Positions 1 through 64,000 of a stretch of 64,000 bases of DNA are shown piece by piece. The stretch is from Candidatus Nanoarchaeia archaeon. GTDB taxonomy: Archaea > Nanobdellota > Nanobdellia > SCGC-AAA011-G17 > GW2011-AR18. The DNA is taken from NCBI GenBank assembly GCA_035289605.1, contig DATDWR010000014.1, positions 13,798 to 77,797 on the forward strand, written 5' to 3'. The notes under the pieces were generated by a model. The model saw nothing but the letters and a program-made list of their open reading frames with translations, did no database searches and was not told where the DNA came from. Numbering within the stretch: position 1 is the first letter of the stretch; every line of letters begins with the position of its first letter. Position numbers and translations under genes: made by a program.

Positions 1-1
1 G

Positions 2-460
2 CCTATACAGCCTTCTATCCGCCACTTAGTTAATTTAATTCAAATTCACGAATTTAATTTAAAAAAGATAATTAGTAATTTTAAAGATGAAGTAAAAAAC
101 AGCTTTGATAAACGAAGATTGAAGAATAGGGTGGAATGTATTTCTAATTGGGTGAAGAATTATGCTCCAGAAGAATTTAGATTCAAGCTTAATTTAGAGG
201 CACCAAAGATAAAATTAAATGAAAGTGAGAAAACAGCAATTAGAGAATTAGTTGAAGTATTAAAGAGAAAGAAGTTGAAGGATGAAGACCTTCACCAGGA
301 ATTTTATAGAATAATGCAGGATAATAAGCTTGATACAAAAAGTTTCTTTATTTTGATGTATAGAATTTTGATAAACAAAGAAAGAGGTCCCAAGCTTGCA
401 GGTTTTATTAATGCAATTGGATATGATAGGGTTGTATCCCTTCTGAAAAATTATAACTGA
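2..460 (+). CDS. lysK: class I lysyl-tRNA synthetase, C-terminal part (5' end outside the window)
   Basis: The frame is open from base 2 to TGA 458-460; the track start at 119 is an internal TTG. PSIRHLVNLIQI... and ...FFILMYRILINKERGPKLAGFINAIG match the conserved C-terminal region of archaeal class I LysRS. Confidence 0.7.
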   Translation, partial: PIQPSIRHLVNLIQIHEFNLKKIISNFKDEVKNSFDKRRLKNRVECISNWVKNYAPEEFRFKLNLEAPKIKLNESEKTAIRELVEVLKRKKLKDEDLHQEFYRIMQDNKLDTKSFFILMYRILINKERGPKLAGFINAIGYDRVVSLLKNYN

Positions 461-566
461 AAAATAATAACCAAAACTTTATATACCAATATTATTGCAT
501 TTTGCTTAAAATACAGATTTAGGCTGTTAAAGGCTTGTTTGTATAAAAATATGGGAGGATGCTAAA

Positions 567-737
567 ATGAGCGAGTTGTTAGTTGTTAGGAGTAAAATAA
601 AAGATGTGGCTAAAGGCATGAATGTTTCTGGAGATTTTGCTGACGCTTTAAGCGTTGAAGTTGAGAATCTTATAAAGAAGGCATGCGAAAGAGCTAAGGA
701 AAATAAAAGATCAACAATCCAGCCTAGGGATCTATAA
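567..737 (+). CDS. small histone-fold-like protein (DUF1931-like)
   Basis: 56-aa ORF below the track cutoff: MSELLVVRSKIKDVAKGMNVSGDFADALSVEVENLIKKACERAKENKRSTIQPRDL. GGAGG lies 8 nt upstream of the ATG. The pattern resembles DUF1931 proteins from memory. Confidence 0.5.
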   Translation: MSELLVVRSKIKDVAKGMNVSGDFADALSVEVENLIKKACERAKENKRSTIQPRDL

Positions 738-798
738 TTTTCTTTTTTTAATTTTTATCTTAAATTCCAAAAGCTATTTATAGAAATCTTTATTTAAT

Positions 799-1212
799 AT
801 GACTATGAAAGCTAAAGGTTCTAGAAGTGAGAGGGAGCTTGTTCATATGTTTAATTCTACAGGAATATGGTCTGCTGTTAGGATTGCTGGTTCTGGCTTG
901 ACAAAGGATCCTAATCCTGATGTCTTGGCAGGTAATAATTTAAGGTATCTTGCTATAGAATGCAAGGCTGTGAAGTCAACTTCTAAGTATCTTTATCCAG
1001 AAGAAGTTGATCAGATAGCTAATTTCTCAAAAAGGTTTGGTGCAGAGGCTTGGTTTGGTATTAAGTTTAATAATAAAGGATGGTTTTTTCTTAAACCAGA
1101 ACAGTTAAATAAGAGTAGGTCGAACAACCTTTTTGTTATTACATTTGATATAGCAAATAAGGAAGGTTTAAGTTTTGATGATTTGCTTGGTGAGGTGATA
1201 AAAGATGGATGA
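799..1212 (+). CDS. hjc: Holliday junction resolvase Hjc
   Basis: KGSRSERELVHMF...AVRIAGSG...PDVLAG...AIECKA is the archaeal Hjc nuclease motif set. Confidence 0.85.
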   Translation: MTMKAKGSRSERELVHMFNSTGIWSAVRIAGSGLTKDPNPDVLAGNNLRYLAIECKAVKSTSKYLYPEEVDQIANFSKRFGAEAWFGIKFNNKGWFFLKPEQLNKSRSNNLFVITFDIANKEGLSFDDLLGEVIKDG

Positions 1213-1579
1213 TATTATAAGGTATTCTGGAATTAATGATTTGTCCGATGATGAGCAGGTTATGCTTAGGTCCATTATTGAAAAGGAATTTCCCAAATTG
1301 AAGAGATATATAAAAAATAATATAGATATTATGGTTCATGTTAAAGTTTTAAAAAAAGAATCTAGGAAAAGGTATAATATAAATTTAAGGATTGATGCGC
1401 CGACTAGAGTTTTTTCTGAGCACAATCAGGACACAGAGAAGGGCGGTGATTGGGATTTGATTAAGTCTGCTCACAAGGCAGTGAAAGCTTTGGAAAATGA
1501 AGTTAAGCATAGGTTCAAGGCTGAAGATAAGAAAAAATGGAAGTTTGGCGGTATTAAGAGATTTTTTAGTAATGAATGA
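1205..1579 (+). CDS. hypothetical protein, ribosome-hibernation-factor-like (S30AE/HPF pattern)
   Basis: Overlaps the hjc stop by 8 nt. The alternating pattern (KEFPKLKRYIKNNIDIMVHVKV...YNINLRIDAP...DLIKSAHKAVKALENEVKH) resembles HPF/YfiA. This is weak, by eye only. Confidence 0.35.
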   Translation: MDDIIRYSGINDLSDDEQVMLRSIIEKEFPKLKRYIKNNIDIMVHVKVLKKESRKRYNINLRIDAPTRVFSEHNQDTEKGGDWDLIKSAHKAVKALENEVKHRFKAEDKKKWKFGGIKRFFSNE

Positions 1580-1619
1580 TTTTCAAAACATTTTTTAACT
1601 TTCTCGCTGCTTTATTTTT

Positions 1620-2345
1620 ATGCTTGAAGTTAAAAATCTAGTTAAGGACTATGCTAATTTTAGGGCTTTGAAAGGCTTGACGTTTAATGTGAAAAAGAAT
1701 GAGATTTTTGGAATTCTTGGCCCAAATGGTGCTGGAAAGTCAACTTTGATTAAAATTCTTACATGTTTTCAGGATAAAACTTCAGGTGAAGTAAAAATTG
1801 ATAATATCCCAATAGAAAAAAAGAACAGAATAAAACAGCTTATAGGCTGGGTTCCGCAGGAAGACACGTTTTATCATTATCTTACTGTTAATGAAAATCT
1901 TGAGTATTTTGCTTCTCTTTATGGCTTGTCAAGTAAAGAGTTTAAGGAAAAAAGCAGGGATCTTCTTAGTTTGCTTCAAATTGAGAATAAAAAGAATGCG
2001 ATTGCAGGTTCTCTTTCTGGGGGCATGAAAAGGAGGCTGAGTTTTGCTATTGCTTTGATGCATTCTCCAAAATTACTGTATCTGGATGAACCCACAGCAG
2101 GCGTTGATCCTGTTTCCAGGAGGGCTCTTTGGGATGTTATTAAGGATATAAAGAATAAGGGTATAACAATACTGTTTTGCACTCATTATCTTGATGAAGC
2201 AGATTTGCTTTGTGATAGGATTGCTATTATAAAATCTGGGCAGATAGTTACTATAGATACTTCTGCTAGTATTAAGAAAAATTATGGAAAAACTTTGGAG
2301 GAGGCTTTTGTTAAGATTGTTCATGAAGCTGGTAAAACTAGTTAA
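1620..2345 (+). CDS. ABC transporter ATP-binding protein
   Basis: Walker A GPNGAGKST, signature LSGGMKRRL, Walker B LLYLDEPTAGVD. Confidence 0.9.
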   Translation: MLEVKNLVKDYANFRALKGLTFNVKKNEIFGILGPNGAGKSTLIKILTCFQDKTSGEVKIDNIPIEKKNRIKQLIGWVPQEDTFYHYLTVNENLEYFASLYGLSSKEFKEKSRDLLSLLQIENKKNAIAGSLSGGMKRRLSFAIALMHSPKLLYLDEPTAGVDPVSRRALWDVIKDIKNKGITILFCTHYLDEADLLCDRIAIIKSGQIVTIDTSASIKKNYGKTLEEAFVKIVHEAGKTS

Positions 2346-3957
2346 GAAGGATCTGAAGCTTTTTAAGCGTGATACAAGAACCCTAATTCTTACTATAGTT
2401 GCGCCTATAATTATTTTGTTTATATTGGGGAATGTTTTCGGCCAGTCTTCTACAGAAAATTCAGTTAGTGGTATAAGCTTGGGTGTTTGTGATCTTGATA
2501 ATAACAGTTTTGAGTTTAATATTTCATTGTTTAATATTATTAAGTTGGATGGTGACTGTGCTCTTCCAGCTAAAAACTTGGTTTCAGAAGGTAAGCTAAG
2601 AGCTTCTGTTATTATTTCTGAAGGATTTTCTTCTGATATTAAGGAAGGCAAAGGTGCAGAGATAATTTTCTTCGTTGATAATTCTAAGACACAAACTGCC
2701 ATTGTTTCTTCTGACGCTATAAAGGCTTTTGTCCAAGACCTTAATGAGAAAATTGGCACAGAGTTTATTGATGAAGCATGGATAAGATTAAGCAATTTAA
2801 ACAATAATTTAAAGCTTGTTCTTCCGCAGCTTGAATTAGCAAGAAAATCAGCTGTTGAAACTCAGAAAGATCTGGCAGATATTAACAAACAGCTAAATAA
2901 GATAAACGAAAGTAGGTTAGACAGAATATTAAACGAGATTAATAATACTTCGCCTTATTTAAAGCAGAATTTGTCTAGTGAATTAGATGATATTGTATTA
3001 TCATTAAATAATATTACATCTTCTAGTTGTTTGGCAAACTCTAGCTTTTGTCCTTTGCTTGCTAATATTACTTCCAGCCTTGCTTCTTCAGCTTTTAGAA
3101 TTAAGCAAAAAGAAGAGAGTGTTAATAGTCTTGATATTGATATTCTCGCAAGCCAGATTGCAGTTATAAAGTACTTTAAAGCCAATATTACGCTGCAGGT
3201 GAAAGAAATTAACAAGACAGCTTTTGATTTTACTAATGATATTATATCTGTAGAAAAAGAGTTAAGGGAAACTTCTCAGGCATTGGATGTTTATACTTCT
3301 AGGGATCCTAAAACAATTATTAGGGCTGTTAGTCTTAATGAAAATCCTGTTTTTGGAGACAGGACTTATTTTGAGTTTTTGTCTTTGGGCTTGATACTTA
3401 TTCTTTTGTTGTTTACTGTTATGCTTTCAGTTTCTTCAAATATTGTTTCAGAGAGGAATACTGGAACTTTAGCTAGGACACTGCTTAGTCCTACATCAGT
3501 TCCTTTGTTTTTAGTTTCAAAGATTATATTCTTTGTAATTGTAAGTTTTATAGAATTGTTTGTGATGCTGATTGTTTCTTACTTTTTTGGTGCTCCAATG
3601 TATATATCGCTGATAGTTTTATTGATTATGCTTTTTGCTTCAGTTAATTTTATACTTATTGGCATGTTTGTAGGATCGATTTCAAGAACTGAGAATACAG
3701 CACTGTTGACTTCTCTTGTTATAGGGCTTCCTATGTTTTTCCTTAGCGGTTTGTTCTTCCCTTTTGAGATTATGCCTAAATTCATGAGATTTGTAGGCGC
3801 AAATTCACCTCTTACATTGGCTCATGATAGCCTGGAAAAAATAGTCCTTTATGGCACTAAGTTTGAATATATTTCTTTTGTCAAGCTTGTTGTATTTTCT
3901 TTAATTCTGTTTCTTGTAGTATACTTTATAATTAAGAAGAAACCAACAGCAGGCTGA
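2323..3957 (+). CDS. ABC-2 type transporter permease with large extracytoplasmic coiled-coil domain (YhgE/Pip-like architecture)
   Basis: Has an N-terminal TM, a ~330-aa Asn/Ser-rich loop and a C-terminal multi-TM ABC-2 block. I prefer the ATG at 2323 (MKLVKLVKKDLKLF...) over the track start at 2284. It is coupled to the upstream ATPase. Confidence 0.75.
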   Translation: MKLVKLVKKDLKLFKRDTRTLILTIVAPIIILFILGNVFGQSSTENSVSGISLGVCDLDNNSFEFNISLFNIIKLDGDCALPAKNLVSEGKLRASVIISEGFSSDIKEGKGAEIIFFVDNSKTQTAIVSSDAIKAFVQDLNEKIGTEFIDEAWIRLSNLNNNLKLVLPQLELARKSAVETQKDLADINKQLNKINESRLDRILNEINNTSPYLKQNLSSELDDIVLSLNNITSSSCLANSSFCPLLANITSSLASSAFRIKQKEESVNSLDIDILASQIAVIKYFKANITLQVKEINKTAFDFTNDIISVEKELRETSQALDVYTSRDPKTIIRAVSLNENPVFGDRTYFEFLSLGLILILLLFTVMLSVSSNIVSERNTGTLARTLLSPTSVPLFLVSKIIFFVIVSFIELFVMLIVSYFFGAPMYISLIVLLIMLFASVNFILIGMFVGSISRTENTALLTSLVIGLPMFFLSGLFFPFEIMPKFMRFVGANSPLTLAHDSLEKIVLYGTKFEYISFVKLVVFSLILFLVVYFIIKKKPTAG

Positions 3958-4130
3958 TTTTAATATTATACTAAATAGAAGCGGCTTTGTTTAATGAGTG
4001 CTCAAAAATAGCCTCAATTAAATTTTTTCCCCAGTCATAACATTAGAATAACATCAAAGATTTTACTTTTTACACAAAGCCAATAGAAGCGAAATGTTTT
4101 AATATAAAACAAAATACTGACTCTTACGGA

Positions 4131-4547
4131 ATGAGTTATGTATCATATTTGGCTTTTGGAGAAAACCCGGAGGGTATAGAAGGAATTCTTGAAGAAAGTG
4201 GTTTTAAGCTTGAAGAATGGCCCTCTGAAGCTTTAGGATTGGTTATAGGAGGCAATTTAGTTGTTTACGCAGCAAAAAATGGTGTTCCGTCAAATGTTGC
4301 GCATTTTAGATTAATTTCATCAAGCTATGGTATGGAAGCAGAATTTTGGAGTCAAAGAGGAATAGGCAGTATTGCACGGCAGGCCTGCATCACTTATACT
4401 GAAGAAACAGAAGGTAGTGTATATGGATTATTGGAAAAATTAAAAACAAGATATAATTGTGCAGTAGTGGAGCCTGAATCATCTAGGCTGAAAAGAGAAG
4501 AGGCAAAATTAAGTAAAGGACAGCATAAGCAAAAAGAAGCTGTTTAG
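4131..4547 (+). CDS. hypothetical protein
   Basis: 138-aa ORF with no recognisable motif. It looks more GC-rich than its neighbours. Confidence 0.5.
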   Translation: MSYVSYLAFGENPEGIEGILEESGFKLEEWPSEALGLVIGGNLVVYAAKNGVPSNVAHFRLISSSYGMEAEFWSQRGIGSIARQACITYTEETEGSVYGLLEKLKTRYNCAVVEPESSRLKREEAKLSKGQHKQKEAV

Positions 4548-4625
4548 AAAGATTTTCAGATTATCCGCAATAATTACAGAAATTTGTGCTAAAGGCTTTT
4601 TAATTCTGAAGTTTAATATATTTGG

Positions 4626-5723
4626 ATGCTCAAAAAATTATTAATTGTTTTCATGTTTATAATGCCTGTAGTAGCATCATTAAATGAGACATGCTGCCAG
4701 TGTCAGGAGAATAACACAAAATTAAGCAGCAATGAATGTTATGTATCATTATCCTTGACAACTGAAAAAAGTGTATATAACAACTCGGAAAAGATAATTT
4801 TTTACAATAATTTGACAAGTAAGAAGTATCCTTTTATTATTCAGTATTGGATTGAGGATTCTGATGGAAATATCATAAAAGAAAAAATTAACACCTCAAA
4901 TATAAATGCAAAGTCTTTTACTCCAAAATTTGTCAGGCCAAAGACATTGTTATTCAAGAATGAGCTTGTTTCTATAGAATGTAATAATACTTCTGATAAG
5001 TTATATTCTGAAAAGGTGGTTTTCGTTGATGTTGACCTAGACACAGATCCTCGTATAGAGATTTCTAGTTTTTATTTAGGCATAGATAATAAGGTAAAGC
5101 TTGGCGATAAAATAAGTCCGAAGATTTCTGTTTATACAGGCAATTACTCGAATAATAATCTGACTATAGGAATTATTAATCTTACTGGTGATATGAATTT
5201 TGAATTAAGAGAAAGTTTTACAGCTTACGATTTCAAGCCTGAACTGTCTATTCCAAATGATTGTAGCTTTGATTCTGCAAATTACACATTTTATGCTTCT
5301 GCCTTGGGAGAATATGTTTCTAGGTCTTTTTTCCTTGAGAATAATTGTAAGGAGATGAATTCTTCAAATTCTTCTATTAGTTTTTCTGGTAATCAGGAAT
5401 ACATTGAAAATGAATCCTTGTCCGAAAGCAATATAAATCTTGCTGAAAACCCTTCTAATGAGCAGACAATTTATAGTTCAGCAAACACAAAGGCCAAAAA
5501 GCCTATGCTTTACGCGTTTATTGCTGTTGCTTTGTTCATGTTGTTTGTTCTTATGCCTAAGAGTAGTATTTTAAAGGATTTGACAAAGAATGGTATTCAC
5601 AATAAGGACGATAATAGAAGTGATCGGCCATCCAGAGCCTCACGTAAACGAGGTGGCTTCCAAAGTGTTGGAAAATTTGAAAAAAGAGCCTGGAATAACA
5701 GTTCTGAAGGAAGGCTTGAGTAA
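4626..5723 (+). CDS. secreted, C-terminally membrane-anchored Asn-rich protein
   Basis: Has a signal-like N-terminus (MLKKLLIVFMFIMPVVAS), many NxS/T sequons and a C-terminal TM (MLYAFIAVALFMLFVLM) followed by a basic tail. Confidence 0.65.
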   Translation: MLKKLLIVFMFIMPVVASLNETCCQCQENNTKLSSNECYVSLSLTTEKSVYNNSEKIIFYNNLTSKKYPFIIQYWIEDSDGNIIKEKINTSNINAKSFTPKFVRPKTLLFKNELVSIECNNTSDKLYSEKVVFVDVDLDTDPRIEISSFYLGIDNKVKLGDKISPKISVYTGNYSNNNLTIGIINLTGDMNFELRESFTAYDFKPELSIPNDCSFDSANYTFYASALGEYVSRSFFLENNCKEMNSSNSSISFSGNQEYIENESLSESNINLAENPSNEQTIYSSANTKAKKPMLYAFIAVALFMLFVLMPKSSILKDLTKNGIHNKDDNRSDRPSRASRKRGGFQSVGKFEKRAWNNSSEGRLE

Positions 5724-6000
5724 AGCAGAGCTTGTAAAGTCTGATATATTTGCTTCACATTTAGAAATCGAGCTTAAGCTTGTTGATATGAACAGGTTAT
5801 TGAGTTTTTGTTATGAATATCTTCCGTCATCTGTGGAGATTATAGATGCTAAGAAGATTGTCATTCCTACTAGAGAGGTTACTATTGCTCTTGGTGAAAT
5901 GCTCAGGAAACTGCATGGCTATAATCTGATGCTTCACAACCTTAATGAAAAAAATAAGGAATTGTCTCAAGCTTTCGAAAAAAAGGAAAAGAAAATTTAG
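5590..6000 (+). CDS. hypothetical protein
   Basis: 136-aa ORF with a globular-looking sequence. Its 5' 134 nt overlap the tail of the preceding ORF, so the start is uncertain. Confidence 0.5.
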   Translation: MVFTIRTIIEVIGHPEPHVNEVASKVLENLKKEPGITVLKEGLSKAELVKSDIFASHLEIELKLVDMNRLLSFCYEYLPSSVEIIDAKKIVIPTREVTIALGEMLRKLHGYNLMLHNLNEKNKELSQAFEKKEKKI

Positions 6001-6001
6001 T

Positions 6002-7318
6002 CTATTGCCTTCTTCTTGATTCTTCTATAAATTTCTCAAATTCTCTTTGCTTTGGTTTCCCTTTTGCGTAGATTATGAACATTATAATTAAGAATAATAG
6101 GAATGTTATTGCGACTACGATCCAGAATGCAGTTCTGTTTTCTTTTTTGTTGTCTATTTCTTTTCTATAGATTTTAACAGGTGTTATAGTTTCATTTTTT
6201 GTTGCTTCAGGAGGGGCTTTTTCAGTATAGACTGCAATAAGTTCTACTGAAATTCTCGCCTCTGCCCCTTCTTTGCTCTTAACTACTAATTCTCCTGTGT
6301 AATTCTTGTCCAAGTTTTTATTTTTGTTTATGTCTATAGTTACTTGTGTTTTTTCTTTGGGCTTTAATTCCAGTATATTATCGGGGTTTGAGGACATTAC
6401 ACTTGAAATACCATTGGTAAATGTTACTGTCAAGTTCTTTAGGCTTACATTCAAGTTATTGTTTATTGTTATGTTGGCGCTATAAGCAAGTTCTTTTCTT
6501 ATTTTTATTTTAATATCTAGTTTGCTTCCATAGTTGTCTGTTACAGTTATAGCATTTTCTAGACTTGTAGTTTTGTTATTAATAATTTGCGAAGCATTGC
6601 CTGTGATGTTTGTTTGATTTGTTGTATTAAGAATAGTTTCTGCACGATCCCTTAGTATGAGTATTGGCAGGGAATAGTTCCCATTTTCGTATTTTATCTG
6701 TAAGGCTGTGTTAAAATATTCTCCTTGCTTGCTGTAGATTTTGCTGTTAACTTCTATTGTCTTTGCTTGTCCTGGACTCAAGATGAATTTTTTAGTGCTG
6801 GGAACTATTATATCATCTGAAATTACTTCAATATTTTGTGATAGTCCTAGATTGCTTTTTACTGTCAAGCTGAATTTTGCTTCTTCATAGTATTTTAATT
6901 TTGTAAAATAGTATCCTGGCTTTATGCTCATTGCAGCATTTTCAGAATTTACATGTATTTTTTTCTCAAAGTTCTCTTTCATTGCAATTCCATCCTTGAT
7001 ATAGAATATATCTAAAAATATTATATTATAAGATCCATTGCTTAGTGAAGGAATATTAAAATAAAAGAGATAATAGCTACTGTTTACCTTTATCAGGTTT
7101 TTTGATACAGCTATATTGTATAGGTTATTGTCTGTAAATTTTAAATTAGAGAGTGTTATGTCTTTGCTTAGCTGTATATTATTTATTATTAGTTCTCCTT
7201 GTAGTGTCTCAAAATTTTTGTATTCTTCTTTGAATATTTTTATTTCTGCATCTTGTGCTGTAGAAAGTGGAATTATAAGTACAAATAATGTTAGTATTAG
7301 GATGTTTGTTTTATGCAT
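6002..7318 (-). CDS. surface protein (signal peptide, beta-rich Asn-rich ectodomain, C-terminal TM anchor)
   Basis: Signal-like MHKTNILILTLFVLIIPLSTAQD, numerous NxT/S sequons, and a C-terminal TM (AFWIVVAITFLLFLIIMFIIY) plus KR tail. Confidence 0.7.
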   Translation of the reverse strand: MHKTNILILTLFVLIIPLSTAQDAEIKIFKEEYKNFETLQGELIINNIQLSKDITLSNLKFTDNNLYNIAVSKNLIKVNSSYYLFYFNIPSLSNGSYNIIFLDIFYIKDGIAMKENFEKKIHVNSENAAMSIKPGYYFTKLKYYEEAKFSLTVKSNLGLSQNIEVISDDIIVPSTKKFILSPGQAKTIEVNSKIYSKQGEYFNTALQIKYENGNYSLPILILRDRAETILNTTNQTNITGNASQIINNKTTSLENAITVTDNYGSKLDIKIKIRKELAYSANITINNNLNVSLKNLTVTFTNGISSVMSSNPDNILELKPKEKTQVTIDINKNKNLDKNYTGELVVKSKEGAEARISVELIAVYTEKAPPEATKNETITPVKIYRKEIDNKKENRTAFWIVVAITFLLFLIIMFIIYAKGKPKQREFEKFIEESRRRQ

Positions 7319-7324
7319 TCCACT

Positions 7325-9100
7325 TTATTTCCCTTTTATTAATTTCTCAGCCTCTCTTAAGGATCTTTCAAGTTCTTCTTCCTCTTTGGATTTAACTGCT
7401 CTTTGGGGAGCTATTCTTGGCGGTGTTTGTTGCCTTGCAGGTTGTGTTTGTCTTGGCTGTTCTACTGGTCTAAATTCTGCCACTCTCCTGTAATCTTCAA
7501 ATGTCTGTTTTTTCTTTTTCCTGAATAAGTCCTTTAATGAAACTTTTCCTGTTTTTACAAATTTGAAATAGAATATTGCGCCTAGAACAAGCAGAGCAGT
7601 TATTAATATTAGTACCCAAACCCAAATACTTCCCCCATTCTCTTTAGGTGGAGTTTCATCTTCAGGTAGATCTGCAGGTGTTTCTTCTGTTTCTTCTTCT
7701 TTTTGTATGCACACTCCAAATTTGCATTCTTGTCCGCTTTCGCAGTCTGCGCTTGCTGTGCATCCTTCTTGCTCTTCTTCTTCAGGTTTCTCTTCAGTTG
7801 TTCTGCATAGTTCTTCTTCTTTGCATTCCTCTTCTCCGCAGTCTTGCACTCCATCATTGTCATCATCAATATTGTTTCCGCAGATTTCTCTTTTAATGTT
7901 AACAGGTTCTATCTCTTCTATTGCTGCTCTTCCTAAGTCAACTCCATGTAAAGCAAGTAAGGCAAATGCTGTATTTCTGATGTTTCTATTCCAGCTTCCG
8001 TCTTTTCCAGCTTTTCTAAGCAAATAATCTCTGGCTCTTCCTACGTTTTCTGTTTTTTCTGTTCCATCCATTGCCAGTATTGCTAGTGATGTTACATAAG
8101 CATCTCCGTTGAAGCTTCCGTCTTGTTTCTGTTGTTTTGCTAGTTCTTCTAGAAATGATGGCGCAACGCTGCTGGATTTCAAAAGTACTCTATTTAATAA
8201 TGATAAGTGAATAAGATTTCCTGGTTTTAATTGGCTTTCCATGTAGATTATTGTTCCCATGTCTTCTTTTGTAGATCCTATTTCTCCCATTTCAAGTAAG
8301 GCCCAGCTTGCAAATGCTGTTGATTCATAATCGCATGTGCTTGTGCTTTTTCCTGTCCCGTAGCAGGCATTCGCTACGATTAATTCTGTGTTCGTAACAG
8401 CTTCGCTTTTTTGTATAAAGAAAGTATTTGCATCTGGCTTGAATATTAGTGTTATTATTGTGCTTGGTATTGCGCTGCAGTCAGCTTCTATTTTTGGTGT
8501 TACTGTTCTGAGAATATTTGTATCTATTTCATTTAAATTTATGTAGTACTCTCCTCTCGCCTTTTTTATTTTATCACCTTCAAGCTCAAATGGTTTTGCA
8601 GGCCTGTTGCCGTATTTTATGCTGCATGTTCCGTCTGTGCTTGATTTTATTACCAGCCACCATTCTCCCTTGTTTCCCATGGAAATTTTTGCATCTTTGA
8701 GCCATTTAACTTCTTGTGTTACATCTTGTCCTGCCAAGTATAGTGCTAAAGTTGCTAGCGCACTATCCTTTGTTTTGCATCCTCCTTTTGGCCAGCAGTG
8801 CTGCACAGGATCTTCTGTTTTTACAAGTTCTTCAACTATTCCGCTTAGTTCTCTAGTCGGCTGTCCCAGTAATGCCATTAGCGCAGTTGATCTTTCTTGA
8901 ACATCAAGGCTCTTTGTTGTAGTTGTATTGTATAGCCATTCATAAGAATTAATTAATCCTTCAACTGCGTCTTGGTTTGTATTTAATGAATTAGTATTTT
9001 CAGTGTCTTGTTCTTCATGTTCTGTTGCAGTAGCAAAATTTAAAGTTAATATTAAGGTCAGAATTATCGCTGTTATTGCTCTAGCTGTACCTCTTTTCAT
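7325..9100 (-). CDS. surface protein with prenyltransferase/terpene-cyclase-like alpha-alpha toroid repeats, Cys/Asp/Glu-rich stalk and TM anchor
   Basis: Repeats of the type CWPKGGCKTKDSALATLAL, DGSFNGDAYVTSLAILAM and KDGSWNRNIRNTAFALLAL. Also CGNNIDDDNDGVQDCGEEEC, an acidic stalk, a TM (IWVWVLILITALLVLGAIFYF) and a Pro/Gln-rich tail. I prefer the start at 9100 (MKRGTARAITAIIL signal) to the track start at 9145. Confidence 0.6.
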   Translation of the reverse strand: MKRGTARAITAIILTLILTLNFATATEHEEQDTENTNSLNTNQDAVEGLINSYEWLYNTTTTKSLDVQERSTALMALLGQPTRELSGIVEELVKTEDPVQHCWPKGGCKTKDSALATLALYLAGQDVTQEVKWLKDAKISMGNKGEWWLVIKSSTDGTCSIKYGNRPAKPFELEGDKIKKARGEYYINLNEIDTNILRTVTPKIEADCSAIPSTIITLIFKPDANTFFIQKSEAVTNTELIVANACYGTGKSTSTCDYESTAFASWALLEMGEIGSTKEDMGTIIYMESQLKPGNLIHLSLLNRVLLKSSSVAPSFLEELAKQQKQDGSFNGDAYVTSLAILAMDGTEKTENVGRARDYLLRKAGKDGSWNRNIRNTAFALLALHGVDLGRAAIEEIEPVNIKREICGNNIDDDNDGVQDCGEEECKEEELCRTTEEKPEEEEQEGCTASADCESGQECKFGVCIQKEEETEETPADLPEDETPPKENGGSIWVWVLILITALLVLGAIFYFKFVKTGKVSLKDLFRKKKKQTFEDYRRVAEFRPVEQPRQTQPARQQTPPRIAPQRAVKSKEEEELERSLREAEKLIKGK

Positions 9101-9154
9101 AATATGTTTATTCAGAGCAATTGGTTTATAAACATTTCTAAACAATATGTGTTT

Positions 9155-9640
9155 ATGCTACCTAAAACTTACTTAAAATTTAATCCTGCGATTTTTAGCA
9201 AAGGAAAAAGAGGTTTGATATATCTGATTAAAAAAAATAATAAGAAATATGCTATAAAAATTAAACTGCCAGCATCCAGAGCAATTAACAGGATTAATAT
9301 CGAAGCTGATTTTCTTAAGTTGTTGAATAGATATAATATAGGCCCAAAGATTATAGATTTTGGTGATGATTTTATTGTTTATGAGTTCGTTGAGGGTATA
9401 ACTTTAAAAGAATTTCTTAAGAGTAATAATTTAGATAAAAAAATAATTAATAATATAATAAAGCAATGTAAAATATTAGATAAATTAAAAATTAACAAGG
9501 AAGAGATGCATTCTCCCTTGAAGAATATTATAATTACTAGAGATAGAATGCCTGTGCTTATTGATTTTGAAAGGTGTCATTTTACTTCTAGGCCTAAGAA
9601 CTTGAATCAGTTTAGAGAATTTTTGAAAAAAAAACTTTAA
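9155..9640 (+). CDS. small atypical Ser/Thr protein kinase (RIO/Bud32-like)
   Basis: KGKRGLIYLIKK..YAIKIK (P-loop plus Lys), EADFLKLL, YEFVEG, and VLIDFERC (DFG-like). I prefer the start at 9155, which avoids overlap with the divergent gene. Confidence 0.55.
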   Translation: MLPKTYLKFNPAIFSKGKRGLIYLIKKNNKKYAIKIKLPASRAINRINIEADFLKLLNRYNIGPKIIDFGDDFIVYEFVEGITLKEFLKSNNLDKKIINNIIKQCKILDKLKINKEEMHSPLKNIIITRDRMPVLIDFERCHFTSRPKNLNQFREFLKKKL

Positions 9641-9685
9641 GTTTATAATTGAGCGAAGATGCTGCTACAATGATTGGCTGCTAGA

Positions 9686-10003
9686 TTATAGTTTTCTTTT
9701 TAATAGGTAAGAAGATATTTTGTGTTTTGTTGTGAATTCTTTCCATGAAACATATTTTAATTTTTCATTTTCTGGAAGAATACAAATGTTCATGTGGTTA
9801 TTGAATAGTTGTAAGAATTCTTTTCTACTCACTTCTGTGTTTGGGTTTTTTCATCCATGAGAATTTTTCGAGCAGTTTCTTTCCTGTGTATCCTTTGATG
9901 AGTTTTGCTACTTGCGGTCTTGTTCTTAGTCCTATGTCTACTAGCATGTGCACATGGTTGTTGTCGAATCCTAGTTCGCTTACTTTTATTCCGTACTTTT
10001 AGC
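9686..10003 (-). pseudogene. IS200/IS605-type Y1 transposase (TnpA-like) remnant, N-terminally truncated and frameshifted
   Basis: The minus-strand translation gives ...ELGFDNNHVHMLVDIGLRTRPQVAKLIKGYTGKKLLEKFSWMKKPKHRSE*. This matches the DHVHLL...lKG.s core of IS200 TnpA. The remainder continues in another frame (KEFLQLFNNHMNICILPENEKLKYVSWKEFTTKH). There is no N-terminal half and no start codon. Confidence 0.6.
9721..9853 (-). repeat. copy A of a ~133-nt dispersed repeat (3' end of the transposase remnant)
   Basis: By hand alignment it is roughly 80 percent identical to 28276-28409. Confidence 0.75.
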
Positions 10004-10051
10004 ATACTTGGCTGAATAGTTGTTTGCGGCAGAATTAGTTTTACATTAATG

Positions 10052-11353
10052 TTATTTAATTTTTTTCTTCTCTTTCATTTTAACCATTCTGTAAGTGTAG
10101 TTTACAGGATTCTTGCACATATTGCATATTGAGTCTTCGCATTTTATTCCAATTGCTTTATAATAATTAACATTGTCACAATTTGGAGGAAGCACTTTTT
10201 TGTTTTGTCTTTTGAACCAGCTTACTTGTGCTTTGATATATCCATCTCTTAACGGTTCAGCATTTCTCTTGTTCCACTCTAGTAAGAAGTTCTCTATTTC
10301 CTCAAAGTTCCATCCCACTGAAGTCAAGAAATTACATAAGATGAATACTCCTCTTTTTCTTCCATCCTCTTTCAATCCTCTCATTAGTTTTGTTATGCAC
10401 GCTGGAAAGAACTCTGGTTTTATTGCAACTTTGCTTACCTCATATCTTCTTTCTTGCTGCCTTATCTCCTGTCCCAATACACTAGTCTCTTTTTTCGCCC
10501 AGTCAAATGCCTGTATCAGCAATTCCTTTGCCTCGTCTTTTACTACATTTTCTCTGTCTAAAAACTTTATATTTACTTTTACATTCTCAATTTTAGCATC
10601 ATCTATATTAAAGTCAGAAATATTTTTCAGCGGAATGCTCACCAATCCAGACTTCTCATTTATTGAATATGCGCATCTAAATAAATGTCTACTTGATATT
10701 AGCACAGAGTCTATATCCACTGCTTGGTATGGGTCAAATTTTCCATTAACTATTAGTTGATCTTCTGTTTTTCCTATGCTTTTTGCTATGTCATTTAAGC
10801 TTCCTTTGCTTAGTAGTTTTGCTGTTAAGAATTCTTGTATCATGCTTTTCAAATAACTAGATATTACTCTAACACCTTCAGGAAAATAATCTTTTATGTT
10901 TACATTATTTACTTCTTTTGGAAAAGCTTCAAATGGTATTGCAATATGTAAGCCCCTGTTTCCGGAATATTTTAATGAATAATTTTTTACATTGTGAAAT
11001 TTTAATGCTTCAATTAATAATTCTCCAGTAATAAGCGAAAATTCTAAATTTTTTGAGTCTAAATCCAAAATGCAATCCCATCCAGACCGGAAGTTGTCTA
11101 ATTCTTTTTTTCTAAGTCCAGCTTCTAAAATTGTAGGATCCTTCCACCGTTCCTCACTGATATGAAATGATGTCATTCCTTGTTTAACTAAGTCTTTTAC
11201 ATCGCCTTCAAAGTTCACTACTTCTGGCCTTATTCCTCTGAATTCTCCAAACCAAGCCTGCACTTCTCTGTCTTCAGACAGTCTTATCAGTTCTTTTTGC
11301 ACTTCCTTTCTGGAATAATATTCTTTTGCATTAGCTATCAATTTGGAATCCAT
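10052..11353 (-). CDS. priS: DNA primase, fused catalytic PriS domain plus PriL C-terminal-like domain
   Basis: PriS motifs are present: ILDLDS (DxD) and SGNRGLHIAIPF. The C-terminal ~110 aa (FPACITKLMRGLKEDGRKRGVFILCNFL...PPNCDN...C..C..C) resembles the PriL Fe-S domain. Confidence 0.75.
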   Translation of the reverse strand: MDSKLIANAKEYYSRKEVQKELIRLSEDREVQAWFGEFRGIRPEVVNFEGDVKDLVKQGMTSFHISEERWKDPTILEAGLRKKELDNFRSGWDCILDLDSKNLEFSLITGELLIEALKFHNVKNYSLKYSGNRGLHIAIPFEAFPKEVNNVNIKDYFPEGVRVISSYLKSMIQEFLTAKLLSKGSLNDIAKSIGKTEDQLIVNGKFDPYQAVDIDSVLISSRHLFRCAYSINEKSGLVSIPLKNISDFNIDDAKIENVKVNIKFLDRENVVKDEAKELLIQAFDWAKKETSVLGQEIRQQERRYEVSKVAIKPEFFPACITKLMRGLKEDGRKRGVFILCNFLTSVGWNFEEIENFLLEWNKRNAEPLRDGYIKAQVSWFKRQNKKVLPPNCDNVNYYKAIGIKCEDSICNMCKNPVNYTYRMVKMKEKKKIK

Positions 11354-11403
11354 CTAAATGGGAGCAAAGCTTTTTGTTTAAATTGATTGTTATTGTAGAA
11401 TTT

Positions 11404-11814
11404 CTATTCTTCAGATTTTATTTTTTCAAATTCTTTCTGCAGTTCTTGTACGACTTCTATAACAGCATTTGCCTGTTCTTTCATTTGTTGGGATAATATA
11501 CTAACTTCATTTAGCTGTTTTTTTACTGTTTCTCTTGCTTCTTCTACTGTTTTTTCCACGCAGACTCCGCTGCCTACATTCATTATTAATTTTTTATTGT
11601 CCTTTAAAATGCCTTTCATGAATATTCCGCTGCCTAATGCCATTAATGTCTCATTTTCAGGCTTGACTTTTGATATGCTGTCAAGATTCTCGTCTAGTTT
11701 GCTTATGTCATGGATATGCTTCTCCAGGTTTTCTATGTTTTGATGCAATTGCTGTACCTGCTGGATCATCATCTGGTATTCCATGTATTTTTCTTTTAGT
11801 TTTTCTTTGTTCAT
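11404..11814 (-). CDS. pfdA: prefoldin alpha subunit
   Basis: Coiled coil, then a beta hairpin core (LMALGSGIFMKGILKDNKKLIMNVGSGVCVEKTVEEA), then coiled coil. Confidence 0.8.
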   Translation of the reverse strand: MNKEKLKEKYMEYQMMIQQVQQLHQNIENLEKHIHDISKLDENLDSISKVKPENETLMALGSGIFMKGILKDNKKLIMNVGSGVCVEKTVEEARETVKKQLNEVSILSQQMKEQANAVIEVVQELQKEFEKIKSEE

Positions 11815-11930
11815 TTTTCTTTGACATCAAATGTGCCGCAGTTTGGGCAGCAGTAAACCTCGCTATTGCTTTTGTCTTCTATGTAGTGTGATTCAGAATT
11901 GCATACGCTGCACTTTATGGTCTTATTCAT
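11811..11930 (-). CDS. 39-aa zinc-ribbon protein (CxxC...CxxC)
   Basis: Not in the track. MNKTIKCSVCNSESHYIEDKSNSEVYCCPNCGTFDVKEK. Its ATG lies within the last codons of rpl14e, and its TGA overlaps the pfdA ATG (ATGA), suggesting translational coupling on both sides. Confidence 0.5.
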   Translation of the reverse strand: MNKTIKCSVCNSESHYIEDKSNSEVYCCPNCGTFDVKEK

Positions 11931-12240
11931 TTCTTTGTCTTCTTTTCAGGTTTTTAGTTTCTTTATTTTCTTCTTTTGTTTCTTTTTTAGCTTTAGGTGC
12001 TCCGTGCTTGTGCACTTTAAATCCCATTTCTCCTAGAACTTTTCTTATTTCTTCACTTGTAGCTCCCTTTCCGACTTTTATTTCTTTTCCTAAGAATTCT
12101 ATGTGTTTGAAGTTTACTTTCCTTTTTCTTGCATCTCCATCAATAGTATAATAGCCGTTTCCAAGGTCTTCAACAACAACAGCTATTCTTCCTGCATCTC
12201 TTCCTGCGAGTTTAATTACTACATCTCCTGTTTTAACCAT
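11923..12240 (-). CDS. rpl14e: 50S ribosomal protein L14e
   Basis: KOW-like GDVVIKLAGRDAGRIAVVV, and its position after L34e. Confidence 0.85.
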   Translation of the reverse strand: MVKTGDVVIKLAGRDAGRIAVVVEDLGNGYYTIDGDARKRKVNFKHIEFLGKEIKVGKGATSEEIRKVLGEMGFKVHKHGAPKAKKETKEENKETKNLKRRQRNE

Positions 12241-12508
12241 TTCTCATCACCTGCGCTTTTTCTAGCAAAACACTTCTCATGCACTTGCTGCACAAGTTTC
12301 CTGCATACGGTCTTGAAGGCGCCTTTTTTGTTTTGCTTAGCTTTCTTATTTGTGTTTTAACTCCATGAGCAACGCCTTTTAAAACATCTCCGCATATTCT
12401 GCATTTAGGTTTTGCTTGCTTTTTTTCTCTGTAGTGTATTCTAACTCCTTTTGGAGCTCTTACATATATTCTGTTAAGTGTTCTTGATTTGTGTTGTGGT
12501 TTTGGCAT
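12233..12508 (-). CDS. rpl34e: 50S ribosomal protein L34e
   Basis: ...RTLNRIYVRAPKG...KPKCRICGDVLKGV matches the eL34 pattern. Confidence 0.85.
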   Translation of the reverse strand: MPKPQHKSRTLNRIYVRAPKGVRIHYREKKQAKPKCRICGDVLKGVAHGVKTQIRKLSKTKKAPSRPYAGNLCSKCMRSVLLEKAQVMRNG

Positions 12509-12558
12509 TTTTATCCTTGGTATTTGTGTAAAAAGCTAAGGGTTTAAGAAGCTTTCTT

Positions 12559-13089
12559 TTAGTAAACCTTTAGCACTTTTCTGAATATCATGCTGAAAAT
12601 AATTGATAATACAAAGTAGGTTCCAAACCATCCCATTAATCCGAAAAATTTCGGGTCATTAAAGCCTTTAAATGTATCAGTGAACCATCTAAATAGTAAA
12701 ATTATAGGCAAAGCAGTATATATTAATGGTTTCATTACCAGTTCAAAGTTTTTTGGCATGTTTGCGAATTGTTGGTCTCGTAATTCTTTGCTTTTAGGAT
12801 CATTTGGGGCATATTTTTTCATTTCTTCTTGCATTGCTTTTTGTTCTTCTCTTAGTTTTTTCAATGCTTCCTGGTCTGTTGTATATTTCTGAATGATTGT
12901 TAATATAAATTGCAGTAATCCTATTATTATTACATATCCCCATGTAAGGTTCCAGCTTAATATTTTCCCAAGTATTGGGTTAAGAATAGTATTTACTGCG
13001 CTTTTTACTGCAGGCACTTTGTCCCATAGAGTGTTGAATAAAAGTCCTACAATCATTAATCCTAGGAATAAGAAGAATATTTTTTTCAT
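12559..13089 (-). CDS. DUF106/EMC3-like membrane protein (archaeal YidC/Oxa1-like)
   Basis: Three TM segments with a charged coiled loop (EALKKLREEQKAMQEEMKKY). It occupies the canonical position downstream of secY. Confidence 0.7.
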   Translation of the reverse strand: MKKIFFLFLGLMIVGLLFNTLWDKVPAVKSAVNTILNPILGKILSWNLTWGYVIIIGLLQFILTIIQKYTTDQEALKKLREEQKAMQEEMKKYAPNDPKSKELRDQQFANMPKNFELVMKPLIYTALPIILLFRWFTDTFKGFNDPKFFGLMGWFGTYFVLSIIFSMIFRKVLKVY

Positions 13090-14481
13090 TTAGCTTCCGC
13101 CCATAATTTTTTTCATTGCTGGATGCATGTCCATCATATGGTGTTTTGCTATATCTTCATATAGCTTGTAGATTATCATCACTGCTAGTAATATTCCAGT
13201 TCCTCTTGACAGCGCTCCTAGCAGGTCAGCAGATGCTGCTAGTATTCCTATGAACAATCCTCCCATGACTGTCAGCGGAAATATGTATCTGTCAAGTACT
13301 TTTTCTAGTATTCTCTCATCTGTTCTAAATCCTGCTATGCTCAGTCCTGAGGATCTTATTTGTTTTGCAAGGCTTGCTGCATCTTGGCCTGCAGTTTTTA
13401 CCCAGAATATTGAGAATATTAGCGATCCTAGTGCAAGTATTATCATGTAGACTAATGCTCTTAGCAGGTCCAGCCATATAAATGATCCTGTTAGTAAGTT
13501 TGTTATTATTGTTGGTCCGCTTACCCACAGCGTTAGTTCATTAGCTGCTGTAGACGATATCAGTCCCCAGCTTTGTAATAGTCCTCCTGCTAGCTGTACA
13601 TTTGCTAGTAGTGCTGCTATTAGTATTACTGGTATGTTGCTTGTGTACAAAAAATTTAATGGCCATCTTACTCCGAATCCTCTTACTCTTCCGAAGCTTA
13701 GTGGTATTTCTACTTTCATTGCCTGTGCATATACTGATATTACAAATACTACTACTGTTGCTATTATTGCAGACATCGCTATTACAGCATCCTTTGGTGC
13801 TCCTGCAAGTAGTGATGTGAAGAAGACTATGAACGCTCCTATTGGTGGCTGTCCTGAACCAAATGCCCATTGCCCGACGCTGTTTAGTGGGCTGAATGCT
13901 CTTATCATTATTTCTGCAGCCACTCCTCCTGCTATGAATAAGCTAACTCCAGACCCGAATCCCCATTTTTGTACTACCTCATCCATGAACAATACTAGCA
14001 GTCCTCCGATTATTAGTTGTAGTACTAATATTATTTGGAAGCTGAAATATGCTGGTGTTCCTCTTAGTGCCGGGTCAGGTGCAAGTCCTCCCATGAATAC
14101 GTACACTGCTCCTTCAAATATTATGAAGAATATTGCTGCAAATTTCTGCAGTCCTTGAAAGAACGCTCTTCCTTCATGTGTTGTAAGGTCCATTTTCAGT
14201 ATGCCTGATCCTGCTAATAATTGCAGTACAATGGAAGCAGTTACTATCGGGCCTATTCCCAAGGACAATATTGAACCAAAGCTTGCTCCTAGTATTATTG
14301 ATAGTTGTTCAAATCTTGCTAGTCCATTCTCGCCTAATCCATAGAGTGGTATTACTGATAATATAAAGAATGCTACTAAAATTATTAGTGTCCACTTTAG
14401 TTTTTCTTTGAATGGCCTGTTTTTTTGCTTTGGAGCTTTTACTTCTGGAAGGCTCGAAAGTATGTTATTTATTATTGACAT
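13090..14481 (-). CDS. secY: preprotein translocase subunit SecY
   Basis: 463-aa, 10-TM protein with a SecY-like sequence, located after L15. Confidence 0.95.
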   Translation of the reverse strand: MSIINNILSSLPEVKAPKQKNRPFKEKLKWTLIILVAFFILSVIPLYGLGENGLARFEQLSIILGASFGSILSLGIGPIVTASIVLQLLAGSGILKMDLTTHEGRAFFQGLQKFAAIFFIIFEGAVYVFMGGLAPDPALRGTPAYFSFQIILVLQLIIGGLLVLFMDEVVQKWGFGSGVSLFIAGGVAAEIMIRAFSPLNSVGQWAFGSGQPPIGAFIVFFTSLLAGAPKDAVIAMSAIIATVVVFVISVYAQAMKVEIPLSFGRVRGFGVRWPLNFLYTSNIPVILIAALLANVQLAGGLLQSWGLISSTAANELTLWVSGPTIITNLLTGSFIWLDLLRALVYMIILALGSLIFSIFWVKTAGQDAASLAKQIRSSGLSIAGFRTDERILEKVLDRYIFPLTVMGGLFIGILAASADLLGALSRGTGILLAVMIIYKLYEDIAKHHMMDMHPAMKKIMGGS

Positions 14482-14932
14482 CTTCTCTTATTATTTCACC
14501 GCCATTTTCTTCTATTTTGTGGATCGCATTTTTTGAGAATTGGTCTGCTTTTATTTTCAGCTTGATATTTACATGTCCTCCGCCTAATAGTTTGTCATAT
14601 CCTAGTTTTGACAAGTCTACAACATAAGTGTTTCCTTGTTTTTCTGCTAGTTTGTCTTTGACGTAGCTTTCAATATGCTTTTGCAGGTCTTTCAAGTTTA
14701 TTGTTCTTATTTTTTTGATAAGTTTTTGTGGTCTGTGGAATCCTCTTTTTCCGTAATAGTCATTTCCGTATAGTTTTAGTATTGTTGGTTTTTTCTGGTC
14801 AGCTCTTTTTCCTGATCCTGCCATTCCCTTTCCGCCTCTGTGTCCTGCTCCCCTGTGCTTTTTTTTGGAGCCCCAGCCGTGCGTTGAGCTCGCTCTCATT
14901 CTAGAATTTTTTTTTCTTTTGTTTACTGTCAT
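14465..14932 (-). CDS. rpl15: 50S ribosomal protein L15 (uL15)
   Basis: Gly/Arg-rich N-terminus (HGWGSKKKHRGAGHRGGKGMAGSGKR) and operon position. Confidence 0.9.
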   Translation of the reverse strand: MTVNKRKKNSRMRASSTHGWGSKKKHRGAGHRGGKGMAGSGKRADQKKPTILKLYGNDYYGKRGFHRPQKLIKKIRTINLKDLQKHIESYVKDKLAEKQGNTYVVDLSKLGYDKLLGGGHVNIKLKIKADQFSKNAIHKIEENGGEIIREDVNNK

Positions 14933-15567
14933 TTTGGAAGATAACCTCCTGAATACAAAGCATTATCTATTCCAAGTCTTGATAATACTAAAAATGCAAA
15001 TACCATTAGCCCAATGCTTAATAACATGAATATTACATAAGGTATTACATACATCAGCACTGCTGTTCTAAATCTTATTTTATGCACTTCTGCTGTGCCA
15101 TATATTAGTAGTATAAGCCTGTATATTCCTGCAAGGAATCCTAATACAGGTATCCATCCGAAGATAAATATTGGTGTCTTTGTATAAGCATATAGCTGGT
15201 AGGTTTTCTTGTAATCTGCCTGTCCTTCAAATAATAGTATCCACACATAGAGTATTGCTGCCCATAAAAAGCTAAATCCGAGCCTGAAAGGATAGCTTAT
15301 AATAAAAAAGAGCATTACAAAAGCTATTCCTGGTTGTGGAGTTTTGCTTATTATGTCTACGAGGTTCTGCATTCCAATTAATGAATATAGAAAAGAAATT
15401 GAGGAATTTAGTATAAAGACACTTATAAGTGTTGTAATTGTACCAAATACTAATGAGTAAATGAAGTAGTATACAAATGCATCTTTTAGTTCCTTTTCCT
15501 TGTTTATGTTTCTGAAATATTGCGTAGGTTTTGTCAATATGTCTACTGTTCTTTGTAAGATTTTCAT
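14929..15567 (-). CDS. Yip1-family-like integral membrane protein
   Basis: 212 aa with 5 predicted TM segments. ATGA-type overlaps with both L30 and L15 place it inside the r-protein operon. Confidence 0.6.
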   Translation of the reverse strand: MKILQRTVDILTKPTQYFRNINKEKELKDAFVYYFIYSLVFGTITTLISVFILNSSISFLYSLIGMQNLVDIISKTPQPGIAFVMLFFIISYPFRLGFSFLWAAILYVWILLFEGQADYKKTYQLYAYTKTPIFIFGWIPVLGFLAGIYRLILLIYGTAEVHKIRFRTAVLMYVIPYVIFMLLSIGLMVFAFLVLSRLGIDNALYSGGYLPK

Positions 15568-16034
15568 ACCATCCTCCTTAATAGCTCGTTTATTCCGTTT
15601 TTCCTGTAACCTAGTGCTCCGCCCATGCTGTACTGTTTTTTTATTCCTTGTTTTTCAAATCCGCCTCTTGGTGGTGTCAGCCTGAAGTATGTTTTAATTC
15701 CCGGCACTTCTTTTAATTTTACCTTTCCTTCCATGAATTCTTTGGAGAACTGTTCATAGTTTTTGTTTGTTTTCTGCTTCAGGTATTCTTCTGTAAGCTT
15801 TTTATTGCCTGCCATTCTGCCTCTTTTCTCAAATAATACTCTGAATGTTTCTGTGTCTATTTCTCCCCACGTGACAAAGTCTTTTAATTTTACAAGTGCT
15901 CCAGTATACCTTGGATCTTGGTCTAGTATAACGCAGCTGTTTTTTTTCCTGAGTCTTAGGAATCCTAGGCTGTCTTTGACTTTTTTGCTCATTCCTACTC
16001 CGCCTCTGACTTGGACAACTGCTATTTTTTTCAT
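15564..16034 (-). CDS. rpl30: 50S ribosomal protein L30 (uL30)
   Basis: IAVVQVRGGVGMSKKVKDSLGFLRLRKKNSCVIL. I prefer the start at 16034, 1 nt after the S5 stop. Confidence 0.9.
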   Translation of the reverse strand: MKKIAVVQVRGGVGMSKKVKDSLGFLRLRKKNSCVILDQDPRYTGALVKLKDFVTWGEIDTETFRVLFEKRGRMAGNKKLTEEYLKQKTNKNYEQFSKEFMEGKVKLKEVPGIKTYFRLTPPRGGFEKQGIKKQYSMGGALGYRKNGINELLRRMV

Positions 16035-16035
16035 T

Positions 16036-16755
16036 TTAGTTTTGTACTCTTCCTTCAACAATGCCTGCCTCTTTTGCAAACTCTTCTTTGACTTTATATT
16101 TTGTTAGTTGTCTTAGTGCATAATAGCAGGCTTTTAAGAAGTTTAGTTTTGTGGATGTCTGTCCTTCTGATTTCGTGTAAATGTCTTTTATTCCTGCCAT
16201 GCTGAGTATCACTCCGCATTTCCTTTCTGCTTTTAGTCCTGTGCCTCTTGGGGCTGGCATGAGTTCTATTTGCACGCTGCCGCTTTTTCCTTTTACTGTG
16301 TAAGGTATTGAGTGTGGTGTTCTGCAGTCGCACGCCCAGGATCCGCATCCTCTTGCAATTTTCACTACGTTAAGTTTTGCATTTCTTATTGCCTTTTCTC
16401 TTGCTGGAAGTGTCTCTTTTGCTCCTCCAAATCCTATTCCAACATATCCGTCTCTGTTGCCTACGACTGCTAGTGCTGAGAATTTTATTGTGTTTCCTTC
16501 AGAGGTTTTTTTCTGTGTTTGTTTCCATATGCTTTCTTTTCCTCCGCCGAATTTTCCCTTGCTTTGCCCGACTTCTATTAGTTCTGATGTCAGGTCTGGA
16601 AGCAGTTTGTCAATTATTTCAGGCTCTAAGATCCTAACTCCACTGTCAAGTATTTTTCCTAAGTCAGTCATCTCTCCTGCTTTTACTTTTCTTCCTAGTT
16701 CTGTTTTTGGCACCCACTTGTCTATTATTTGTTCTTGTGTTTTTTCTACTGCCAT
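16036..16755 (-). CDS. rps5: 30S ribosomal protein S5 (uS5)
   Basis: VVVGNRDGYVGIGFGGAKE...AIRNAK motifs. Confidence 0.95.
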   Translation of the reverse strand: MAVEKTQEQIIDKWVPKTELGRKVKAGEMTDLGKILDSGVRILEPEIIDKLLPDLTSELIEVGQSKGKFGGGKESIWKQTQKKTSEGNTIKFSALAVVGNRDGYVGIGFGGAKETLPAREKAIRNAKLNVVKIARGCGSWACDCRTPHSIPYTVKGKSGSVQIELMPAPRGTGLKAERKCGVILSMAGIKDIYTKSEGQTSTKLNFLKACYYALRQLTKYKVKEEFAKEAGIVEGRVQN

Positions 16756-17267
16756 TTTTCTAGTATTTTATTCTTTACCTCATAAAAGTTTTTTGTCATG
16801 TCTGTTTTTGCATTTTTTCCTGTGATTCTCTCTTCACTTGGAAAGTATTTTTCATTGCATTTTACTTCTTGCTTGCTGTCTATTATTCCTTTTGCTGCTG
16901 CAAATATGCTTGATCCTTTGACTGCCCTGTAAAGTCCTATGTCTAGTATTCCTTCTTTTATGCCCTTCTTCTTTGCCCTCAGTCCGCATAACAGGCCTGT
17001 GAGGTATGCGCTTGGTGTATTTCCCTTGTGTCCCTTCCACCCGTACTTCAATAGTTCTCTGCTGTGTCCTGAAGCAACTGTCTTGTCTCCGTTTGTATCG
17101 TATTCGACAGCGTGGACAAAGATGTTATTCAGTTTTCTTCTTATTACAAACCTGGGCTTTCTTGAAATAAGTAGTGAAAGCCTTAACTTATAGTCTGTCC
17201 TTCCCTGCCTTCTCCTTCTGTACTTTAACGTGTAAGCTTTATGCATTCTTTTCATTTTTTGCTCCAT
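16746..17267 (-). CDS. rpl18: 50S ribosomal protein L18 (uL18)
   Basis: YRRRRQGRTDYKLR N-terminus. The start could be one of the internal Met codons (17255 or 17246). Confidence 0.9.
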   Translation of the reverse strand: MEQKMKRMHKAYTLKYRRRRQGRTDYKLRLSLLISRKPRFVIRRKLNNIFVHAVEYDTNGDKTVASGHSRELLKYGWKGHKGNTPSAYLTGLLCGLRAKKKGIKEGILDIGLYRAVKGSSIFAAAKGIIDSKQEVKCNEKYFPSEERITGKNAKTDMTKNFYEVKNKILEKWQ

Positions 17268-17704
17268 AAATTATGTTCTGTGAGGTAAAGTTTTATATGC
17301 CTGGCGCTTCTGAAAAACCCTCCTTTCGCCTTGAGCCTTAGCAGTCTGTATACTTCTTTTGCTATCAGGTTTTTATCTGAGTATTCAGTAATCATTTTTC
17401 TTTGTAGTCTTATTTTATTCACCCATATTATCTTTTTTCCAGCTCTTGCTGTGTGTTTTCCTTTTCTTGAGCCAATTCCTTGCCTTTTTCCTTTTCTTTT
17501 TTGTTGAAGTATTTTTCTTGCTCTTCCTCTTGATACTCCATTTTTTTGTTTTATTAGTACAGCTCCTTCTGCAGTTAGTTTTCTTAAGTCGTCTTTTGTT
17601 ATTGCTTCCTTGAAGTCTTTAAGCCTTGTAGGGTCTATCCACACTCTCTTTGTTCCTGCTTTTAGCATTCTGGCAATTATTTCTTTCCTATTTCTTAGGT
17701 TCAT
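17252..17704 (-). CDS. rpl19e: 50S ribosomal protein L19e
   Basis: MNLRNRKEIIARMLKAGTKRVWIDP is the typical eL19 start. The track's upstream KR-rich extension is the L32e tail read out of frame. Confidence 0.9.
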   Translation of the reverse strand: MNLRNRKEIIARMLKAGTKRVWIDPTRLKDFKEAITKDDLRKLTAEGAVLIKQKNGVSRGRARKILQQKRKGKRQGIGSRKGKHTARAGKKIIWVNKIRLQRKMITEYSDKNLIAKEVYRLLRLKAKGGFFRSARHIKLYLTEHNLWSKK

Positions 17705-18203
17705 TCTTGTTTTCCTCAGTCTTTTCTTTCGCCTTCTTCTCAGCTTCTTCTTTGGCTTTTGACTTTTTTTCTTTTTTCTTTGCTTCTTCTGATTTTTTTG
17801 ATTCAATTTTCTTTTTTATGTTATCTAGGAATTTTTCTGCATCTTTTACATTTGTCACCTTGATGTTTTTCTCTTTTGCTTTTGTAAGTATTGTTATTTT
17901 TTTCTTCAATCCAAGAGTTGAGGATAAGATTATTTTTTCATCTTTAAGGTTTTCAAGCTGTTTTAAATTTTCTACCAATATCATTTTGTCTCCCTGCCTG
18001 TCCAGTCCTTTTGCTGCCTTTGGGCTTCCATACCCTATTGAGGGCATTGCAGGATTTCCCCTGAATCCTCTCCTCATTTTGCTGTGCATGCCTCTAGGTC
18101 TTCTCCATTTCCCTTCATTTTGTGGGTATACATTAACTGTCTGCTGCTCGAAGTCAGGTTTCTTTGCCTTAATTTGATTTCTCAGTGTAACTAGCTTTTT
18201 CAT
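17688..18203 (-). CDS. rpl32e: 50S ribosomal protein L32e with Lys/Glu-rich C-terminal extension
   Basis: KWRRPRGMHSKMRRGFRGNPAMPSIGYGSPK core, plus a ~45-aa KE-rich tail. Confidence 0.9.
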   Translation of the reverse strand: MKKLVTLRNQIKAKKPDFEQQTVNVYPQNEGKWRRPRGMHSKMRRGFRGNPAMPSIGYGSPKAAKGLDRQGDKMILVENLKQLENLKDEKIILSSTLGLKKKITILTKAKEKNIKVTNVKDAEKFLDNIKKKIESKKSEEAKKKEKKSKAKEEAEKKAKEKTEENKNEPKK

Positions 18204-18772
18204 TATTCTTCTCCAGGCTTCTCGAGTATGTATATTCCGTCTTGGAATATTCTCCTGTCTCTGTTTGTAATTCTTGTTAGTTGCTCTATGTTTGCAGCTG
18301 TTTGGCCTACAAGATCTTTGTCAACTCCAGTAATTTTTATTGTGTCTCCCTGGATTTCTACTTTGACTCCTGGTTTTATATTGATGGCTCTTGGAACTTT
18401 TTCTCCTAGGAAGTTCTTTACCGAGAATTTATTTCCGTCCAGGTTGACTGTCATCGGAAAATGTCCTGAGCATATTTTAAGTTTGGCTGAGTAGCCGTTT
18501 GCCGCGCCTTTAAGCATGTTTCTTATATGTGCATAGTAGGTTGCTGTGCTTGTCTTGTCTGTTTTTGTTTGCTTCAGGCCTTTTTTTATTTTTATGTCTA
18601 TTTTTTCATTGTCTGCTTTAAGCTCGATTCTGGGGTTGTTGAATTCTTTTTTGACTTCACCTTTAGTTCCCTTTACAGCTAGTAGGTTGTTGTCTAGCGA
18701 AATGTTTATTCCCTGAGGCACCTCAATTTCTAGGTCGTAATTTTTCTTTCCCATTTTAGTAGCAGTAGGCAA
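18203..18772 (-). CDS. rpl6: 50S ribosomal protein L6 (uL6)
   Basis: Two-domain uL6 sequence and operon order. Confidence 0.9.
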   Translation of the reverse strand: MPTATKMGKKNYDLEIEVPQGINISLDNNLLAVKGTKGEVKKEFNNPRIELKADNEKIDIKIKKGLKQTKTDKTSTATYYAHIRNMLKGAANGYSAKLKICSGHFPMTVNLDGNKFSVKNFLGEKVPRAINIKPGVKVEIQGDTIKITGVDKDLVGQTAANIEQLTRITNRDRRIFQDGIYILEKPGEE

Positions 18773-19145
18773 TTAGTTTTCCTCCTATTCCTTTCTGAAG
18801 AGCCTCTTTGTGTGTCAGCACTCCTTGTGAGGTTGTGACTATGAATATGCCGAATCCTTTTGCAGGGAGATATCTCTTTTCAAAAAGCTCGTAAGTTTTT
18901 TTTGTGAATGAAAATCTTGGCTTTACTACTCCGCACCCGTTTATGCTTTTGTTAAGCTTAACGTTGATTGATCCGCCTTTGGCATTGTTCACCAAGACTG
19001 CATCTTCTACATACCCGTTCTCTTTGAGTAGGTTTAATACAGACATTATAAGTTTGGAGTAAGGCTTTACTAGGCATTCTCCCTTTCCCCTTCTCTCTGC
19101 ATTAAGTATGCTTGACATTACGTTTGATAATGGATCGTTCATCAT
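18756..19145 (-). CDS. rps8: 30S ribosomal protein S8 (uS8)
   Basis: DPLSNVMSSILNAERRGK start and GFGIFIVTTSQGVLTHKEA. Confidence 0.95.
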   Translation of the reverse strand: MMNDPLSNVMSSILNAERRGKGECLVKPYSKLIMSVLNLLKENGYVEDAVLVNNAKGGSINVKLNKSINGCGVVKPRFSFTKKTYELFEKRYLPAKGFGIFIVTTSQGVLTHKEALQKGIGGKLIAYCY

Positions 19146-19157
19146 TTTGTTTTTGCC

Positions 19158-19388
19158 TCAGCTGAATTTTTTAAATCCTATAAGTTTTGCTTGTTCCCTA
19201 AAGCAGGTTCTGCATAAGTTTATATCATAGCTTCTTATATGTGCGCCGTATCTTCCGCACGTTTTGCACTTTCTTGACCCTATTCCCATCTTTCTGGCTT
19301 TGGGTGTGTTGTGTTTTGCATATTTGTTTAATTTGGAAGGTTTTGCTTCCAGTTGCGCAAATACTTTTTTGTAGTCGCTAGTAGTCAT
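19158..19388 (-). CDS. rps14: 30S ribosomal protein S14 (uS14, zinc type)
   Basis: GSRKCKTCGRYGAHIRSYDINLCRTCFRE zinc ribbon. Confidence 0.9.
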   Translation of the reverse strand: MTTSDYKKVFAQLEAKPSKLNKYAKHNTPKARKMGIGSRKCKTCGRYGAHIRSYDINLCRTCFREQAKLIGFKKFS

Positions 19389-19900
19389 TCTTCCTCCGCT
19401 ATGTTTAGACCGAAGTTTGTTTTTAAAAACTGTAGTGTTTCTTCAGGTTTTATTCTGTGTCTTGCAGGGATTTTTTTGTTTTGTATGCTTCTGTTTTTAA
19501 TTCTGAATCCTGGTCTTGCTAATGTTACTGCTACTTCAAGACCTATCACGCCTATTGCAGGGTCATATTTCACTCCTGGTATGCTGATATATTCTTCTAT
19601 CCCAAATGAAAAATTTCCGCTCATGTCTATTTTTCTCTTGTAAATCTTGCTTTCAATGCCGATTAGTAGTCTTTTTAGAAGGTCTTCTGCTTTTTTTCCT
19701 CTTACTGTTGTCATGCAGGCAAGAGGCAGTTTTGGCCTTACTCCCCATGTTGGAATTCTTTTGTTGCTGCTGGTCTGCACAGCCTTGAGTCCTGTTATAG
19801 AGTTTAATAATTTCATTGCATTGTTAAGCTTGTCCCCAGGCCCTCCTACTCCTATGTTTAGTGTTACTTTTTCAATCTTGATTTCTTTCATTTTGTTCAT
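19385..19900 (-). CDS. rpl5: 50S ribosomal protein L5 (uL5)
   Basis: IEKVTLNIGVGGPGDKL..., and operon order. Confidence 0.95.
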   Translation of the reverse strand: MNKMKEIKIEKVTLNIGVGGPGDKLNNAMKLLNSITGLKAVQTSSNKRIPTWGVRPKLPLACMTTVRGKKAEDLLKRLLIGIESKIYKRKIDMSGNFSFGIEEYISIPGVKYDPAIGVIGLEVAVTLARPGFRIKNRSIQNKKIPARHRIKPEETLQFLKTNFGLNIAEEE

Positions 19901-20619
19901 TGTTCTGCCCCGATTTTAACTTCAGGCTTGTCTTTGCCTACTGGAAAAGCATAGTCCATTAATGTTATGTATTCTTTTCCTTCAGTTTGGATTACAACTT
20001 TTGCTTTTTCCAGGTTCTTTGCTTTGATTATCTGCTTTATTGTGCCTAGCTTGCCTACGTGTTTCCCGCCGCTTAGGAAGACTAGTGAATTTTCTTCAAG
20101 AGGCATGTTTTTTATTATTTCTTTTTTATCAAGGTCAAAGATTACTCCGTCTCCAACGTTTAGTTTCATTTCTTTTTCTTTTGCTGTTACATTTCTTCCG
20201 TCGTGAAATGTTATTTGCTGCGCTCCTTTCTTCAGTATAGTTTTCCTTACTATTTTGAGTGGTTTCAGTTTTGTTTCCTTTGCAGGTATTTCAAACAATG
20301 ATAATGTCCCGTCTTTTTTGTACAGCACTCTGAAATGCTTGCCTAAAGGTATTACTTCCAAGATGTCCATTAATCCTATTCCGAATTTGTAGTCTTTTCT
20401 TATTTTTTTGTCAACTTGCACATTTCCTTCATTTAGTATTTTGTTGACTTCTTTTGATGTCTTTGCATAGTTAAGAAGATTTTTTATAACAAAGCTTAGT
20501 GGCATGCTGGCTTGTAAAGGATGTGATCCAGGCATTGGTCTTGTTACCCATTTTTGTTCTTTTCTTTCTATTTTCCAGCTCTTTGGTGCTGCTATTTGTG
20601 ATAGGTGATTTTGTCCCAT
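19897..20619 (-). CDS. rps4e: 30S ribosomal protein S4e
   Basis: GQNHLSQIAAPKSWKIERKEQKWVTRPMPGSH start. Confidence 0.95.
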   Translation of the reverse strand: MGQNHLSQIAAPKSWKIERKEQKWVTRPMPGSHPLQASMPLSFVIKNLLNYAKTSKEVNKILNEGNVQVDKKIRKDYKFGIGLMDILEVIPLGKHFRVLYKKDGTLSLFEIPAKETKLKPLKIVRKTILKKGAQQITFHDGRNVTAKEKEMKLNVGDGVIFDLDKKEIIKNMPLEENSLVFLSGGKHVGKLGTIKQIIKAKNLEKAKVVIQTEGKEYITLMDYAFPVGKDKPEVKIGAEQ

Positions 20620-20621
20620 TT

Positions 20622-21002
20622 TTACTTTCTCTCAAGTGCTTTTTTTCTTGCCTTGTCCTCCATATTTAATTCTGTTATCATCAAGTTTGAGGGATGTATG
20701 CCGTAAGGAATTCTCGTGCCGTCTCTTTTTATTTGGTGTATTCCTTCAACGTACACTTTCCTGTGTTTTGTATCTACTTGTGTTACAATTCCTGTTTTGC
20801 TTTTGAACTGTCCTGTTGTAATCTTTACTTTGTCGTTTTTTCTGACTGGAATGTTTCTTTTCTTGTGTTTTGACCTTAGTTCTTTTGACAGTATTACTGA
20901 CATAAGTTTTCTGGCTATATGCAGCGGAGCATTGAATAAATATTTTCTCTGCTTTCTAGGCTGCTTGCTCGCTTTCCATGACTTGCTCCATTTTGTTTTC
21001 AT
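20622..21002 (-). CDS. rpl24: 50S ribosomal protein L24 (uL24)
   Basis: KOW motif VRKNDKVKITTGQFKSKTGIVTQV. Confidence 0.95.
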   Translation of the reverse strand: MKTKWSKSWKASKQPRKQRKYLFNAPLHIARKLMSVILSKELRSKHKKRNIPVRKNDKVKITTGQFKSKTGIVTQVDTKHRKVYVEGIHQIKRDGTRIPYGIHPSNLMITELNMEDKARKKALERK

Positions 21003-21400
21003 AGTATGCTCTTTGCTATTTTAGCTACTGCAGGCCATCTGGCTGCAACTTCCTTTGCTATTGGTCCTTTCACAAGTGTTCCTTTTGGGTTTCCTTTGTC
21101 ATCTTTTAATACTACTGCTGCATTGTCTTCGAATTTCACTCTTGTTCCGTCGCTTCTTCTGTATTCCTTTGTTTGTCTTACAATTATTGCATTGACTACT
21201 TTTTTTCTCATATCTGGAGAACCGCTCTTGACTGACGCAGTTACATAATCCCCAACTCCGCCGTATGGTTTTCTTCCCTTTACTGTTTTTTCTCCCTTGA
21301 AAGAGATTAGCCAGAGTATTTTTGCTCCTGAATTGTCGCATGCTGCTAGGAAGCTTCCTTTTTGCAGTCCCTTTGTTATTCTTGCCTTCACTGCTTTCAT
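20999..21400 (-). CDS. rpl14: 50S ribosomal protein L14 (uL14)
   Basis: LAACDNSGAKILWLISF... I prefer the start at 21400 (MKAVKARITKG), immediately after the S17 stop. Confidence 0.95.
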   Translation of the reverse strand: MKAVKARITKGLQKGSFLAACDNSGAKILWLISFKGEKTVKGRKPYGGVGDYVTASVKSGSPDMRKKVVNAIIVRQTKEYRRSDGTRVKFEDNAAVVLKDDKGNPKGTLVKGPIAKEVAARWPAVAKIAKSIL

Positions 21401-21729
21401 TGTAATTTCTCCACGACTACAAAATTCTTCGTTTTGCTTATTGGTCTGCACTCAACAATTCTTACTGCATCTCCAGTTTTTATTTCCATGCAGGCAGGGC
21501 TGTGCACGTGCAGTTTGCTTTTTCTTTTTTCATACCTTTGATATTTAGGAAGATAAAATAGTCTCGACCATTCAACTACTGCTGTTCTCTGGAGGTTTAT
21601 TTTGGTGACCTTTCCAAGGAAAGTCCTTCCTCTAACAGATAGTGAACCATGAAAAGCGCAGTTTTTGTCGTCGCACTCCTTGAAAGGCGCTTTTATTCCA
21701 AGCCCGATGTCTCTTGCTTTGCTGTTCAT
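21397..21729 (-). CDS. rps17: 30S ribosomal protein S17 (uS17)
   Basis: SVRGRTFLGKVTK...HSPACMEIKTGDAVRIVECRPISKTK. Confidence 0.95.
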   Translation of the reverse strand: MNSKARDIGLGIKAPFKECDDKNCAFHGSLSVRGRTFLGKVTKINLQRTAVVEWSRLFYLPKYQRYEKRKSKLHVHSPACMEIKTGDAVRIVECRPISKTKNFVVVEKLQ

Positions 21730-22061
21730 TTATCCTCCTTGATGACTATTGATTCTGGTTTGAATCCCAATTTTATCATTTCACCCTTTACTTTGTCTAC
21801 ATGATTTCCCTGCAGTTCTATTATGCCGTTTTTCATTGTTCCGCCGCACGCTAGTTTTGATTTTAGTTTTTTTGTTAGGTCTTTCAGGTTTATGGTTTTC
21901 TCGTCAAGCCCTTGTATTGTTGTAGCCAGCTTTCCAAATCTTCTCTTTCCAACAGTTATTGTTATTTTCTGTTCTTCTCTCGCTAGTGTTTCGCAGACGC
22001 ACAAGTCTTTTGGTAGTCCGCATACGTTGCATATTTCCATAATGCTATTAAGCACCTCCAA
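21726..22061 (-). CDS. sui1: translation initiation factor aSUI1 (eIF1 family)
   Basis: ITITVGKRRFGKLATTIQGLD...LKSKLACGGTMKNGIIELQGNH. Confidence 0.9.
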   Translation of the reverse strand: MEVLNSIMEICNVCGLPKDLCVCETLAREEQKITITVGKRRFGKLATTIQGLDEKTINLKDLTKKLKSKLACGGTMKNGIIELQGNHVDKVKGEMIKLGFKPESIVIKEDK

Positions 22062-22257
22062 CTTTTTTTTGGTTTTGCACTGTAAGTATTCTTGCTATGG
22101 CCCTTCTTAGTGCCCTTATTTTTCCAGGATTTTCTGGCTGCGTTCCTCTGCTTGCTTGAGCCCTTAATTTCATTAGTTCTTTTTTTATTTCTAGCATTCT
22201 CTTATTCATTTCTTCTGTGCTCATTTTTTTTAGTTCACTTTTTTTCAGTACTGCCAT
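22048..22257 (-). CDS. rpl29: 50S ribosomal protein L29 (uL29)
   Basis: ELKKMSTEEMNKRMLEIKKELMKLRAQ. Confidence 0.9.
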   Translation of the reverse strand: MAVLKKSELKKMSTEEMNKRMLEIKKELMKLRAQASRGTQPENPGKIRALRRAIARILTVQNQKKVGGA

Positions 22258-22897
22258 CTTCTTTCTTTTCCTCGCTTGCTTGAACTTCCTGTTTTTTTTC
22301 TTGCCTTAGTGTTATAGAGTCTGGAAGCATAACATCAGGATGTAGTATGCTTACTTTTATTCCTACAGTTCCCGATCTTAGGTTGCATGCTTCATTAGCT
22401 CTGTCCATAAAGCTTTCTGAGATATCTCCTGATTTTTTTAAATACCCTGATAAGAATCTCCAGCTTTTTGCTCTTTCGCCAGGCACTCCTCTTCCAGATA
22501 TGACTATTTCTATTCCTTTGGCTCCTGCTCTAATGCTGTCTTCTAGTGCTTTGTATGCCATTGCTTTGAATCTTTTTGGTCCGAACCTTTCAAAGCCGTT
22601 TATTAAGTTTCTGGCAACTGAAGCAGCATCTAGGTATGGGTTTTCTATTTCAACAACTTCAAGTTCAGGGTTTTCCATTTTGAATTTTGTTTTGAGCATG
22701 TCTGTTACTTTTTTTATGTTCGTTCCTCTTTTGCCGACGATTAGTCCGGGTTTTGAGGTGTATACGCTGATCTTTTCTCCTAATGGGGTTCTCTGCATTT
22801 TCACATGGCTGCAGTTCTGCCTGCCAAATATGGAAAATATGTATTCCTCTATTTGTTTTTCCCTAACCTTTTGTGCCACTATCTGTCTTTCTATCAT
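22235..22897 (-). CDS. rps3: 30S ribosomal protein S3 (uS3)
   Basis: KH domain LIVGKRGTNIKKV, and operon order. Confidence 0.95.
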   Translation of the reverse strand: MIERQIVAQKVREKQIEEYIFSIFGRQNCSHVKMQRTPLGEKISVYTSKPGLIVGKRGTNIKKVTDMLKTKFKMENPELEVVEIENPYLDAASVARNLINGFERFGPKRFKAMAYKALEDSIRAGAKGIEIVISGRGVPGERAKSWRFLSGYLKKSGDISESFMDRANEACNLRSGTVGIKVSILHPDVMLPDSITLRQEKKQEVQASEEKKEDGSTEKK

Positions 22898-23312
22898 TTG
22901 CTATCTCCTGTGCTCTTATTTCTACATGAGTGTTTTTCATTTTCATTCTTCCCTTTCTTCCATATCTTAGTCTTCTGTCTGCTCTGTCTGCTTTCGCAAA
23001 TGTGATTATTAAATTTGTGTTCATGCCTTTGTTTCCTGCATTAGCTTCCAGAGTGTTCAGCAGTTTAAGGAAAGTCCTGCTAGCATTTGCTGGATACCTT
23101 CCAGGTCCTGTTCTTCCCTTTTTGTGTCCTAAGTCAAAGTTGAATCTTCTCACTTTTAATGCTCTTTTTTGGTTTGAGATGTCTTCTAGAAGTCTTTTAG
23201 CAGACTCTAGTTTCATTCCTCTTATGTTGGAGCATATTTCTATTGACATCTTGGTTGATATCCCAAGACCCCTCCCGACAACTGTGGCATAGCTTTTATT
23301 TTCCATTTTCAT
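22863..23312 (-). CDS. rpl22: 50S ribosomal protein L22 (uL22)
   Basis: GLGISTKMSIEICSNIRGMKLESAKRLLEDI... Confidence 0.95.
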   Translation of the reverse strand: MKMENKSYATVVGRGLGISTKMSIEICSNIRGMKLESAKRLLEDISNQKRALKVRRFNFDLGHKKGRTGPGRYPANASRTFLKLLNTLEANAGNKGMNTNLIITFAKADRADRRLRYGRKGRMKMKNTHVEIRAQEIANDRKTDSGTKG

Positions 23313-23704
23313 TTGACTGACATTGCTGCGCTTGATTTTGTTGCTCCTATTCCTGGTGCCGAGTGTTGTACTTTTTTCCTTGTCATTGCGAACTCTCCAA
23401 GATAATGTCCTATCATGTCTTCCTCTATTGTTACAGGAACAAATTCCCTTCCAGCATGAATATGTATCGTTAGACCAACCATATTGGGCATGATTATCAT
23501 GTCTCTGCAGTGAGTCTTTATAAGTTTTGAAAATTTTCCGTCTTTTGCTTTTTTTATTTTCATTAGTAATTTTTTCTGCTGTTCTGTAAATCCTCTCTTT
23601 AATACCCTCTTCTCTCTGGAGTTCATGTAAGCTAGAAGTTCTTTTTGTTCAAGTTTTGCTAATTCTGTAATATTTTTTCCTCTGTAGGTTTGTTCTTTTT
23701 TCAT
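23309..23704 (-). CDS. rps19: 30S ribosomal protein S19 (uS19)
   Basis: MVGLTIHIHAGREFVPVTIEEDMIGHYLGEFAMTRK. Confidence 0.95.
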   Translation of the reverse strand: MKKEQTYRGKNITELAKLEQKELLAYMNSREKRVLKRGFTEQQKKLLMKIKKAKDGKFSKLIKTHCRDMIIMPNMVGLTIHIHAGREFVPVTIEEDMIGHYLGEFAMTRKKVQHSAPGIGATKSSAAMSVK

Positions 23705-24420
23705 CTTATCCTTCCTGTTCTTCTTGCTCTTACTTGTCCGACTTTTCTTCCTGGTGGCGCATGTCTCGGAGCTACCGAAGGTTTTCCCATGTGCCTTCCT
23801 CTTCCGCTTCCGAAAGGATGTTCAACTGCATTCATCGCGACAGCAGATGTGATTGGGTAAAGTTTGCCTTTCGCCCTCATGGCATGCCATCTTTTTCCTG
23901 CCTTGACAAATGGTTTTTCAGGCCTTCCTCCGCCAGCTACTGTTCCTATTGAAGCCATGCAGTTTCCGTCGAAAGCTTTTTCCTTCTTTGAAGGCATTAG
24001 TAATATGACACTTTCTTTTGTCCTTGATAATATTTTAGCAAATGTTCCTGAGGCTCTGACAAATTTTCCGCCATCTCCTTTTGTTTTTTCTACGTTATAT
24101 ACATCTGTTCCTATTGGTATTTCTGATAATAACATTGTGTTTCCTTTCTTGATTTCTGTCTTGTTTCCTATTGAAATGTTGTCCCCTACAGCTATGCCTT
24201 CAGGCGCGATTATATACCCTTCATCTCCATCATCATATCTTATCAATGCCAAAGGTGCGCTGTGTGCCGGGCTGTGTTCTAGTTTGGTTACTGTCCCGAA
24301 TGCTGCTTCTATTTTTGGAATGTTAATTTTGTGTCTTGCTTCTCCCTTGTATCTGTGTTTAAGGCTGACATACCTTCTTGTTCCCCTTCCTCTCTTCTGG
24401 CTTGTTATTCTTTTTCCCAT
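23701..24420 (-). CDS. rpl2: 50S ribosomal protein L2 (uL2)
   Basis: AMNAVEHPFGSGRGRHMGKPSVAPRHAPPGRKVG. Confidence 0.95.
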   Translation of the reverse strand: MGKRITSQKRGRGTRRYVSLKHRYKGEARHKINIPKIEAAFGTVTKLEHSPAHSAPLALIRYDDGDEGYIIAPEGIAVGDNISIGNKTEIKKGNTMLLSEIPIGTDVYNVEKTKGDGGKFVRASGTFAKILSRTKESVILLMPSKKEKAFDGNCMASIGTVAGGGRPEKPFVKAGKRWHAMRAKGKLYPITSAVAMNAVEHPFGSGRGRHMGKPSVAPRHAPPGRKVGQVRARRTGRIR

Positions 24421-24421
24421 T

Positions 24422-24685
24422 TTACATTAGCCCCAACCTTGTCATTATATTTATTGCAGGGTTTTGCTTGCTTAGTTTTACATATGCTCTCTTTTGTCCC
24501 TTATTAGATAAATATGTATTTACTGAATCAACTTTTACTTCAAAGGCCTGTTCAACTGCCTTTTTTATGTCTTCTTTTTTTGCCTTCATGTCCACCACAA
24601 ATAATAATTTGTTTTCTCTTTCCATCAGTCTTACTATTTTCTCTGTGCTTAATGGATACTTTAGTATTGTATATGGATCTTTCAT
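24422..24685 (-). CDS. rpl23: 50S ribosomal protein L23 (uL23)
   Basis: MKDPYTILKYPLSTEK start at 24685, directly after the L4 stop. The track's extension to 24751 overlaps L4. Confidence 0.9.
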   Translation of the reverse strand: MKDPYTILKYPLSTEKIVRLMERENKLLFVVDMKAKKEDIKKAVEQAFEVKVDSVNTYLSNKGQKRAYVKLSKQNPAINIMTRLGLM

Positions 24686-25452
24686 TTCTTGTCTCCTAAA
24701 AATAATTTTTCTTTGGATAATATCTCCATTGCTTCTTTTGTCCACAGGCATTCTCGTGGTAATTCATGTCCAAGGGTTAATATTGCTGCATTTAGCTTAT
24801 TGACTTCTATAATATCAAATCCTGGAATTGAATTTGCAGATTTCATCAGGTTGCATTTTTTGCTTACTACTATTAGCGCATTTTTCTTGTATCTTTTTTC
24901 TCTTCCTCTTGTTTTTCCTTTTCCAGGTCTTCTCCTTTCAACTTTCGCTGCATTTATCCCTATTTTTTCAAATACTTTTTTGAGTTCTTTTGTTTTTGAT
25001 ATTTCTTCAATTTTATTTTCCACAATTTTAAGCTTATTTTGTAAAGCAATTCCTGATAGTGCGCTTCTTATTGCTTTTCTTCTCTCTTTTTTGTTTATTT
25101 TTTGTGTCCATATCTTTTCTGCTTTTGGAGGGTGCGCTCTTCTTCCGCCTTTTGTTCCTGGCGCTAGCGCTCCTTCCCACCCAAACTGCATTCCTCTTTT
25201 CCACATCGTTTTTCTTGGTACTCTTGATATTCCTTTTCCGTATGATCCTTTGTAGTTTCTTCTCCTTCTGGAAAGTTTTGCGCTTACTCCTTGTCCTGCT
25301 TTTGGCATTGCACCGTATGGCTGTCTGTTGTTGTTTTCTATTACAAGTATTGCTCTTCTTACCAAGTTAGGTTCGTATTCCTCATTGAATTGTTCTGGCA
25401 GTTCTAAGCTTCCTATTTTATTTCCTTCTAAGCTAAAAATATCTACTTTCAT
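24682..25452 (-). CDS. rpl4: 50S ribosomal protein L4 (uL4)
   Basis: uL4 sequence, located between L3 and L23. Confidence 0.95.
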   Translation of the reverse strand: MKVDIFSLEGNKIGSLELPEQFNEEYEPNLVRRAILVIENNNRQPYGAMPKAGQGVSAKLSRRRRNYKGSYGKGISRVPRKTMWKRGMQFGWEGALAPGTKGGRRAHPPKAEKIWTQKINKKERRKAIRSALSGIALQNKLKIVENKIEEISKTKELKKVFEKIGINAAKVERRRPGKGKTRGREKRYKKNALIVVSKKCNLMKSANSIPGFDIIEVNKLNAAILTLGHELPRECLWTKEAMEILSKEKLFLGDKK

Positions 25453-26432
25453 TGTTTGCTCTCCGTGCTTACGTAAGTTAGTTCAACTTGGTTTCCTAGT
25501 GGCTTTGAATTTCTTATAGAATTTGTAAAAGTGATTAGTCTTTTTGCAGGTCCGGGCACTGATCCTTTTATTATTACATAGTCTCCTTTTACTAGTCCGT
25601 AATGAAGGAATCCTCCTTTAGGGTTGACTTTTTCTGAATTGCTGTCTATTAATATTAGGTCTTTGCTGTACTCAGTTCTTAGGTTGTATCCCATTCTTCC
25701 TGATGCCGGAACCCCCCATAATATTTTTCTTGGCCTTAACGGTCCGTAAACTACTCCCCTTCTTTTCTTTTCAGCCTTGTGCGCTTTCAATTGTGCTCCA
25801 TGTCTTTTTACTACACCCTGAAATCCTTTTCCTTTTGTTACAGAGTGGACATCTACTTTTATTCCCTGCTTCATTACTTCATTTATTTTTATTTCTTTGT
25901 CTAGAAGTTTTTTTGCATATTCTAATTTTGATTTTATATCATTGCCGCCAATTCCCATCTCAAATAATTCCGGAGTTTTTTTTCCTAATCCTGATTTTTT
26001 TGGTTGTGTGTAAACATTTACTCTAACATCTGTGTATTCTTCAATTTTGCTTTCTATTTCACTCAAGCTTGCTTTCTGTTTTTTTGGCATGCTTAATTTT
26101 CTTTCCAGCTCTTTGTCTAGTTTAGGGTTTAATACTTCTTTTGCAAGTTTTAACCCGTAAGTGTCTCTTTTGTATAATCTTATTGAGTATAATTTTAGTG
26201 CTGGGCATTCTATTACAGTTACAGGCCAGACAATTTCTTCTCCTTTTGTGTGTGACCATGGCCTGCTGTCTTTTAAGGCTATATGTGTCATTCCTGCCTT
26301 GTATCCTGCAAATCCTAGTAGTGTTGTATTCTTTTCATTCGCCCATGCTTTTATTTGTGCATATGGTCTTTGAGACTTCTTTCTAGGCCAGAACTGTAGG
26401 CTGCTGTGTCTTGGTCTTCTTACATTTGCCAT
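25449..26432 (-). CDS. rpl3: 50S ribosomal protein L3 (uL3)
   Basis: RRPRHSSLQFWPRKK start and FQGVVKRHG. This is the first gene of the operon. Confidence 0.95.
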   Translation of the reverse strand: MANVRRPRHSSLQFWPRKKSQRPYAQIKAWANEKNTTLLGFAGYKAGMTHIALKDSRPWSHTKGEEIVWPVTVIECPALKLYSIRLYKRDTYGLKLAKEVLNPKLDKELERKLSMPKKQKASLSEIESKIEEYTDVRVNVYTQPKKSGLGKKTPELFEMGIGGNDIKSKLEYAKKLLDKEIKINEVMKQGIKVDVHSVTKGKGFQGVVKRHGAQLKAHKAEKKRRGVVYGPLRPRKILWGVPASGRMGYNLRTEYSKDLILIDSNSEKVNPKGGFLHYGLVKGDYVIIKGSVPGPAKRLITFTNSIRNSKPLGNQVELTYVSTESKQ

Positions 26433-26607
26433 GTTTTATCTTGCAACTTTTACTTTGGTTTTAAACCTTTTGCTTCATGAGATTCCTTTTTAGAAGTCGA
26501 CGACTTTCTGCATCAGTAGGGTAATATTGAGGATTTTATAGCTGTTTATAAATTTAACTGTATCAAACTACAGAAATAGTTATTTAGTATTAGTCTTCTA
26601 ATAAAAT

Positions 26608-27036
26608 ATGGGTGTTGATGAATTTGATCCTGGAGAAATTAAGAAAAAATGTAGAGATCCAGATTTGGAAGAAATTATAGGTAGGACTGGTGTTGATTGG
26701 CTTTTCGCTGTAACTAGTGCTATGAATGGTGGAAATAATCTGTACATATCATATATTCACGAGGGTTCTGCTATTGGAGATGCCTTTAAGGTGCTTTCAG
26801 TTTTATCTTTTTCAGCTAGTGCTATTGAAATCTTAAGGGGCATACTTTCCAAAGCTCTTCCTGAGAGGGCCTATGATTTTCTCAACAAAACTTCTTCTGT
26901 TGTTGGTCTTCTTTCAGCAGCTGGCTCGTCATTGTCTCAGTTTGTAGTTCCAATGAAGCCTTTTTTTAGGGTGTTTACTCCATTAACTGCTGCTTATTAT
27001 GGGTGGAAAACCTACAAACTGTTTAAAGAATATTAG
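26608..27036 (+). CDS. hypothetical protein (possibly membrane-associated)
   Basis: 142-aa ORF divergent from the r-protein operon, with no recognised motif. Confidence 0.45.
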   Translation: MGVDEFDPGEIKKKCRDPDLEEIIGRTGVDWLFAVTSAMNGGNNLYISYIHEGSAIGDAFKVLSVLSFSASAIEILRGILSKALPERAYDFLNKTSSVVGLLSAAGSSLSQFVVPMKPFFRVFTPLTAAYYGWKTYKLFKEY

Positions 27037-27070
27037 CTATTTTTATATATGAATGTGCAAATAATATTAT

Positions 27071-28210
27071 ATGATTAAAAAGTTAATTATTCTAGTTATT
27101 GTTGTTGTCCTAACTTATTATTTAATAACTAATTTTACTTTAAGGCCCTCTGTTAAGCCTGATTCTCTTGATTTTGTTGAGCTTCCTTCAGGATTTAAGA
27201 TTGAAGTTTTTGAGGATAACTTAGGTGGTTCTTCTGTTTCTACTCCAGGTCCGAACAAAGGCCCAAGGTTGATGGCATTTAAGGATGATACAGTTTTTGT
27301 TGCTATTCCTAGCGAAGGTCAAGTTATTGCTTTAGAGGATAAAAATAAAGATTCTCAGGTTGAAACTAGAAAAATATTTATAAGTGATTTGAACAGGCCT
27401 CACAGCATTTCTTTTTATGATGACTGGATTTACATCACAGAAGAGGATAAGGTAATTAGGGTTAATGATAATGACAAGGATAACATCGCTGACTTGGAAA
27501 CAAAGAAAAATTTAGTAAGCCTGCCATCTGGAGGTCATTGGACTAGAACTGCTAAGATTATTGATGATAATTTGTTTATTTCTGTAGGTTCTAGTTGTAA
27601 TGTTTGTTTGGAGGAGGACAAACGCAGAGCCACTATACAAAAATGCGATCTTGATGGAAAGAATTGCAAGACTTTTGCTTCAGGTTTAAGAAATTCAGTT
27701 GATTTTATAGAACATGACAGTAAAATTTATGCTACTGATAACGGTCGCGATTCTTTAGGAAGGGATATTCCTCCTGAAGAGATTAATATTATTGAAGAAA
27801 GTAAGAATTATGGCTGGCCAGCCTGTTACGGCAACAGAATTCACGATACGGATTTTGATAAAAAGGTCTATATCAGATATCCTTGTCTTGATACAGAGCA
27901 TCCTTTTGTTGAGTTGCAGGCTCATTCTGCTCCTCTTGGTTTGGAATTTTATAAGGGTAATAAATTTCCTGAAGAATACAAGAATAATTTGTTTGTTGCC
28001 TATCATGGTTCTTGGGATCGTGATCCTCCTACTGGTTATAAAATAATTACTGTAGATCTAGATACAAAAGAAGTAAAGGATTTTGCTACTGGCTGGCTTT
28101 ATGGTCCTGTTGTCAGAGGTCGTCCTGTTGGTATTATAAATTTTAGGGACTCTCTTCTTGTTTCTGATGATAATGCTGGAAAGATTTATAGAATTTATTA
28201 TGAAGGCTAA
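27071..28210 (+). CDS. PQQ-dependent sugar (glucose/sorbosone) dehydrogenase-like beta-propeller, N-terminal TM anchor
   Basis: NYGWPACYG motif, GHWTRT and other propeller-blade motifs, and an N-terminal TM (LIILVIVVVLTYYLI). Confidence 0.75.
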   Translation: MIKKLIILVIVVVLTYYLITNFTLRPSVKPDSLDFVELPSGFKIEVFEDNLGGSSVSTPGPNKGPRLMAFKDDTVFVAIPSEGQVIALEDKNKDSQVETRKIFISDLNRPHSISFYDDWIYITEEDKVIRVNDNDKDNIADLETKKNLVSLPSGGHWTRTAKIIDDNLFISVGSSCNVCLEEDKRRATIQKCDLDGKNCKTFASGLRNSVDFIEHDSKIYATDNGRDSLGRDIPPEEINIIEESKNYGWPACYGNRIHDTDFDKKVYIRYPCLDTEHPFVELQAHSAPLGLEFYKGNKFPEEYKNNLFVAYHGSWDRDPPTGYKIITVDLDTKEVKDFATGWLYGPVVRGRPVGIINFRDSLLVSDDNAGKIYRIYYEG

Positions 28211-28231
28211 TTCTATTAACAGCTGTTTGTA

Positions 28232-28393
28232 TTAAGACAAAAATTTTACTCTTTTTACTAATGAATTACTTATCTTGTGCTTTGTTATAAATTCTTTCCA
28301 TGAGACATATTTTAGTTTTTCTTGTTCCGGAAGTACGCAGATGTTTAAGTGGTTATTGAATAGTTGTAGGAATTCTTTTCTGTTTATTTTCAT
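28232..28393 (-). CDS. 53-aa ORF within repeat copy B (transposase C-terminus-like; may be non-functional)
   Basis: MKINRKEFLQLFNNHLNICVLPEQEKLKYVSWKEFITKHKISNSLVKRVKFLS. It is homologous to the out-of-frame tail of the 9.7-10.0 kb transposase remnant. Confidence 0.3.
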   Translation of the reverse strand: MKINRKEFLQLFNNHLNICVLPEQEKLKYVSWKEFITKHKISNSLVKRVKFLS

Positions 28394-28409
28394 GTTTGGA
28401 TTTTTTTCA
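28276..28409 (-). repeat. copy B of the ~133-nt dispersed repeat
   Basis: Roughly 80 percent identical to 9721-9853 by hand alignment. It lies 10 nt downstream of the RT stop. Confidence 0.75.
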
Positions 28410-28418
28410 ACAAATATA

Positions 28419-29929
28419 TTAAATTTTTTTAGAGCATTGTTCTCTCTGTTTTGTATTAAGAAAACATTTTCTGAAGCAGTATTCTTTTTTGTACCATTTA
28501 ACTACTGTTGAAATACTCTTCTTTTTGTTTTCATATTTTACGCTTGCTAATACGCAGTTTATTTCATTGTAAGTTATAGATTCATCTTTTATTCTTTCTT
28601 TTATATCTTTCAACTTTTCATTTTCATCTTTGATATTATTTAGAATTGTTATTATTTTATTTTTAGGGATTATTCTCCATATGCTTATCTGATTGTATTC
28701 TATTAAATTAGCAAGATGACTCCATACTGTTGATTCTTTAATGCCTCTTTGTTGCGCTATCTGTTTTATGCTTAATCCCTTCTTTAGCATTTGTAGTGTT
28801 TTTTGTGTTGTAAACTTGTAGTCTGCTGCTTCTATTTTCTTTAGGAAATTGTCATGTTTTTTAGGGTTTTTTATTTCAGTATTTGGTTCTACTGGGAAGT
28901 CTTTATTGAATTTCCTTGTTATTTGCCTTCTATATTTGTATGTGTCTGCATTAGAAACATATGCAGTCCATCCTTCAAATATTTCTATGACTTTTTCTCT
29001 TTCAACTGCGCCTTTTTCATATAATCCTTTTAACATTAAAAAATTTCTTTCAAACTTTTGCAGATTCTTTTTTCTTATTAGCTTGAATTCTGGAAATATT
29101 CTAAATCCTAAGAAATTTGTCCCGTTGCTTGACTGTATTATTTTAGATTTGTCTGGGTGTAATTCTAAGGCTAATTTTGTTTTTAAGAATTCGTCTATTT
29201 TATTTTTGTAATAATCTAACAATGTTTTATGCTTATGTAAGATTACGAAGTCATCCACATATCTTACGTAGTATTTTACTTTTAATTGCTCTTTTACATA
29301 GTGATCAAGTTCGTTAAGGTAGACATTTGCAAAGAATTGTGAAGTTAAGTTCCCTAAAGGCATCCCAATTTTTGCCGTCGCCCCCCCCCGCTGTGGTTTG
29401 CCAAGATTGTTTTTATTAACCAGATTAATCTTGAGTCATTTACTTTTTTCTTAATTAACGTGATTAATATTTCATGATTAACTGTTTCGAAATAGTGTTT
29501 AATATCTGCTTTCAAGACATAACAGTCTCTTGTGTAATTTTTTGAAACTTTTCTTTTGAAAAAGTCAAATCTCTGAACTGCTTTAAATGCTCCTTTTCTT
29601 GCTCTGTTAGCATAATTATCAAAAATGAAACTATTGTCAAAAATAGGTTCTATTATATTACATATCGCATGATGTATTACTCTATCTCTGAAGTCTGACT
29701 TGCTTATCTTTCTTGTTTTTGGATCTCTAAGGATGAAAGTTTGTAAGGGTCTTGGCTTGTAAGTGTGAAATATTATTTCAGATTGCAAATCTAAAAGATT
29801 TTGTTTTAAATCTTTTTCAAAGTCTATAACATATTGCTTCAATGTTTTTCTTTTTCTTGCTTTTTCATAAGCTAAGTAAAGATTATCGTAAGAAATAATT
29901 TGACTAAAAATATCAATTTCGTTATCCAT
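28419..29929 (-). CDS. DGR-type reverse transcriptase with C-terminal HTH extension, interrupted by a frameshift in a G9 tract
   Basis: Track ORFs 29354..29929 and 28419..29363 are the two halves. Motifs present: FRDRVIHHAI, ADIKHYFETVNH, LGNLTSQFFANVYLNELDHYV ([I/L]GxxxSQ, the DGR hallmark), YVRYVDDFVIL, LHPDKSKI and NFLGFRI. Adding one G at 29381-29389 gives ...HSGGGATAKIGMPLGNLTSQ... Confidence 0.85.
29381..29389 (-). other. G9 (plus strand C9) homopolymer at the RT frameshift site
   Basis: cgCCCCCCCCCgc in a strongly AT-rich genome. The frames of the two RT halves differ by +1 exactly here. Confidence 0.9.
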
Positions 29930-29949
29930 TTTATAATCAAGGTTATTTT

Positions 29950-30230
29950 AGTCCCAGCTTTTGTTGTCTTTGCTATTCCAACCACACGGCCGTAGAAGTT
30001 GTCTAGATTGTAGTTGCCATTCAAACCGTTGTTGTAGTAGCCAACAAACAGCACACGGCCAGCAGAGTAGCCCTTTCACTTTTTACTATTCACTGCCGCT
30101 TCACCATTTTTGGCGTTGCGACTGTATTTTATAGCAATAATATTGCCTTAGTGAAAAGGCGTGTAGCCCAAGCCACTCCAAAATTTAACTTACTACACCG
30201 ACGCATAGTAAATTAATAAGTGCTGGGACT
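29950..30230 (-). ncRNA. putative TR-containing DGR RNA bounded by a perfect 9-bp inverted repeat
   Basis: agtcccagc (29950-29958) and gctgggact (30222-30230) are exact reverse complements bracketing the TR plus spacer. Internal hairpins lie at 30190-30211 and 30134-30146, and 30070-30079 pairs with 30151-30160 (9 of 10). A TATA-like ttttatac element lies ~26 nt upstream. Confidence 0.45.
29971..30060 (-). repeat. DGR template repeat (TR)
   Basis: Non-coding copy of the VR. On the minus strand it reads ggccgtgtgctgtttgttggctactacaacaacggtttgaatggcaactacaatctagacaacttctacggccgtgtggttggaatagca, rich in AAY and TAC codons. Confidence 0.85.
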
Positions 30231-30262
30231 GAAAATTCTAAAAAATAAGAAGTATAAAAGGT

Positions 30263-31084
30263 TTATTCAACTACTTTTACTCTGGAATCTCTAACAGGAA
30301 CATATAAAGTTCCATTATGTTCAAATGCTCTTTTCTCACTTAAAGCACCAGCTACTCTTGCTTCTAATTTAGGATCCAAATTTTTTGCGACACTATGCGC
30401 CTCTGGCGCAACCCCAACCACACGGCCGCAGAAGAAGTCTAGATAGAAGCCAATCAAACCGTCTTTGCAGCAGCCAACAAACAGCACACGGCCTCTGGCT
30501 TCGTCACCTAAATCATCTCTATGCCATACGCCGATTCTGTTGCCGTAAGCTTTCTTGTGAGCTGCTAGATATCTTTCTGCGTTTTCTTGTCCGCCTAAAA
30601 ATGGGACAGTTTGAGGATGTGCTAAAGCTTCGTCAACTTTTATAACACCGCTAGTTGATTTTCTTAAAGTGTCATGATCAACAACGAAAACTCTTCCGTT
30701 GCCTTCTTGGTCTAGTAAACTATAAAATTCATCTTGAGGCATTATTCCAGCACCATTAACTAATTTACCATCATCTATAGCTTTTGCTACATTTGCTGGA
30801 TTGCTGAAGTAATTGGGAACGTGACCATAAACAACTACTGGTTTTCCGTGTCTTGTCTTTCCTGTTGCTCTAATGCTTGGAGTTCCAAACCATACTTCCC
30901 ATAATCTGGATTCTTTATCAGCGTCTGTTCTTGCTTGTGCTAGTTCTGGCATGAATAAAGGATTGTAACCTGCATCTGCACAATCTTTAAAGGATCTGTC
31001 AACACTGTGGCTTCCTTCTGCATAAAATTCTCTAGCTTGAGAAACAACTTTTCTTACAATATCGATCACATTATTATATGCCAT
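30263..31084 (-). CDS. DGR variable (target) protein, cytoplasmic, unknown N-terminal domain
   Basis: 273 aa with no signal peptide or TM. The VR encodes GRVLFVGCCKDGLIGFYLDFFCGRVVGVA about 45 aa from the C-terminus. It is visibly more GC-rich than its surroundings. Confidence 0.85.
   Translation of the reverse strand: MAYNNVIDIVRKVVSQAREFYAEGSHSVDRSFKDCADAGYNPLFMPELAQARTDADKESRLWEVWFGTPSIRATGKTRHGKPVVVYGHVPNYFSNPANVAKAIDDGKLVNGAGIMPQDEFYSLLDQEGNGRVFVVDHDTLRKSTSGVIKVDEALAHPQTVPFLGGQENAERYLAAHKKAYGNRIGVWHRDDLGDEARGRVLFVGCCKDGLIGFYLDFFCGRVVGVAPEAHSVAKNLDPKLEARVAGALSEKRAFEHNGTLYVPVRDSRVKVVE
30397..30409 (-). other. GC hairpin at the 3' edge of VR1 (gcgcc-aga-ggcgc on the coding strand)
   Basis: 5-bp GC stem with a 3-nt loop. 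It is absent at the equivalent TR position. This is analogous to the target-recognition hairpins described downstream of VRs in other DGRs. Confidence 0.55.
30407..30493 (-). repeat. DGR variable repeat (VR1)
   Basis: An 87-nt match to the TR. Differences: 13 substitutions at TR adenines, 1 at a TR cytosine, and one 3-nt gap (hand alignment). Confidence 0.85.
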
Positions 31085-31113
31085 TGTTATATCTAAAATA
31101 GAGAAATTATAAG

Positions 31114-31151
31114 TTTATAAGCTTTTCTATTTGTTATTACTTTTAAGTAAT
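31114..31151 (-). promoter_or_regulatory. promoter block of the DGR target gene: BRE/TATA (aaagcttataaa) plus upstream palindrome ATTACTT-N2-AAGTAAT
   Basis: The TATA lies ~30 nt upstream of the ATG. The 38-nt block is nearly identical to 42958-42994 upstream of the paralog. Confidence 0.5.
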
Positions 31152-31155
31152 ATAA

Positions 31156-32358
31156 TTAAAGCACATAATATAAAATAACAGGCACAATTAAGCATCCCAT
31201 CAAGTGTGTATTTTCTATGTTAAGCAATTTAGGTATTATTCCTATAGAAGACGCTGTAATAAGAACTATCAATCCAAGATATCCTGTAAGTATTGATACA
31301 ATGAATACTAAAAATATTATAATTCCAAGGCAGAGTTTTGAATAATTTATTTTCTCAATGTATTTGCAGAATAAAGAATTTAATTTTAGTGCAAGTATTA
31401 TTGCTATAAATGAAGCTGTTAATGCCGTTGCTAATAATAATATTAAATGTATTTTTGTGAAATTGTTTATAAAATTTGATATCACAACAACTGCTCCGTT
31501 TCTTGCTTTGTCTATGCTGAATAATGCTATAAAGCTCAGTATCATTGATGTTGTGTTTATTGAGTTGTTTATTATGAGGTATTCTTTTGGATCTTTTGTT
31601 TTTGATATTGTTGAAGCTATTATTGTTGTGTGGGAGCTTGTTAGTCCTGGTAGAAAGCTTGTAAGTATAGAGGATATTAAGCTTATAATAGTATTTTTTG
31701 CCAGTCTGATTTTATCAATTATTATTTTGTCTATTTCTATTTGTTTTGGTATTGTTGTTTTTGATTTCAAGCTTATTATGAGTGAACTAACACCAAATAA
31801 TCCTGACAACAATGGAAATAGTGGCTGTTCTAGTGTTTTCATATTGAATACAGCAAGTCCTAATATTCCAGTCAGAGCAAATAACATGAATGCAAGTGTT
31901 CTAGATTTTGATTTCCATATTATGTATGCACTTATACAAATCAATACTGTTGCAATGTAATTTTTTATTATTGGATAGCTAAGTTCTACTAAATGTATTA
32001 TGAATGGTGTTAGTATTATTGAACTAACTAGTCCTAGAAAGCTTCCTATGATAGCAAGCCTTATTGCTTCTCCTCCTTTCCCCTCAAGCAGTAGTTTATG
32101 GGCTGGAAGTGCAGTTAGCACATCATCAGCATTTGGAGCTCCTAAGAATGTTGTTGGTATTATATCAAGGAATGTATGTGTTATTGCCATGCTAGTTATT
32201 GCTATTACTAAGATTATTGGTTGTGTGTAATTCAGGAGTATGGAAGACAGGGCAAAAATTAGTGCTGAAACCAAGTTGATGTGCACTCCTGGTGTTATTC
32301 CTGTTATTGTTCCTAGTATGCATCCTATTATTATTGCTAATATTATTTGTTCTATCAT
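31156..32358 (-). CDS. TctA/DUF112-family membrane protein
   Basis: 400-aa polytopic protein. GITPGVHINLVSAL and LGAPNADDVLTALPAHKLLLEGKG are typical of the DUF112 family. Confidence 0.65.
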   Translation of the reverse strand: MIEQIILAIIIGCILGTITGITPGVHINLVSALIFALSSILLNYTQPIILVIAITSMAITHTFLDIIPTTFLGAPNADDVLTALPAHKLLLEGKGGEAIRLAIIGSFLGLVSSIILTPFIIHLVELSYPIIKNYIATVLICISAYIIWKSKSRTLAFMLFALTGILGLAVFNMKTLEQPLFPLLSGLFGVSSLIISLKSKTTIPKQIEIDKIIIDKIRLAKNTIISLISSILTSFLPGLTSSHTTIIASTISKTKDPKEYLIINNSINTTSMILSFIALFSIDKARNGAVVVISNFINNFTKIHLILLLATALTASFIAIILALKLNSLFCKYIEKINYSKLCLGIIIFLVFIVSILTGYLGLIVLITASSIGIIPKLLNIENTHLMGCLIVPVILYYVL

Positions 32359-32462
32359 CTGTTCATCTTGTTTTTAGAATTAATATTTGTTTAGTAATAA
32401 TTTTTGAAAAGTTTACAACAAAAACCAAAAAGATTTTAAATTTATTAAAAAAGTAATATAGA

Positions 32463-32693
32463 ATGAAAGAAGAAATGGGAATTTATCTTGATGAAGAAGG
32501 AGATTTTTTAGAGATTTCTATAGGCAAACCTGCAAAATGTATTGCTACGGAAGTTTCTCGAAGAATATTTATAAGAAAAGATGAAAAGACAGGTGAAGTT
32601 AAAAGTATTGGAATATTAAGCTTTATAAAAAGATCTAAAGAATTAAATGATATAGAATTTACTCTGCCTATTAAAATTAGTATGAGTGCATAA
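32463..32693 (+). CDS. DUF2283-like small protein
   Basis: YLDEEGDFLEISIGKP...KDEKTGEVKSIGILSF pattern. Confidence 0.5.
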   Translation: MKEEMGIYLDEEGDFLEISIGKPAKCIATEVSRRIFIRKDEKTGEVKSIGILSFIKRSKELNDIEFTLPIKISMSA

Positions 32694-32694
32694 T

Positions 32695-33078
32695 CTATAA
32701 TAGATTTTTTTCAATAAATTTTATCATTTCTATATTATCTGAATTTTTAAAAGCTAGATAAGCTTCTTTCACATCTCCATTGCTAATTAAAGCCATTCCA
32801 ACTTTGTCTAGACCTTCTTTATTCTTAGAGTATAAGAATGACTTCAAAGCATAATTCAGTTTGTTTTTCAAAATCAGTTCATTTCCTAATTTTTCAAGTC
32901 TTTCAAAGTTCTTGGTTATTGCAAATGTTTTGATTGCATCTTCGTAGAATTCTTTTTGTATGAAATTTTCAGCAGTTTTTTCAAATTCTTTCTTTAAATT
33001 TTCAGATAGTCCTTGTGTTTGTATTTCTGACAAGTCTTTTTTTAGTAGGTCTTTAAGAATTAGTGTGTAATCTTCCAT
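32695..33078 (-). CDS. helical-repeat protein (TPR-like), paralogous to the upstream gene
   Basis: Repeats of the type A(I/Y)K.F....N.E+LEKLG. Confidence 0.5.
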   Translation of the reverse strand: MEDYTLILKDLLKKDLSEIQTQGLSENLKKEFEKTAENFIQKEFYEDAIKTFAITKNFERLEKLGNELILKNKLNYALKSFLYSKNKEGLDKVGMALISNGDVKEAYLAFKNSDNIEMIKFIEKNLL

Positions 33079-33819
33079 TTACACATATACTCTGGATGCT
33101 AGGTCTTTGTCTCCAAAGTTTTCTCTGATGAATTGTACCATCATTTCATTCCTTGCAGATTGAAATGCCCTTAATGCATTTGAAAGTAGTCCCATCTTCA
33201 TGAATTCTTCTCCTACTCTGTTTAGCTTTTCTGGCTCTCCTGCTAGTTCATAGGCTTTTGCTGCATGTAAGAATTCTTTTTGTGAAAAGCATTTCTCTCC
33301 TATGCTTAATAATTTTGTTTTGTTGTCTAGTGCGCTGAATACTTCAATTGCAAATTCTAGTTTTCCTTTCTCCAGGCAGTAATCCCCGACTTTGTTTAGC
33401 TTGTCTTGGTCTCCTACTGCCTTGAATGCTGCTATAGCCTCTGCTAGGTGTCCTTCCTCCAGGCACTTTTCCCCTGTCCTTAGTAGTTTGTCTTTGTCTT
33501 CTGCTAGCTTGTATGCTTCTACTGCATGCCCGAATAATCCCATTTTTGCATGCTCGTCCCCTATAGCAATAAGCCTTGCTTTGTTTCCTGTCATTTTGAA
33601 TATTTTTATTGCTTCTAGTACTTGGTTTCTTTTTAGGTATTCTTCTCCTGCTGCATTTAGAAGTTCTTTTTTCTTTTCTTCGCTGAACATTGACAAGTTT
33701 GCATTTTCCAAGCCTTTCTTCATTAGTGCAGGTATAATTTTGCTGAATGGGTTTTCATCTGTCTTTGCAGAGTATTCTTCTACCATTCTAGAAACGTCTC
33801 TTTTTATGTAATCAACCAT
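33079..33819 (-). CDS. tandem ~33-aa helical-repeat protein (TPR-like)
   Basis: At least five units of the form G.....A+.A(Y/F)K.AGD.DKL..+G+. Confidence 0.55.
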   Translation of the reverse strand: MVDYIKRDVSRMVEEYSAKTDENPFSKIIPALMKKGLENANLSMFSEEKKKELLNAAGEEYLKRNQVLEAIKIFKMTGNKARLIAIGDEHAKMGLFGHAVEAYKLAEDKDKLLRTGEKCLEEGHLAEAIAAFKAVGDQDKLNKVGDYCLEKGKLEFAIEVFSALDNKTKLLSIGEKCFSQKEFLHAAKAYELAGEPEKLNRVGEEFMKMGLLSNALRAFQSARNEMMVQFIRENFGDKDLASRVYV

Positions 33820-33895
33820 TATAGCCTCTTAAAGAGGTAAAAGCCTTTACTGATTTAAATATTTATCTGTGGTTTAATAGTAATGTTATTTCATA

Positions 33896-34282
33896 TTAGC
33901 CAAATACTTTTATTGTTTCTGCATTTACCTGCAGCTTACCTTCTCTTATTGTTAGTTTTCCCTCTATTTCTGCTATGCTTCCCTTTTTTGCATAGATATT
34001 TTTGCTGAAGACTACAACATCTATTTTTCCTGTATTGTCTTGTATTTCTATTAATTTTATTCCTCCGAGAGAGTTAACGCTGTTTACTATACCTTTTATT
34101 TTTACATTTTTTTCTATGCTATTTTTGTCAAGTTTGCTTATGTCAGATTCTTCCAGACTTATCACATTTCCAAGTATAATTATAGTGCACAATCCAAATA
34201 CTGCCGCAATTATGCTTATCTTTAGAAGTATTTTGTCATTCATGGCTTTAATTGGGAATTTAATATTTAATACTCTTTGCAA
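33896..34282 (-). CDS. membrane-anchored OB-fold protein
   Basis: N-terminal TM, then an OB-like segment (VKIKGIVNSVNSLGGIKLIEIQDNTGKIDVVVFS). Confidence 0.55.
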   Translation of the reverse strand: MQRVLNIKFPIKAMNDKILLKISIIAAVFGLCTIIILGNVISLEESDISKLDKNSIEKNVKIKGIVNSVNSLGGIKLIEIQDNTGKIDVVVFSKNIYAKKGSIAEIEGKLTIREGKLQVNAETIKVFG

Positions 34283-34349
34283 GCTTTTTCTGTATGTTTT
34301 CTCTTTTTTCTGTAGAAAATTTTATTAATAAGTCTTTCTCAGTCTATTT

Positions 34350-35489
34350 ATGGGTTTTATAATTAAAAATAAGAAAGAAGCCAGTGAGCTTTATGATAAG
34401 GAAATTGCTGCTCCTTCTGTTAATGAAGAAAATGAGTTATTAAAGAATAGTTTGAATTATCTTAAAAATGAGCTTGGCAAGTTCAAGGAGCTTCCTTTGC
34501 TTGTTTGCGAAGCTAAGAAGGTTATTAATAACAAGGTGCTGATTAAGGTTCCGAATGGAAGTCATTTCCTGGTAAATACATCATCCAATGTTGTTGTAGA
34601 GCCTGGTGATACTGTCTTGGTTGAGCAGCGTTCTCTTACTGTGGTCCAGAAGTTTGATAATTCTAAGTCTTTTGACATTGAGGATTTCATAATTGTAGAG
34701 AAGCCTGATATTAGCTGGGATAATATAGGTGGCTTGGAAGAGCAGATAAAGGAAATAAAGGAAGTTGTTGAGTTGCCCTTGCTTAAGCCGGAATTATTTA
34801 AGGAAATAGGTATTGATCCTCCTAAGGGAATTTTACTTCATGGTCCTCCTGGTACTGGCAAGACTTTGTTGGCAAAGGCTGTAGCAAATAGTGCTAATGC
34901 TACTTTTATTGAGGTTGTTGGCTCAGAGCTTGTTCAGAAATTTATTGGTGAGGGTGCAAAGCTTGTTCGTGACATTTTTGCTCTTGCAAGGGAAAGGGCT
35001 CCTTCAATTATTTTTATTGATGAGATAGATGCTTTGGCTGCTGAGAGGATGAATATTGGGGTTTCCGGGGAAAGGGAGGTGCAGAGGACATTTATTCAGC
35101 TTCTTACAGAAATTGATGGTTTTAATAATTTGGACAATGTAAAAGTTGTTGCAGCTACAAACAGGATTGATATTTTGGATCCTGCTTTGTTAAGGCCTGG
35201 AAGGTTTGACCGTCTTATAGAGATTCCTCTTCCAGATGAGAAGGCTAGGCTTGATATTGTTAAACTTCATAGTAATAAGATGAAGACAGATGATCTGAAT
35301 TTTGACGAAATAATCAGGAAAACAGATGGCTTTAATGGTGCTGAAGTGAAGGCTGTTTGTACTGAAGCAGGTTATTTTGCTATTCGTGAAGAAAGAAAAG
35401 TAATAAACTCAGATGATTTTTTCAAGGCTATAGACAAGATTGCTGGTGTTAAGTATGAAGATGATGAATACCTTGGAATGTTTGGTTAG
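34350..35489 (+). CDS. pan: proteasome-activating nucleotidase-like AAA+ ATPase
   Basis: N-terminal coiled coil plus OB domain, Walker [16 protein letters not shown], Walker B IIFIDEID, and [23 protein letters not shown]. Confidence 0.85.
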   Translation: MGFIIKNKKEASELYDKEIAAPSVNEENELLKNSLNYLKNELGKFKELPLLVCEAKKVINNKVLIKVPNGSHFLVNTSSNVVVEPGDTVLVEQRSLTVVQKFDNSKSFDIEDFIIVEKPDISWDNIGGLEEQIKEIKEVVELPLLKPELFKEIGIDPPKGILLHGPPGTGKTLLAKAVANSANATFIEVVGSELVQKFIGEGAKLVRDIFALARERAPSIIFIDEIDALAAERMNIGVSGEREVQRTFIQLLTEIDGFNNLDNVKVVAATNRIDILDPALLRPGRFDRLIEIPLPDEKARLDIVKLHSNKMKTDDLNFDEIIRKTDGFNGAEVKAVCTEAGYFAIREERKVINSDDFFKAIDKIAGVKYEDDEYLGMFG

Positions 35490-35530
35490 GCTTTAGTAAA
35501 GTTTTTAGAGCTCTCTATGTTTTTTATTGT

Positions 35531-35863
35531 ATGAAAGTTGATGATCGCTTAGAGGAATTAAGAAAATTTGGTATTGAGCTGAGAACAGATATTAGCAGGT
35601 CTGCAAGGAAAAAGACTAATTTGGTTTTTGCTAGATACGATGATGGTAGCCTGGAATTTCGTTCCGAAATGTTTAAGAAGAATACTTATAAAAATGATGG
35701 ATTGATGAAGAAGATTCTTGAAGCACAAGGAATTCCAACAAGAGGCATGGCTGGGATAAACACTGAAATACATCGTATAAAAACAGATGATAGCAGGGAA
35801 TACTATTTTGAATATCCTGCAAGATTTTACTTTAATATAAGGTGTAAAGATAGATATTTATAG
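35531..35863 (+). CDS. hypothetical protein
   Basis: 110-aa ORF with no recognised motif. Confidence 0.4.
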   Translation: MKVDDRLEELRKFGIELRTDISRSARKKTNLVFARYDDGSLEFRSEMFKKNTYKNDGLMKKILEAQGIPTRGMAGINTEIHRIKTDDSREYYFEYPARFYFNIRCKDRYL

Positions 35864-35885
35864 TATAAGCCAATAATTAAATTAT

Positions 35886-36425
35886 ATGAGGCTGTTTGTT
35901 GCTTTGGATGTTGGCAGTGATGCTAAGGATTATTTGTTTAGTCTAAAAAAATCTGTAGGTAATTCTTATGCTAAAATTAATTGGGTTGCAAAGAAGAATC
36001 TTCATCTCACTTTAAAGTTTATTGGCGAAGTTCCAGACAGTGATGTAGTTAAGATTAAGGCAGCTCTAAAAGAAATAAAATTTGAAAATTTTAAATTATC
36101 TCTGAAGAGCTTGGGTGTTTTTCCTGATGAAAATTTCTCAAGAGTTTTGTGGGTTGGCCTGGAGCCTGAAGTTTATGTTATAAAACTGCAGAAACTAATA
36201 GATGAAGCTTTGATAGGGTATGGCAGGCAGGAAACTGAATTCAAGTGCCATCTTACTATCGGAAGGATAAAGGTTGTAAAAGATAAAAAAAAGTTTTTAG
36301 AAACTATAAGAAAGATAAAAGTTGAGGAATTAATTTCCAATGTAAATAATTTCAGGCTGTACAAGAGCACATTGACAAAAGACGGTCCAGTTTATGAAGT
36401 TTTGGAAGCATATTCTTTAGAATAA
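35886..36425 (+). CDS. thpR: RNA 2',3'-cyclic phosphodiesterase (2H phosphoesterase, LigT/ThpR)
   Basis: Two HxT/S motifs: HLTLKF and HLTIGR. Confidence 0.85.
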   Translation: MRLFVALDVGSDAKDYLFSLKKSVGNSYAKINWVAKKNLHLTLKFIGEVPDSDVVKIKAALKEIKFENFKLSLKSLGVFPDENFSRVLWVGLEPEVYVIKLQKLIDEALIGYGRQETEFKCHLTIGRIKVVKDKKKFLETIRKIKVEELISNVNNFRLYKSTLTKDGPVYEVLEAYSLE

Positions 36426-36463
36426 GAATGTTTATTAATTTAAATTTTTTAATATAAATTTTA

Positions 36464-37192
36464 ATGGGAAACATTTCTAGTCATTTAGTTGGAAGCTTGT
36501 TGCATTTTAGGCATAAAAGAGGAATGCGAAATGGAAGAGCCGAAGGTGCAGACGGATTGCTATATGGCAGAGCAGTTGGTGGCAGTTTGGTAGAGAGGTT
36601 TGGATTAAATAGAATAGAGGCGGAAACTGTAGCAAAAATATTATTTGAAGCTTCTTGCGAAGATATTCCCAATCTAGAAGACATTAAAGCAGTGACTTTA
36701 GACCAGGCAGTCAGATCACATCAAGATGATTGGTATTTTGAAAATATTGAAAGAAAAGTAGGAGAGCATGAAGTTTTATTTTTAGAAACATCTTATGTAA
36801 TAAGCGCGCCTTCAGAAGATAAAATAAGAAAAGCTGGAGAGGTTGTTACATCTGGAAGATTATACAGGTTGGTAGTGTTTTATAATTGTCCTGATAATGA
36901 AACTCAGGAGTTTGCAAGAGCTTTCGGAGGATATATAAGAAATATGGTGGAAGGAACCGTCTTAAGAGTCAGAGAAGAATTTGGTGTAAGAAGATTTAGG
37001 CCATATGATGGTGTAGCTGTTAAAGTCGTAGATAAACTAGATTTAGGTAAAGAATTTTCTAATACACCTCCAAAGTCATTAACAGTAATAGGTTTAAAAA
37101 ATCATCATTTCTCATTCGATAGCGTTCATGATGGAAAATTATACGCCGTAAATGTTAAAGAATATAAAGAATTAATAAGAGATAGAAACTGA
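36464..37192 (+). CDS. hypothetical protein
   Basis: 242-aa ORF with Arg/Gly-rich, GC-richer composition and no recognised motif. Confidence 0.5.
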   Translation: MGNISSHLVGSLLHFRHKRGMRNGRAEGADGLLYGRAVGGSLVERFGLNRIEAETVAKILFEASCEDIPNLEDIKAVTLDQAVRSHQDDWYFENIERKVGEHEVLFLETSYVISAPSEDKIRKAGEVVTSGRLYRLVVFYNCPDNETQEFARAFGGYIRNMVEGTVLRVREEFGVRRFRPYDGVAVKVVDKLDLGKEFSNTPPKSLTVIGLKNHHFSFDSVHDGKLYAVNVKEYKELIRDRN

Positions 37193-37193
37193 A

Positions 37194-37853
37194 CTAAAAA
37201 TAATGTTCATCAATAATTTTTTTGATTTCTTTTGCTTTTATTTTTCCTATTTTGTCAACTTCTATTAATTCTTCTTCAGAGGCATTGAATATATTTTTTA
37301 CATTCTTAAATTTATTTAGTAGATTTTTAGCGATTGTAGGCCCCACTCCGGGCAGTGATTCAATTATGTATTCCTGCATTTCTTTTGTTGTCAATGGCTT
37401 TCTTTTTGTTAGCAGGCTTATTGGTTTTCTTGATTTTTCGAATTTTGAGCTTATGACTTTTATCATTTTTGCAGTGTCCCTGAAACTTCTTGTCGTGATC
37501 ATTGGCACTTGCATGTCTAGGCATATTGATGCTATCATCCCTCTTATTGAATTTGGATGAAAATTTCTTAATGTATACACATCTTCAGTTCCTTCTAAGA
37601 TTAGTAATGGAAAATTAAAATTTTGTTTCAATAATATTAACTGGTTCACAAGTCTTTTATCTATTATTGAATCAAGAAAGTCTTGTGTTGTCTTCCTTTC
37701 TATTCCTATTGTTTGTAGTTCTCCTGCTTCTGTTTTTACTTCTAGTACAAAGTCTGCTATAGCTAATTGTTTTACATCTATGTCTAAACCAACTTTTGCT
37801 AGTTCCTTTATCATTTGTTTGTTTTCTCTGTGGTCAACTATTATTTTTGTCAT
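37194..37853 (-). CDS. ERCC4/XPF-type nuclease with C-terminal HhH2 (Hef nuclease module)
   Basis: VDHRE, GIERKTTQDFLDSI (ERK motif), and a C-terminal LPGVGPTIAKNLL...IGKIKAKEI. Confidence 0.85.
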   Translation of the reverse strand: MTKIIVDHRENKQMIKELAKVGLDIDVKQLAIADFVLEVKTEAGELQTIGIERKTTQDFLDSIIDKRLVNQLILLKQNFNFPLLILEGTEDVYTLRNFHPNSIRGMIASICLDMQVPMITTRSFRDTAKMIKVISSKFEKSRKPISLLTKRKPLTTKEMQEYIIESLPGVGPTIAKNLLNKFKNVKNIFNASEEELIEVDKIGKIKAKEIKKIIDEHYF

Positions 37854-37858
37854 TTTTT

Positions 37859-39379
37859 CTAGAATTTGTTAAGTTCTTTTTGTTTTGTCTCCTTTTTGGC
37901 AGTTCCTTTTTCTTTCATTCTATATAGTATTCCCTTCATTCTTGCTTCGTCTTTTCTTGACTTCCAGTAGTAAGCAGCGTCCATTGTTCCTTTTGTTACT
38001 AAAAATATTACCTTTCCAGATTTTATTCTTCCAACTCTTCCTGCTCTTTGTATTTTTCTTATTGAAGATGGGGTGTTGTCATAGAATATTGCTACATCAG
38101 CTTCTTTTATGCTCAGTCCTTCTTCGCCTATTGAAGTTGTTATCAGGCAGCTGTATATTCCGTCATTGAACTTTTCTATTGTTTCTATCTGTTCTTTTTG
38201 TGTCAGTCCTTCTTTTTGCCCGACAAGTCTTGTTGCTCTTATTCTATTGCTGTTCAGTAAGTTGAATATATTGTCTACAGTATTTCTGTAGGTTGCAAAT
38301 ATTATTATCCTTAAATTATTGTTTTCTTCTAGTTCTTTTTTTATTATATCTAGCAGTTTGTTGAATTTTGGATGTTCAATATTATTGTTTAGTAGCTTTT
38401 CAGTTTCTTCTTTGGCTTTTATTATGTTAGGCTCTGCTAGTATTGTTTTTGCAGCTTTGCTTGTTTCTGAAGCGAGTTTTTTCATAAAGTCATTCAATGA
38501 TTTTAGTCCTTGTGTTTCTATTGTTTCCAGCATGTAGCTTAGTTTTAGCAATTGTGCCACTAATGAAATCCCATAGAACGCTGCCCTGTTGTTTTTTCTT
38601 ATTTCATTCTGCATATATTGCTGAAAGAATATCAAGTCTCGTTTGCTTATTACTGATGCAGGTTTTGACAGCCCAAAGCCTTTCAGTTTTTCAAGCCTTT
38701 CTTTGTAAACTTCTTTTATTAGTGAATGTATTTTCTTAAACTCTTCTGGAAATTCTATTTCAACATACTGTATTTCTTTTTTCTGCACATGTTCTTTTAA
38801 ATCCTCATCCTCTTCAGATCTTATTTCTACTGCTTCTATTCCAAGATTAGTGCATATCTCATCTATCTTAGCTTTTGTGCTTCCGGGAGATGCAGTTAGT
38901 GCTAATATTTTAGGATTAACTGATTTTTCTAAGTAGTTTTTGGAAACAATTGTGTTTGCAAATCTCTGCCTTGATCTATGGCTCTCGTCTATCACTAACA
39001 AGCTTATATTTTCTAGGCTGATTCTGTTGTTTTGTATATCCTCACTTATTGTTTGTGGTGTTGCCACTATAATTTTTGAGTTTTCATAATGGCTTGTTCT
39101 TTTGTTTGGGGAGATTGTTCCTGTTAACAACACAACATCTTGATTGCCTATTTCCAAGCAATCTTTGAATTCATTTGCTATTTGGTTTGCTAATGGCCTT
39201 GTAGGAGTCATAACTATAATTTTTGATTGCGGATAATTGCTTAGTCTTTCTGCTGCTAGCATTATTGCAATCTTTGTTTTTCCAAGCCCTGTCGGTATGC
39301 AAACCAATGTATTTTTTTCTTTGCATGTATTAAGAATATTCTTCTGGTATTCTCTTGGTGTAAAATTTTTTATCTGCAT
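37859..39379 (-). CDS. hef: Hef-type SF2 helicase module
   Basis: PTGLGKT, DESH, TASPG, and C-terminal QRAGRVGR helicase motifs. Its stop lies 5 nt before the nuclease ATG, in another frame. Confidence 0.85.
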   Translation of the reverse strand: MQIKNFTPREYQKNILNTCKEKNTLVCIPTGLGKTKIAIMLAAERLSNYPQSKIIVMTPTRPLANQIANEFKDCLEIGNQDVVLLTGTISPNKRTSHYENSKIIVATPQTISEDIQNNRISLENISLLVIDESHRSRQRFANTIVSKNYLEKSVNPKILALTASPGSTKAKIDEICTNLGIEAVEIRSEEDEDLKEHVQKKEIQYVEIEFPEEFKKIHSLIKEVYKERLEKLKGFGLSKPASVISKRDLIFFQQYMQNEIRKNNRAAFYGISLVAQLLKLSYMLETIETQGLKSLNDFMKKLASETSKAAKTILAEPNIIKAKEETEKLLNNNIEHPKFNKLLDIIKKELEENNNLRIIIFATYRNTVDNIFNLLNSNRIRATRLVGQKEGLTQKEQIETIEKFNDGIYSCLITTSIGEEGLSIKEADVAIFYDNTPSSIRKIQRAGRVGRIKSGKVIFLVTKGTMDAAYYWKSRKDEARMKGILYRMKEKGTAKKETKQKELNKF

Positions 39380-39409
39380 AATAATAGTAAAGAAAGAGAA
39401 TATTTAAAC

Positions 39410-39706
39410 TTAGTTGTATTTCTTGTAGTATTCTGCTTTTTTTTCTTGAAGTTTCATCCTGCATGCTCTTTCTTTCCAGTAGACTGCATGGGACGCTTCT
39501 TTCTCAAATAATGTTAGTGCAATCCGGACTCTGTCATCTTCTTTTAGTCCTTCATCTCTTGTTATTTCTTCAGCAATTTCTAAAAATTGTCTTAATAATT
39601 CGACATTATAGGCTCTTGCTAGTAATTCAACTTCGCGCTCTTCTTCATCGTTTAATGTTATTTCTTTCCAGTATTTTCCCATTTGGAACATTTTGTGGAA
39701 TGACAT
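39410..39706 (-). CDS. hypothetical protein
   Basis: 98-aa helical ORF. Confidence 0.45.
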   Translation of the reverse strand: MSFHKMFQMGKYWKEITLNDEEEREVELLARAYNVELLRQFLEIAEEITRDEGLKEDDRVRIALTLFEKEASHAVYWKERACRMKLQEKKAEYYKKYN

Positions 39707-39761
39707 ACAATTTTATTAGGGTTTAGAATTAAAAAATCTTCACCTTCTTTTTTCGAAAAGT

Positions 39762-40043
39762 TTACAGAAGTTCCCCTATTTTTTCTATATGTTCTGCTAT
39801 TCTGTTTCCGTTGTCTGTTAATGCTATTGTCTTTATTCTTCCATGCTTCTCAAATGTCACTAGTTTTGCCTTTTCCATTTCTTGCAGTATTTTTACAGCA
39901 TGAGAATAAGTGCAGTCTACTTCTTTGGCTAACACTGACCCGTACCTGTTTTTCTGACTCTTTCTCAAAGCCACCAGTATCATGGCAGGCTTTCTTCTAA
40001 AAAACACCTCAAATATGTCTGACTGTTTTGGTTTTACTATCAC
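39762..40043 (-). CDS. winged helix-turn-helix transcriptional regulator
   Basis: ILVALRKSQKNRYGSVLAKEVDCTYSHAVKILQEMEKAKLVTFEKHGRIK. Confidence 0.65.
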   Translation of the reverse strand: MIVKPKQSDIFEVFFRRKPAMILVALRKSQKNRYGSVLAKEVDCTYSHAVKILQEMEKAKLVTFEKHGRIKTIALTDNGNRIAEHIEKIGELL

Positions 40044-40226
40044 CTAAATACCCCCCTAAAATTATACACCTTTTTTCTTACGATGTGTATATAATAAAAG
40101 CTACTATTTAAAGCTTTTTATTAATAATATATTTTGAAGGCAATATTTTTTGTTACTATTAAGAAATTATTACTTGAAATGCTTTTATAAAAAAGTTTAT
40201 AATCTAATGATTAGCTTCTTTGAATA

Positions 40227-41534
40227 ATGCTCGATATTAATTTCATAAGAGAGAATCCTGAAGCTGTAAAAAAAAATATTGCAAAAAGGGGGGAGAAATA
40301 TAATCCTCAGCTAGTTGATCAGTTGTTAAAGTTGGATAAGGAGTGGAGAGAGCTTAGGGGAAGTGTTGATTCTTTGAGGCATGAAAGAAATAAATTGACT
40401 TTGCAGATTACAAAGTTATCCAAAGAAAAAAAAGATATATCAAAATTAGTTACAAAAGCTAAAAATTTGCCAGATGAGATAAAAAAATCTGAAGTAATAT
40501 TGGAAGATCTTAAGAAGAACATAGAATTAGTTCATTTGAGCATTCCTAACATGCTTGACAGTTCTGTTCCTTTGGGAAAAAATGATAAGGATAATGTTGT
40601 TAGAAAAAAATGGGGTAAAGTTTCTAAAATTAAGTTTGAATTGAAAAATCATGCAGAATTATTGGAAAACTTAGGATTGGCAGATTTTGATGCAGGAATA
40701 AGCAACTCTGGCCAGGGTTTTAATTATCTTAAGTCAGACTCTGCATTGCTTGATCTGGCTTTGCAGAGGTATGGTGTTGAATTTTTGCTGAAGAATGGTT
40801 TCATTCCAATCGTTCCGCCTATTCTTCTTAATAATAAAACTTTATTAGGAGCTCTTAATGGCTTAAAGGATTTTGAGGATGTTGTCTACAAAGTAGAAAA
40901 TGAAGACCTATATTTGATAGGCACTGCAGAGCACTCTTTGGTTACAATGCTGAAGAATAAAACTTTGAACAAGAAAGATCTTCCCATGAAATTTTTTGCA
41001 GTTACTCCTTGTTTCAGGAAAGAGATTGGAGGCCATGGTATTGATATGAAGTGGCTGTTTAGGATGCATCAGTTCAATAAGGTAGAGCAGGTAATTTTCG
41101 CAAAGCCTGAAGAGTCTATGAAAATGTTGAATTACATGCAGGGCTTGACAGAGAAATTTTTTCAGAGCTTGAAAATTCCTTATCGTATTGTCGAGATATG
41201 TTCTGGTGATTTAGGTGCAAAGTTCGCTAAGCAGTGGGATATAGAAGCATGGTTCCCGAGACAAAATGAATATAGGGAAGTCACTTCTGCAGGTTCATGC
41301 ACAGATTATCAGGCTGTTGCTTTGAATATTAAATATATAGACAAAGATAAAAAAGACTATGTGCATATTTTAAATAATACTATGGTTGCTACTTCAAGGG
41401 CGATGGTTGCTATTCTAGAAAACTATCAGCAGAAGGATGGTTCTGTTAAAGTTCCTGCTGTTTTAGTAAAATATATGAATGGGAAAAGATTTATTGGAGG
41501 TAGGAAAAATGAGAGAAAGTCTGGCAGACAATAA
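40227..41534 (+). CDS. serS: seryl-tRNA synthetase
   Basis: N-terminal coiled-coil arm and class II core (CFRKEIG, FNKVEQ, TSAGSCTDYQA, LNNTMVATSRAMVAILENYQ). Confidence 0.9.
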   Translation: MLDINFIRENPEAVKKNIAKRGEKYNPQLVDQLLKLDKEWRELRGSVDSLRHERNKLTLQITKLSKEKKDISKLVTKAKNLPDEIKKSEVILEDLKKNIELVHLSIPNMLDSSVPLGKNDKDNVVRKKWGKVSKIKFELKNHAELLENLGLADFDAGISNSGQGFNYLKSDSALLDLALQRYGVEFLLKNGFIPIVPPILLNNKTLLGALNGLKDFEDVVYKVENEDLYLIGTAEHSLVTMLKNKTLNKKDLPMKFFAVTPCFRKEIGGHGIDMKWLFRMHQFNKVEQVIFAKPEESMKMLNYMQGLTEKFFQSLKIPYRIVEICSGDLGAKFAKQWDIEAWFPRQNEYREVTSAGSCTDYQAVALNIKYIDKDKKDYVHILNNTMVATSRAMVAILENYQQKDGSVKVPAVLVKYMNGKRFIGGRKNERKSGRQ

Positions 41535-41769
41535 AAAGATTCTTAATGGTATATTAACAACTCTTAACGGCCTAGAAGATAATGTTAAGAAAGGCAAAGC
41601 GCCGTCTCCCGTAGATATTATTAATATATTAACTGTGATAAATTATGCTTTATTGGATGTTATAGAAAATCTTGAAGAAAATGAATCAGGATTAGCAACA
41701 GTTAATCATCAATTAGCTTTGGACATTGATAAGTTAGATAGAAGAATAAAAGCTTTGGAGAAAAAATAA
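41509..41769 (+). CDS. hypothetical coiled-coil protein
   Basis: GGAGGT lies 8 nt upstream of the ATG at 41509. The track start at 41479 is less likely. Confidence 0.45.
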   Translation: MRESLADNKKILNGILTTLNGLEDNVKKGKAPSPVDIINILTVINYALLDVIENLEENESGLATVNHQLALDIDKLDRRIKALEKK

Positions 41770-41770
41770 G

Positions 41771-42091
41771 ATGGTAAGCAGAAAGCCTTTATCACAGGAT
41801 CCAGATTTTGAGGAAGGAGAGCATGAAGGAGATATTTATGATGAAGAAGGTCGTGAAGAATTACAAGAATCTGATGAAATAAATGAAGTAGAGGAAGGAT
41901 TTGTAGAAGGTTTTGAGGAAGGAGAGCATGAAGCCAAGTGTGCTGAATGTGGCTCTGTTCTTGTCGATGATAAAATTATTCAGGAAGAAATTGATGGTCA
42001 CAGTTATAATTTCTGTAGTAATGATTGTGCCTTGGCTTTTGAAGCTGGAAAGAAAAGAAAGCAGGGTAAATTAAAAAAGGCTTTCAAATAA
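41771..42091 (+). CDS. acidic protein with C-terminal TRASH-type zinc-binding domain
   Basis: CAECGSVL...NFCSNDCALAF (C-x2-C-x19-22-C-x3-C). Confidence 0.6.
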   Translation: MVSRKPLSQDPDFEEGEHEGDIYDEEGREELQESDEINEVEEGFVEGFEEGEHEAKCAECGSVLVDDKIIQEEIDGHSYNFCSNDCALAFEAGKKRKQGKLKKAFK

Positions 42092-42119
42092 AGTCGGGAA
42101 CCGAATTATTTATTTCTTA

Positions 42120-42926
42120 TTATGCTGTTTTGCCTTGAAGTAAATCTTCTAAACTGACTCCAATTTTTTTCGCGACTGACTGTGGCCCTGCCACTTCCCC
42201 GACAAAACGACCGAAGTTGTCAAGATCGATGTAGCCGTCCAAACCGTAGCCGTAGCCGCTGCTAACGGACACCAAACTGCCTCTATCAGCTTGACCTTCT
42301 TGAACACTTAAACTAATGTAAGGTTTCTCTACTCCTTTCTTGATTAACATTTCAGCATAAGCTTCTGCTCTTCTTTTTCCGCCTGAAAGCATTATTGCTC
42401 TCGGATCTTTAACCCATTTAGCTAATTTCATGTAATCATTAGGTAAACTTTTGAATAAACTAACATCTGCTACTACTCCGAATTGTTCTTCTAAGTCTTG
42501 GTCTTGGGTTTCTCTTAAGAAAGTTTTATAATCTCTTAATCCTTCTACTTTTCTTTTTTTGAAAGCTTGAACTTCTTGTTCTGTTAGTTTTGCTCCATAG
42601 TTTACAAGTCCTTTTTCAATAGCGCTTTTTAATCTTTGATGATCTGGTAAAGGGTGATTTAAACCGTGAACTACAATAACTTTATTTCCGACATTGTAAA
42701 CTCCTGAAGCTGTAGTGTACCAGTCAGTCCAGATATAATCATTAAAATCTGGACAGTCATTTCTTAAATCCAAAACTCTGGGAGAAGTTACTGGCTTCAA
42801 ACCTCTAGCTACAGTATCTCTTAAAGCATTAGCAACACCGTACTTGCTGTCTTTTAAGTCTTCAACAATTTCTCCAAAAGGTACTGGAGATGTTCTGTTT
42901 ATTTTACCATCAATTGTGATTATCAT
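42120..42926 (-). CDS. paralog of the DGR target protein (VR-like C-terminal segment)
   Basis: 268 aa. It is collinear with 30263..31084: VVVYGH/VIVVHG, KAIDDGKLVNGAG/SAIEKGLVNYGAK, FLGGQENAERYL/MLSGGKRRAEAY, and RGRVLFVG...GRVVGVAPEAHSVAKN versus RGSLVSVS...GRFVGEVAGPQSVAKK. Confidence 0.75.
   Translation of the reverse strand: MIITIDGKINRTSPVPFGEIVEDLKDSKYGVANALRDTVARGLKPVTSPRVLDLRNDCPDFNDYIWTDWYTTASGVYNVGNKVIVVHGLNHPLPDHQRLKSAIEKGLVNYGAKLTEQEVQAFKKRKVEGLRDYKTFLRETQDQDLEEQFGVVADVSLFKSLPNDYMKLAKWVKDPRAIMLSGGKRRAEAYAEMLIKKGVEKPYISLSVQEGQADRGSLVSVSSGYGYGLDGYIDLDNFGRFVGEVAGPQSVAKKIGVSLEDLLQGKTA
42182..42194 (-). other. GC hairpin after the VR-like segment (gtggc-agg-gccac on the coding strand)
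   Basis: 5-bp stem with a 3-nt loop, starting at the same codon offset after GRxVGx as the VR1 hairpin but with a different stem sequence. Confidence 0.5.
42197..42283 (-). repeat. VR-like segment of the paralog (diverged from the local TR)
   Basis: Encodes SLVSVSSGYGYGLDGYIDLDNFGRFVG. It aligns to the TR, but many differences are at non-adenine positions. Confidence 0.5.
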
Positions 42927-42957
42927 TTTTAACCTGTAATTTGGAGTAAATATACAT

Positions 42958-42994
42958 TTTATAAGCTTTTCTATTGTTATTACTTAGAAGTAAC
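42958..42994 (-). promoter_or_regulatory. promoter block of the paralog: BRE/TATA plus ATTACTT-N2-AAGTAA palindrome
   Basis: tttataagcttttctattgttattacttagaagtaac versus 31114-31151 shows about 34 of 38 identical positions by eye. Confidence 0.5.
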
Positions 42995-43042
42995 TATTAA
43001 AAATAACCTAAATTTAATAAGTTCGCTAAATATACAATCAAT

Positions 43043-43654
43043 ATGAGCCACAAAAAATTAAAAATTTTAGCAGCAAGTGATATACATGGAGATTCTTCTC
43101 AAGTTAGAAAGCTAGCTGAAAAGGCAGAAAAGGAAAATGTAGATCTGGTAGTATTATGCGGAGATATAACAAGCCCATTGCAAACAAAAGACATTATCAA
43201 ACCATTCAAGGATAAAAACAAAAAAGTCTTGTTAGTTCACGGTAATCATGATGGAATTCTGGTAGGTGAATTATTGTCAGAATTATATAAAGTAAAGAAC
43301 CTGCATTCAAATACTGCAAAATACCAGCATGTAGGTTTGTTTGGTTGTGGTGGTGCAAATGTTGGATTGGATGCACTTTCAGAAGAAGAAATATTTGAGA
43401 CTATGAAAAAAGGATTCTACTATGTTAAAGACTTACCAAAGAAAATAGCTGTCACTCATGTGCATCCTGATGGAACTGTCGTAGAAAAGATTTCTCCAGG
43501 TTTCGGTTCAACTGGCTTAAGAGAATTTATAGATAGGTATCAGCCAGATTTGGTTTTATGTGGTCATGTTCATGAAGCTGCTGGTGTTGAAGATTTAATT
43601 GGAAAGACAAAAATTATTAACGTGGGCAGAAACGGAAAAGTCATTGAAATCTAA
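43043..43654 (+). CDS. calcineurin-like metallophosphoesterase
   Basis: SDIHGD, CGDIT, HGNHD and CGHVHE motifs. Confidence 0.85.
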   Translation: MSHKKLKILAASDIHGDSSQVRKLAEKAEKENVDLVVLCGDITSPLQTKDIIKPFKDKNKKVLLVHGNHDGILVGELLSELYKVKNLHSNTAKYQHVGLFGCGGANVGLDALSEEEIFETMKKGFYYVKDLPKKIAVTHVHPDGTVVEKISPGFGSTGLREFIDRYQPDLVLCGHVHEAAGVEDLIGKTKIINVGRNGKVIEI

Positions 43655-43722
43655 TTTACTGTAAAATTTATTCAGCAAATATTGCACCAGACAAAAGCTT
43701 TAAATATGTATGCATATACTAT

Positions 43723-43959
43723 ATGTATATGGTAAAATTAATTAGTCTGTCAGAAGAGGCATATAAAGTGTTGAAGCAACTAAAAAAAGATAGCATGAGC
43801 TTTAGTGATACAATTTTAAAACATTTAAACCATGAAAGGAAAAATAAAACTGAAGACCTGGAAGGTTTGATAAAGTGGATTAAAAGTATAAAAAGTGTAA
43901 GTAAAAAAGAAAAGATATCAAAAAATGTTGACGAAATAGTGTATGGTATAAAAAGATGA
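43723..43959 (+). CDS. vapB: VapB-type antitoxin (archaeal DUF217-like)
   Basis: KLISLSEEAYKVLKQLKKDSMSFSDTILKHL. Overlaps the vapC start by 4 nt. The start may be at 43729. Confidence 0.65.
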   Translation: MYMVKLISLSEEAYKVLKQLKKDSMSFSDTILKHLNHERKNKTEDLEGLIKWIKSIKSVSKKEKISKNVDEIVYGIKR

Positions 43960-44348
43960 TAGCTGATACATCATTTCTTGTTGCATTGTTTATAGAAGAA
44001 GATGAGCTTCATGAGAAATCAATAAATGAACTAGAAAAGAATAAAAAAGAAATATTAATTACTGATAGAATTCTTGAAGAAACATTTACAGTTATTTGTT
44101 ATAAAAAAGGAGTAGATTATGCTTTAATGATTTTTGAGAAACTAAAAAATAATAAGGACATAATTTTTTATCAGTTAAGTGAAGAAGAAATTAAAAAAAT
44201 ATATGAAATAATAAAGAAATTCAGAAAAAAATTAAGTTTTGCAGACTACACTGTAATTTACTTGGCATTAAAGGACAATGAAAAAATACTATGCTTTGAT
44301 GAAGAACTAAATAAGACAATTAATTATAGAAGAAGAATACAAGATTAA
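43956..44348 (+). CDS. vapC: PIN-domain toxin VapC
   Basis: MIADTSFLVALF... with an acidic PIN residue pattern, coupled to the upstream antitoxin. Confidence 0.75.
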   Translation: MIADTSFLVALFIEEDELHEKSINELEKNKKEILITDRILEETFTVICYKKGVDYALMIFEKLKNNKDIIFYQLSEEEIKKIYEIIKKFRKKLSFADYTVIYLALKDNEKILCFDEELNKTINYRRRIQD

Positions 44349-44710
44349 AAAGTTTGATATTAAAACTAACAATAATACGATTATTCATGGAGTTATTTAC
44401 ATAAAAAAACCTTCTTTTAATTATACTAAAGAACTGAAAAAGAAAAGTAAACAGGAAGAAATTAGAAAATTAAAATTATTGAGAAATAAAATTTACGAAT
44501 CTTTAAGAATGAATAAAATAGACTTAGTTATTATGAAATAAAATATAGGTTATTAACTTCGAGGAAAATTGTTGTTAAATACCAGGTTGAGATAAAAGAA
44601 GCTGGATTAATACCAGCAATTGTAGAAGAGACAACAGACGAATTTCCTCTGGAAATTGAAGTTGAATTTTTGTAAGGAAAATTTATAAATGATGTATCTT
44701 TGTAATTATA

Positions 44711-45880
44711 ATGGCTAATATACTAAAGAATAGGCATAAATATTTTGTTTCAATAGAAGATTTGAATCCGTATAGATTTTTTATTAAATTGGATGATTCT
44801 TTTAATGAATTGATGTTTAGTAAATTAGTTTCCAAGTATCCATCAATGAAGGAAATTTCAAAACAGTTAGATGTTTCTTTGAGTTCTATTTATTCTTGGA
44901 AAAAATCAAGACAATATCCATTATACATAATTTTACATATTTTAAAGGAAACGAAAATAGAAATAAAAAAATTAGAACATACTATTATTAGTATAAAGTC
45001 TGGATTTAAAACTAAAAACGGCGGTGGGGGTGTTAGTCAGGCCATATTTCCGGTGTTTCCGATAAATTTTTCCAAAGAATTATTTAGAATAATCGCACAT
45101 ACTTTTGGTGACGGTTGTTTAAGTATAGCCCAAAATGGAAATATAACTCATGCATACTATAATCAAGAAAAATTGTTAAGAGATAACATTAAACAGGATA
45201 TAAGAGTTGTTTTTGGGAATATAAATCTTAATGAGGGTATAAATAAGACTACACCCTTCGTTAGTATACCTGTTCCTATTTCACTTATTTTATTATCAAA
45301 GATAAAAGTATTTAATGGTACTAGATGCATTATTCCTGACTTTATCTTAAACTCAAAAGATAATGCTTTTAAAATAGAATTTATTAAATCAATTTTTGAT
45401 GATGAAGCCCATGTAAGATACGATCCACCACACAGAAGAGTAGAACTTGCTTTATCTAATGAACTATTTTTAAAACAAATTAGAAATATCTTATTAGAAT
45501 TTAATATAGGAACTACTAATATCTATTATTATTTAAACCGTGATGGATATCATAAATATTATTTTTATATAAGAAATTTTCATAATATAAAATTATTTTA
45601 TGACAAAATTGGATTTAATCATCCTAAAAAGTTGAGAGACTTAAAAATGATAATTTCAAATCCCGGTAGAAAGCATTATGCCACTGGAGAAACTGAATCT
45701 TTAATAATCTCCAATTTGGCTAAAAAACCTGGCTTATCTAAGGATCTTTCCAGAATTTTATTTAGGAATAAATCAACAATTAATTATTGGTTATATAAAT
45801 TAGAAAATAAAGGAAAAGTTAAAAGAAATGGGTTTAGAAAGCTTAAAAAGCGTTCTGAAATTATCTGGGGTTTGAAATGA
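44711..45880 (+). CDS. free-standing double-motif LAGLIDADG-family protein flanked by HTH/wHTH domains
   Basis: Motifs IIAHTFGDGCL and FIKSIFDDEAHV. N-terminal HTH (MKEISKQLDVSLSSIYSWKK) and C-terminal wHTH (NKSTINYWLYKLENKGKV). Its stop overlaps the topA ATG (ATGA). Confidence 0.65.
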   Translation: MANILKNRHKYFVSIEDLNPYRFFIKLDDSFNELMFSKLVSKYPSMKEISKQLDVSLSSIYSWKKSRQYPLYIILHILKETKIEIKKLEHTIISIKSGFKTKNGGGGVSQAIFPVFPINFSKELFRIIAHTFGDGCLSIAQNGNITHAYYNQEKLLRDNIKQDIRVVFGNINLNEGINKTTPFVSIPVPISLILLSKIKVFNGTRCIIPDFILNSKDNAFKIEFIKSIFDDEAHVRYDPPHRRVELALSNELFLKQIRNILLEFNIGTTNIYYYLNRDGYHKYYFYIRNFHNIKLFYDKIGFNHPKKLRDLKMIISNPGRKHYATGETESLIISNLAKKPGLSKDLSRILFRNKSTINYWLYKLENKGKVKRNGFRKLKKRSEIIWGLK

Positions 45881-48075
45881 AGGGTAAATATGAACTTGTG
45901 ATATGTGAAAAGCCAAATGCTGCATTAAAAGTAGCAACAGCATTGGCAGACAAAAAAACTACTAAAAAAGCAATAAATAAAGTCGCTTATTACGAACTTG
46001 AACACAATGGGAAAAAGATAGTTGTAGGCTGTGCCGTAGGTCATTTGTTTAATTTAGCTGAAAAAGACAAGAAAGCCTGGACATATCCTATATTCAGTTT
46101 TGAATGGAAGCCTTCTTACGAAATAAATAAGGAATCTAAATACACAAAATCATACATAGATGTTCTAAGTAAGCTCGCTAAGAATGCTGACGAGTTTACA
46201 ATTGGGTGTGATTATGACAATGAAGGTAGCGTCATTGGATTTAATATTATAAGATTTATATGTAACAGGAAAGATGCTAAGCGTATGAAATTTTCCACGC
46301 TCACTAATGATGAGCTTGTTGAAAGTTATGAGCATGCAATGCCTCACCTGGATTTTCCTCAGATTGAATCAGGTGTTACACGCCACAGTTTAGACTGGCT
46401 TTGGGGTTTAAATCTTTCAAGGGCATTAACATTAAGCATAAAAAATTCAATTGGAATGTTTAAGATTTTAAGCACTGGGAGAGTCCAAGGTCCAACTCTG
46501 AAAGTTTTGTATATTAGAGAAAAAGAAATTGAAATTTTCAAGCCAACTCCATATTGGGAAATAGAGTTATTGGGAAAGACAAATAAAAATGAAGAATTAA
46601 TAGCTTGGCACAAGAAAGGAAAGTTCTGGGACAAAGCCAGAGCAGATGATGTAATGAAAAAGTGTAAAGGTAAAAAGGCAATAGTTTTAGATATAGAAGT
46701 AAAAGAATTCAAGCAAAAATCTCCTTTTCCATTTGATTTGACATCTTTGCAGATTGAAGCTTACTCGACGCTTGGCTTAAGTCCTCAGAAGACATTAGAC
46801 ATTGCTCAGGATCTTTACACAAATGGTTGGATATCTTATCCTAGGACATCATCCCAAAAATTGCCTGCAGCAATAGGCTATAAAAAAATAATTTCTAAAT
46901 TAAGCAAAGTATTTGAAAAAGAATGTAAAATATTGTTGAATAAATATGAGTTAAAGCCTAATGAAGGAAAAAAGGAAGATGCTGCTCATCCGGCAATTTT
47001 TCCAACAGGAGATTTGCCAGATAAATTGGAAGAAAAGTCTCATGGTTTGTACGAGCTCATAGTAAGAAGATTTTTTGCCACATTTGGCGAAGATGCTATA
47101 AGGGAAACTATGAACATTAAATTGGATGTTAATAAAGAAATATTTGTAGCAAATGGTACAAGAACAAAATTCAAGGGCTGGCATGAACTCTACGGAAGAT
47201 TTGTAAAATTAGAAGAAGAGGAGCTTCCAAAATTAAACAAGAACGATGAAGTAAAAGTAGAAAAACTAAATCAGCATTCTAAAGAAACTAAACCTCCTGC
47301 AAGATATACAGAAGCGAGCTTGATTAAAGAACTTGAGTCAAAAAGTCTCGGAACAAAAGCCACGCGCAGTATTATCATACAAAATCTTTTTGATAGAAAT
47401 TACATTAGAGACAAATCAATAGAAGTTACAACTTTAGGAAAAACAACCGTGGAAACTTTGGAAAAATATTGTCCTGAAGTTTTGGATGAAGAGTTGACAA
47501 GAAAATTTGAAGAAGATATGGATGAAATTGAAAAAACTCAGAAGAAAGGCGACGAGATTATTGAAGATGCAAAGAAATTTTTATCAAAAGCCTTGGAAAA
47601 ATTCAAGAAGCATGAAAAAGAGATAGGAAGCGAGCTTGGAAAAGCAGCTATCGAGACTAGAAACAAGGAAAATTTTATTGGAAAATGTCCTAAATGCAAA
47701 GAAGGAGATCTGCAGGTTAGGAGAGGCAAGTTTGGCATGTTCGCTGCTTGTTCTAAATATCCAGATTGCAAGACAACTTTCGCATTGCCAAAATTCGCAT
47801 TGATTAAAGGAGCAGAAAAAGATTGTCCTGTTTGTAATTATCCTATGGTTTTGATTATAAAGTCTAAGAAAAGACCTCAGGAATTATGTATAAATCCTAA
47901 TTGTGAGTCTAAGAAGCAGGAAGAAGAAAAATTTAAGGCTCTTGCTAAGAATATGAAGTGCCCTAATTGCAGTTCTGAATTAATAGTCAAAAAAAGTCCT
48001 TATGGTTTTTTCATTGCTTGTCCTGGCTATCCTAAGTGCAAATACATTGCTAAAATAGAAGAAACTAAAGAATAA
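45877..48075 (+). CDS. topA: DNA topoisomerase IA
   Basis: Toprim (LVICEKP...DYDNEGS), catalytic Tyr context (GWISYPRTSSQKL), and three C-terminal Cys4 zinc ribbons. Confidence 0.9.
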   Translation: MKGKYELVICEKPNAALKVATALADKKTTKKAINKVAYYELEHNGKKIVVGCAVGHLFNLAEKDKKAWTYPIFSFEWKPSYEINKESKYTKSYIDVLSKLAKNADEFTIGCDYDNEGSVIGFNIIRFICNRKDAKRMKFSTLTNDELVESYEHAMPHLDFPQIESGVTRHSLDWLWGLNLSRALTLSIKNSIGMFKILSTGRVQGPTLKVLYIREKEIEIFKPTPYWEIELLGKTNKNEELIAWHKKGKFWDKARADDVMKKCKGKKAIVLDIEVKEFKQKSPFPFDLTSLQIEAYSTLGLSPQKTLDIAQDLYTNGWISYPRTSSQKLPAAIGYKKIISKLSKVFEKECKILLNKYELKPNEGKKEDAAHPAIFPTGDLPDKLEEKSHGLYELIVRRFFATFGEDAIRETMNIKLDVNKEIFVANGTRTKFKGWHELYGRFVKLEEEELPKLNKNDEVKVEKLNQHSKETKPPARYTEASLIKELESKSLGTKATRSIIIQNLFDRNYIRDKSIEVTTLGKTTVETLEKYCPEVLDEELTRKFEEDMDEIEKTQKKGDEIIEDAKKFLSKALEKFKKHEKEIGSELGKAAIETRNKENFIGKCPKCKEGDLQVRRGKFGMFAACSKYPDCKTTFALPKFALIKGAEKDCPVCNYPMVLIIKSKKRPQELCINPNCESKKQEEEKFKALAKNMKCPNCSSELIVKKSPYGFFIACPGYPKCKYIAKIEETKE

Positions 48076-48106
48076 ATTTATAAACTTTACTTCATTATAA
48101 AAAAAC

Positions 48107-48442
48107 ATGTACAAAAAATTTGATGTTCATGTTGGAAAACCAACTGTACTGTCTGAATATGATTCTTCTCCTAATTATATTGTAGATGGTTTTCGTTACT
48201 GTGGTTGTTTGGATGAAAAAGTTTTTTCACTGTTTGTTTTTCAATATCGTGAAAAAATGCATCCTGTAGCCAGGCCTGCAAGAGATATTCCATTAGAAAA
48301 AACAGTTGGTTATAATCTATATTATCCAAGGGATATTAAAGAAATCATTTTGGAAACTGCAACAGATAAGACCGCTAAAATAAAAATTGAGAAAGTTACG
48401 CCTGAAAGATTTATTGGAAAGTTTAGATTGGAAAAAAGCTAA
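48107..48442 (+). CDS. hypothetical protein
   Basis: 111-aa ORF. Confidence 0.45.
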   Translation: MYKKFDVHVGKPTVLSEYDSSPNYIVDGFRYCGCLDEKVFSLFVFQYREKMHPVARPARDIPLEKTVGYNLYYPRDIKEIILETATDKTAKIKIEKVTPERFIGKFRLEKS

Positions 48443-48473
48443 GTAATTTATTCCTTCATTCACAATTTCAAAC

Positions 48474-48878
48474 TTAGTTTTTATGTTTCCTTATATGTAC
48501 TTTAAATTCGTTGCTTAAATTTTTTGATTCATCTTTAAAATCTCTAAATTCTATTATAAATGATTTAAATTCGTTAGTTAATTCTCTAAATTCTTTTAGA
48601 TTTATTTTAAAATCAGTTGCTAAACTTCCAAATTGAGTTTTCAAATGATTATGGTCAGAATATAACTGTGTCAAGACTATTACAATAGTAAATAGCATTC
48701 CGACTACTAGCATGAGCAAAGATAAATTAAGTTCTTCTATTGACCAAGAACCTCCAAATATTTTTCTTAATACCTGATAAATTATAAAAAAGCCAAATAA
48801 GATTATAGCAGATTGTAATATTCTTATTAATATTTTCAGCCTCATTTTTACCCACCCACTCTTTTTGTGATAAGCCAA
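48474..48878 (-). CDS. small membrane protein with repetitive EF(K/R) C-terminal helix
   Basis: Two TM segments, then KEFRELTNEFKSFIIEFRDFKDESKNLSNEFK. It lies on the segment bounded by the duplicated radB 3' end. Confidence 0.5.
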   Translation of the reverse strand: MAYHKKSGWVKMRLKILIRILQSAIILFGFFIIYQVLRKIFGGSWSIEELNLSLLMLVVGMLFTIVIVLTQLYSDHNHLKTQFGSLATDFKINLKEFRELTNEFKSFIIEFRDFKDESKNLSNEFKVHIRKHKN

Positions 48879-49014
48879 ACTGCTAAGACTATAATTAGCA
48901 AAAACATCATAGCCAAAGATAAATACATTAATAATTTGTCAATATCCATAATAATTTATAGATATTCAGATTTATATGTCTTGTGTAAAAATTTTCAGAA
49001 GATTTTCGGAAAGT

Positions 49015-49632
49015 TCAGATTTTTATTCCTTCATTCACAATCTCAAATTTAATTTCTTTGTTTTCTGGTTTCTTCATAATTATTTTTCTTGGATTCTTCT
49101 CAAGTTTAATTAGTGTATCAGATAATCCAATTAAAACATCTCTTCCTACAGGCATTATGTTGTTTTCAAATCCTGAATAAACTTGGCTTGTTATAATTAC
49201 AGGAATATTTTTTGCTATATTTTTCAGGATTAACAGTTGTTTTGCTAGCATTCCTTTGGCAAGCTCTGGTTCTTTTGAATATAATCTTCTATAATGATGT
49301 GTTAATGAATCAACAACTATTAATGAAATGTTTTTTATGTTTTCTAAATTTTTAATTTGTGTATGCTGTACATTAAAATTGTTTATTTTAAGTTTTAATA
49401 TATTCTTTAAACACTCCTTGTTTTTTCCTTCAAGTATTTGGTTTATTCTTTCTATTGAAAAATTGCTTTCTGTATCAAAAAATATGACCTTTTTTCCACT
49501 TAACGCTAGTTCTAATGTTGCAAGTAAGCATAATGTTGTCTTTCCTGTTCCTGCTTCACCATATATTGAAGTTACTTCTTGTTTGTATCCTTCTAGAAAT
49601 TTACTTAATTCCTCATTTCTCATCTTTATCAT
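49015..49632 (-). CDS. radB: RadB/KaiC-like RecA-superfamily ATPase
   Basis: Walker A GEAGTGKTTLCL, Walker B LIVVDSLT, ~205 aa. Confidence 0.7.
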   Translation of the reverse strand: MIKMRNEELSKFLEGYKQEVTSIYGEAGTGKTTLCLLATLELALSGKKVIFFDTESNFSIERINQILEGKNKECLKNILKLKINNFNVQHTQIKNLENIKNISLIVVDSLTHHYRRLYSKEPELAKGMLAKQLLILKNIAKNIPVIITSQVYSGFENNIMPVGRDVLIGLSDTLIKLEKNPRKIIMKKPENKEIKFEIVNEGIKI

Positions 49633-49651
49633 AGAGTTTTACGAAAAATGT

Positions 49652-50038
49652 TTATGTTATTAATTCTTTTGCATCTAACAATTCAACTAATTCTGAACCT
49701 TCATAATGAACAACTGTTTTTAATCTTTTAATCCTAGACTTAATATAATAACTTAATACTTCTTTGCTTCTATAAAACAGCTCAATATTAGATAGAGTCC
49801 TTCGTTCGCTTGTTCCTCTTCCGACCAGTCCAGTATGCAAAACTATTTCTTCGCCTTTTCCCAAATTTTCTGCTTCGCTTATAGCTTCATAAAGTTTCAA
49901 TACTTTAAAAATTTTGTTTTGTGCTTCTTTCATTTTCTTTTCATTAATGTTCATTAACTTCATCCATGCTTTTCTAGATAATGCTTTAGAGTATCGTAAG
50001 AATCCGATTGCAATTGCTGCTAAAGGTTTGTTTACCAT
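49652..50038 (-). CDS. hypothetical protein
   Basis: 128-aa ORF upstream of radB on the same strand. Confidence 0.45.
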   Translation of the reverse strand: MVNKPLAAIAIGFLRYSKALSRKAWMKLMNINEKKMKEAQNKIFKVLKLYEAISEAENLGKGEEIVLHTGLVGRGTSERRTLSNIELFYRSKEVLSYYIKSRIKRLKTVVHYEGSELVELLDAKELIT

Positions 50039-50064
50039 TTTTTTATTTATTTAAATTTATAATT

Positions 50065-50706
50065 TTATCGTCTTTGTCCAGCAGCTATATCCATAACTAT
50101 ATCACGATGGTCAACTGGAGATTTGATTCCTATTTCTCTGGCTTCAGCTTCTGCTCCAGGATAAGGGTCAAAAGATACATGAGCGACAGATTGTTCCATT
50201 TGCACTCTTGCTGTTAAATATCTTTTTAATCCTCCTACGTTTTTATAATATATTGCAGATCTTGCTATTTTTGAATTTATATGATCAGGGTTAGATCCAG
50301 CCAAAGAAACTGTAACATTATCAAAAATTTCTGCCAAGTTTGTTTTATTATCACAACTACCTAGATTGTCATCAGAACTGGAAAATTCCCAATAGTGGTA
50401 TATTGCTTCATGGACACTTATATTATATACTCCTTTAGGTCTTAGAGTTAGTATGCGTCGATTTACTAGTTCAAACAATTGTTCTTCTTCTCTTCTTAAG
50501 ATAGAAGAATTTTTATATCTAGGAATTGTACTAGCTTCTATGAAATGTCTTATCATATCTCTAATCTCTGCACTGGAAATAGCATTATCGTCTGTTAGAT
50601 ATTCATCTACTGCTCTTGCAACAGCTTCTTGATCTTGAGATTTTGTATTATTAAAATTTCCAAATCTATGCTTTTTTAGTAACTCCTCTAGCCTGTCTGC
50701 TGCCAT
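50065..50706 (-). CDS. hypothetical protein
   Basis: I prefer the ATG at 50706 (MAADRLEELLKKH). The track's extension to 50931 is AT-rich, low-complexity and overlaps the divergent gene. Confidence 0.5.
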   Translation of the reverse strand: MAADRLEELLKKHRFGNFNNTKSQDQEAVARAVDEYLTDDNAISSAEIRDMIRHFIEASTIPRYKNSSILRREEEQLFELVNRRILTLRPKGVYNISVHEAIYHYWEFSSSDDNLGSCDNKTNLAEIFDNVTVSLAGSNPDHINSKIARSAIYYKNVGGLKRYLTARVQMEQSVAHVSFDPYPGAEAEAREIGIKSPVDHRDIVMDIAAGQRR

Positions 50707-50772
50707 ATTTTTATAGTTATTATTTAAGAATTTAAGAAACTTGAAGTTTATAAGCGTAACATTTATATATTT

Positions 50773-50799
50773 TTTGTATACATACAATGTATATACAAA
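50773..50799. promoter_or_regulatory. 27-nt near-perfect palindrome abutting the ATG of the Zn-ribbon/AbrB gene (candidate operator)
   Basis: tttgtata-N11-tatacaaa: 8-bp perfect arms with additional inner pairs, ending 1 nt before the ATG at 50800. Confidence 0.35.
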
Positions 50800-51174
50800 A
50801 TGACAGATGTATTTGATCACATAGTCCTTTGCAGTAGCTGTAATTCCAAAACCAGAAAGAATTATGCAGTTAAGGAAGGCTTTGAGTTCAGGACTCTTGA
50901 ATGCCCAAAATGCGGAGAAGTAATTTATCATCCTGCAGATTTGAAAGAATATGAGGATTTCAAAAAATTAAGAAGTAGGGATTTCAATGTAAAATTAAGA
51001 ATGGTTGGAAATAGTTTTTGTGTTTCAATACCAAAAGAAATAATAGACTTTCATAGAGAATTTGAGGAAGAGTTTAATGATCTCGTTAGGTTGAGTTTGG
51101 AAGGTCCTGGCAAGATTAATATGTTTTTTATGAGCAGAAAATTTTATAATAACACCTATAATACAAAGGAATAA
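50800..51174 (+). CDS. Zn-ribbon plus AbrB/SpoVT-like DNA-binding protein
   Basis: CSSC...CPKC, then VGNSFCVSIPKEII (swapped-hairpin motif). Its stop lies 1 nt before the cdc48 ATG. Confidence 0.6.
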   Translation: MTDVFDHIVLCSSCNSKTRKNYAVKEGFEFRTLECPKCGEVIYHPADLKEYEDFKKLRSRDFNVKLRMVGNSFCVSIPKEIIDFHREFEEEFNDLVRLSLEGPGKINMFFMSRKFYNNTYNTKE

Positions 51175-51175
51175 A

Positions 51176-53968
51176 ATGGACGCAGTAAAGCAGGAAATTA
51201 AACTAAAAGTCATGGAAGCATTGCAGGAAGAGGCATACAGAGGTATTGTTAGAATAGATTCTCAAACAATGAGGGATATTGGTGTAAGGCCTGGAGATAT
51301 TGTTGAGGTTGAAGGTACAAGAAAGACTGTTGGCGTTGTTGATCGTGCATATCCGACAGATGTTGGCCAGACAATTATTCGTATGGATGGCATCATGAGA
51401 AGAAATGCAAAGACAAGCCTTGGAGAGTTCGTCCGTGTTCGTAGAGCTGAAGTCAAGGAAGCCCGCAGTGTTACTATTGCTCCTGCCCAAAAAGGTGTTA
51501 CTATTCAGGCTGACCCTATTTATTTCAAGCGTGGCCTTATAGGAAGGGCTTTAATTAAAGGTGACCAAGTTGCCTTGGGTGGAGGTCGTAGAAGAAGAAA
51601 GACTATTGAGGGCGGTCCTTTCGAGGATATTTTTGACATATTTGAGCCTGATTTTGGAATATTTGGATTTACTGGTTTGAAATTTATTGTTATTATCACA
51701 GAGCCTAAGCAGGCTGTTTTAGTTACAGAAAATACAGAAGTTGTTCTTAACCCTAAGGCCGTAGAAATTTTGGAAGAGAAGGTTGTTGAAGTTACTTATG
51801 AAGATATTGGTGGGTTGACTGATGAAGTTAAAAAAATAAGGGAAATGGTTGAGCTTCCACTTAAGCATCCTGAATTATTCCAAAGGTTAGGTATAGAACC
51901 TCCTAAAGGAGTTTTGCTTCATGGTCCTCCTGGCACTGGCAAGACATTGTTAGCTAAAGCAGTTGCTAATGAAACTAATGCGCATTTTATTCATTTAGAT
52001 GGTCCAAGCGTTATGTGTGTTAGTGGTGATACAGAGATATTGACTTATGAAAATAATTTTGTTAGAGCAGAAGAATTATTTAATAAATCAAAAGTTGATG
52101 GGATAATTGAAAATAGTAATAATTTAGAAATGATTAAATTAAAAAATCCAATAAATGTTCATTCTATAGATAATGAATTAAAAAGTGTTATGGGAAAAAT
52201 TACTCACGTTACTAAGCTTAAAGCAGATTCTTATTCCATAAAAACATCAGATAATAAAGATTTAATAGTTTCACACAATCAGCCTTTTGCAGTTTTAAAT
52301 AATAAATTAGAGTGGAAAACTCTTAAAGAATTAAAAATTGGTGACGAAATATTAAAACTTAATGAAATTGAAAATAGAAACTCAAATCAGGTTCTATCAG
52401 CAGTTACGACTTGTAAAATAGAAGAAATAATACCGTTAGGAAAGAGAATATTGTATGATTTTACTATTAACCCTTATGAAAATTTTATTGCTACTAAAAA
52501 TTTATTAATATTACATAATTCAAAATACGTCGGCGAGGCGGAAAAGAGAATAAGGGATATTTTTGAGGAGGCTGAAAAAAATTCTCCTTCAATTATTTTT
52601 ATTGATGAAATAGATGCAATTGCCAGCAAGAGGGAAGAAAGTTATGGTGAAGTAGAGCGGCGTGTTGTTGCACAAATACTCGCTACAATGGATGGCTTAA
52701 AATCTCGTGGCAGGGTAGTTGTTATTGCAGCAACTAACAGGCCGAATTCTATTGATCCTGCTTTGAGGCGTCCAGGAAGGTTTGATAGGGAAATAGAAAT
52801 TGGTGTTCCTAAGGAAGAAGCAAGGCTTCAGATTTTGAAGATACATACTAGAAATATGCCGTTGACTAATGATGTTAATCTTGATGAATTAGCAAGGGTT
52901 ACTCACGGTTTTGTTGGTGCTGATCTTGAAGTTCTTTGCAAGGAAGCAGCTATAGTTGTATTGAGAAAATTGCTTCCTGAGCTTAAGTATAAGAAAGATG
53001 AACCTATTCCTACAGAATTTTTGGAAAAATTGATTATAACAATTTCAGATTTTAAGGAAGCTCTTAAGTCTGTCAGGCCTAGTGCTTTAAGAGAAGTATT
53101 TATTGAAAGGCCTACAACAAAGTGGGGAGATATTGGTGGTCTTGAAAATATTAAGCAGGACTTGAAGGAAGCTGTTGAGTGGCCTCTAAAATGTCCTGAA
53201 GTTTTCAAGAGTATGGGAATAAAAGCCCCTAAGGGAGTATTACTATACGGTCCTCCTGGTACTGGTAAGACATTGCTGGCAAGAGCTATAGCTAATGAAA
53301 GTGAAGCAAATTTTATTTTGGTTAATGGTCCTGAGTTATTATCAAAGTGGGTTGGAGATAGCGAAAAGGGAATTAGAAAAGTTTTTGAAAAGGCAAGACA
53401 GGCTTCTCCAACTATAATTTTCTTTGATGAAGTTGATGCTATTGCTCCTAGAAGAGGAAGATCTTCTGACGCAGGTGTTACAGAGAGAATGGTTAACCAG
53501 ATGCTTACAGAGATTGATGGCTTGCAGGAACTTAATGATGTTATAGTTATTGGTGCAACTAATAGGCCTGATATTTTGGATCCTGCTTTACTGAGACCTG
53601 GAAGGTTTGATAGGTTAGTGTTAGCTCCTGTTCCTGATGACAAGGCAAGGCTTCAGATTTTGAAGATACATACTAAAGGAATGCCATTGACTAAAGATGT
53701 TGATCTTGAGGTTATTGCAGAAAAAACCCAAAATTTTGTTGGAGCTGATATTGAAGCTTTGTGCAGGGAAGCTGCTATATTAGCCTTGAGAAAGGACATG
53801 AATGCTAAGCAGGTAAATATGAAAAATTTCAATGAAGCTCTGAAAAGAGTTAAGCCTTCGATAACTAGCGAAGATATTAAGCGCTATGAAGAAATTGAAG
53901 ATGATTACTTGAGAACAGCTAGAGGTGCTGCTATTCGTGATAAAGATGCTTTGAGTTATATGGGCTAA
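51176..53968 (+). CDS. cdc48: Cdc48/VCP-like double-ring AAA+ ATPase containing a mini-intein in D1
   Basis: N-domain plus two AAA modules ([15 protein letters not shown]; [15 protein letters not shown]). The D1 sequence GPSVM / [10 protein letters not shown] is interrupted by 168 aa. Confidence 0.9.
52016..52519 (+). mobile_element. mini-intein (168 aa, no homing-endonuclease domain)
   Basis: Starts CVSGDTEIL (block A), has an internal LIVSHNQPF (block B-like), and ends [22 protein letters not shown] followed by a +1 Ser. Removing it restores ...[13 protein letters not shown]..., which is typical of AAA D1. Confidence 0.8.
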
Positions 53969-53972
53969 ATTA

Positions 53973-54623
53973 TTATGGTTTTATTTCATATACGCGATAA
54001 ACTTTCATGTCTTTTGTTGTTTCTGCTATCTGAACAATCGAATATTTATTTTCCTTTACCAAATTCTCTATAAATTCAAAGTCTGCAAAATTAGACCAAG
54101 TAGAATAGATCCGTCCTTCATGATTAAGATAATTTTTTGCCTCTTTAAAAAATCTCTTAATAATATTATGATCTTTATCAAAAAATGCTTTTTCAATTAA
54201 ATTTTTTGCTTCTTTGTCTGCGTAAGGAGGATTGATGAGAATAACATCAAACTTTCTTTCGTTTGGGAATATATCTGCTTGAAATGCTTTCATTTTTTTA
54301 CTTAATTTGTGCAGTTTAATATTTTCTTGAATGTTCTTTATTGCCTGAGGATTTATGTCAACAGCAATTACTTCTTTAGCAAATTGTGCAAAGAAAATTG
54401 AAATCGCACCAGTTCCAGCAAAAGTTTCAAGTACTTTATCATCAGATTTTACTTTAGCAGAATTTATGAGAAGTTCAGTATCACTAGCAGGATAGAAAAC
54501 TCCGGGTAATACAACTATTGATTTACCTAAAACATCAACATTATATGGTTCATTGCACTTTTCCATTGCTTTGATTTTATATCTTTGAAGTTCTAATATT
54601 TCTTCACTTGGATAAATTGTCAT
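53973..54623 (-). CDS. SAM-dependent methyltransferase, Mtq2/PrmC (NPPY) family
   Basis: VFYPASDTELL, SAM-binding ETFAGTGAIS, and catalytic INPPY. I prefer the start at 54623. Confidence 0.7.
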   Translation of the reverse strand: MTIYPSEEILELQRYKIKAMEKCNEPYNVDVLGKSIVVLPGVFYPASDTELLINSAKVKSDDKVLETFAGTGAISIFFAQFAKEVIAVDINPQAIKNIQENIKLHKLSKKMKAFQADIFPNERKFDVILINPPYADKEAKNLIEKAFFDKDHNIIKRFFKEAKNYLNHEGRIYSTWSNFADFEFIENLVKENKYSIVQIAETTKDMKVYRVYEIKP

Positions 54624-54717
54624 AATAAAAGAATTAAATAATAATTTATATTTATTTCGTAAAAACAATAGACTGGTCTTTTATTATTATAGTATGTTCT
54701 GCTTATGAATTATACTA

Positions 54718-55056
54718 TTAGTTCTTTCCTTCTAAAACCATTTTATCTCCTTCAGGATGGATATAAGCTTCCTCGCCTTCATGAAGATTTAGATATTCAG
54801 CTAATTTCTTGGGTATTCTAACTGCTAAAGAATTGCCTGTTCTAGTTATTTTGGTAGTTGCGCCTAATCCCCATACGCCTTTTTTCTTTGCTGCTTCTTC
54901 TATTCTTTTTGTCGTTTCTGAATCAGTAAAGGATTCACCGCATTTATCACATACTTCTGCAGGAAATTTACCTAAGTTTACTCCGAACATATATTCTTCT
55001 ATTTCCTGATTTTTTAATGTTCCTTTCTCGCATATTGGACATTTCATTTTTTCCAC
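54718..55056 (-). CDS. antitoxin-like Zn-ribbon plus AbrB/SpoVT-domain protein
   Basis: CPICEKG...CDKCGE, then GNSLAVRIPKKLAEYL. Overlaps the upstream DUF4258-like gene. Confidence 0.6.
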   Translation of the reverse strand: MEKMKCPICEKGTLKNQEIEEYMFGVNLGKFPAEVCDKCGESFTDSETTKRIEEAAKKKGVWGLGATTKITRTGNSLAVRIPKKLAEYLNLHEGEEAYIHPEGDKMVLEGKN

Positions 55057-55250
55057 CTCGGCTTTACAGTTATCACAAAAATGTCATCTCCTATTTTTTT
55101 TGTTACCACAATAAAATATCTAAAATGATGTAATAATTTATTAGGTTTCTGAAGTTCCTTTGATCCGCTTTTTATGGCTTCTTCAATTTCATTTACTGAA
55201 ATTCCTCTTTCTATCATTTTTTCTCTAGCATGTTTGCTATACTTTATCAA
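55044..55250 (-). CDS. DUF4258-like putative toxin
   Basis: KHAREKMIERGISVNEIEEAIKSG pattern, 68 aa, in a two-gene module. Confidence 0.5.
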   Translation of the reverse strand: MIKYSKHAREKMIERGISVNEIEEAIKSGSKELQKPNKLLHHFRYFIVVTKKIGDDIFVITVKPRWKK

Positions 55251-55305
55251 AAGTAATCACCTGTAATTACAGTAAGTATAAATAATATATAAAGATTTCT
55301 ATATG

Positions 55306-56199
55306 TTACTTAGTCAACACTATCGGATCATCCTTTATTATTATTGTATGCTCTGCCTGCGAGACAATTCCTCCAGATTTCTCAGGCAGTTGTGGATAGC
55401 CGTATATTACTCCATTCTTTTCTAAATTAAATATTGCTAGTGCAGCTCTCTGTATAGTGAATTTAGGTATTAAGTGTCTTTTAGCAAATGGCAGTGTGAC
55501 AAATTCTTTTCTGATGTATTCTAAAACTTCTCTTGTTGCATTGTCCCTTACAGTTGCTGAAGAAAATAGCCTGTAGTTTGATGATTGTTTTCCCTCTTTT
55601 ACTAATCCTACACCTGTAGTTGCAAATGGTTCTATTGCTATTACTGTTCCTTCTTCAAGCTCTGTTTTGTCTCCATTGTTAAAATTTGGTATTGATAAAT
55701 TGCTGTGTAACACATACCTGTCAACTTTATGTCCTGATAGATTTTTTATAGGTTTGAATCCGTATTTTATTATTATCTCTTCAACTGCTTCTCCTATTTG
55801 GTAAATTTTTGTTCCAGGCTTGCATAATTTAATTGCTTCATTTAATGCTTCTCTTGATGCCTTGATTAAGTCAAAGTATTTACTAGAACCTATTTCAACT
55901 GTATATGCTGTATCTCCTATATATCCATCTATCTGCACTCCAAGATCTAGTTTAACAATATCACTAGTCTTAAGGCAAACAGTATCATCTGGAAATGGAG
56001 TGTAGTGTGCTGCCATATCATTGATAGAAATTTGTACAGGAAATCCGAATTTTCCTTCTTTTTTTGTTATAAAATCTTCTATTTTCTTTGCTATTTCTAG
56101 AACGTTAGCATTCTCTTTAAGGAGATTTATTCCGTATTCTCTTGCTTCAGAGGCTATTGATCCAGCTTTCTTCCATTTGTTTAGTTCTTCAATGTCCAC
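55306..56199 (-). CDS. map: methionine aminopeptidase, type 2 (archaeal)
   Basis: Pita-bread fold metal ligands (DLGVQIDGYIGDTA, GHKV, IEPF, EHT) and a typical archaeal length of 297 aa. Confidence 0.85.
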   Translation of the reverse strand: MDIEELNKWKKAGSIASEAREYGINLLKENANVLEIAKKIEDFITKKEGKFGFPVQISINDMAAHYTPFPDDTVCLKTSDIVKLDLGVQIDGYIGDTAYTVEIGSSKYFDLIKASREALNEAIKLCKPGTKIYQIGEAVEEIIIKYGFKPIKNLSGHKVDRYVLHSNLSIPNFNNGDKTELEEGTVIAIEPFATTGVGLVKEGKQSSNYRLFSSATVRDNATREVLEYIRKEFVTLPFAKRHLIPKFTIQRAALAIFNLEKNGVIYGYPQLPEKSGGIVSQAEHTIIIKDDPIVLTK

Positions 56200-56249
56200 A
56201 GTTTTGCTAAAAGAAAATATTATATAAGCTTTATTAAATTATATTTTGT

Positions 56250-57272
56250 ATGGGTGTCAACATATCTTCATTGCTACCGATTAAGGAAATTAAATTTGAA
56301 GATCTAAAAAATAAGGTTGTTGGTGTAGATTTTTTTAATGTTGCATATCAGTTTTTAAGTTCTATTCGTGGATACGATGGCACACCGCTTCACGATTCGC
56401 ATGGTCAAGTTACGTCACATCTTCAGGGAATATTAGCCAGGAGTCTCAATCTCATGTCTAAAGGAATAAAATTAGTTTATGTTGTTGATGGTGAAAGTCC
56501 AGAATTAAAGCATATGGAAGTTGAAGAAAGAAATGCTAGAAAAAACGAAGCTGAAGCTAAATACAAAGAAGCAAAAGATAAAGAAAACTTGGATGAGATG
56601 TATAAGTATAGCAAGCAATTTCTTAGGTTTGAAGATAATATGATTGAGGAAAGCAAAGAGCTAATTGAAGCTTTAGGCATTCCTGTAGTTCAGGCACCTA
56701 GCGAAGCTGAAGGGCAGATTGCCTATATGAACAGAAATGGAGACGTTTGGGGCTGCGGAAGTCAGGATGCAGATAGTTTATTGTTTGGAGCTCCGAGATT
56801 AATAAGAAATTTAACTCTATCTCAAAAAAGAACTGTAAGGGGCAAAACCGTTTATACTTTTTTAGAATTAATAGAATTAAATGAAGTTTTAGAAAAATTG
56901 CAGATTAATCATGATCAACTAATAGTTTTAGGTGTAATGATAGGCACTGACTTTAATAAAAAGGGTGTTCCAGGAGTAGGTCCAAAGAAAGCTTTGAAAT
57001 TAATTAAGGATTATAAAAATGAGGATGAATTTGACAGATTATTTAATGAATTAAAAGTTGAATTTGATTGGAGGGAAGTTTATAAAATTTTCAAAAATCT
57101 TCCTGTGGAAGAGGATTACTCCTTAAGGTGGAAAAGTATAGATGAAGATAAAGTCAGAGAAATATTAGTTGACAGGCACGATTTTAATTGGGAGAGAGTT
57201 AAGAGTTTAATAAACAAGCATGAAGAAGAAAATAAGTTAAATAAGCAGAAGGGTTTGGGTGATTTCTTCTAA
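56250..57272 (+). CDS. fen: flap endonuclease 1
   Basis: MGVNISSL...VVDGESPELK, SEAEGQIAYM, GSQDADSLLFG, and H3TH GVPGVGPKKALKLI. Confidence 0.9.
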   Translation: MGVNISSLLPIKEIKFEDLKNKVVGVDFFNVAYQFLSSIRGYDGTPLHDSHGQVTSHLQGILARSLNLMSKGIKLVYVVDGESPELKHMEVEERNARKNEAEAKYKEAKDKENLDEMYKYSKQFLRFEDNMIEESKELIEALGIPVVQAPSEAEGQIAYMNRNGDVWGCGSQDADSLLFGAPRLIRNLTLSQKRTVRGKTVYTFLELIELNEVLEKLQINHDQLIVLGVMIGTDFNKKGVPGVGPKKALKLIKDYKNEDEFDRLFNELKVEFDWREVYKIFKNLPVEEDYSLRWKSIDEDKVREILVDRHDFNWERVKSLINKHEEENKLNKQKGLGDFF

Positions 57273-57282
57273 TCATGAATGT

Positions 57283-60200
57283 CTATACTGAGGATTCCTC
57301 TTCCTCAATTTTTATTATAAATCCCTTGACTAATTTATTGTCTGAATATATTCCGCAGTTAAGTAAATTGTCTCCTGGGAATGAAGGTGTGTAAAAACAG
57401 CTAAAGCCTTCTCTGTTTGCAATATTTCCGCCTTTTGCCTTCCATGTTGCAGCAAAAGTAGCAGTAATGCTTTTTTCTGGGAGAACTTTAAAGTTAATTA
57501 ATTCATTGTTTATTCCTTTAATTTTAAAATGAGATATTCTGTTGCTGCTCATAAGTCTTTGTACATCTCCGCCTGGATATTTATATTGAACAAAAATTTC
57601 AGGATATGAAATTTCATTGGTTGTTTGTGATTTTGATAAGTCGACATTTCTTCTATTTATTGTTTCTGTTGAAGCAGCAACAAGAGCAGGCCTTTGAGGT
57701 TCTATATCTTCAGCAGCAACTAGTAATGGTCTCTTTGGTTGAACTTCTTCAGCAGCAGGTTTTTTAACAGCTTTAGGGACTATTATTTCTAGTATGCATT
57801 TTCCTATAATAGTACCATCTGTTGTAAATGTTAATTCTATTAACTTACGTCCATTTTTAGTGAATTTCATAGCTCCAGTTTTAGTTTCATCTGAATATGC
57901 AACTTCTTTTTCAGCATTGGTTCTCATCAAAATCTGGTATTCAGATGTCACATCTGTATCATTGCCGTCTATCTTTTGCACTACTTTAGGATAGAAGTGT
58001 ATTACTTGGTTTTGTTCAATTAATGCTTCAAAAGGTTTGCCTTGTCTGGCAATTCCAAGGTCTATATCTTTATTTTGGGTAAAATTTCTGACTAGAACGC
58101 TGCAGTTTACATTTGCATCTCTTCTTTGAACAGGTGTAGGATAAGCTTCTTCTGTCTGTGCCTCAGGTTCTAGAGCCTTTTTTCTTTTTTTAAAAACTTC
58201 CAAAAACTTCCATCTGCTTTCTGGTTTTACTTCTTGAGCAGCAATTAGTGTTGGTCTCTCAGGCTCTATATCTTCCTCAGGAATTACATATAATTCTATA
58301 GTACATTTTCCTGCAACCTCTCCAGCAGTAGTGAATGTTAAAGAGATAATTTTATGTCCTTCAGTATATACTTTTATATAGCCATATTTATTTTGCTCTG
58401 AATAGAAAACTTCTCCTTCTTTTATATTTTTAACTTTTACATTTATCTGGTAATCTGAAATGACACTTCTAGGTATTTCATTTACTTTTTGTAGGACTTC
58501 AGGTTTAAAGTAATAGATTTGGCCTTTTTTAATGTTCATAATAAGAGGATTTTTTGGTCTTGAAACTCCAAGCAATTGTCTGGAGTTGGATAAAAGAGTT
58601 ACATGAATATTTCTTGCAACCTCTCTCTGTTCAACTGGAGCAGTATAAATTTCTTCTGTAACAAGCCTTAGTTTAATTTCTTTGTATAGATTTCCGTTCT
58701 TTATGAAAGCGCATGTAAGTAATCTTTCGCCTTCAGTAGAAAAAGATACATAAGCATAAGATTGTCCTTTTGCTTGTTCTTCATTTGTATATTCAAAAAA
58801 CCTGTCATCATTTTGAGTATTATCTAATTTCCATTTAACTTCATATTGTGTTATATCACCAACAATTACCAAAGGTATAAAATAGATTCTTTTATTTAAT
58901 GGTATATTGATTGTTGCATCATTTGAATTCTCTTGAATTATTTCTTGAGCGTCATAGTTGTAAGTCCTGACAATTAAGTCATTATATTCTTGTGAAGAAT
59001 AAATCTTTTCTCTTGCAGCTTCACCTAGTTTTGCTCTCTTTTCTTTAGCATATTTGCCTGCAGCAACAGCTCCAGCTGCCATTGCTCCAGCCGCTGTTTT
59101 AACACCTTTTGCAGTTGCTCTAGCAGCCCTGACAAGTGCTTCTTTTTGTCTTCTTTCCCTTTCCCTGTCTCTTGTAGTCACATATGTTTTTGTTTTTCCT
59201 CTTATTTTGTCCCATGTTCTTCCAAAGAATCCTCTTCTCGTAGGCCCTTCTTCTCCTTGTTCAACTTCTTCAAATTCAGCATCAACTACAGGCTCAGCTT
59301 CAGTCCTAGCACCAACAACTCTAGCAGTTCTAGCTCCTTTTGATCTTCCAACTTTAACAACAACTCTTCCGCCGTATATATGCTCAGCATCGTTCAGTAT
59401 TATCGCATCTCTTCTTCTGTCTACTCCGACAGCCATTAACGTATAAGTCTCTCCTTCTTTCATGAACTTTAAATTATCTTCTCCAACTATTGCTGTAAAA
59501 TTATTTTCTCTAAAAAATAACTTTGCCTTATCAAAGTCATCATCGTTAATAGGATCATGAGAAACTCCTTTTATCCAATACCAGTTTATTGAATGGAAAT
59601 CTGGAGGTATAGGTCCTTCTCTTGCATATCTTAAGCCTATTTCTCTTCCTAGTAATATAGTAAAGAAACCAGTCTCCCATCCCCCGCCAGTATTTAGTTC
59701 TGCATGTATTATCGGTGTTTCAGAAACAATCCTTAATGCAATCTGTCCAACACCATGTAAGGGTATTCCTTCACGTTCTGCATCTTCATCTATAGCCTCA
59801 ACATATATTGTTCTTTCTTCTTCATGTCCTAAATGCAGCATTCTTCCTATTTGTAAATTTAGTGTACGCCCTTCACCAATAGGATTTCTGCCAGCTATCC
59901 ATCTATATCTGTATCTTCCGTGTCTTTCTCTTCCCCTTCTGTCAACCACTGTCGCATATAATCTGACTGTATCTCTTGGAGTATAAAATCTTCTTTCTGG
60001 TTGTGCTACTACAACAACTCGTATTTTTTCTCTTCTTAATGCTTCTCTTCTTGCTTCTGCTGTTCTTACAGCTTCTTCCCTGCCTTTTCTTTCTCCTTCT
60101 TCTATTTCTCTTCCTCTTCTTGCTACATAATGCTCATAAGGCTCTGGTGCAAACCATCTTCTAACTCTCTTTCCTATAGAACTTGGTACAGATTGTGCTC

Positions 60201-60858
60201 CTCCTGCTCTTGGTGCTCCGCCTCCCCCATGTCCGCCTCCAAATGATCCTTCAAATACTGATTTCAAAAATCCAGCAATAGCAAGGATAAGTAAAGCAAC
60301 TAATATAAGTGATTTCGCCTGATTCCATAATTCATTTGTCTGGAAATAACCTGAAACTTGTGGAAATAAAAATTCTATTAAGAAAAACGCTAAGACAAGC
60401 ATTCCTATTATCATCCATATTGACATTCCTTTTTTTCCTTCTTCTTTTCCATGTACCAAAAGCCTGTAGCCTGTTATCAGGATTAAGAAAATTATTAGTA
60501 AAAAGAAAAGCCATCCAAATCCTGCTATTGACCAGTTATATTGAAAGAATAATAGTGATAAGCTGAATCCTCCTAATACTCCGAGTGCAATATACAGGAA
60601 GCTTAGCTTTTGTACTTTGTCTTCTCCCCAGTGTATTCCTACAAATGCTTTTGCTATTCCTGAGATTAAAAAGAAGAATAATAAAAAGTGGAATACATTC
60701 CTAAATCCTGGTGAGCCATAATATGAAGTTATTGGATCAAATAGGTCAAATCCTCCAAAGTATAAGTATTCAGCAAATAGTGCAAATGCAGATTGTACGA
60801 GCAATAGAATAAATAAGCTTAAAACTAGCAAAAGACCTACTCTCTTTTTATTATACAT
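57283..60858 (-). CDS. 1191-aa membrane protein with Arg/Glu-rich region and tandemly duplicated beta-rich domains
   Basis: ~7 N-terminal TM segments, GGGHGGGGAPRAGGAQ, an Arg-rich GC-richer middle, and two ~190-aa repeats ending ...LTFTT(A/D)G...GKC.(L/I)E. followed by (E/K)RP.L(I/V)AA linkers. Confidence 0.7.
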   Translation of the reverse strand: MYNKKRVGLLLVLSLFILLLVQSAFALFAEYLYFGGFDLFDPITSYYGSPGFRNVFHFLLFFFLISGIAKAFVGIHWGEDKVQKLSFLYIALGVLGGFSLSLLFFQYNWSIAGFGWLFFLLIIFLILITGYRLLVHGKEEGKKGMSIWMIIGMLVLAFFLIEFLFPQVSGYFQTNELWNQAKSLILVALLILAIAGFLKSVFEGSFGGGHGGGGAPRAGGAQSVPSSIGKRVRRWFAPEPYEHYVARRGREIEEGERKGREEAVRTAEARREALRREKIRVVVVAQPERRFYTPRDTVRLYATVVDRRGRERHGRYRYRWIAGRNPIGEGRTLNLQIGRMLHLGHEEERTIYVEAIDEDAEREGIPLHGVGQIALRIVSETPIIHAELNTGGGWETGFFTILLGREIGLRYAREGPIPPDFHSINWYWIKGVSHDPINDDDFDKAKLFFRENNFTAIVGEDNLKFMKEGETYTLMAVGVDRRRDAIILNDAEHIYGGRVVVKVGRSKGARTARVVGARTEAEPVVDAEFEEVEQGEEGPTRRGFFGRTWDKIRGKTKTYVTTRDRERERRQKEALVRAARATAKGVKTAAGAMAAGAVAAGKYAKEKRAKLGEAAREKIYSSQEYNDLIVRTYNYDAQEIIQENSNDATINIPLNKRIYFIPLVIVGDITQYEVKWKLDNTQNDDRFFEYTNEEQAKGQSYAYVSFSTEGERLLTCAFIKNGNLYKEIKLRLVTEEIYTAPVEQREVARNIHVTLLSNSRQLLGVSRPKNPLIMNIKKGQIYYFKPEVLQKVNEIPRSVISDYQINVKVKNIKEGEVFYSEQNKYGYIKVYTEGHKIISLTFTTAGEVAGKCTIELYVIPEEDIEPERPTLIAAQEVKPESRWKFLEVFKKRKKALEPEAQTEEAYPTPVQRRDANVNCSVLVRNFTQNKDIDLGIARQGKPFEALIEQNQVIHFYPKVVQKIDGNDTDVTSEYQILMRTNAEKEVAYSDETKTGAMKFTKNGRKLIELTFTTDGTIIGKCILEIIVPKAVKKPAAEEVQPKRPLLVAAEDIEPQRPALVAASTETINRRNVDLSKSQTTNEISYPEIFVQYKYPGGDVQRLMSSNRISHFKIKGINNELINFKVLPEKSITATFAATWKAKGGNIANREGFSCFYTPSFPGDNLLNCGIYSDNKLVKGFIIKIEEEESSV

Positions 60859-60910
60859 AAGAAATAAATTACAAAAATACTTATATAAAGCTTTCTAGTT
60901 TTATTCTCGT

Positions 60911-61903
60911 ATGAAATGTATAAAAGTCAGATTGGAAGAAGCTGAAAGTGTTAGAATCATGCTTTTGAAGAATAGTATTTTAGATAATAAATTTAAGATT
61001 GAAAATGATAAAGATTTTGTATATTTTCCTGTTAAGAAAAAGTTTGCAGGCTACAAGTTATTTGAAAAAAATTTAGAGGAAAAAAAAATAAAGTTTGGCA
61101 TAAAGGAAATTTTGAAGAAAGAATTGACAAAAAAAGAATTATCAAATTTAAAAAGATCAATGGATATTATTGGTGGTATTGCAGTTATAGAAATTGACAA
61201 AAGTCTATTGCACAAGAAGAAGATTATAGCTGAATCTATATTGAAATTTAATAAGAATGTAAAAACTGTATTTAGAAAATTAAGTCCTCATGAGGGAAAG
61301 TTCAGAGTTAGAGGTTATGAATTTCTTGCAGGAATAAATAAAACTGAAACAATCCATAGGGAAAGTGGTCTGCTTTTTAAGTTGGATATCTCAAAGGTTT
61401 ATTTCAGTCCAAGGTTGAATAATGATAGATTGAATATATCTAAAATGGTAAAAAGTGGTGAGGATGTCTTAGTAATGTTCTCTGGTATTGGAGCTTATTG
61501 TTTTGTAATATCAAAATACAGCAAGGCTAGATATATTTATGGTGTTGAAATTAATCCAGTTGCTCATAAATATGCTGAAGAAAGTTTAAAACTGAATAAA
61601 TTAAGCAATATCAAGTTTTTATTCGGGGATGTTAAAAATATTTGTCCAAGGCTTAAAATAAAGTTTGATAGAATACTGATGCCATTGCCGAAGAATGCTA
61701 ATGAGTATTTGGATATAGCTGCTCGGCTTCTAAAGAAAGGAGGAATTATTCATTTTTATTCATTTGCAGAAAAGGAAAAGTTTGATTCTGCTATTGAAGA
61801 AATAAAGAATAAATTGAATGTAAAAATTCTGGATATTGTTAAATGCGGGCAGGTAAGTCCTAATAATTATCGTGTTCGTGTCGATTTTAAGATTAAAAAA
61901 TAA
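60911..61903 (+). CDS. trm5: Trm5/Taw2-family tRNA methyltransferase (Met-10+ like)
   Basis: VYFSPRLNNDRLNI, SAM motif VMFSGIGAYCF, and MPLPKNA. Confidence 0.75.
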   Translation: MKCIKVRLEEAESVRIMLLKNSILDNKFKIENDKDFVYFPVKKKFAGYKLFEKNLEEKKIKFGIKEILKKELTKKELSNLKRSMDIIGGIAVIEIDKSLLHKKKIIAESILKFNKNVKTVFRKLSPHEGKFRVRGYEFLAGINKTETIHRESGLLFKLDISKVYFSPRLNNDRLNISKMVKSGEDVLVMFSGIGAYCFVISKYSKARYIYGVEINPVAHKYAEESLKLNKLSNIKFLFGDVKNICPRLKIKFDRILMPLPKNANEYLDIAARLLKKGGIIHFYSFAEKEKFDSAIEEIKNKLNVKILDIVKCGQVSPNNYRVRVDFKIKK

Positions 61904-62009
61904 TTATATTGCGGCAATATCTGCATTATTTAATACTGCTGAAAAATCTTTCATTTTTTTATGAATCAATGGATAGCAATATTTATTAACTTATTTATGC
62001 TATTTCACT

Positions 62010-62082
62010 ATGCGCTGTGATTTGGTGAACACCCGTTGAGGAGTTTTCCTATGATTGATGGAAGTAGCTTATGAGCGCGCAT
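62010..62082 (+). ncRNA. candidate C/D-box-like sRNA or terminator hairpin
   Basis: 6-bp terminal stem ATGCGC/GCGCAT enclosing GUGAUUU-12 nt-UUGA-12 nt-UGAUUGA-12 nt-AUGA, followed by T5. The boxes deviate from the RUGAUGA/CUGA consensus. Confidence 0.25.
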
Positions 62083-62124
62083 TTTTAATAATCTTTAAAT
62101 AATAGCTTTTTAAGTTAATAGTCT

Positions 62125-62730
62125 ATGGCTAAAAAAAGAGGGAAGATAGATTTTAATAAAAAACTGGATTTAATTTTGAATCTCGAAAGAAAAGAACTTA
62201 GTAATTTAAAAAGCGAGCAGTCAAGGCTTAAAGATCTTAAAGGTGAAGAGGAAAAAGTAAAGCATTTGGAAGAAAGACAGCTCAAGGAGCTTGAAACTTT
62301 GAAGAATTTAGAGAGGGAAATTGCTAGAGAAGTCGGCGAACACCCTCTAAGAAAGCTTACTTATAAGGATGCAGGTCGTTCCATGATAGGTGCTTTTATA
62401 GGTATAGTTAGCCATTTCACGGTTTTGGAAGGCGTTCATTTTGCAGAAAATGTTTCTCCGCTTAAGGCAAGTTTTTTGTTGCTGGTTTCTTTTGGTGCAG
62501 GTTTGATAATGCTTTACTATACAGGTTTCAGAAAGATTAAGGATGTTAGGATATTGGCAATACTCCCTTTGCGCCTTGTTTTTGTGTATGTTGTTACTAT
62601 TATTGCAATAGTTATTACTTTGTTTGTATTAGGAATAATGAAACAAGGACATGTTTATAGTCAGGTTGCTGTATTAAGCCTTCCAGCTATTATAGGTGCA
62701 TGCGCAGCTGATTTGATCGGAGGAGAATAA
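62125..62730 (+). CDS. membrane protein with N-terminal coiled coil
   Basis: Charged helical N-terminus followed by 4 TM segments. Confidence 0.5.
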   Translation: MAKKRGKIDFNKKLDLILNLERKELSNLKSEQSRLKDLKGEEEKVKHLEERQLKELETLKNLEREIAREVGEHPLRKLTYKDAGRSMIGAFIGIVSHFTVLEGVHFAENVSPLKASFLLLVSFGAGLIMLYYTGFRKIKDVRILAILPLRLVFVYVVTIIAIVITLFVLGIMKQGHVYSQVAVLSLPAIIGACAADLIGGE

Positions 62731-63065
62731 TGTTAGTGAACTTAGGTGGCAGTGTAAGTATTGAAGCTAAAGCTAGAATAATATTAAAAGGAATACTCAA
62801 AAGATTTATTGGATACTTGGGTTTAGTTGAAGCAACTGGCGAAGTAGATAAAGGCACATTGAAAAAAGTTAAAACTGGCATAGATCTCAATTATAAAATT
62901 CTTCTTAGAAATTCTGGCGAAGGAAATAAAATTATTTATGAGTCTCAATATAAAATAATTAGGTCTATTTATGCAATTCTTGAAAATTATGACAGGACTA
63001 AAACAGAAAATTTGAACAAGTTAAAGAAAGAATTAGAGTCTAAGGCTAAGCTTTTAGATATCTAG
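62730..63065 (+). CDS. hypothetical protein
   Basis: 111-aa ORF whose ATG overlaps the upstream stop (TAATG). Confidence 0.4.
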   Translation: MLVNLGGSVSIEAKARIILKGILKRFIGYLGLVEATGEVDKGTLKKVKTGIDLNYKILLRNSGEGNKIIYESQYKIIRSIYAILENYDRTKTENLNKLKKELESKAKLLDI

Positions 63066-64000
63066 TTCAGCTGCAGCTTTTCCTTTTTGTTTTATTGCAG
63101 TAGGCGCTTCTCCGCCATGCCATGTAAATCTCGGCCTTACTTGCAGCGGATATATTCTTTCTGAGTTGTCATCCAAGATTATTGCCGATCCTCTCATTCT
63201 TGGCAGCAGGTTAAAGTATTTTGTCATGTCTCCGTACAAGTAGCTCTGCATCATTGAATTGAGTGCAACTAAGTCTCTTTTCGCAGTTAGCCTGTGGCTT
63301 ATTACTATATCAGTTTGTGTTATTACATCTTTGTGTATTTCTCCAGGTTGTTGTGTTGCCCCTATTAGGCTTATTCCCGGCTGTCTTCCTTCTCTTAATA
63401 TCGTAACTAGCGCGTCTGTTGCTGCTGTAATTCTATCTTTAGGAAGAAATTCATGTAGTTCATCAACTAATATCCACACCATAGGGAGCTCTTCTCCCAT
63501 GCCTTCAACTTTTGTCTGAAAGTAAGAATGGCCTCTTCTCACGTCTTCCATTTCCTCTTTTTTTCTTGCTATGACTCTCTCTTGCATTAGTTTTTTGCAA
63601 ACTATTCCGGTAACCAAGGCCTTGACATTCCATTCTTTGTAAGCGCTTATGTCAAGGACAGAAACTTTTCCTGCTGCAACTATATTTTTTATTGGAGTGC
63701 TTTGCTCGCTGAATATTCCCCACTCTTTTGCAGCAATGAATCTGTTTATTGTGGCAAGTTTTGTATGGTCGTCAAGATTAATATTGTCCTCTATTGCTTG
63801 TATTACTTCCTGAACAGAAAAGTTGGGCTTTTTTTCTTTTAATTTCGCAACTGTTGATTCTATTGCTACACCTGTAGGATCATTTAATGATATTCCGAAT
63901 GAGTTGCACCAGTCTAGTGGATCAAGCTCTCCAGGATTTATTGTGAACGCAAAATCTGCAGGTATTTCTTTTTCTTTGTATTCTTTGTAGTATCCTGCAG
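63054..64000 (-). CDS. HerA/DUF87-like P-loop ATPase, C-terminal part (5' end outside the window)
   Basis: I checked the frame and it is open from 63617 to the window end, so the track start is an internal TTG. Walker B-like WILVDELHEF, then REGRQPGISLIGATQQPGEI and IVISHRL, which are typical of HerA/VirB4-like ATPases. Confidence 0.6.
   Translation of the reverse strand, partial: AGYYKEYKEKEIPADFAFTINPGELDPLDWCNSFGISLNDPTGVAIESTVAKLKEKKPNFSVQEVIQAIEDNINLDDHTKLATINRFIAAKEWGIFSEQSTPIKNIVAAGKVSVLDISAYKEWNVKALVTGIVCKKLMQERVIARKKEEMEDVRRGHSYFQTKVEGMGEELPMVWILVDELHEFLPKDRITAATDALVTILREGRQPGISLIGATQQPGEIHKDVITQTDIVISHRLTAKRDLVALNSMMQSYLYGDMTKYFNLLPRMRGSAIILDDNSERIYPLQVRPRFTWHGGEAPTAIKQKGKAAAELDI

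Follow-up and report, generated by a model that had tools for sequence, protein, structure and literature searches.

An AvpA-class diversity-generating retroelement of DPANN archaea with a twice-frameshifted reverse transcriptase gene, most likely switched off

The locus occupies the minus strand of the window, the whole 64-kb stretch of DNA that was analysed. Its order is a target ORF of 273 aa (31084 to 30263), an intergenic stretch of 333 nt and a reverse transcriptase (RT) gene that begins at 29929 (Table 1), as had been proposed in a previous, sequence-only reading of this DNA. The 333-nt spacer is indeed non-coding, but it contains a structured RNA that the same reading had missed. The sole ORF between target and RT is a 60-aa frame that reads through the template repeat (TR) itself. 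No Avd or HRDC accessory gene was found at the locus, and Pfam searches on the neighbouring genes gave nothing Avd-like. Because diversity-generating retroelements (DGRs) devoid of Avd are documented in Wu et al. 2018 (PMC5758913), the missing gene is no bar to DGR status.

Table 1. Features of the retroelement, with positions counted along the window
Feature	Position	Strand	Evidence or remark
Target (variable-protein) gene, AvpA-like C-type-lectin-fold, 273 aa	30263..31084	-	ORF; AvpA homology
Variable repeat (VR) proper	30414..30493	-	80 nt; encodes GRVLFVGCCKDGLIGFYLDFFCGRVVG, residues 198-224; exact alignment to TR
IMH TGGGGT, VR 3′ end	30411..30416	-	Sequence; also in L009, L010, L033; matches DUSEL4 nanoarchaeal IMH (PMC4372165)
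GC hairpin TGCGCC-AGA-GGCGCA	30396..30410	-	Directly 3′ of IMH, inside target ORF; DNA fold -6.9 kcal/mol
Closing helix, 5′ strand AGUCCCAGC	30222..30230	-	Pairs with 29950-29958
Rfam RT-16 (RF03019) non-coding RNA	30062..30227	-	cmscan 81.4 bits; ends 1-2 nt before TR
Template repeat (TR) proper	29978..30060	-	83 nt, 18 A; between RT-16 and RT start, non-coding
IMH* TGGAAT, TR 3′ end	29975..29980	-	Sequence; Paul et al. 2015, PMC4372165
Closing helix, 3′ strand GCUGGGACU	29950..29958	-	21 nt upstream of RT start codon
RT fragment 1, 191-aa ORF	29354..29929	-	N-terminal extension and fingers, motifs 1-3; aligns to bRT (8ub7) from residue 8
Poly-G tract G9 (C9 on plus strand), frameshift 1	29381..29389	-	G10 would restore ...NHSGGGATAKIGMPLGNLTSQ...
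RT fragment 2, 314-aa ORF	28419..29363	-	Motifs 4-7, thumb, HTH_40, Cys-rich segment; starts at conserved Met of GMPLGN
A7 run in TCT-AAAAAAA-TTT, frameshift 2	28424..28430	-	One base extra relative to TCA-AAA-AAA-TTT in relatives
RT fragment 3, 53-aa ORF MKINRKEFLQLFNNHLNICVLPEQEKLKYVSWKEF...	28232..28393	-	Conserved C-terminal module of RT family; cut off by frameshift 2

A phmmer search of the PDB matched the target to AvpA (5IOO) over residues 15-230 with an E value of 1.1e-62, and the GxxVVVYxH motif of AvpA-type proteins was found as GKPVVVYGH; no family was matched in Pfam, NCBIfam or PADLOC. These data point to an AvpA-type protein with a predicted C-type-lectin fold. Those of its 99 homologues that carry a name belong to Woesearchaeota, Nanoarchaeota or Pacearchaeota. 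The variable repeat (VR) covers codons 198-224 of the 273, in the 3′ part of the gene, and is followed by a C-terminal tail of 49 aa. Among 86 homologues, the column entropy peaked at 2.7-3.3 bits at positions matching the A-containing codons of the TR, and the G, L and R scaffold positions between these hypervariable columns were conserved.

The TR is located 49 nt upstream of the RT start and reads in frame as GRVLFVGYYNNGLNGNYNLDNFYGRVVG, with six AAY, four TAC and one GAC codons. The sequence-only reading had counted mismatches by hand between the spacer copy (29971-30060, 90 nt, 22 A) and the gene copy (30407-30493, 87 nt), and had called for an exact alignment, which reproduced its counts exactly. 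Of 14 substitutions, 13 fell on an A of the spacer copy and one was a C to A change (TR C30031, VR A30464); a single 3-nt gap removed two more A (Fisher exact test for enrichment at A over the 90-nt alignment, p = 1e-9). All 13 are truly at adenines of the spacer copy, but four of them represent a fixed difference between IMH and IMH* and not mutagenesis. The last seven nucleotides differ (AATAGCA in TR, GGTTGCG in VR), and they cannot be regarded as mutagenised sequence because the same TGGAAT/TGGGGT contrast is fixed in the related loci L009, L010 and L033. Paul et al. 2015 (PMC4372165) reported these two motifs in nanoarchaeal DGRs as their IMH* and IMH, and GGAATAG is almost invariant across 14 related loci. 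Restricting the comparison to the repeat proper (83 nt; 29978-30060 versus 30414-30493), substitutions were observed at 9 of 16 aligned A versus 1 of 64 non-A positions (Fisher p = 4.5e-7). The published threshold for a TR/VR pair is at least five A mismatches with at most one non-A mismatch, and the window pair lies within it. The nine adenine-specific differences show that mutagenic rewriting of the VR occurred at least once.

The one non-adenine difference also counts toward inactivity of the element. The one-codon difference in length between TR and VR had been read as a sign of decay; it is not evidence of decay, since such differences are frequent in relatives with uninterrupted RTs and occur even between near-identical alleles. 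Adjacent to the IMH, the GC hairpin forms a 6-bp stem closed by a 3-nt loop and is conserved in L009, L010 (loop GGA) and L033. A trinucleotide-loop hairpin within the target gene is a known feature of nanoarchaeal DGRs (PMC4372165; PMC5006420).

The structured RNA of the spacer matched the complete Rfam RT-16 model (positions 1-158 of 158, E value 3.8e-11, gathering score 50). RT-16 was present in 13 of the 15 related loci scanned, including that of the original DUSEL4 nanoarchaeon AAA011-G17 (L087, 101 bits), and its 3′ end is where the TR begins in the window, in L009 and in L010. Outside the Rfam model, a long-range helix of 9 bp brackets both RT-16 and the TR. In 14 loci, 97.6% of the cells of this helix were paired and five of the nine pairs showed compensatory changes, a level reached by 0 of 500 shuffles, with slid controls paired at 29-41%. 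This closing helix and the local P1 of Rfam are mutually exclusive because both use the same 5′ strand. Weinberg et al. 2017 (PMC5737381) linked no RT motif other than RT-10 to a DGR, speculating that the rest were DGR-related. In the window, L009 and L010, RT-16 directly precedes, on the 5′ side, the TR of an AvpA-class DGR; this location and the additional long-range helix, backed by covariation, are new with respect to that work.

The RT carries both motifs singled out in the sequence-only reading, LGNLTSQFFANVYL and YVRYVDDFVIL, and its motif 4, [I/L/V]GxxxSQ, is present as LGNLTSQ. Its best solved relative in the PDB is the DGR RT of the Bordetella phage (bRT, 8ub7; E value 8.6e-44, 153 bits), 60 bits ahead of a group II intron RT (1.5e-24, 90 bits), with retron-type RTs weaker still (1e-23), in agreement with the DGR-like character attributed to it before. 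It is also 55% identical to the DGR RT of DUSEL4 AAA011-G17. One could argue that the repeats came from an ordinary segmental duplication or from gene conversion and lie beside an unrelated RT of group II intron, retron or defence origin, since the best NCBIfam match was the group II intron RT/maturase TIGR04416 and PADLOC returned many DRT models, at lower scores. The TIGR04416 match, at 156 bits, is below its cut-off of 300, and the scores for the NCBIfam retron, Drt3a and AbiA models (56, 78 and 29 bits) are all far below theirs (235, 200 and 250). No group II intron RNA and no retron RNA family was detected in an Rfam scan of the 64-kb window. Against an unrelated RT stand the adenine bias (p < 1e-6), the bRT match, the AvpA-like target, the IMH, IMH* and hairpin, RT-16, and dozens of relatives with the same architecture and A-only mismatches; a TR/VR pair with 8-20 mismatches at A and at most one elsewhere was present in about 55 of the 82 related loci. 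We consider this reading effectively refuted.

The DGR assignment made from the letters alone is thus supported by the type of the RT, the adenine-specific repeat pair, the AvpA-homologous target, the IMH/IMH* with the hairpin and the structured RNA beside the TR. Most of the defining DGR features that can be read from sequence were found, the exception being an intact RT. Judged by these features, the locus is a genuine chromosomal DGR of the AvpA class, of a type already known from DPANN archaea.

The element shares with the nanoarchaeal DUSEL4 DGRs and AvpA (PMC4372165; PMC5006420; PDB 5IOO) an AvpA-homologous target, the compact order target-TR-RT, the IMH TGGGGT and IMH* TGGAAT, a GC hairpin with a trinucleotide loop in the target ORF, an AAY-rich TR and a VR some 27 codons long with a C-terminal tail of about 50 aa behind it. 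The AAA011-G17 element resembles it further in its RT and in having RT-16 upstream of the RT. It differs from these elements by the hairpin loop (AGA instead of the published GRA), by the two frameshifts in the RT and by its origin in a different, groundwater DPANN lineage. Among named organisms, its closest relatives are MAGs of Woesearchaeota and Nanoarchaeota. Handa et al. 2016 (PMC5006420) already listed 19 AvpA-like groundwater DGRs, and the window element may be one of them. Published nanoarchaeal genomes contain four or more DGRs each (Paul et al. 2015, PMC4372165). If another, intact RT is encoded outside the 64 kb covered here, it could act on the window TR in trans, which goes against inactivity.

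Compared with the DGR of the Bordetella phage BPP-1 (bRT-Avd, Mtd; PMC6182149; bioRxiv 10.1101/2023.10.23.563531; PDB 8ub7), the RT has the same fold and motifs (IGSLTSQ in the phage, LGNLTSQ here), and both systems have adenine-specific TR-to-VR transfer, an IMH, a hairpin 3′ of the VR and a target of C-type-lectin fold. The closing helix has an analogue in the RNA of the phage DGR, the upstream:downstream ‘cPRT Stop’ duplex. In contrast to BPP-1, the window has no avd gene, and the C-terminus of its RT is extended by about 220 aa (HTH_40 and Cys-rich module) that bRT does not have. The structured RNA of the window (RT-16, about 165 nt) is 5′ of the TR, whereas the structured Sp RNA of the phage (Rfam RT-10) is 3′ of it, and only about 20 nt separate the TR from the 3′ strand of the closing helix; the RNA layout resembles that of the phage after circular permutation. 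The compact Avd-less cassettes and RTs with C-terminal extensions of the CPR/DPANN groundwater DGRs (Paul et al. 2017, as cited in Wu et al. 2018, PMC5758913) are also similar. According to Wu et al., about 20% of DGR RTs bear such an extension, to which no motif is assigned. The window element probably also comes from the same environment and lineage, as the JGI and ENA contig names resemble Rifle groundwater data.

Two frameshifts split the RT gene into three ORFs. Alignment with 12 intact homologues defines a -1 change at the G tract, after which fragment 1 leaves the frame, and a +1 change at the A7 run. A frameshift in the RT had been noticed before, and the break at G9 was confirmed; the second one, at 28424-28430, had been missed. 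Likewise, the RT had been delimited to 28419-29929, and the conserved C-terminal remnant that falls outside this span had escaped notice. Fragment 2 matched RVT_1 and HTH_40 (E value 2e-21) in Pfam, fragment 3 aligned to the C-terminus of the 12 full-length homologues (548-610 aa), and tblastn with the homologue P0101 gave three HSPs in frames 2/1/2. The closest intact homologue, P0101 of locus L009, has G10 at the tract and reads HSEGGGATAKIGMPLGN. In the 64-kb window, G9 is the only run of at least seven G or C.

Since both frameshifts occur in homopolymer runs (G9 and A7), and since long runs of G invite errors and some assemblies are interrupted near G9, the frameshifts might be homopolymer miscalls in an RT that is really intact. 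However, assemblies that differ in sample and assembler (JGI 3300002105, four ENA MEGAHIT assemblies and Logan) gave the locus at 99.95-100% identity over 2-20.8 kb, and all those reaching the tract (L002, L003, L004, L005 and L007) have G9. The A7 run is well inside the reliable short-read range, and a single gene would have had to acquire two independent errors, with none elsewhere in 20 kb. A sequencing or assembly artefact is therefore very improbable.

The three ORFs (fingers; palm, thumb and HTH_40; C-terminal module) might instead each be translated on their own and combine to give an active enzyme. ORF2 begins at the Met of the invariant GMPLGN and ORF3 at a Met aligned with the conserved ...LEMxxKEF..., the ORF1 stop (29354-29356) lies 5 nt downstream of the ORF2 ATG (29361-29363) in a coupling-type overlap, the loss is limited to short, variable linker residues, and L031 and L033 share the first break. 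Split genes are established in Nanoarchaeum equitans. On the other hand, there is no known split DGR RT, the break parts fingers from palm inside one catalytic domain, the protein is a single polypeptide in at least 70 relatives, and the breaks sit at homopolymer runs, as mutational accidents would. A split but functional RT is thus improbable, somewhat less so than an artefact. Each break lies in a variable linker, a short way upstream of a conserved Met codon, and the fragments might still assemble, which goes against inactivity.

The most likely state of the element is that it is switched off and its VR frozen. The suspicion that it was off or decaying had been voiced before, and is strengthened by the second frameshift, by G9 in all the assemblies reaching the tract and by a single VR allele. 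No full-length (G10) version of the window RT was found among 5.8 billion protein clusters, the top match after itself being 74% identical. The 90% cluster of the target comprised two alleles on 18 contigs, differing only at A22V, outside the VR; these are consensus assemblies, in which minority VR variants or tract lengths would be hidden, and they show a single VR allele for the window population. The same look-up can detect active diversification, because the differences in the clusters of P0031 and P0057 were confined to the VR. Several other clusters of the family, whose RTs may be intact or broken, are also without VR variation, so that VR invariance is weak evidence of inactivity. Taken together, an AvpA-class DPANN DGR that is most likely switched off with a frozen VR is the explanation we consider likely. 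The element would be of a known kind, and would once have rewritten the predicted binding site of a lectin-like protein.

The mode of action can be proposed by homology to DGRs from the Bordetella phage and from nanoarchaea. An RNA of about 30230 to 29950 would be transcribed, comprising the closing helix, the RT-16 domain, the TR and IMH*. The RT, with its RVT_1 domain, C-terminal HTH_40 and Cys-rich module, would copy the TR into cDNA and misincorporate opposite template adenines. The cDNA would then replace the VR, directed at the 3′ end by the IMH and the adjacent GC hairpin and guided also by an identical block of 22 nt at the 5′ end. As a result, 11 codons would be recoded on the ligand-binding face of the AvpA-like protein, giving about 1e10 possible proteins and no stop codons. 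Steps borrowed from the phage system may differ here because no Avd-like gene was found.

The preferred explanation leaves aside that poly-G tracts recur inside the RT genes of related loci, three of which are out of frame by exactly one base. In 83 related loci (602 kb), 22 G/C runs of at least eight were counted versus about three expected, and 18 of the 22 are G on the RT sense strand, within the RT ORF or at most 10 nt from its start. Their presence at several different positions of the RT suggests independent origins. Elsewhere in the related RT genes, GGG represents only about 10% of the Gly codons. The window (G9), L033 (G9) and L031 (G11), which come from different studies, lose the frame precisely there, their tracts being one base longer or shorter than G10 (+1 or -1), and the cassettes of L031 and L033 are otherwise pristine (20 and 11 A-only mismatches in L031 and L033, respectively). 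Assemblies also break at the tract: a gap interrupts the L028 scaffold at this point, and in L001 a mis-join lies about 45 nt before the tract.

A run of nine G is a slippery site, prone to transcriptional or ribosomal slippage and to slipped-strand reversion, which also goes against inactivity. The excess of sense-strand G runs at differing positions, the rarity of GGG, the three loci shifted by ±1 and the assembly breaks are all consistent with the tract being a hypermutable contingency tract or slippage site that gates RT expression. The window would then represent the OFF phase (G9) of a still-functional DGR, with a minority of cells or transcripts making full-length RT. However, the window RT needs a second, independent correction at 28424-28430, its G10 allele is absent from all assemblies, no stimulatory RNA structure was found downstream of the tract (z +1.0), and L031 and L033 are single low-redundancy MAG contigs in which homopolymer miscalls are possible. 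A literature search found no paper linking DGR RTs with homopolymeric tracts, so that the idea is without precedent. We regard such a reversible OFF state of the window element as unlikely.

The broader proposal, for the family, is tentative and a little less doubtful: the poly-G tracts in DPANN DGR RT genes could be phase-variable contingency switches for targeted hypermutation, with the G9 of the window as an OFF allele and G10 in frame. Poly-G/C contingency loci are found in Campylobacter jejuni and similar AT-rich bacteria. The C. jejuni loci are alike in having G8-G11 tracts inside ORFs of AT-rich genomes, with ON and OFF alleles one base apart; they differ in that here the hosts are archaea, the switching is only postulated and the gated gene encodes a mutator RT instead of a surface structure. 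If true, the proposal would explain the recurrence of the tracts at varied RT positions in AT-rich genomes, the rarity of GGG and the three ±1 loci. A lineage with a useful variable-protein sequence could then fix it through a slip of one base and release it at a later time.

The gene order put forward in the sequence-only reading (target, 333-nt spacer and RT on the minus strand) was borne out by the sequence and the ORFs. An exact alignment of positions 29971-30060 in the spacer with positions 30407-30493 in the target gene likewise reproduced the counts of that reading exactly. The spacer copy is 90 nt long with 22 A, the gene copy measures 87 nt, and the two differ by one 3-nt gap and 14 substitutions, 13 of them at an A of the spacer copy; the sole exception is a C to A change (TR C30031, VR A30464). 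Tabulation of the mismatches by TR base, which the same reading had asked for, showed enrichment at A (Fisher p = 1e-9). No copy of the repeat beyond the known TR and VR was found in the 64-kb window.

The 13 A mismatches are, however, not all mutagenic. In three related loci (L009, L010 and L033), the VR copy runs on as GGTTGG followed by GGTTGCGCC(A/G)GAGGCGC, and the TR copy as GG followed by AATAG(C/A)C. The pair TGGGGT (IMH) and TGGAAT (IMH*) has been described for nanoarchaeal DGRs by Paul et al. 2015 (PMC4372165), in which a GC hairpin with a trinucleotide loop accompanies IMH within the target gene (Paul et al. 2015; Handa et al. 2016). Because the pair recurs in the three loci and in that study, the last four A mismatches represent a constant difference between cis-elements, and nine remain as mutagenic. 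Within the repeat proper, 9 substitutions fall among 16 aligned A versus 1 among 64 other bases (p = 4.5e-7). VR records at least one mutagenic homing event, and the single non-adenine mismatch suggests that some time has elapsed since the last one. By analogy with the phage and nanoarchaeal systems, a template RNA would be copied into adenine-mutagenic cDNA, which would then replace VR in an IMH-directed manner. As calculated from its 6 AAY, 4 TAC and 1 GAC codons, TR permits around 1e10 protein variants and no stop codons. A GTG-started ORF of 60 aa (29872-30054, minus strand), annotated as a gene in two other assemblies of the locus (L004 and L006), runs right across TR; it is most likely an artefact of the open frame in TR and no accessory gene.

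Features of the retroelement locus, of the AvpA-like paralogue and of the poly-G tracts
Feature	Position	Strand	Remarks
Target ORF, 273 aa	31084->30263	minus	first element of cassette
Stretch of 333 nt without credible ORF	between target and RT	minus	
RT reading frame	start 29929	minus	third element of cassette
TR proper	29978-30060	minus	83 nt, 18 A
VR proper	30414-30493	minus	80 nt
Hairpin TGCGCC-AGA-GGCGCA	30396-30410	minus	DNA fold -6.9 kcal/mol
Frameshift 1	29381-29389	minus	G9
Frameshift 2	28419-28433	minus	TCT-AAAAAAA-TTT-AA vs TCA-AAA-AAA-TTT-GA in relatives; one base extra
RT C-terminal extension	28232-29363		RT residues ~340-565 of repaired reading
53-aa ORF MKINRKEFLQLFNNHLNICVLP...	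28232-28393	minus	conserved C-terminal module of RT family
Second AvpA-like gene, 268 aa	42120-42926	minus	24% identical to target, E 2e-8
Tract-bearing loci	window 29381-29389		also L009, L010, L020, L021, L022, L025, L028, L031, L033, L050, L060, L061, L063, L064, L074, L086, L090

The RT, whose reading was repaired in silico solely for comparison, carries Pfam RVT_1 and a C-terminal HTH_40 (E 2e-21). Its proposed DGR type was upheld: the best solved relative is the Bordetella phage DGR RT (8ub7; E 8.6e-44, 153 bits), while group II intron RTs (~90 bits) and retron-type RTs (~87 bits) scored lower, and the NCBIfam models for group II, retron, Drt3a and AbiA all stayed far under cut-off for the repaired RT. 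The alternative that the locus is not a DGR is extremely improbable; we are nearly certain that it is one. Homologues of the RT at E <= 1e-30 comprise more than 5,500 proteins, nearly all with RVT_1 and HTH_40 and 545-610 aa in length. At least 597 matches lie in species-representative genomes, nearly all of them DPANN MAGs, and the RT matches include, at 55% identity, that of the DUSEL4 nanoarchaeon AAA011-G17 (L087), which featured in the original report. The C-terminal extension is conserved in the family, HTH_40 being followed by W-Y-x4-C-x-R-K-C...Q-R-x2-C and then by KEFLxLFNNHxxICVLP. From this sequence pattern, the four conserved Cys may form a metal site and, since the locus lacks an Avd gene, the extension might serve as a stand-in for Avd. 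Searches for solved relatives of the C-terminal ~228 aa returned non-significant matches only (E >= 0.05, circovirus Rep).

The target protein belongs to no family in Pfam, NCBIfam or PADLOC. It matches AvpA, the crystallised archaeal variable protein (PDB 5IOO), over residues 15-230 with an E value of 1.1e-62, and VR lies within the match. We retrieved 99 homologues, the named ones from Woesearchaeota, Nanoarchaeota or Pacearchaeota. When 86 of these were aligned, the entropy per column rose to 2.7-3.3 bits at 205-208, 211, 213-215 and 217-219, which are the positions matching the A-containing codons of TR; between them, G204, G209, L210, G212, G220, R221, G224 and V225 are conserved. An ungapped scan at the non-A positions of TR gave a weak signal at 42189-42281, a VR-like segment whose DNA is ~65% identical to TR. 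This segment was rejected as a target of this TR because it belongs to a distant AvpA-like paralogue for which no IMH, hairpin or own TR was found in the window. AvpA is the top PDB match of its product, a weak one (E 0.17), and the gene appears to be either an old target that has decayed or a paralogue that is not diversified.

The spacer also encodes a structured RNA. The Rfam motif RT-16 (RF03019) spans 30062-30227 at full length (81.4 bits versus a gathering score of 50, E 3.8e-11) and is the only Rfam match in the window. RT-16 is one of the motifs that Weinberg et al. 2017 (PMC5737381) found adjoining RT genes; RT-10 alone was tied to a DGR in that study, which speculated on such a tie for the others. 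It was found in 13 of 15 related loci scanned, L087 included, and TR starts at its 3′ end in the window, L009 and L010. Just 5′ of the start of the RT-16 match, and overlapping that start, the 9-nt AGUCCCAGC (30222-30230) is complementary to GCUGGGACU (29950-29958), located ~20 nt 3′ of TR, so that a 9-bp long-range helix encloses both RT-16 and TR. Across 14 loci, 97.6% of the cells of this helix are paired and 5 of its 9 pairs show compensatory changes, as in L087 (UCUUGGU/ACCAAGA), L019 (GUCUC/GAGAC) and L014 (AUCCC/GGGAU). None of 500 shuffles matched the observed values, and a slid partner gave 29-41% paired. The local P1 of the Rfam model, which shows imperfections in the majority of loci when columns are mapped naively, competes with the long-range helix for one 5′ strand, and since both pairings draw on it, the two may constitute a conformational switch. 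A possible pairing of IMH* (AUAGC) with the invariant GCUAUAAAAU of RT-16 as a priming duplex was dropped: its GC(U) part is taken up by a hairpin that covaries locally, and the other pairs do not vary.

The Bordetella phage DGR RNA shares this topology, but its large structured domain lies 3′ of TR and that of the window 5′. The orphan motif RT-16 can be attributed to the AvpA-class DGR RNA, as an element 5′ of TR closed by a covarying helix; with respect to the template, it lies across from the structured RNA of the phage paradigm. In five relatives (L014, L016, L018, L019 and L021), RT and the RT-16/TR/target unit are on opposite strands, in divergent or convergent orientation; the cassette order is therefore not fixed among related DGRs.

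Comparison with 12 intact homologues confirmed that the RT is frameshifted, as the sequence-only reading had claimed, but revealed two disruptions and not one. At the G tract, G10 is present in the closest intact homologue (P0101 of L009, 74% identity), which reads HSEGGGATAKIGMPLGNLTSQ; a tract of that length would give the window RT the reading HSGGGATAKIGMPLGNLTSQ. After the second frameshift, in an A7 run, the frame ends at 28419. The G9 tract and the whole region recur at 99.95-100% identity in JGI, four ENA MEGAHIT and Logan assemblies (L002-L008). Since these come from different samples and pipelines and agree, a sequencing or assembly artefact is a very unlikely source of the frameshifts. 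No full-length version of the window RT was found among 5.8 billion protein clusters. A functional RT split into three ORFs would be consistent with the conserved Met codons that start ORF2 and ORF3 and with the stop of ORF1 overlapping the start of ORF2; we nevertheless hold it to be improbable. A programmed -1 frameshift with a downstream stimulator was rejected, the region 3′ of the G tract showing no unusual structure (z +1.0).

Poly-G tracts are a recurrent property of these RT genes. In 83 related loci (602 kb), 22 G/C runs of at least 8 were observed versus ~3 expected, and 18 of the 22 have G on the RT sense strand, within the RT ORF or at most 10 nt from its start. The tracts (G8-G11) occur in AT-rich DPANN genomes, many with CGA coming next, and in genes where GGG makes up ~10% of Gly codons elsewhere. 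Their positions vary (near the N-terminus, ~nt 410, ~nt 540-600 and ~nt 715-745); those at ~nt 540-600, the window's included, correspond to the loop ahead of motif 4. Three loci are one base off G10 and lose the frame exactly at the tract: the window (G9), L033 (G9) and L031 (G11), the cassettes of the latter two being otherwise pristine. The G tract may provide phase-variable gating of the mutator RT, and no published link between DGR RTs and homopolymeric tracts was found. For the window, a reversible or leaky OFF state at the tract is unlikely, though with an appreciable residual chance. No intact alleles of L031 and L033 were found among the retrieved proteins, and scans of JGI metagenome contigs for G-tract length variants gave 0 matches, in a collection evidently without this population. 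Two assemblies break near such tracts: an ENA scaffold of the window locus (L001, ~3757-3810) diverges ~45 nt upstream of the RT tract, by a break or mis-join, and L028 (4540-4563) has an N run directly after G11. Such breaks fit either coverage loss or tract length heterogeneity.

That VR is one codon shorter than TR had been taken as a possible sign of decay, which was not borne out. Indels of 3 or 6 nt, with mismatches otherwise A-only, occur in 10 of ~60 related TR/VR pairs (L019, L028, L032, L033, L047, L058, L062, L066, L073 and L076), most of them with an uninterrupted RT, and the deletion of L033 is at the same spot as the window's. Since VR length also differs by 1-2 codons between near-identical alleles (P0031/P0247 and P0057/P0249), diversification itself seems to alter it. 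Codon indels are a normal by-product of diversification in AvpA-class DGRs, probably arising via slippage on AAC repeats.

The 90%-identity cluster of the target holds two sequences from 18 contigs, which differ only by A22V, outside VR; the A22V base is also the single difference between L001 and the window, the scaffold gap aside. By the same look-up, differences confined to VR were found between near-identical alleles in the clusters of P0031 and P0057, and none in other clusters. As the data are consensus sequences, the invariant VR fits an inactive element and is no proof of it. Because of the two frameshifts and the single VR allele, the earlier caveat that the element may be switched off or decaying is supported, with off as the most likely state: in our judgment, this is probably an AvpA-class DGR that homed at least once and is now off.

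An archaeal-type ribosomal-protein operon (20263-26432, minus strand; L002 14653-20822) with L3, L4, L23, L2, S19, L22, S3, L29, SUI1, S17, L14, L26 and S4e lies ~2 kb from the DGR, which is flanked by a TctA-family transporter gene and a GSDH-like gene. This setting places the DGR on the chromosome, with no obvious mobile element. Elsewhere in the window, the plus strand carries two overlapping genes (43723-44348), one for a VapB-like antitoxin (PF02697, E 3e-10) and the other for a toxin with a PIN domain (PF01850, E 4e-11); downstream of this pair lies a 389-aa ORF with LAGLIDADG_3 (E 4e-6; 44711-45880, plus strand).

As a DGR, the element is ordinary: the AvpA class is abundant in DPANN archaea and has been described since 2015-2017. 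Handa et al. 2016 (PMC5006420) already listed 19 AvpA-like DGRs from groundwater metagenomes, and that of the window may be among them. The locus provides a well-documented example of a DGR, most likely inactive, whose RT is disabled and whose VR looks frozen. Should the poly-G tracts prove to be genuine switches, they would be relevant to a question still open in DGR biology, namely how a beneficial variant escapes overwriting.

Follow-up and report, generated by a model that had tools for sequence, protein, structure and literature searches.

A length-variable poly-G tract in the reverse transcriptase gene of an archaeal diversity-generating retroelement, a candidate phase-variation switch

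The stretch of DNA analysed here, referred to as the window, comprises 64 kb of a contig from a Candidatus Nanoarchaeia archaeon. It carries a diversity-generating retroelement (DGR) made up of a reverse transcriptase (RT) gene in several pieces, a template repeat (TR) and a target gene with its variable repeat (VR). Coordinates are given in Table 1. The RT was identified by a Pfam RVT_1 match (E=3e-22) and by the presence of GMPLGNLTSQ and RYVDDF; its best solved relative is the 328-aa RT 8ub7 (E=9e-44). The features by which DGRs are recognized were found: RT motif 4 of the form [LIV]GxxxSQ together with YxDD, an adenine-biased TR/VR pair, and a VR at the 3′ end of the target accompanied by a hairpin. 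An intact RT and current mutagenic activity were not: the gene is spread over three frames and the VR of the window lineage is identical in 12 contigs, one strain with an SNP elsewhere included. No Pfam match to an avd or HRDC accessory gene was obtained in the four neighbouring ORFs scanned.

Table 1. Features of the DGR locus in the window
Feature	Coordinates	Strand	Remarks
DGR target gene	30263..31084	(-)	273 aa, without Pfam match; VR near 3′ end
Variable repeat (VR)	30414..30493	(-)	80 nt, inside target gene, 148 nt before stop
GC-rich inverted repeat GCGCC-AGA-GGCGC (GCGCCAGAGGCGC)	30397..30409	(-)	4 nt past VR; DGR-type hairpin, read from sequence
Template repeat (TR)	29978..30060	(-)	83 nt, immediately upstream of RT
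RT N-terminal ORF	29354..29929	(-)	191 aa, motifs 1-3; ends ...SGGGRRQKLGCL (stop); without catalytic YVDD
G9 homopolymer	29381..29389	(-), coding strand	three GGG codons of the upstream frame; OFF length
CGA directly 3′ of tract	29378..29380	(-)	within 100% G+C island GGGGGGGGGCGACGGC
RT middle ORF	28419..29363	(-)	314 aa, from Met of GMPLGNLTSQ (motif 4); YVDD, thumb, HTH_40; ends CSKKI (stop)
A7 run, second frameshift	28424..28430	(-)	one A in excess; A6 would restore ...CSKKFNIFVEKNP...
Displaced RT C-terminus coding region	28232..28423	(-)	~55 conserved residues, ..KEFLQLFNNHLNICVLPEQEKLKYVSWKEF..; same frame as N-terminal ORF

Comparison of VR with TR revealed that 10 of 11 substitutions fall at TR adenines, the remaining one being C>A, and that a single 3-nt indel lies beside AAC/TAC codons. 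Indels and changes at other bases are common in this group of DGRs (PMC5758913) and are equal in loci with in-frame and out-of-frame RT genes. The indel and the C>A mismatch were therefore dropped as signs of decay.

The two larger RT pieces lie, as the initial annotation had claimed, in frames offset at the G9 tract, and alignment to 8ub7 bears out its placement of the break between motifs 3 and 4. On the coding strand the junction reads CAC AGC GGG GGG GGG CGA CGG CAA AAA TTG GGA TGC CTT TAG. By frame arithmetic, G7 or G10 would join the halves; with one G added in silico the sequence continues as ...ANHSGGGATAKIGMPLGNLTSQ... and the product is 503 aa long. In the alignment to 8ub7 the tract corresponds to a 7-residue insertion, ‘SGGGATA’, just before motif 4. 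In the predicted model it encodes a tolerant loop, the GGG residues having a pLDDT <50 and the rest of the RT being modelled with confidence.

Such a tract was rightly singled out as unusual for an AT-rich genome. It is the only G/C run of at least 7 in the 64 kb, where base composition predicts ~0.007 runs of G9 or longer. In the genes of the window GGG accounts for 6.7% of Gly codons (P for three consecutive ones ~0.0003) and CGA 1.3% of Arg codons, so codon usage offers no explanation for the tract. The codons that follow it in the 0 frame, CGA CGG, are the two rarest for Arg.

The G9 tract is not the only lesion. A contiguous RT of ~503 aa had been predicted for G10; the arithmetic holds, but the prediction missed a second frameshift, at the A7 run, which is why the middle ORF ends where it does. 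The intact RT of this type is ~556 aa long, with an added HTH_40 domain and a helical C-terminal module with four Cys. The A7 run falls between the conserved C499 and C531, in a confidently predicted helix of this module. The two shifts are of opposite sign, and because of the second one G10 alone would not restore a full-length enzyme. Both shifts aside, all three pieces are open and align along the whole of P0001, the product of the closest intact homologue. One sample (L007) has a third lesion, a further 2-nt deletion at 28630. The window copy is silent (OFF) and is probably, or at least may be, beginning to decay.

The exact 191-aa product was recovered on 17 contigs and the 314-aa product on 14 (JGI 3300002502 and several ENA assemblies). 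At the DNA level the 17 contigs, from at least seven assemblies made with different assemblers, are 100% identical including G9. The A7 frameshift is likewise fixed in all contigs, since the exact 314-aa product requires it. These data bear on the proposal, also made in the initial annotation, that the split is a sequencing or assembly error, the true tract being G10 and the RT intact at this point. Long G runs are error-prone in sequencing, and one protein assembled at read level (P0126, ‘SGGGATAKIGMPLGN’) reads through; this last is weak evidence for G10, as P0126 is known only as a protein assembled from reads and has an aberrant junction. The recurrence of G9 across samples and assemblers speaks against an error. 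Moreover, tract length was reproduced in seven of nine other duplicate pairs, and where the two members of a pair disagree (two cases), the difference is 3 nt or two indels that compensate each other, rather than a random ±1. Finally, the 81 other ORFs of the window, which hold ~90 A/T runs of at least 7, contain no comparable split. We give the error explanation very little credence.

The tract is shared by related RT genes, where comparison of orthologues had been suggested as a check. The closest intact homologue (L001, encoding P0001; 74% identity, 556 aa) carries an in-frame G10 at the homologous site (AGC GAA GGG GGG GGG GCG ACG GCA). A pattern scan of metagenome contigs for a G run of at least 8 within 25 nt upstream of MPLGN retrieved >120 RT genes with G8-G12 at the equivalent site, from many sites and projects. 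Among the matches listed, 27 have G8, 26 G9, 42 G10, 22 G11 and four G12. RTs sharing the tract at the same codon position are only 50-75% identical, and in 713 kb of tract loci (33% GC) the sole other G/C run of at least 8 is another RT site. The tract belongs to a family of DGR RTs from DPANN archaea (Woese-, Pace- and Nanoarchaeota). The same scan of IMG/VR viral contigs gave 0 matches, and the tract-bearing RTs appear to be cellular rather than viral. In a less selected genome sample the tract is absent from 63 of 75 genes. In a neighbour-joining tree, RTs with and without the tract are intermingled, and remnants such as GGGGCGAA in tract-less genes favour, as far as sequence can tell, loss over repeated gain of the tract. 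Full-text searching of the literature turned up no description of it; it may have been mentioned before in Paul et al. 2017 (PMC5436926).

All three reading-frame phases occur. Among the 105 non-redundant genes listed, 25 are in frame (24%, a share conditional on the scan's requirement for G8 or longer), 46 carry one extra nucleotide (-1 nt would restore the frame) and 34 carry two (+1 nt). A phase check based on ORFs gave the same answer for 107 of 110 genes. In the less selected genome sample, which is biased towards intact genes, the G9-G11 alleles comprise four in-frame and two out-of-frame ones.

In integrity, constraint and TR/VR quality, out-of-frame genes do not differ from in-frame ones. 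Both halves are intact in 49 of 59 out-of-frame and 15 of 19 in-frame genes (p=0.74). In the downstream half, dN/dS is 0.095 for OFF-OFF pairs (n=51), 0.096 for ON-ON pairs and 0.094 for ON-OFF pairs. TR/VR mismatches at positions other than A average 1.14 in OFF and 1.36 in ON loci, with ~14 adenine mismatches in both. By these sequence measures, the out-of-frame genes of the family are not pseudogenes. OFF alleles are thus intact and under selection family-wide, and the window copy, with its A7 frameshift, conforms to this in part only. One relative, L037, combines the tract frameshift with an ordinary 1-nt deletion.

Tract length was seen to differ between near-identical genomes. L118 (G11) and L119 (G8) are identical across 4.4 kb except for the tract and one VR. 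Across 7.8 kb, the differences between L044 (G9) and L212 (G10) amount to one G and 12 VR mismatches; here both alleles are out of frame, so that the VR was rewritten between two OFF states, which fits a passage through an ON length and fits leaky expression as well. L039 has two RT copies on one contig, of which the one with G8 is in frame and the one with G11 is not. Tract length therefore varies at the level of the family, the window lineage itself having G9 in 17 of 17 contigs.

Reading phase was then set against VR variation. Multi-site variation was seen in six of eight in-frame lineages (L032, L047/L213, L042, L102, L118/119 and L215-217) and in none of the 10 out-of-frame lineages with a constant tract, namely the window lineage (12 contigs), L089 (10), L079 (33), L055, L011, L034, L112, L020, L015 and L014/73. 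The difference (6/8 versus 0/10) gives a Fisher p of 0.0015 and rests on 18 lineages, which are small numbers, and on indirect evidence; a minority of the variant target proteins in the clusters could be tied to an RT of known phase. Exceptions are P0155, a noisy read-level sequence with three VR differences in an OFF lineage, and single-residue variants in L034. P0201, considered as a VR variant in the OFF lineage L055, instead reflects a deletion (or collapse) of 86 nt, its tract being G8 as in the rest of the lineage. L116, which is OFF and has a highly diversified target cluster, was set aside as a test of the OFF state because its relatives L215-217 carry a different, in-frame RT cassette (81% identical).

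The reading we prefer, with a probability of about 0.6, is that G9 represents an allelic form of a poly-G tract, conserved and hypermutable, which acts as a slipped-strand phase-variation switch and gates DGR activity. Replication slippage would shift the tract by ±1 (sometimes 3) nt. At an in-frame length, full RT would be made and the VR of the neighbouring target gene rewritten from TR; at an out-of-frame length, only a 191-aa fragment lacking YVDD would be produced and the VR would stay frozen. The tract would thereby be a heritable, reversible ON/OFF switch on targeted hypermutation. The window lineage would have been OFF (G9) long enough for one VR to become fixed across the sampled contigs, and during this OFF period its RT would have gained the fixed A7 frameshift and, in one sample, the 2-nt deletion. 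We infer that the mechanism is DNA slippage, that the switch can revert over ecological time and that it is adaptive. A contingency switch had been put forward in the initial annotation, and the relatives strongly support it: the tract ranges from G8 to G12 in >120 genes and occupies all three phases, the ORFs are otherwise intact and under selection, and VR rewriting tracks the in-frame state. The proposal applies less well to the window copy itself, with its second frameshift. We also incline, if only slightly, to the broader view that a poly-G tract, hypermutable and under selection, controls an entire family of archaeal DGRs, most cells freezing a receptor variant and rare tract revertants launching bursts of diversification.

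OFF alleles might instead still yield full-length RT, if RNA polymerase or tRNA-Gly slips on G8-G12; phase would then be near neutral and the tract would tune the level of expression. Several observations are compatible with such recoding: in-frame alleles are not enriched (24%), out-of-frame genes are equally intact, constrained and clean in their TR/VR pairs, and L044/L212 had their VR rewritten with both alleles out of frame. A precedent exists in the frameshifted, apparently active DGR RT of Quimbyvirus (PMC8008677). In the window, in addition, the rare codons CGA CGG follow the run in the 0 frame. Rare (hungry) codons after a run can favour frameshifting. This fits the window, but across the family the frame of CGA is inconsistent relative to the upstream ORF, and hungry-codon frameshifting at CGA was discarded. 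Programmed frameshifting has a fixed direction; here translation would have to shift by +1 in 46 genes and by -1 in 34, a pattern that no programmed ribosomal frameshift shows. Nor was an excess of stimulatory RNA structure detected by minimum free energy of pseudoknot-free folds (z downstream -0.29 versus -0.19 and upstream -0.04 versus -0.31, in tract versus tract-less RT genes). A further contrast is between the frozen VRs of constant-tract OFF lineages, with up to 33 contigs, and the variation of in-frame ones. Transcriptional or ribosomal slippage, raised earlier as a route to expression, is thus disfavoured as the main one, and we regard recoding as unlikely.

The window RT could also be a plain pseudogene, in which the homopolymer is merely a mutational hotspot without regulatory meaning. 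Two fixed frameshifts, a third lesion in one sample and an invariant VR in 12 contigs agree with this, as does the double lesion of L037. Elsewhere in the window a relic of another RT C-terminus lies beside an IS200-like relic, which indicates that RT loss occurs in this genome. A dead RT, one of the options left by the initial annotation, is in these respects partly true of the window copy. What it accounts for is the present state of that copy and not the tract, which is kept at the same codon position in RTs of 50-75% identity, in 33% GC genomes otherwise without such runs. Most out-of-frame relatives carry no further lesion and experience strong purifying selection, and even in the window the three RT pieces are still open along the whole of P0001. 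As an overall explanation, simple gene death therefore seems improbable. Still another arrangement would be a split enzyme, with the fingers (motifs 1-3) and the palm/thumb made separately through termination-reinitiation at the Met of GMPLGN and then reassembled. The downstream ORF starts at an invariant Met in all genes, in the window there is a 10-nt overlap between the ATG region and the end of the upstream ORF (stop TAG at 29354-29356), and the G run might serve as a Shine-Dalgarno-like element. However, this Met is equally invariant in tract-less relatives; the upstream frame of phase-1 genes either ends long before this Met or extends far beyond it; a ribosome-binding site would usually lie closer to the ATG than the tract does (15-25 nt); and VRs are frozen in out-of-frame lineages. 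As far as we know, an RT divided between motifs 3 and 4 is without precedent, and we consider this arrangement highly improbable.

The switch reading finds its nearest parallel in the poly-G/C contingency loci of Campylobacter jejuni, Neisseria and Haemophilus. As in these, an intragenic G8-G12 run lies in an AT-rich genome, its length differs between near-identical strains and toggles the frame of an intact, selected gene, and many alleles are OFF. Unlike in these bacteria, the host is a DPANN archaeon and the switched gene encodes an enzyme of targeted hypermutation rather than a surface or restriction-modification function. Phasevarions (DNA methyltransferases) are comparable in placing a simple-sequence switch on an enzyme with many downstream phenotypes, a second-order effect, but theirs is reversible epigenetic regulation, whereas the effect here would be a permanent rewriting of coding sequence. 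In dnaX, IS elements and Shigella type III secretion genes, slippage or frameshifting likewise takes place at a homopolymer which fills the RNA-DNA hybrid at an ORF junction. Those cases have a fixed frame, mostly A/T runs and often a stimulatory structure; in the present family the phase is variable, the run is of G and no structure was detected.

Among DGRs, the locus resembles the canonical ones (Bordetella phage BPP-1 bRT; 8ub7) in its motif 4 LGNLTSQ, its YVDD, a TR beside the RT, a VR at the 3′ end of the target and a GC-rich hairpin. It departs from them by the ~556-aa RT with HTH_40 and the 4-Cys C-terminal module, by the 7-residue Gly-rich insertion encoded by the tract and by the order target-TR-RT. 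In the gut phage Quimbyvirus, the DGR RT consists of three overlapping ORFs; programmed translational frameshifts were proposed and the RT seemed active (Benler et al. 2021, PMC8008677). Both RTs lie in frames that need joining by shifts of opposite sign, and in both adenine-specific VR variation serves as the test of activity. Host and RT clade are different, however, and here the break falls at a length-variable homopolymer, relatives show both shift directions as well as in-frame alleles, and OFF lineages look inactive.

DGR regulation is largely an open question, and useful variants would be lost if mutagenic homing went unchecked. A phase-variable RT would be a population-level answer, a minority of cells diversifying and the majority locking in the result. 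We know of no description of simple-sequence-repeat phase variation in archaea. If the switch reading is true, archaea would have, to our knowledge, their first described simple-sequence contingency locus, and DGR activity its first known genetic regulator of this kind; simple-sequence phase variation, hitherto a hallmark of host-adapted bacteria, would extend to ultra-small archaea. In practical terms, DGR surveys that demand an unbroken RT ORF would drop some three quarters of such elements or mis-annotate them as fragments or pseudogenes, and so undercount DGRs in DPANN archaea. Groundwater metagenomes also offer a natural experiment in which tract phase can be compared with VR heterogeneity.

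In contrast to the genome-wide ‘phasome’ of bacteria, the tract is apparently found at one gene only, and its flank CGA(AC) is conserved at the nucleotide level. The C, G and A that follow the run are conserved at 92, 89 and 85%, respectively, across the RT family, irrespective of reading frame. A simple slippage switch leaves this unexplained, and the fact that G(n)CGA(AC) is conserved regardless of frame hints at a further function at the nucleic-acid level.

The run of nine G that the initial annotation had placed in the RT gene, between two ORFs in different frames, was confirmed in coordinates and frames on the minus strand, where its surroundings read ...AAC CAC AGC GGG GGG GGG CGA CGG CAA AAA TTG GGA TGC CTT TAG. 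As also proposed, one added G joins the 191-aa and 314-aa ORFs and yields ...ANHSGGGATAKIGMPLGNLTSQ.... In a domain search the fused protein matched RVT_1 (E=3e-22), which marks it as a reverse transcriptase, and also showed an HTH_40 domain. Among solved structures the best relative is 8ub7, a 328-aa RT (E=9e-44), and in the alignment to 8ub7 'SGGGATA' forms a 7-residue insertion immediately before motif 4.

Features of the DGR and its broken RT gene in the window
Feature	Coordinates	Strand	Remark
G9	29389..29381	minus	three GGG codons of upstream ORF
Upstream RT ORF	29929..29354	minus	191 aa; contains G9
Second RT ORF	29363..28419	minus	314 aa; first residue is the Met of GMPLGNLTSQ
A7 run, second frameshift	28424-28430	minus	A6 would bring back CSKKFNIF...
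Displaced RT C-terminal piece	28423..28232	minus	conserved ~55 residues, KEFLQLFNNHLNICVLPEQEKLKYVSWKEF; different frame from 314-aa ORF
TR	29978-30060	minus	DGR element
VR	30414-30493	minus	within target gene
DGR target gene	30263..31084	minus	houses VR
GC-rich hairpin	30397-30409	minus	DGR element

The claim that G10 restores a contiguous RT held only in part: the halves join, but because of the A7 frameshift G10 alone would yield a C-terminally truncated enzyme. RT homologues are ~556 aa long, with ~55 conserved residues past the ...CSKKI* end of the window gene. The N-terminal ORF and the C-terminal piece share a frame, the displacement being confined to the 314-codon middle; all three pieces remain open and align over the entire P0001, the intact RT of locus L001. 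In the P0001 model (mef11af2dcd6a), residues 473-555 are confidently predicted as a helical module downstream of HTH_40 (window equivalent 28232-28560), which in these RTs carries four Cys that hardly vary (C485, C489, C499, C531) and may form a metal site. The A7 frameshift, fixed in all contigs with the 314-aa product, lies between C499 and C531 in a confidently modelled helix. Locus L037 has the same net-zero frame pattern with another second lesion, a 1-nt deletion outside a homopolymer. In one sample (L007, position 4300, equivalent to window 28630) an extra 2-nt deletion, CAAAG to CAG, cuts the middle ORF to 245 aa; it is a third lesion, segregating within the population.

The element is a DGR: 10/11 substitutions between the window TR and VR fall at TR adenines, in addition to one 3-nt indel. 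Non-A changes and indels beside AAC codons are normal in this DGR group (PMC5758913), and these oddities are therefore no evidence of decay. The host belongs to the DPANN archaea; an archaeal ribosomal-protein operon is present in the window, with 33% GC and ~93% coding, and homologues carry names in Woese-, Pace- or Nanoarchaeota.

The tract was rightly called very unusual for such an AT-rich genome. It is the sole G or C run of at least 7 within 64 kb, where ~0.007 G runs of at least 9 are expected, GGG makes up 6.7% of Gly codons, and CGA and CGG, the codons after G9, are the rarest Arg codons. A sequencing or assembly error had been named, alongside a dead RT, as the simplest alternative. 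However, the exact 191-aa product occurs on 17 contigs and the 314-aa product on 14 (JGI 3300002502 plus six or more ENA assemblies), fetched DNA of matching contigs is 100% identical to the window, G9 included, and no split gene other than the RT is apparent in the window, though ~90 A/T runs of at least 7 are present, which makes an assembly error very unlikely.

The search for the tract in orthologous RTs was fruitful. The closest intact homologue, P0001 (74% identity), carries an in-frame G10 at this position. When metagenome contigs were scanned for the pattern of G8, a gap of 1-25 nt and ATGCCNYTNGGNAAYYTNAC, at least 120 RT genes with the tract were recovered; those among the matches listed originate from many sites and projects, with lengths of G8 (27), G9 (26), G10 (42), G11 (22) and G12 (4). 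The same scan of IMG/VR gave zero matches. Just one other G/C run of at least 8 was found in 713 kb of the matches listed, itself another RT site. Of 75 RT genes sampled from species-representative genomes, a source biased toward intact genes, 63 lack a run and six carry one of G9-G11 (four of them in frame and two not); some hold short remnants, e.g. GGGGCGAA. RTs with and without the tract intermingle in the tree. The tract is predicted to code for a flexible loop, its GGG residues having pLDDT below 50, and on this model 3-nt length changes and varied spacer readings (GGGRT.., GGGAN.. and GGGER.. in in-frame genes) would be tolerated because of it.

Phase was called from the N-terminal homology frame versus the frame of MPLGN in motif 4, and an ORF-based check was concordant in 107/110 cases. 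Among 105 non-redundant genes from the matches listed, conditional on a tract of at least G8, 25 are in frame (ON), 46 are shifted by +1 nt and 34 by +2 nt, an in-frame share slightly below one third (p=0.04). Out-of-frame (OFF) genes of this family are not decayed. Apart from the tract, neither half-ORF is disrupted in 49/59 out-of-frame versus 15/19 in-frame genes among the matches listed (p=0.74); dN/dS, computed on the 140 codons that follow the tract, is 0.095 in OFF-OFF (n=51), 0.096 in ON-ON and 0.094 in ON-OFF comparisons; and TR/VR pairs are equally clean in both states (~14 adenine mismatches, 1.1-1.4 others, 43-45% without others). One contig, L039 (Ga0208373_1002727), bears two related DGR RT genes with 93% identical flanks, one G8 in frame and the other G11 out of frame.

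Near-identical contigs and 90%-identity clusters of target proteins provided a natural experiment on VR rewriting.

VR variation in lineages of known tract phase
Lineage	Tract	VR observation
L047 / L213	G10, in frame	4 VR haplotypes among 5 members; DNA differences confined to VR
L042	in frame	3/3
L102	in frame	5/9
L032	in frame	2/6
L215-217	G9, in frame (396-aa RT)	6.8 kb identical apart from VR
L118 (G11) / L119 (G8)	in frame	over 4.4 kb, differences confined to tract and one VR
L024, L066	in frame	minor changes only
Window lineage	out of frame, constant	one VR in 12 contigs, including a strain with a SNP elsewhere
L089	out of frame, constant	one VR in 10 contigs
L079	out of frame, constant	one VR in 33 contigs
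L055, L011, L112, L020, L015, L014/73	out of frame, constant	one VR each
L034	out of frame, constant	single-residue variants only

Multi-site VR variation was found in 6/8 in-frame versus 0/10 out-of-frame constant-tract lineages (p=0.0015), a comparison of few lineages in which the RT state is known for a minority of cluster members. P0155, a noisy read-level member of an OFF lineage, has 3 VR differences. Between L116 and L215-L217, the target and upstream genes are 99.5% identical and the TR-RT cassette only 81%; the cassette seems to have been replaced via recombination between related genomes.

With a tract that recurs across the family and varies in length, and VR rewriting that tracks its phase in these few lineages, the best-supported reading is that the RT gene undergoes slipped-strand phase variation, the contingency switch suggested initially. 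In-frame lengths would permit active mutagenic homing; out-of-frame lengths would yield a fragment that lacks YVDD, and the VR would stay frozen. Transcriptional or ribosomal slippage, also raised at the outset, might act as a leak and is less likely to be the main route: shifts in both directions would be required, a stimulatory RNA structure was looked for and none was found, and VRs of OFF lineages are frozen. Particularly informative, together with L118/L119, is the pair L044 (G9) and L212 (G10), both out of frame: across 7.8 kb nothing but a single G and 12 mismatches in the VR separates the two, which calls for either transit through an ON length or leaky expression. Immediately 3' of the tract, the bases (C 92%, G 89%, A 85%, A 67%, C 56% in L011-L130; window 29376-29380) are conserved at the nucleotide level despite falling in each of the three frames with respect to motif 4, and CGA is kept although it is a very rare codon; a simple slippage switch does not account for this conservation. 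The spacer from tract to ATG in L011-L130 is T-poor, 14-17 or 23-25 nt long, and varies mostly by short A runs.

A dead RT, the remaining alternative, fits the window copy in part, with its tract OFF (G9), its VR frozen, a second lesion fixed and a third in one sample, but not its out-of-frame relatives, which are intact and constrained. Under phase variation, the window copy may be a switch kept OFF long enough for decay to begin.

Full-text searches turned up no account of phase variation or a poly-G tract in RT genes of DGRs, and RT frameshifts are not mentioned by Wu et al. 2018 or Roux et al. 2021. Benler et al. 2021 (PMC8008677) reported a gut-phage DGR RT spread over three overlapping ORFs, which like the window RT is broken into multiple frames, and stated that earlier predictions of DGR RTs had all been single ORFs.

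Several minor observations concern the window and its relatives. Window 28721-29952 (1232 nt, from the RT start codon to mid-gene, with G9) is 100% identical in L008 and L009, contigs of two other samples that both stop exactly at window 28721 and differ upstream (SLFN_AlbA_2 gene, no TR), which points either to a second genomic context for this stretch or to a boundary of recombination. A second RT C-terminus relic, KEFLQLFNNHMNICILPENEKLKYVSWKEF, with 80% nucleotide identity to 28232-28393, lies in intergenic minus-strand sequence (~9689-9850 and ~9830-10001) directly after an IS200-like Y1 transposase fragment (Pfam Y1_Tnp, E=2e-6), in a region now without any long ORF. In L141 (~340-440) the RT N-terminus is broken by a short insertion with two perfect GC-rich hairpins (CGCCCTTTAGGGCG, CCCCAACCTTTAGGTTGGGG) that looks like a miniature mobile element. 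Finally, a start-codon artefact or another frameshift may lie behind a 56-nt overlap (41479-41534), in a different frame, between ORF 40227..41534 and the next ORF on its strand; C6, A9 and G6 runs (40051, 40268 and 40288) are grouped around the start of ORF 40227..41534.

Follow-up and report, generated by a model that had tools for sequence, protein, structure and literature searches.

The solo AvpA-family gene described here, which we call T2w, raises two questions: which template wrote the variable region-like segment (VR) near its 3' end, and is that segment still being rewritten? The gene lies in a 64-kb window (the whole stretch of DNA that was analysed, 64,000 nucleotides, contig C14:13798-77797) of a DPANN archaeon whose genome assembly comprises 839 kb in 22 contigs, with 33% GC and 86% completeness.

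42120-42926, minus strand: T2w, a solo AvpA-family ORF of 268 aa

An earlier note on this DNA had described T2w as a remote paralog of the target of the nearby DGR (DGR1), carrying a VR that was not a product of the local TR. It had left three possibilities standing, namely an older, drifted target, a target of a TR elsewhere in the genome, or a fixed paralog.

The relationship to the local target was readily confirmed. By BLASTP, T2w aligns collinearly with the DGR1 target T1 (30263-31084) at 24% identity over 251 aa (E 2e-8), and the two proteins belong to one family profile that matches AvpA. No Pfam family matched the protein of either gene. The VR-like end, the hairpin and the shared promoter that had been ascribed to T2w are all present. 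In a crude test, no TM segment was seen (the maximum 19-residue Kyte-Doolittle score was 0.65) and no signal-like N-terminus was evident, in agreement with the first reading of the sequence. Close homologues number just 10 among 5.8 billion clustered proteins, and a profile search with the T2w family yielded 401 representatives at 50% identity.

A 9-sequence alignment gave a pLDDT of 43 for T2w, and 89 sequences were needed to obtain a good AlphaFold model (pLDDT 92.7, pTM 0.88). When this model was compared to the PDB with Foldseek, the sole significant match was AvpA (5IOO_A; E 3e-13, target-normalised TM 0.80), which is 19% identical to T2w in the structural alignment, and the 89-member profile that includes T2w covers 5IOO_A over its full length (E 4e-108). 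The C-type-lectin fold that the earlier note had put forward for the C-terminus was obtained, and the entire protein is predicted to be a single AvpA-type C-type-lectin fold with inserts. AvpA itself consists of one CLec-fold domain that carries inserts and a short VR, with a flexible extension after the VR, and the DNA of that extension holds a hairpin (PMC5006420). Since AvpA is one such domain, the "unrecognised N-terminal domain" proposed earlier for T2w would be part of that same fold, a placement to which the model, the 5IOO match and the profile all point, and that proposal has to be dropped. Handa et al. (2016; PMC5006420) had already noted three AvpA homologues outside DGRs, and a role in symbiont-host interaction has been proposed for the family in the literature.

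The genome encodes exactly three DGR RT genes, three RT-16 RNAs (Rfam RF03019) and three TRs. Each RT-16 RNA is found directly 5' of a TR, and each TR has its own adjacent target. The elements that matter for T2w are the following.

29978-30060, minus strand: TR1 of DGR1, not the template of the T2w VR
30414-30493: VR1 of the DGR1 target, with the hairpin after VR1 at 30397-30409
28419-29929, minus strand: DGR1 reverse transcriptase, interrupted at a G9 run (29381-29389) and a second time close to the C-terminus
30062-30227 (minus strand) in the window, C9:689-828 and C3:38674-38846: RT-16 RNAs (RF03019; 81, 73 and 91 bits, respectively)
C9:897-1760: T9, the target of DGR2
29381-29389 in the window, C9:4-14 and C3:38147-38154: G/C runs within the RT genes

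Contig C9 holds DGR2 in the complete order target, RT-16 RNA, TR and RT, with the RT cut by the contig end within a poly-G run and its remainder at the end of contig C22. The third cassette, at the end of contig C3, is more distant. The second frameshift of the DGR1 RT lies at 28419-28430, downstream to about 28230, and the last ∼65 aa of this RT, homologous to the tail of the DGR2 RT, run on in another frame. No Avd gene is present, and the DGR RT bears a C-terminal HTH_40 domain. RT-16 and TR are bracketed together by AGTCCCAGC...GCTGGGACT, an arrangement that suggests one structured DGR RNA.

G/C runs of at least 8 nt occur only three times in the 839-kb genome, each inside a DGR RT gene. 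The tract in the DGR2 RT is G9, G10, G11 or G14 depending on the assembly, and an intact RT of 565 aa is obtained only with G10. Of six assemblies, one has this RT in frame; the tract puts it out of frame in the others (G9, G11). Within the closest RT clade, tract lengths of 9, 9, 10, 11, 11 and 12 were found between genomes (loci L002, L019, L020, L021 and L055-L061). The tract looks like a slipped-strand on/off switch, or a site of transcriptional slippage, that would control hypermutation; a homopolymer assembly error may also account for its varying length.

T2w has its own promoter, with two recognisable elements.

42980-42993, minus strand: candidate palindromic operator, TTACTTctAAGTAA
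42958-42971, minus strand: BRE/TATA, GAAAAGCTTATAAA
31137-31150: the T1 copy of the palindrome

The combination of TTACTTctAAGTAA and GAAAAGCTTATAAA is found in the 839-kb genome only upstream of T1, T2w and T9, plus one weak chance match. In relatives a similar palindrome lies 5' of AvpA-like genes (L002, L003, L007, L014 and L017); its general form, (T/C)TACTT-N2-3-A(A/G)T(A/G)(A/G)T, stands 5-10 nt upstream of BRE/TATA in both cis and solo genes and across genera. The palindrome is likely an operator for a common regulator, and to name the HTH domain of the RT as that regulator is guesswork.

The 3' end of T2w is where the template question is decided.

42199-42281, minus strand: VR-like region, 83 nt, GC-rich in a 33% GC genome
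42199-42212, minus strand: 3' end of the VR, GGTCGTTTTGTCGG, 14 nt, GC-rich, identical in TR2 and in the C9 VR
42182-42194, minus strand: post-VR hairpin GTGGC-AGG-GCCAC, a 5-bp stem with a 3-nt loop (DNA fold)
42120-42198, minus strand: 3' tail segment, 79 nt, with the hairpin, a GTCGCGAAAAAAA motif and the short tail KIGVSLEDLLQGKTA

The earlier note had proposed a search of the genome for a second TR. An adenine-tolerant sliding scan of the whole assembly (86% of the genome) returned only one good match to the T2w VR, namely TR2, the TR of DGR2 near the start of contig C9. The two differ at 12 of 22 A sites and at 6 of 61 non-A sites (Fisher p=5e-5). In the T2w VR, AAC codons have become AGC, GGC, TAC, GAC and ATC with the third-position C retained, and the third-position base is kept in 10 of the 11 recoded AAY codons. 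This pattern in the T2w VR is the hallmark of adenine mutagenesis templated by a repeat of the TR2 type. The suggestion of a TR elsewhere in the genome was a sound one: TR2 is the right template lineage, given the adenine bias and the identical 14-nt 3' end. TR3, on contig C3, was also considered as a template and is unrelated in sequence.

At the 3' boundary, T2w reads GTCGG/GGAA and TR2 reads GTCGG/AATA, so that the GGAA after the T2w VR makes a GGGG-type IMH where the TR has GGAA; motifs of this type (TGGGGT versus TGGAAT) have been described for nanoarchaeal DGRs (PMC4372165).

The T2w VR is one AAC codon (3 nt) shorter than TR2 and has the same length as the VR of the C9 target. The latter is also one AAC codon shorter than TR2, from which it differs at 14 of 22 A sites and at none of 61 non-A sites. 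DGR1 behaves similarly, with 9 of 16 A-site and 1 of 64 non-A mismatches between TR1 and its own VR1, which is one codon shorter. Seven independent assemblies have the same TR2, extra codon included, and the length difference is therefore not an assembly error. Five versions of the G002-type target (P0005 and P0015-P0018), identical outside the VR, range from 287 to 295 aa, and their VRs differ in sequence as well as in length. This DGR clade appears to make in-frame deletions besides substitutions, probably by slippage on AAC repeats. Indels opposite AAC, as well as non-A substitutions, are documented in accepted DGRs (Wu et al., PMC5758913).

The hairpin of T2w lies at the same offset from the VR as the hairpin after VR1 and is followed by a 20-codon tail. 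Over the 15 family members compared, pairing in the stem reaches 96% and includes two compensatory pairs, a degree of covariation reached by none of 500 shuffles. The loop is GGA in 12 of the 15 genes, GAA in one, AGA in T1, the target of the dead DGR1, and AGG only in T2w; GRA loops are described as highly constrained (Paul et al. 2015, PMC4372165). We discarded the kept hairpin as a sign of activity, given that a solo gene of the related genome G001, with no RT and with 12 non-A mismatches in its VR, still has a perfect stem and a GGA loop.

Outside the VR, T2w is a close relative of the DGR2 target. T2w and T9 share 81% aa identity and ∼90% nt identity, the latter from a point ∼70 nt before the ATG and on across the VR. 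This homology ends at the 3' edge of the VR, which marks the recombination junction. Beyond it, the last 79 nt of T2w are 58% identical to T9, effectively unaligned, versus 87% identity to gene L007 of G001 and 85% to gene L014 of G002, both members of a "B-type" solo AvpA subfamily. A long tail of ∼40 aa is present in all other members of the T9 clade, in T1 and in AvpA itself. The match of the tail to B-type genes, together with the stop in homology to T9, indicates that T2w is a recombinant whose tail comes from a different AvpA subfamily. This chimeric 3' tail had escaped the first reading of the sequence.

T2w sits between a Zn-ribbon gene and a metallophosphoesterase gene. These two genes are adjacent, with the site empty, in three related genomes (G003, G006 and G016), and the same site holds other inserted genes in G001 and G024. 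From this distribution T2w is best described as a lineage-specific insertion at a variable site. Compared with the empty site in G003, neither a target-site duplication nor clear boundaries were seen at the T2w insertion. A VapB/PIN (VapC) toxin-antitoxin pair lies just past the flanking phosphoesterase gene (listed with the next ORF as 43723-44348 and 44711-45880 of the window), and a free-standing ORF of the LAGLIDADG type has a 4-nt overlap with the start of the gene for topoisomerase I. At the site of L007 (GT2 glycosyltransferase/radical-SAM gene), the present genome (G000) carries the whole DGR2 cassette and G001, which has no DGR RT whatever, carries the solo B-type AvpA gene. At this one locus, DGR cassettes and solo targets appear to stand in for one another.

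With TR2 as the template lineage, the remaining question is whether T2w is still a target. Genuine TR/VR pairs of this clade show non-A mismatches at 0 of 61, 1 of 64, 0 of 64 (the G002 cis pair) and 1 of 61 sites (the G006 solo gene), or 2 of 250 when pooled; the 6 of 61 in T2w differ from this at p=9e-4. Outside the VR, 10.3% of coding sites differ between T2w and T9 (dS 0.30, dN 0.069, dN/dS 0.23). The 9.8% non-A divergence between the T2w VR and TR2 is close to this figure, and thus no more than the background that separates the two paralogs.

We polarised the non-A differences with the G002 cassette as an outgroup. Changes derived in the T2w lineage make up 5.5% of non-VR sites, from which ∼3.3 derived changes are expected in the 61 VR sites. 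Of the six differences, four are derived in T2w and a fifth in TR2, and the last is ambiguous. The change derived in TR2 has been copied into the cis VR on C9 and is absent from the T2w VR. Homing would have reset such non-A changes. The 3' 51 nt of the VR hold 2 non-A mismatches against 3.6 expected (p=0.30), and a partial rewrite may be compatible with these small counts. Of the possibilities first listed for T2w, the older, drifted target and the fixed paralog describe its present state best, with non-A mismatches at the paralog background and four of them derived in T2w.

Contigs that encode the exact T2w protein number 19 and come from several metagenome samples (7 places among those listed). 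Its 90% cluster has two members, the other one differing at three residues outside the VR and carrying an identical VR. No VR variants of T2w were seen in the 19 contigs, which does not discriminate between a frozen and a live VR as the two cis targets, T1 and T9, vary just as little in this population; the invariance of T1 and T9 fits RTs that are out of frame in most assemblies. Published yardsticks differ. Paul et al. (2015, PMC4372165) described differences almost only at TR adenines, e.g., at most 2 non-A differences per 100 bp, and the T2w VR lies beyond this with 6 in 83 nt and a 3-nt gap. Targets with up to 11 non-A differences and AAC-opposed indels were accepted by Wu et al. (2018, PMC5758913), a range that places the T2w pattern within annotated DGR targets.

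We consider the T2w VR to be probably frozen and favour this state over occasional rewriting, which we regard as distinctly less likely. The alternative would make T2w a live, rarely used trans target of DGR2, onto which the TR2 cDNA homes when the poly-G switch frames the RT, with the non-A mismatches arising from infrequent or 3'-limited conversion or from sloppy RT fidelity. The adenine bias speaks for it, as does the intact set of 3' elements, namely the 14-nt match, the GGGG-type IMH and the covarying stem, and the DGR2 RT is intact in one of the six assemblies (565 aa, G10). Four of the six non-A mismatches fall in the 5'-most 21 nt of the VR, where homology-driven 5' resolution could spare old sequence, and the literature accepts such targets (PMC5758913).

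Trans targeting also has a parallel in a relative. In G006, the solo gene L013 on contig C19, which has the same tail type as T2w, shows 15 A-site mismatches and 1 non-A mismatch to the TR of L020 on contig C47. One G006 TR matches both its adjacent target and this solo gene of the other subfamily on another contig, and thus would serve a cis target and a remote B-tail gene alike; we take G006 as a clean case of multi-scaffold trans targeting. A second G006 solo gene, L005, has a TR2-type VR with no matching TR in G006. Remote DGR targets have been surveyed in Treponema denticola, Legionella and cyanobacteria (Wu et al. 2018, PMC5758913).

Against a live T2w stand its non-A divergence, which equals the paralog background and is mostly derived in T2w, the two non-A mismatches in the 3' part of the VR, the fidelity of the clade RT at non-A sites (2 of 250), the departure of the AGG loop from the constrained GRA, and the fact that a variant of the T2w VR was seen in no assembly. 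Taken together, these points make a live target the less likely reading.

A fourth TR is considerably less probable. Such a TR would have to sit in the ∼14% of the genome that the assembly lacks, or else on an extrachromosomal element, and would match all non-adenine positions of the T2w VR, reading GGCAGTTTGGTGTCCGTTAGC... with A at the variable sites. The 86% completeness of the genome leaves room for it, and DGR cassettes sit at contig ends and break assemblies. Strict A-rule IUPAC scans of metagenome and genome contigs returned 0 better TRs, and since the positive control, a C9 VR pattern that is bound to match TR2, also returned 0, these collection-wide scans are uninformative. The assembly counts exactly three each of RTs, RT-16 RNAs and TRs, every TR with an adjacent target, T2w is a 90%-identical duplicate of the DGR2 target, and its non-A differences look like clock-like drift from TR2 rather than the imprint of another template.

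A present-day link of T2w to TR1 of DGR1, only 12 kb away, can be dismissed, whether as its product or as its target. The two loci are close, share their promoter and hairpin architecture and have TR-encoded motifs that resemble each other (YGL.G...LDNF). Even the best alignment, however, requires two codon gaps and many non-A mismatches, which refutes such a link; the 3' ends differ (GGCCGTGTGGTTGG versus GGTCGTTTTGTCGG), and the DGR1 RT has two frameshifts. The misfit with TR1 upholds the earlier exclusion of the local TR; the codon indels that had been cited in its support do not exclude a TR, as both cis VRs are one codon shorter than their own.

Our preferred explanation is that T2w is a duplicated and recombined copy of the DGR2 target, with a VR that was once written by the DGR and has not been rewritten since, and that it encodes a fixed-specificity protein. 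We give this explanation as a whole a probability of about 0.62. The DGR2 target gene (C9 and C22) would have been duplicated together with its promoter, and the copy would have exchanged its 3' end with that of a solo AvpA gene from the other subfamily, the crossover falling at the conserved 3' edge of the VR. The product would then have been inserted between the Zn-ribbon and metallophosphoesterase genes, at the site that is empty in sister genomes. Since the paralogs split, the VR would not have been rewritten, accumulating non-A substitutions at the rate of the rest of the gene, and the loop of the homing hairpin would have drifted. T2w would meanwhile have been under purifying selection as a whole gene and kept its dedicated promoter. 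The protein is most likely a ligand-binding protein of fixed specificity, with a surface that was once shaped by the DGR and is not currently diversifying.

These observations bear on how minimal, probably symbiotic cells build their repertoires of binding proteins. The VR that had seemed unexplained can be assigned to the second DGR within this small genome, and the locus is thus not a new kind of variable protein. On this evidence, the targets of DPANN DGRs can undergo duplication and recombination at the VR boundary and then persist as fixed paralogs. T2w also provides a worked example of how a live remote target can be told from a frozen one without reads, by setting non-adenine divergence against a paralog clock and polarising it with an outgroup TR. 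Rather speculatively, AvpA genes could be exchangeable cassettes bounded by the operator/promoter on one side and by the VR 3' edge with its hairpin on the other, with T2w as an "archived" DGR-matured specificity. Recombination at these modules would bring scaffolds within the reach of a DGR or remove them from it, and T2w would have been duplicated, uncoupled by the tail swap, the loop drift and the lack of an adjacent TR, and then maintained under purifying selection as a fixed receptor of a germline-like kind. Were this general, specificities that DGRs selected in the past would be preserved in DPANN genomes as a fossil record.

Among known systems, the cis targets of DGR2-type cassettes are the closest to T2w. 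T9 shares with it the promoter/operator, the frame and length of the VR and 81% aa identity, and the G002 orthologue of T9 (MEK6948383-type proteins) is 66% identical to T2w. The cis copies on C9 and in G002 match their own TRs with 0 non-A mismatches, unlike T2w, and in the G002 orthologue the differences between samples are confined to the VR, length included, a variation that T2w does not show. T2w also differs from the cis targets in lacking an adjacent RT-16, TR and RT and in its tail.

The remote DGR targets of other organisms resemble T2w in being target-type genes away from an RT/TR cassette, with a TR-homologous VR and 3' recognition elements, and non-A substitutions and AAC-opposed 3-nt indels are documented among them. 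Active remote targets normally show (almost) only A-to-N differences, whereas T2w has the non-A divergence of neutral paralog drift and no sign of ongoing variation.

AvpA and the AvpA-like proteins of Nanoarchaeota and groundwater DPANN (PMC4372165, PMC5006420, 5IOO) have the single-domain CLec fold with inserts in common with T2w, along with a short VR close to the C-terminus yet not at it, a post-VR extension whose DNA bears a hairpin with a trinucleotide loop, a GGGG/GGAA pair of IMH and IMH*, and no evident signal peptide. T2w departs from them in its identity to AvpA itself, at only 19%, in the short 15-aa tail from another subfamily that replaces the ∼45-aa extension, in the AGG loop instead of GRA, and in the six non-adenine differences between its VR and the best TR. 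Both the AvpA family and this kind of DGR target are already known, and what T2w adds is an orphaned, recombinant paralog derived from DGR2.
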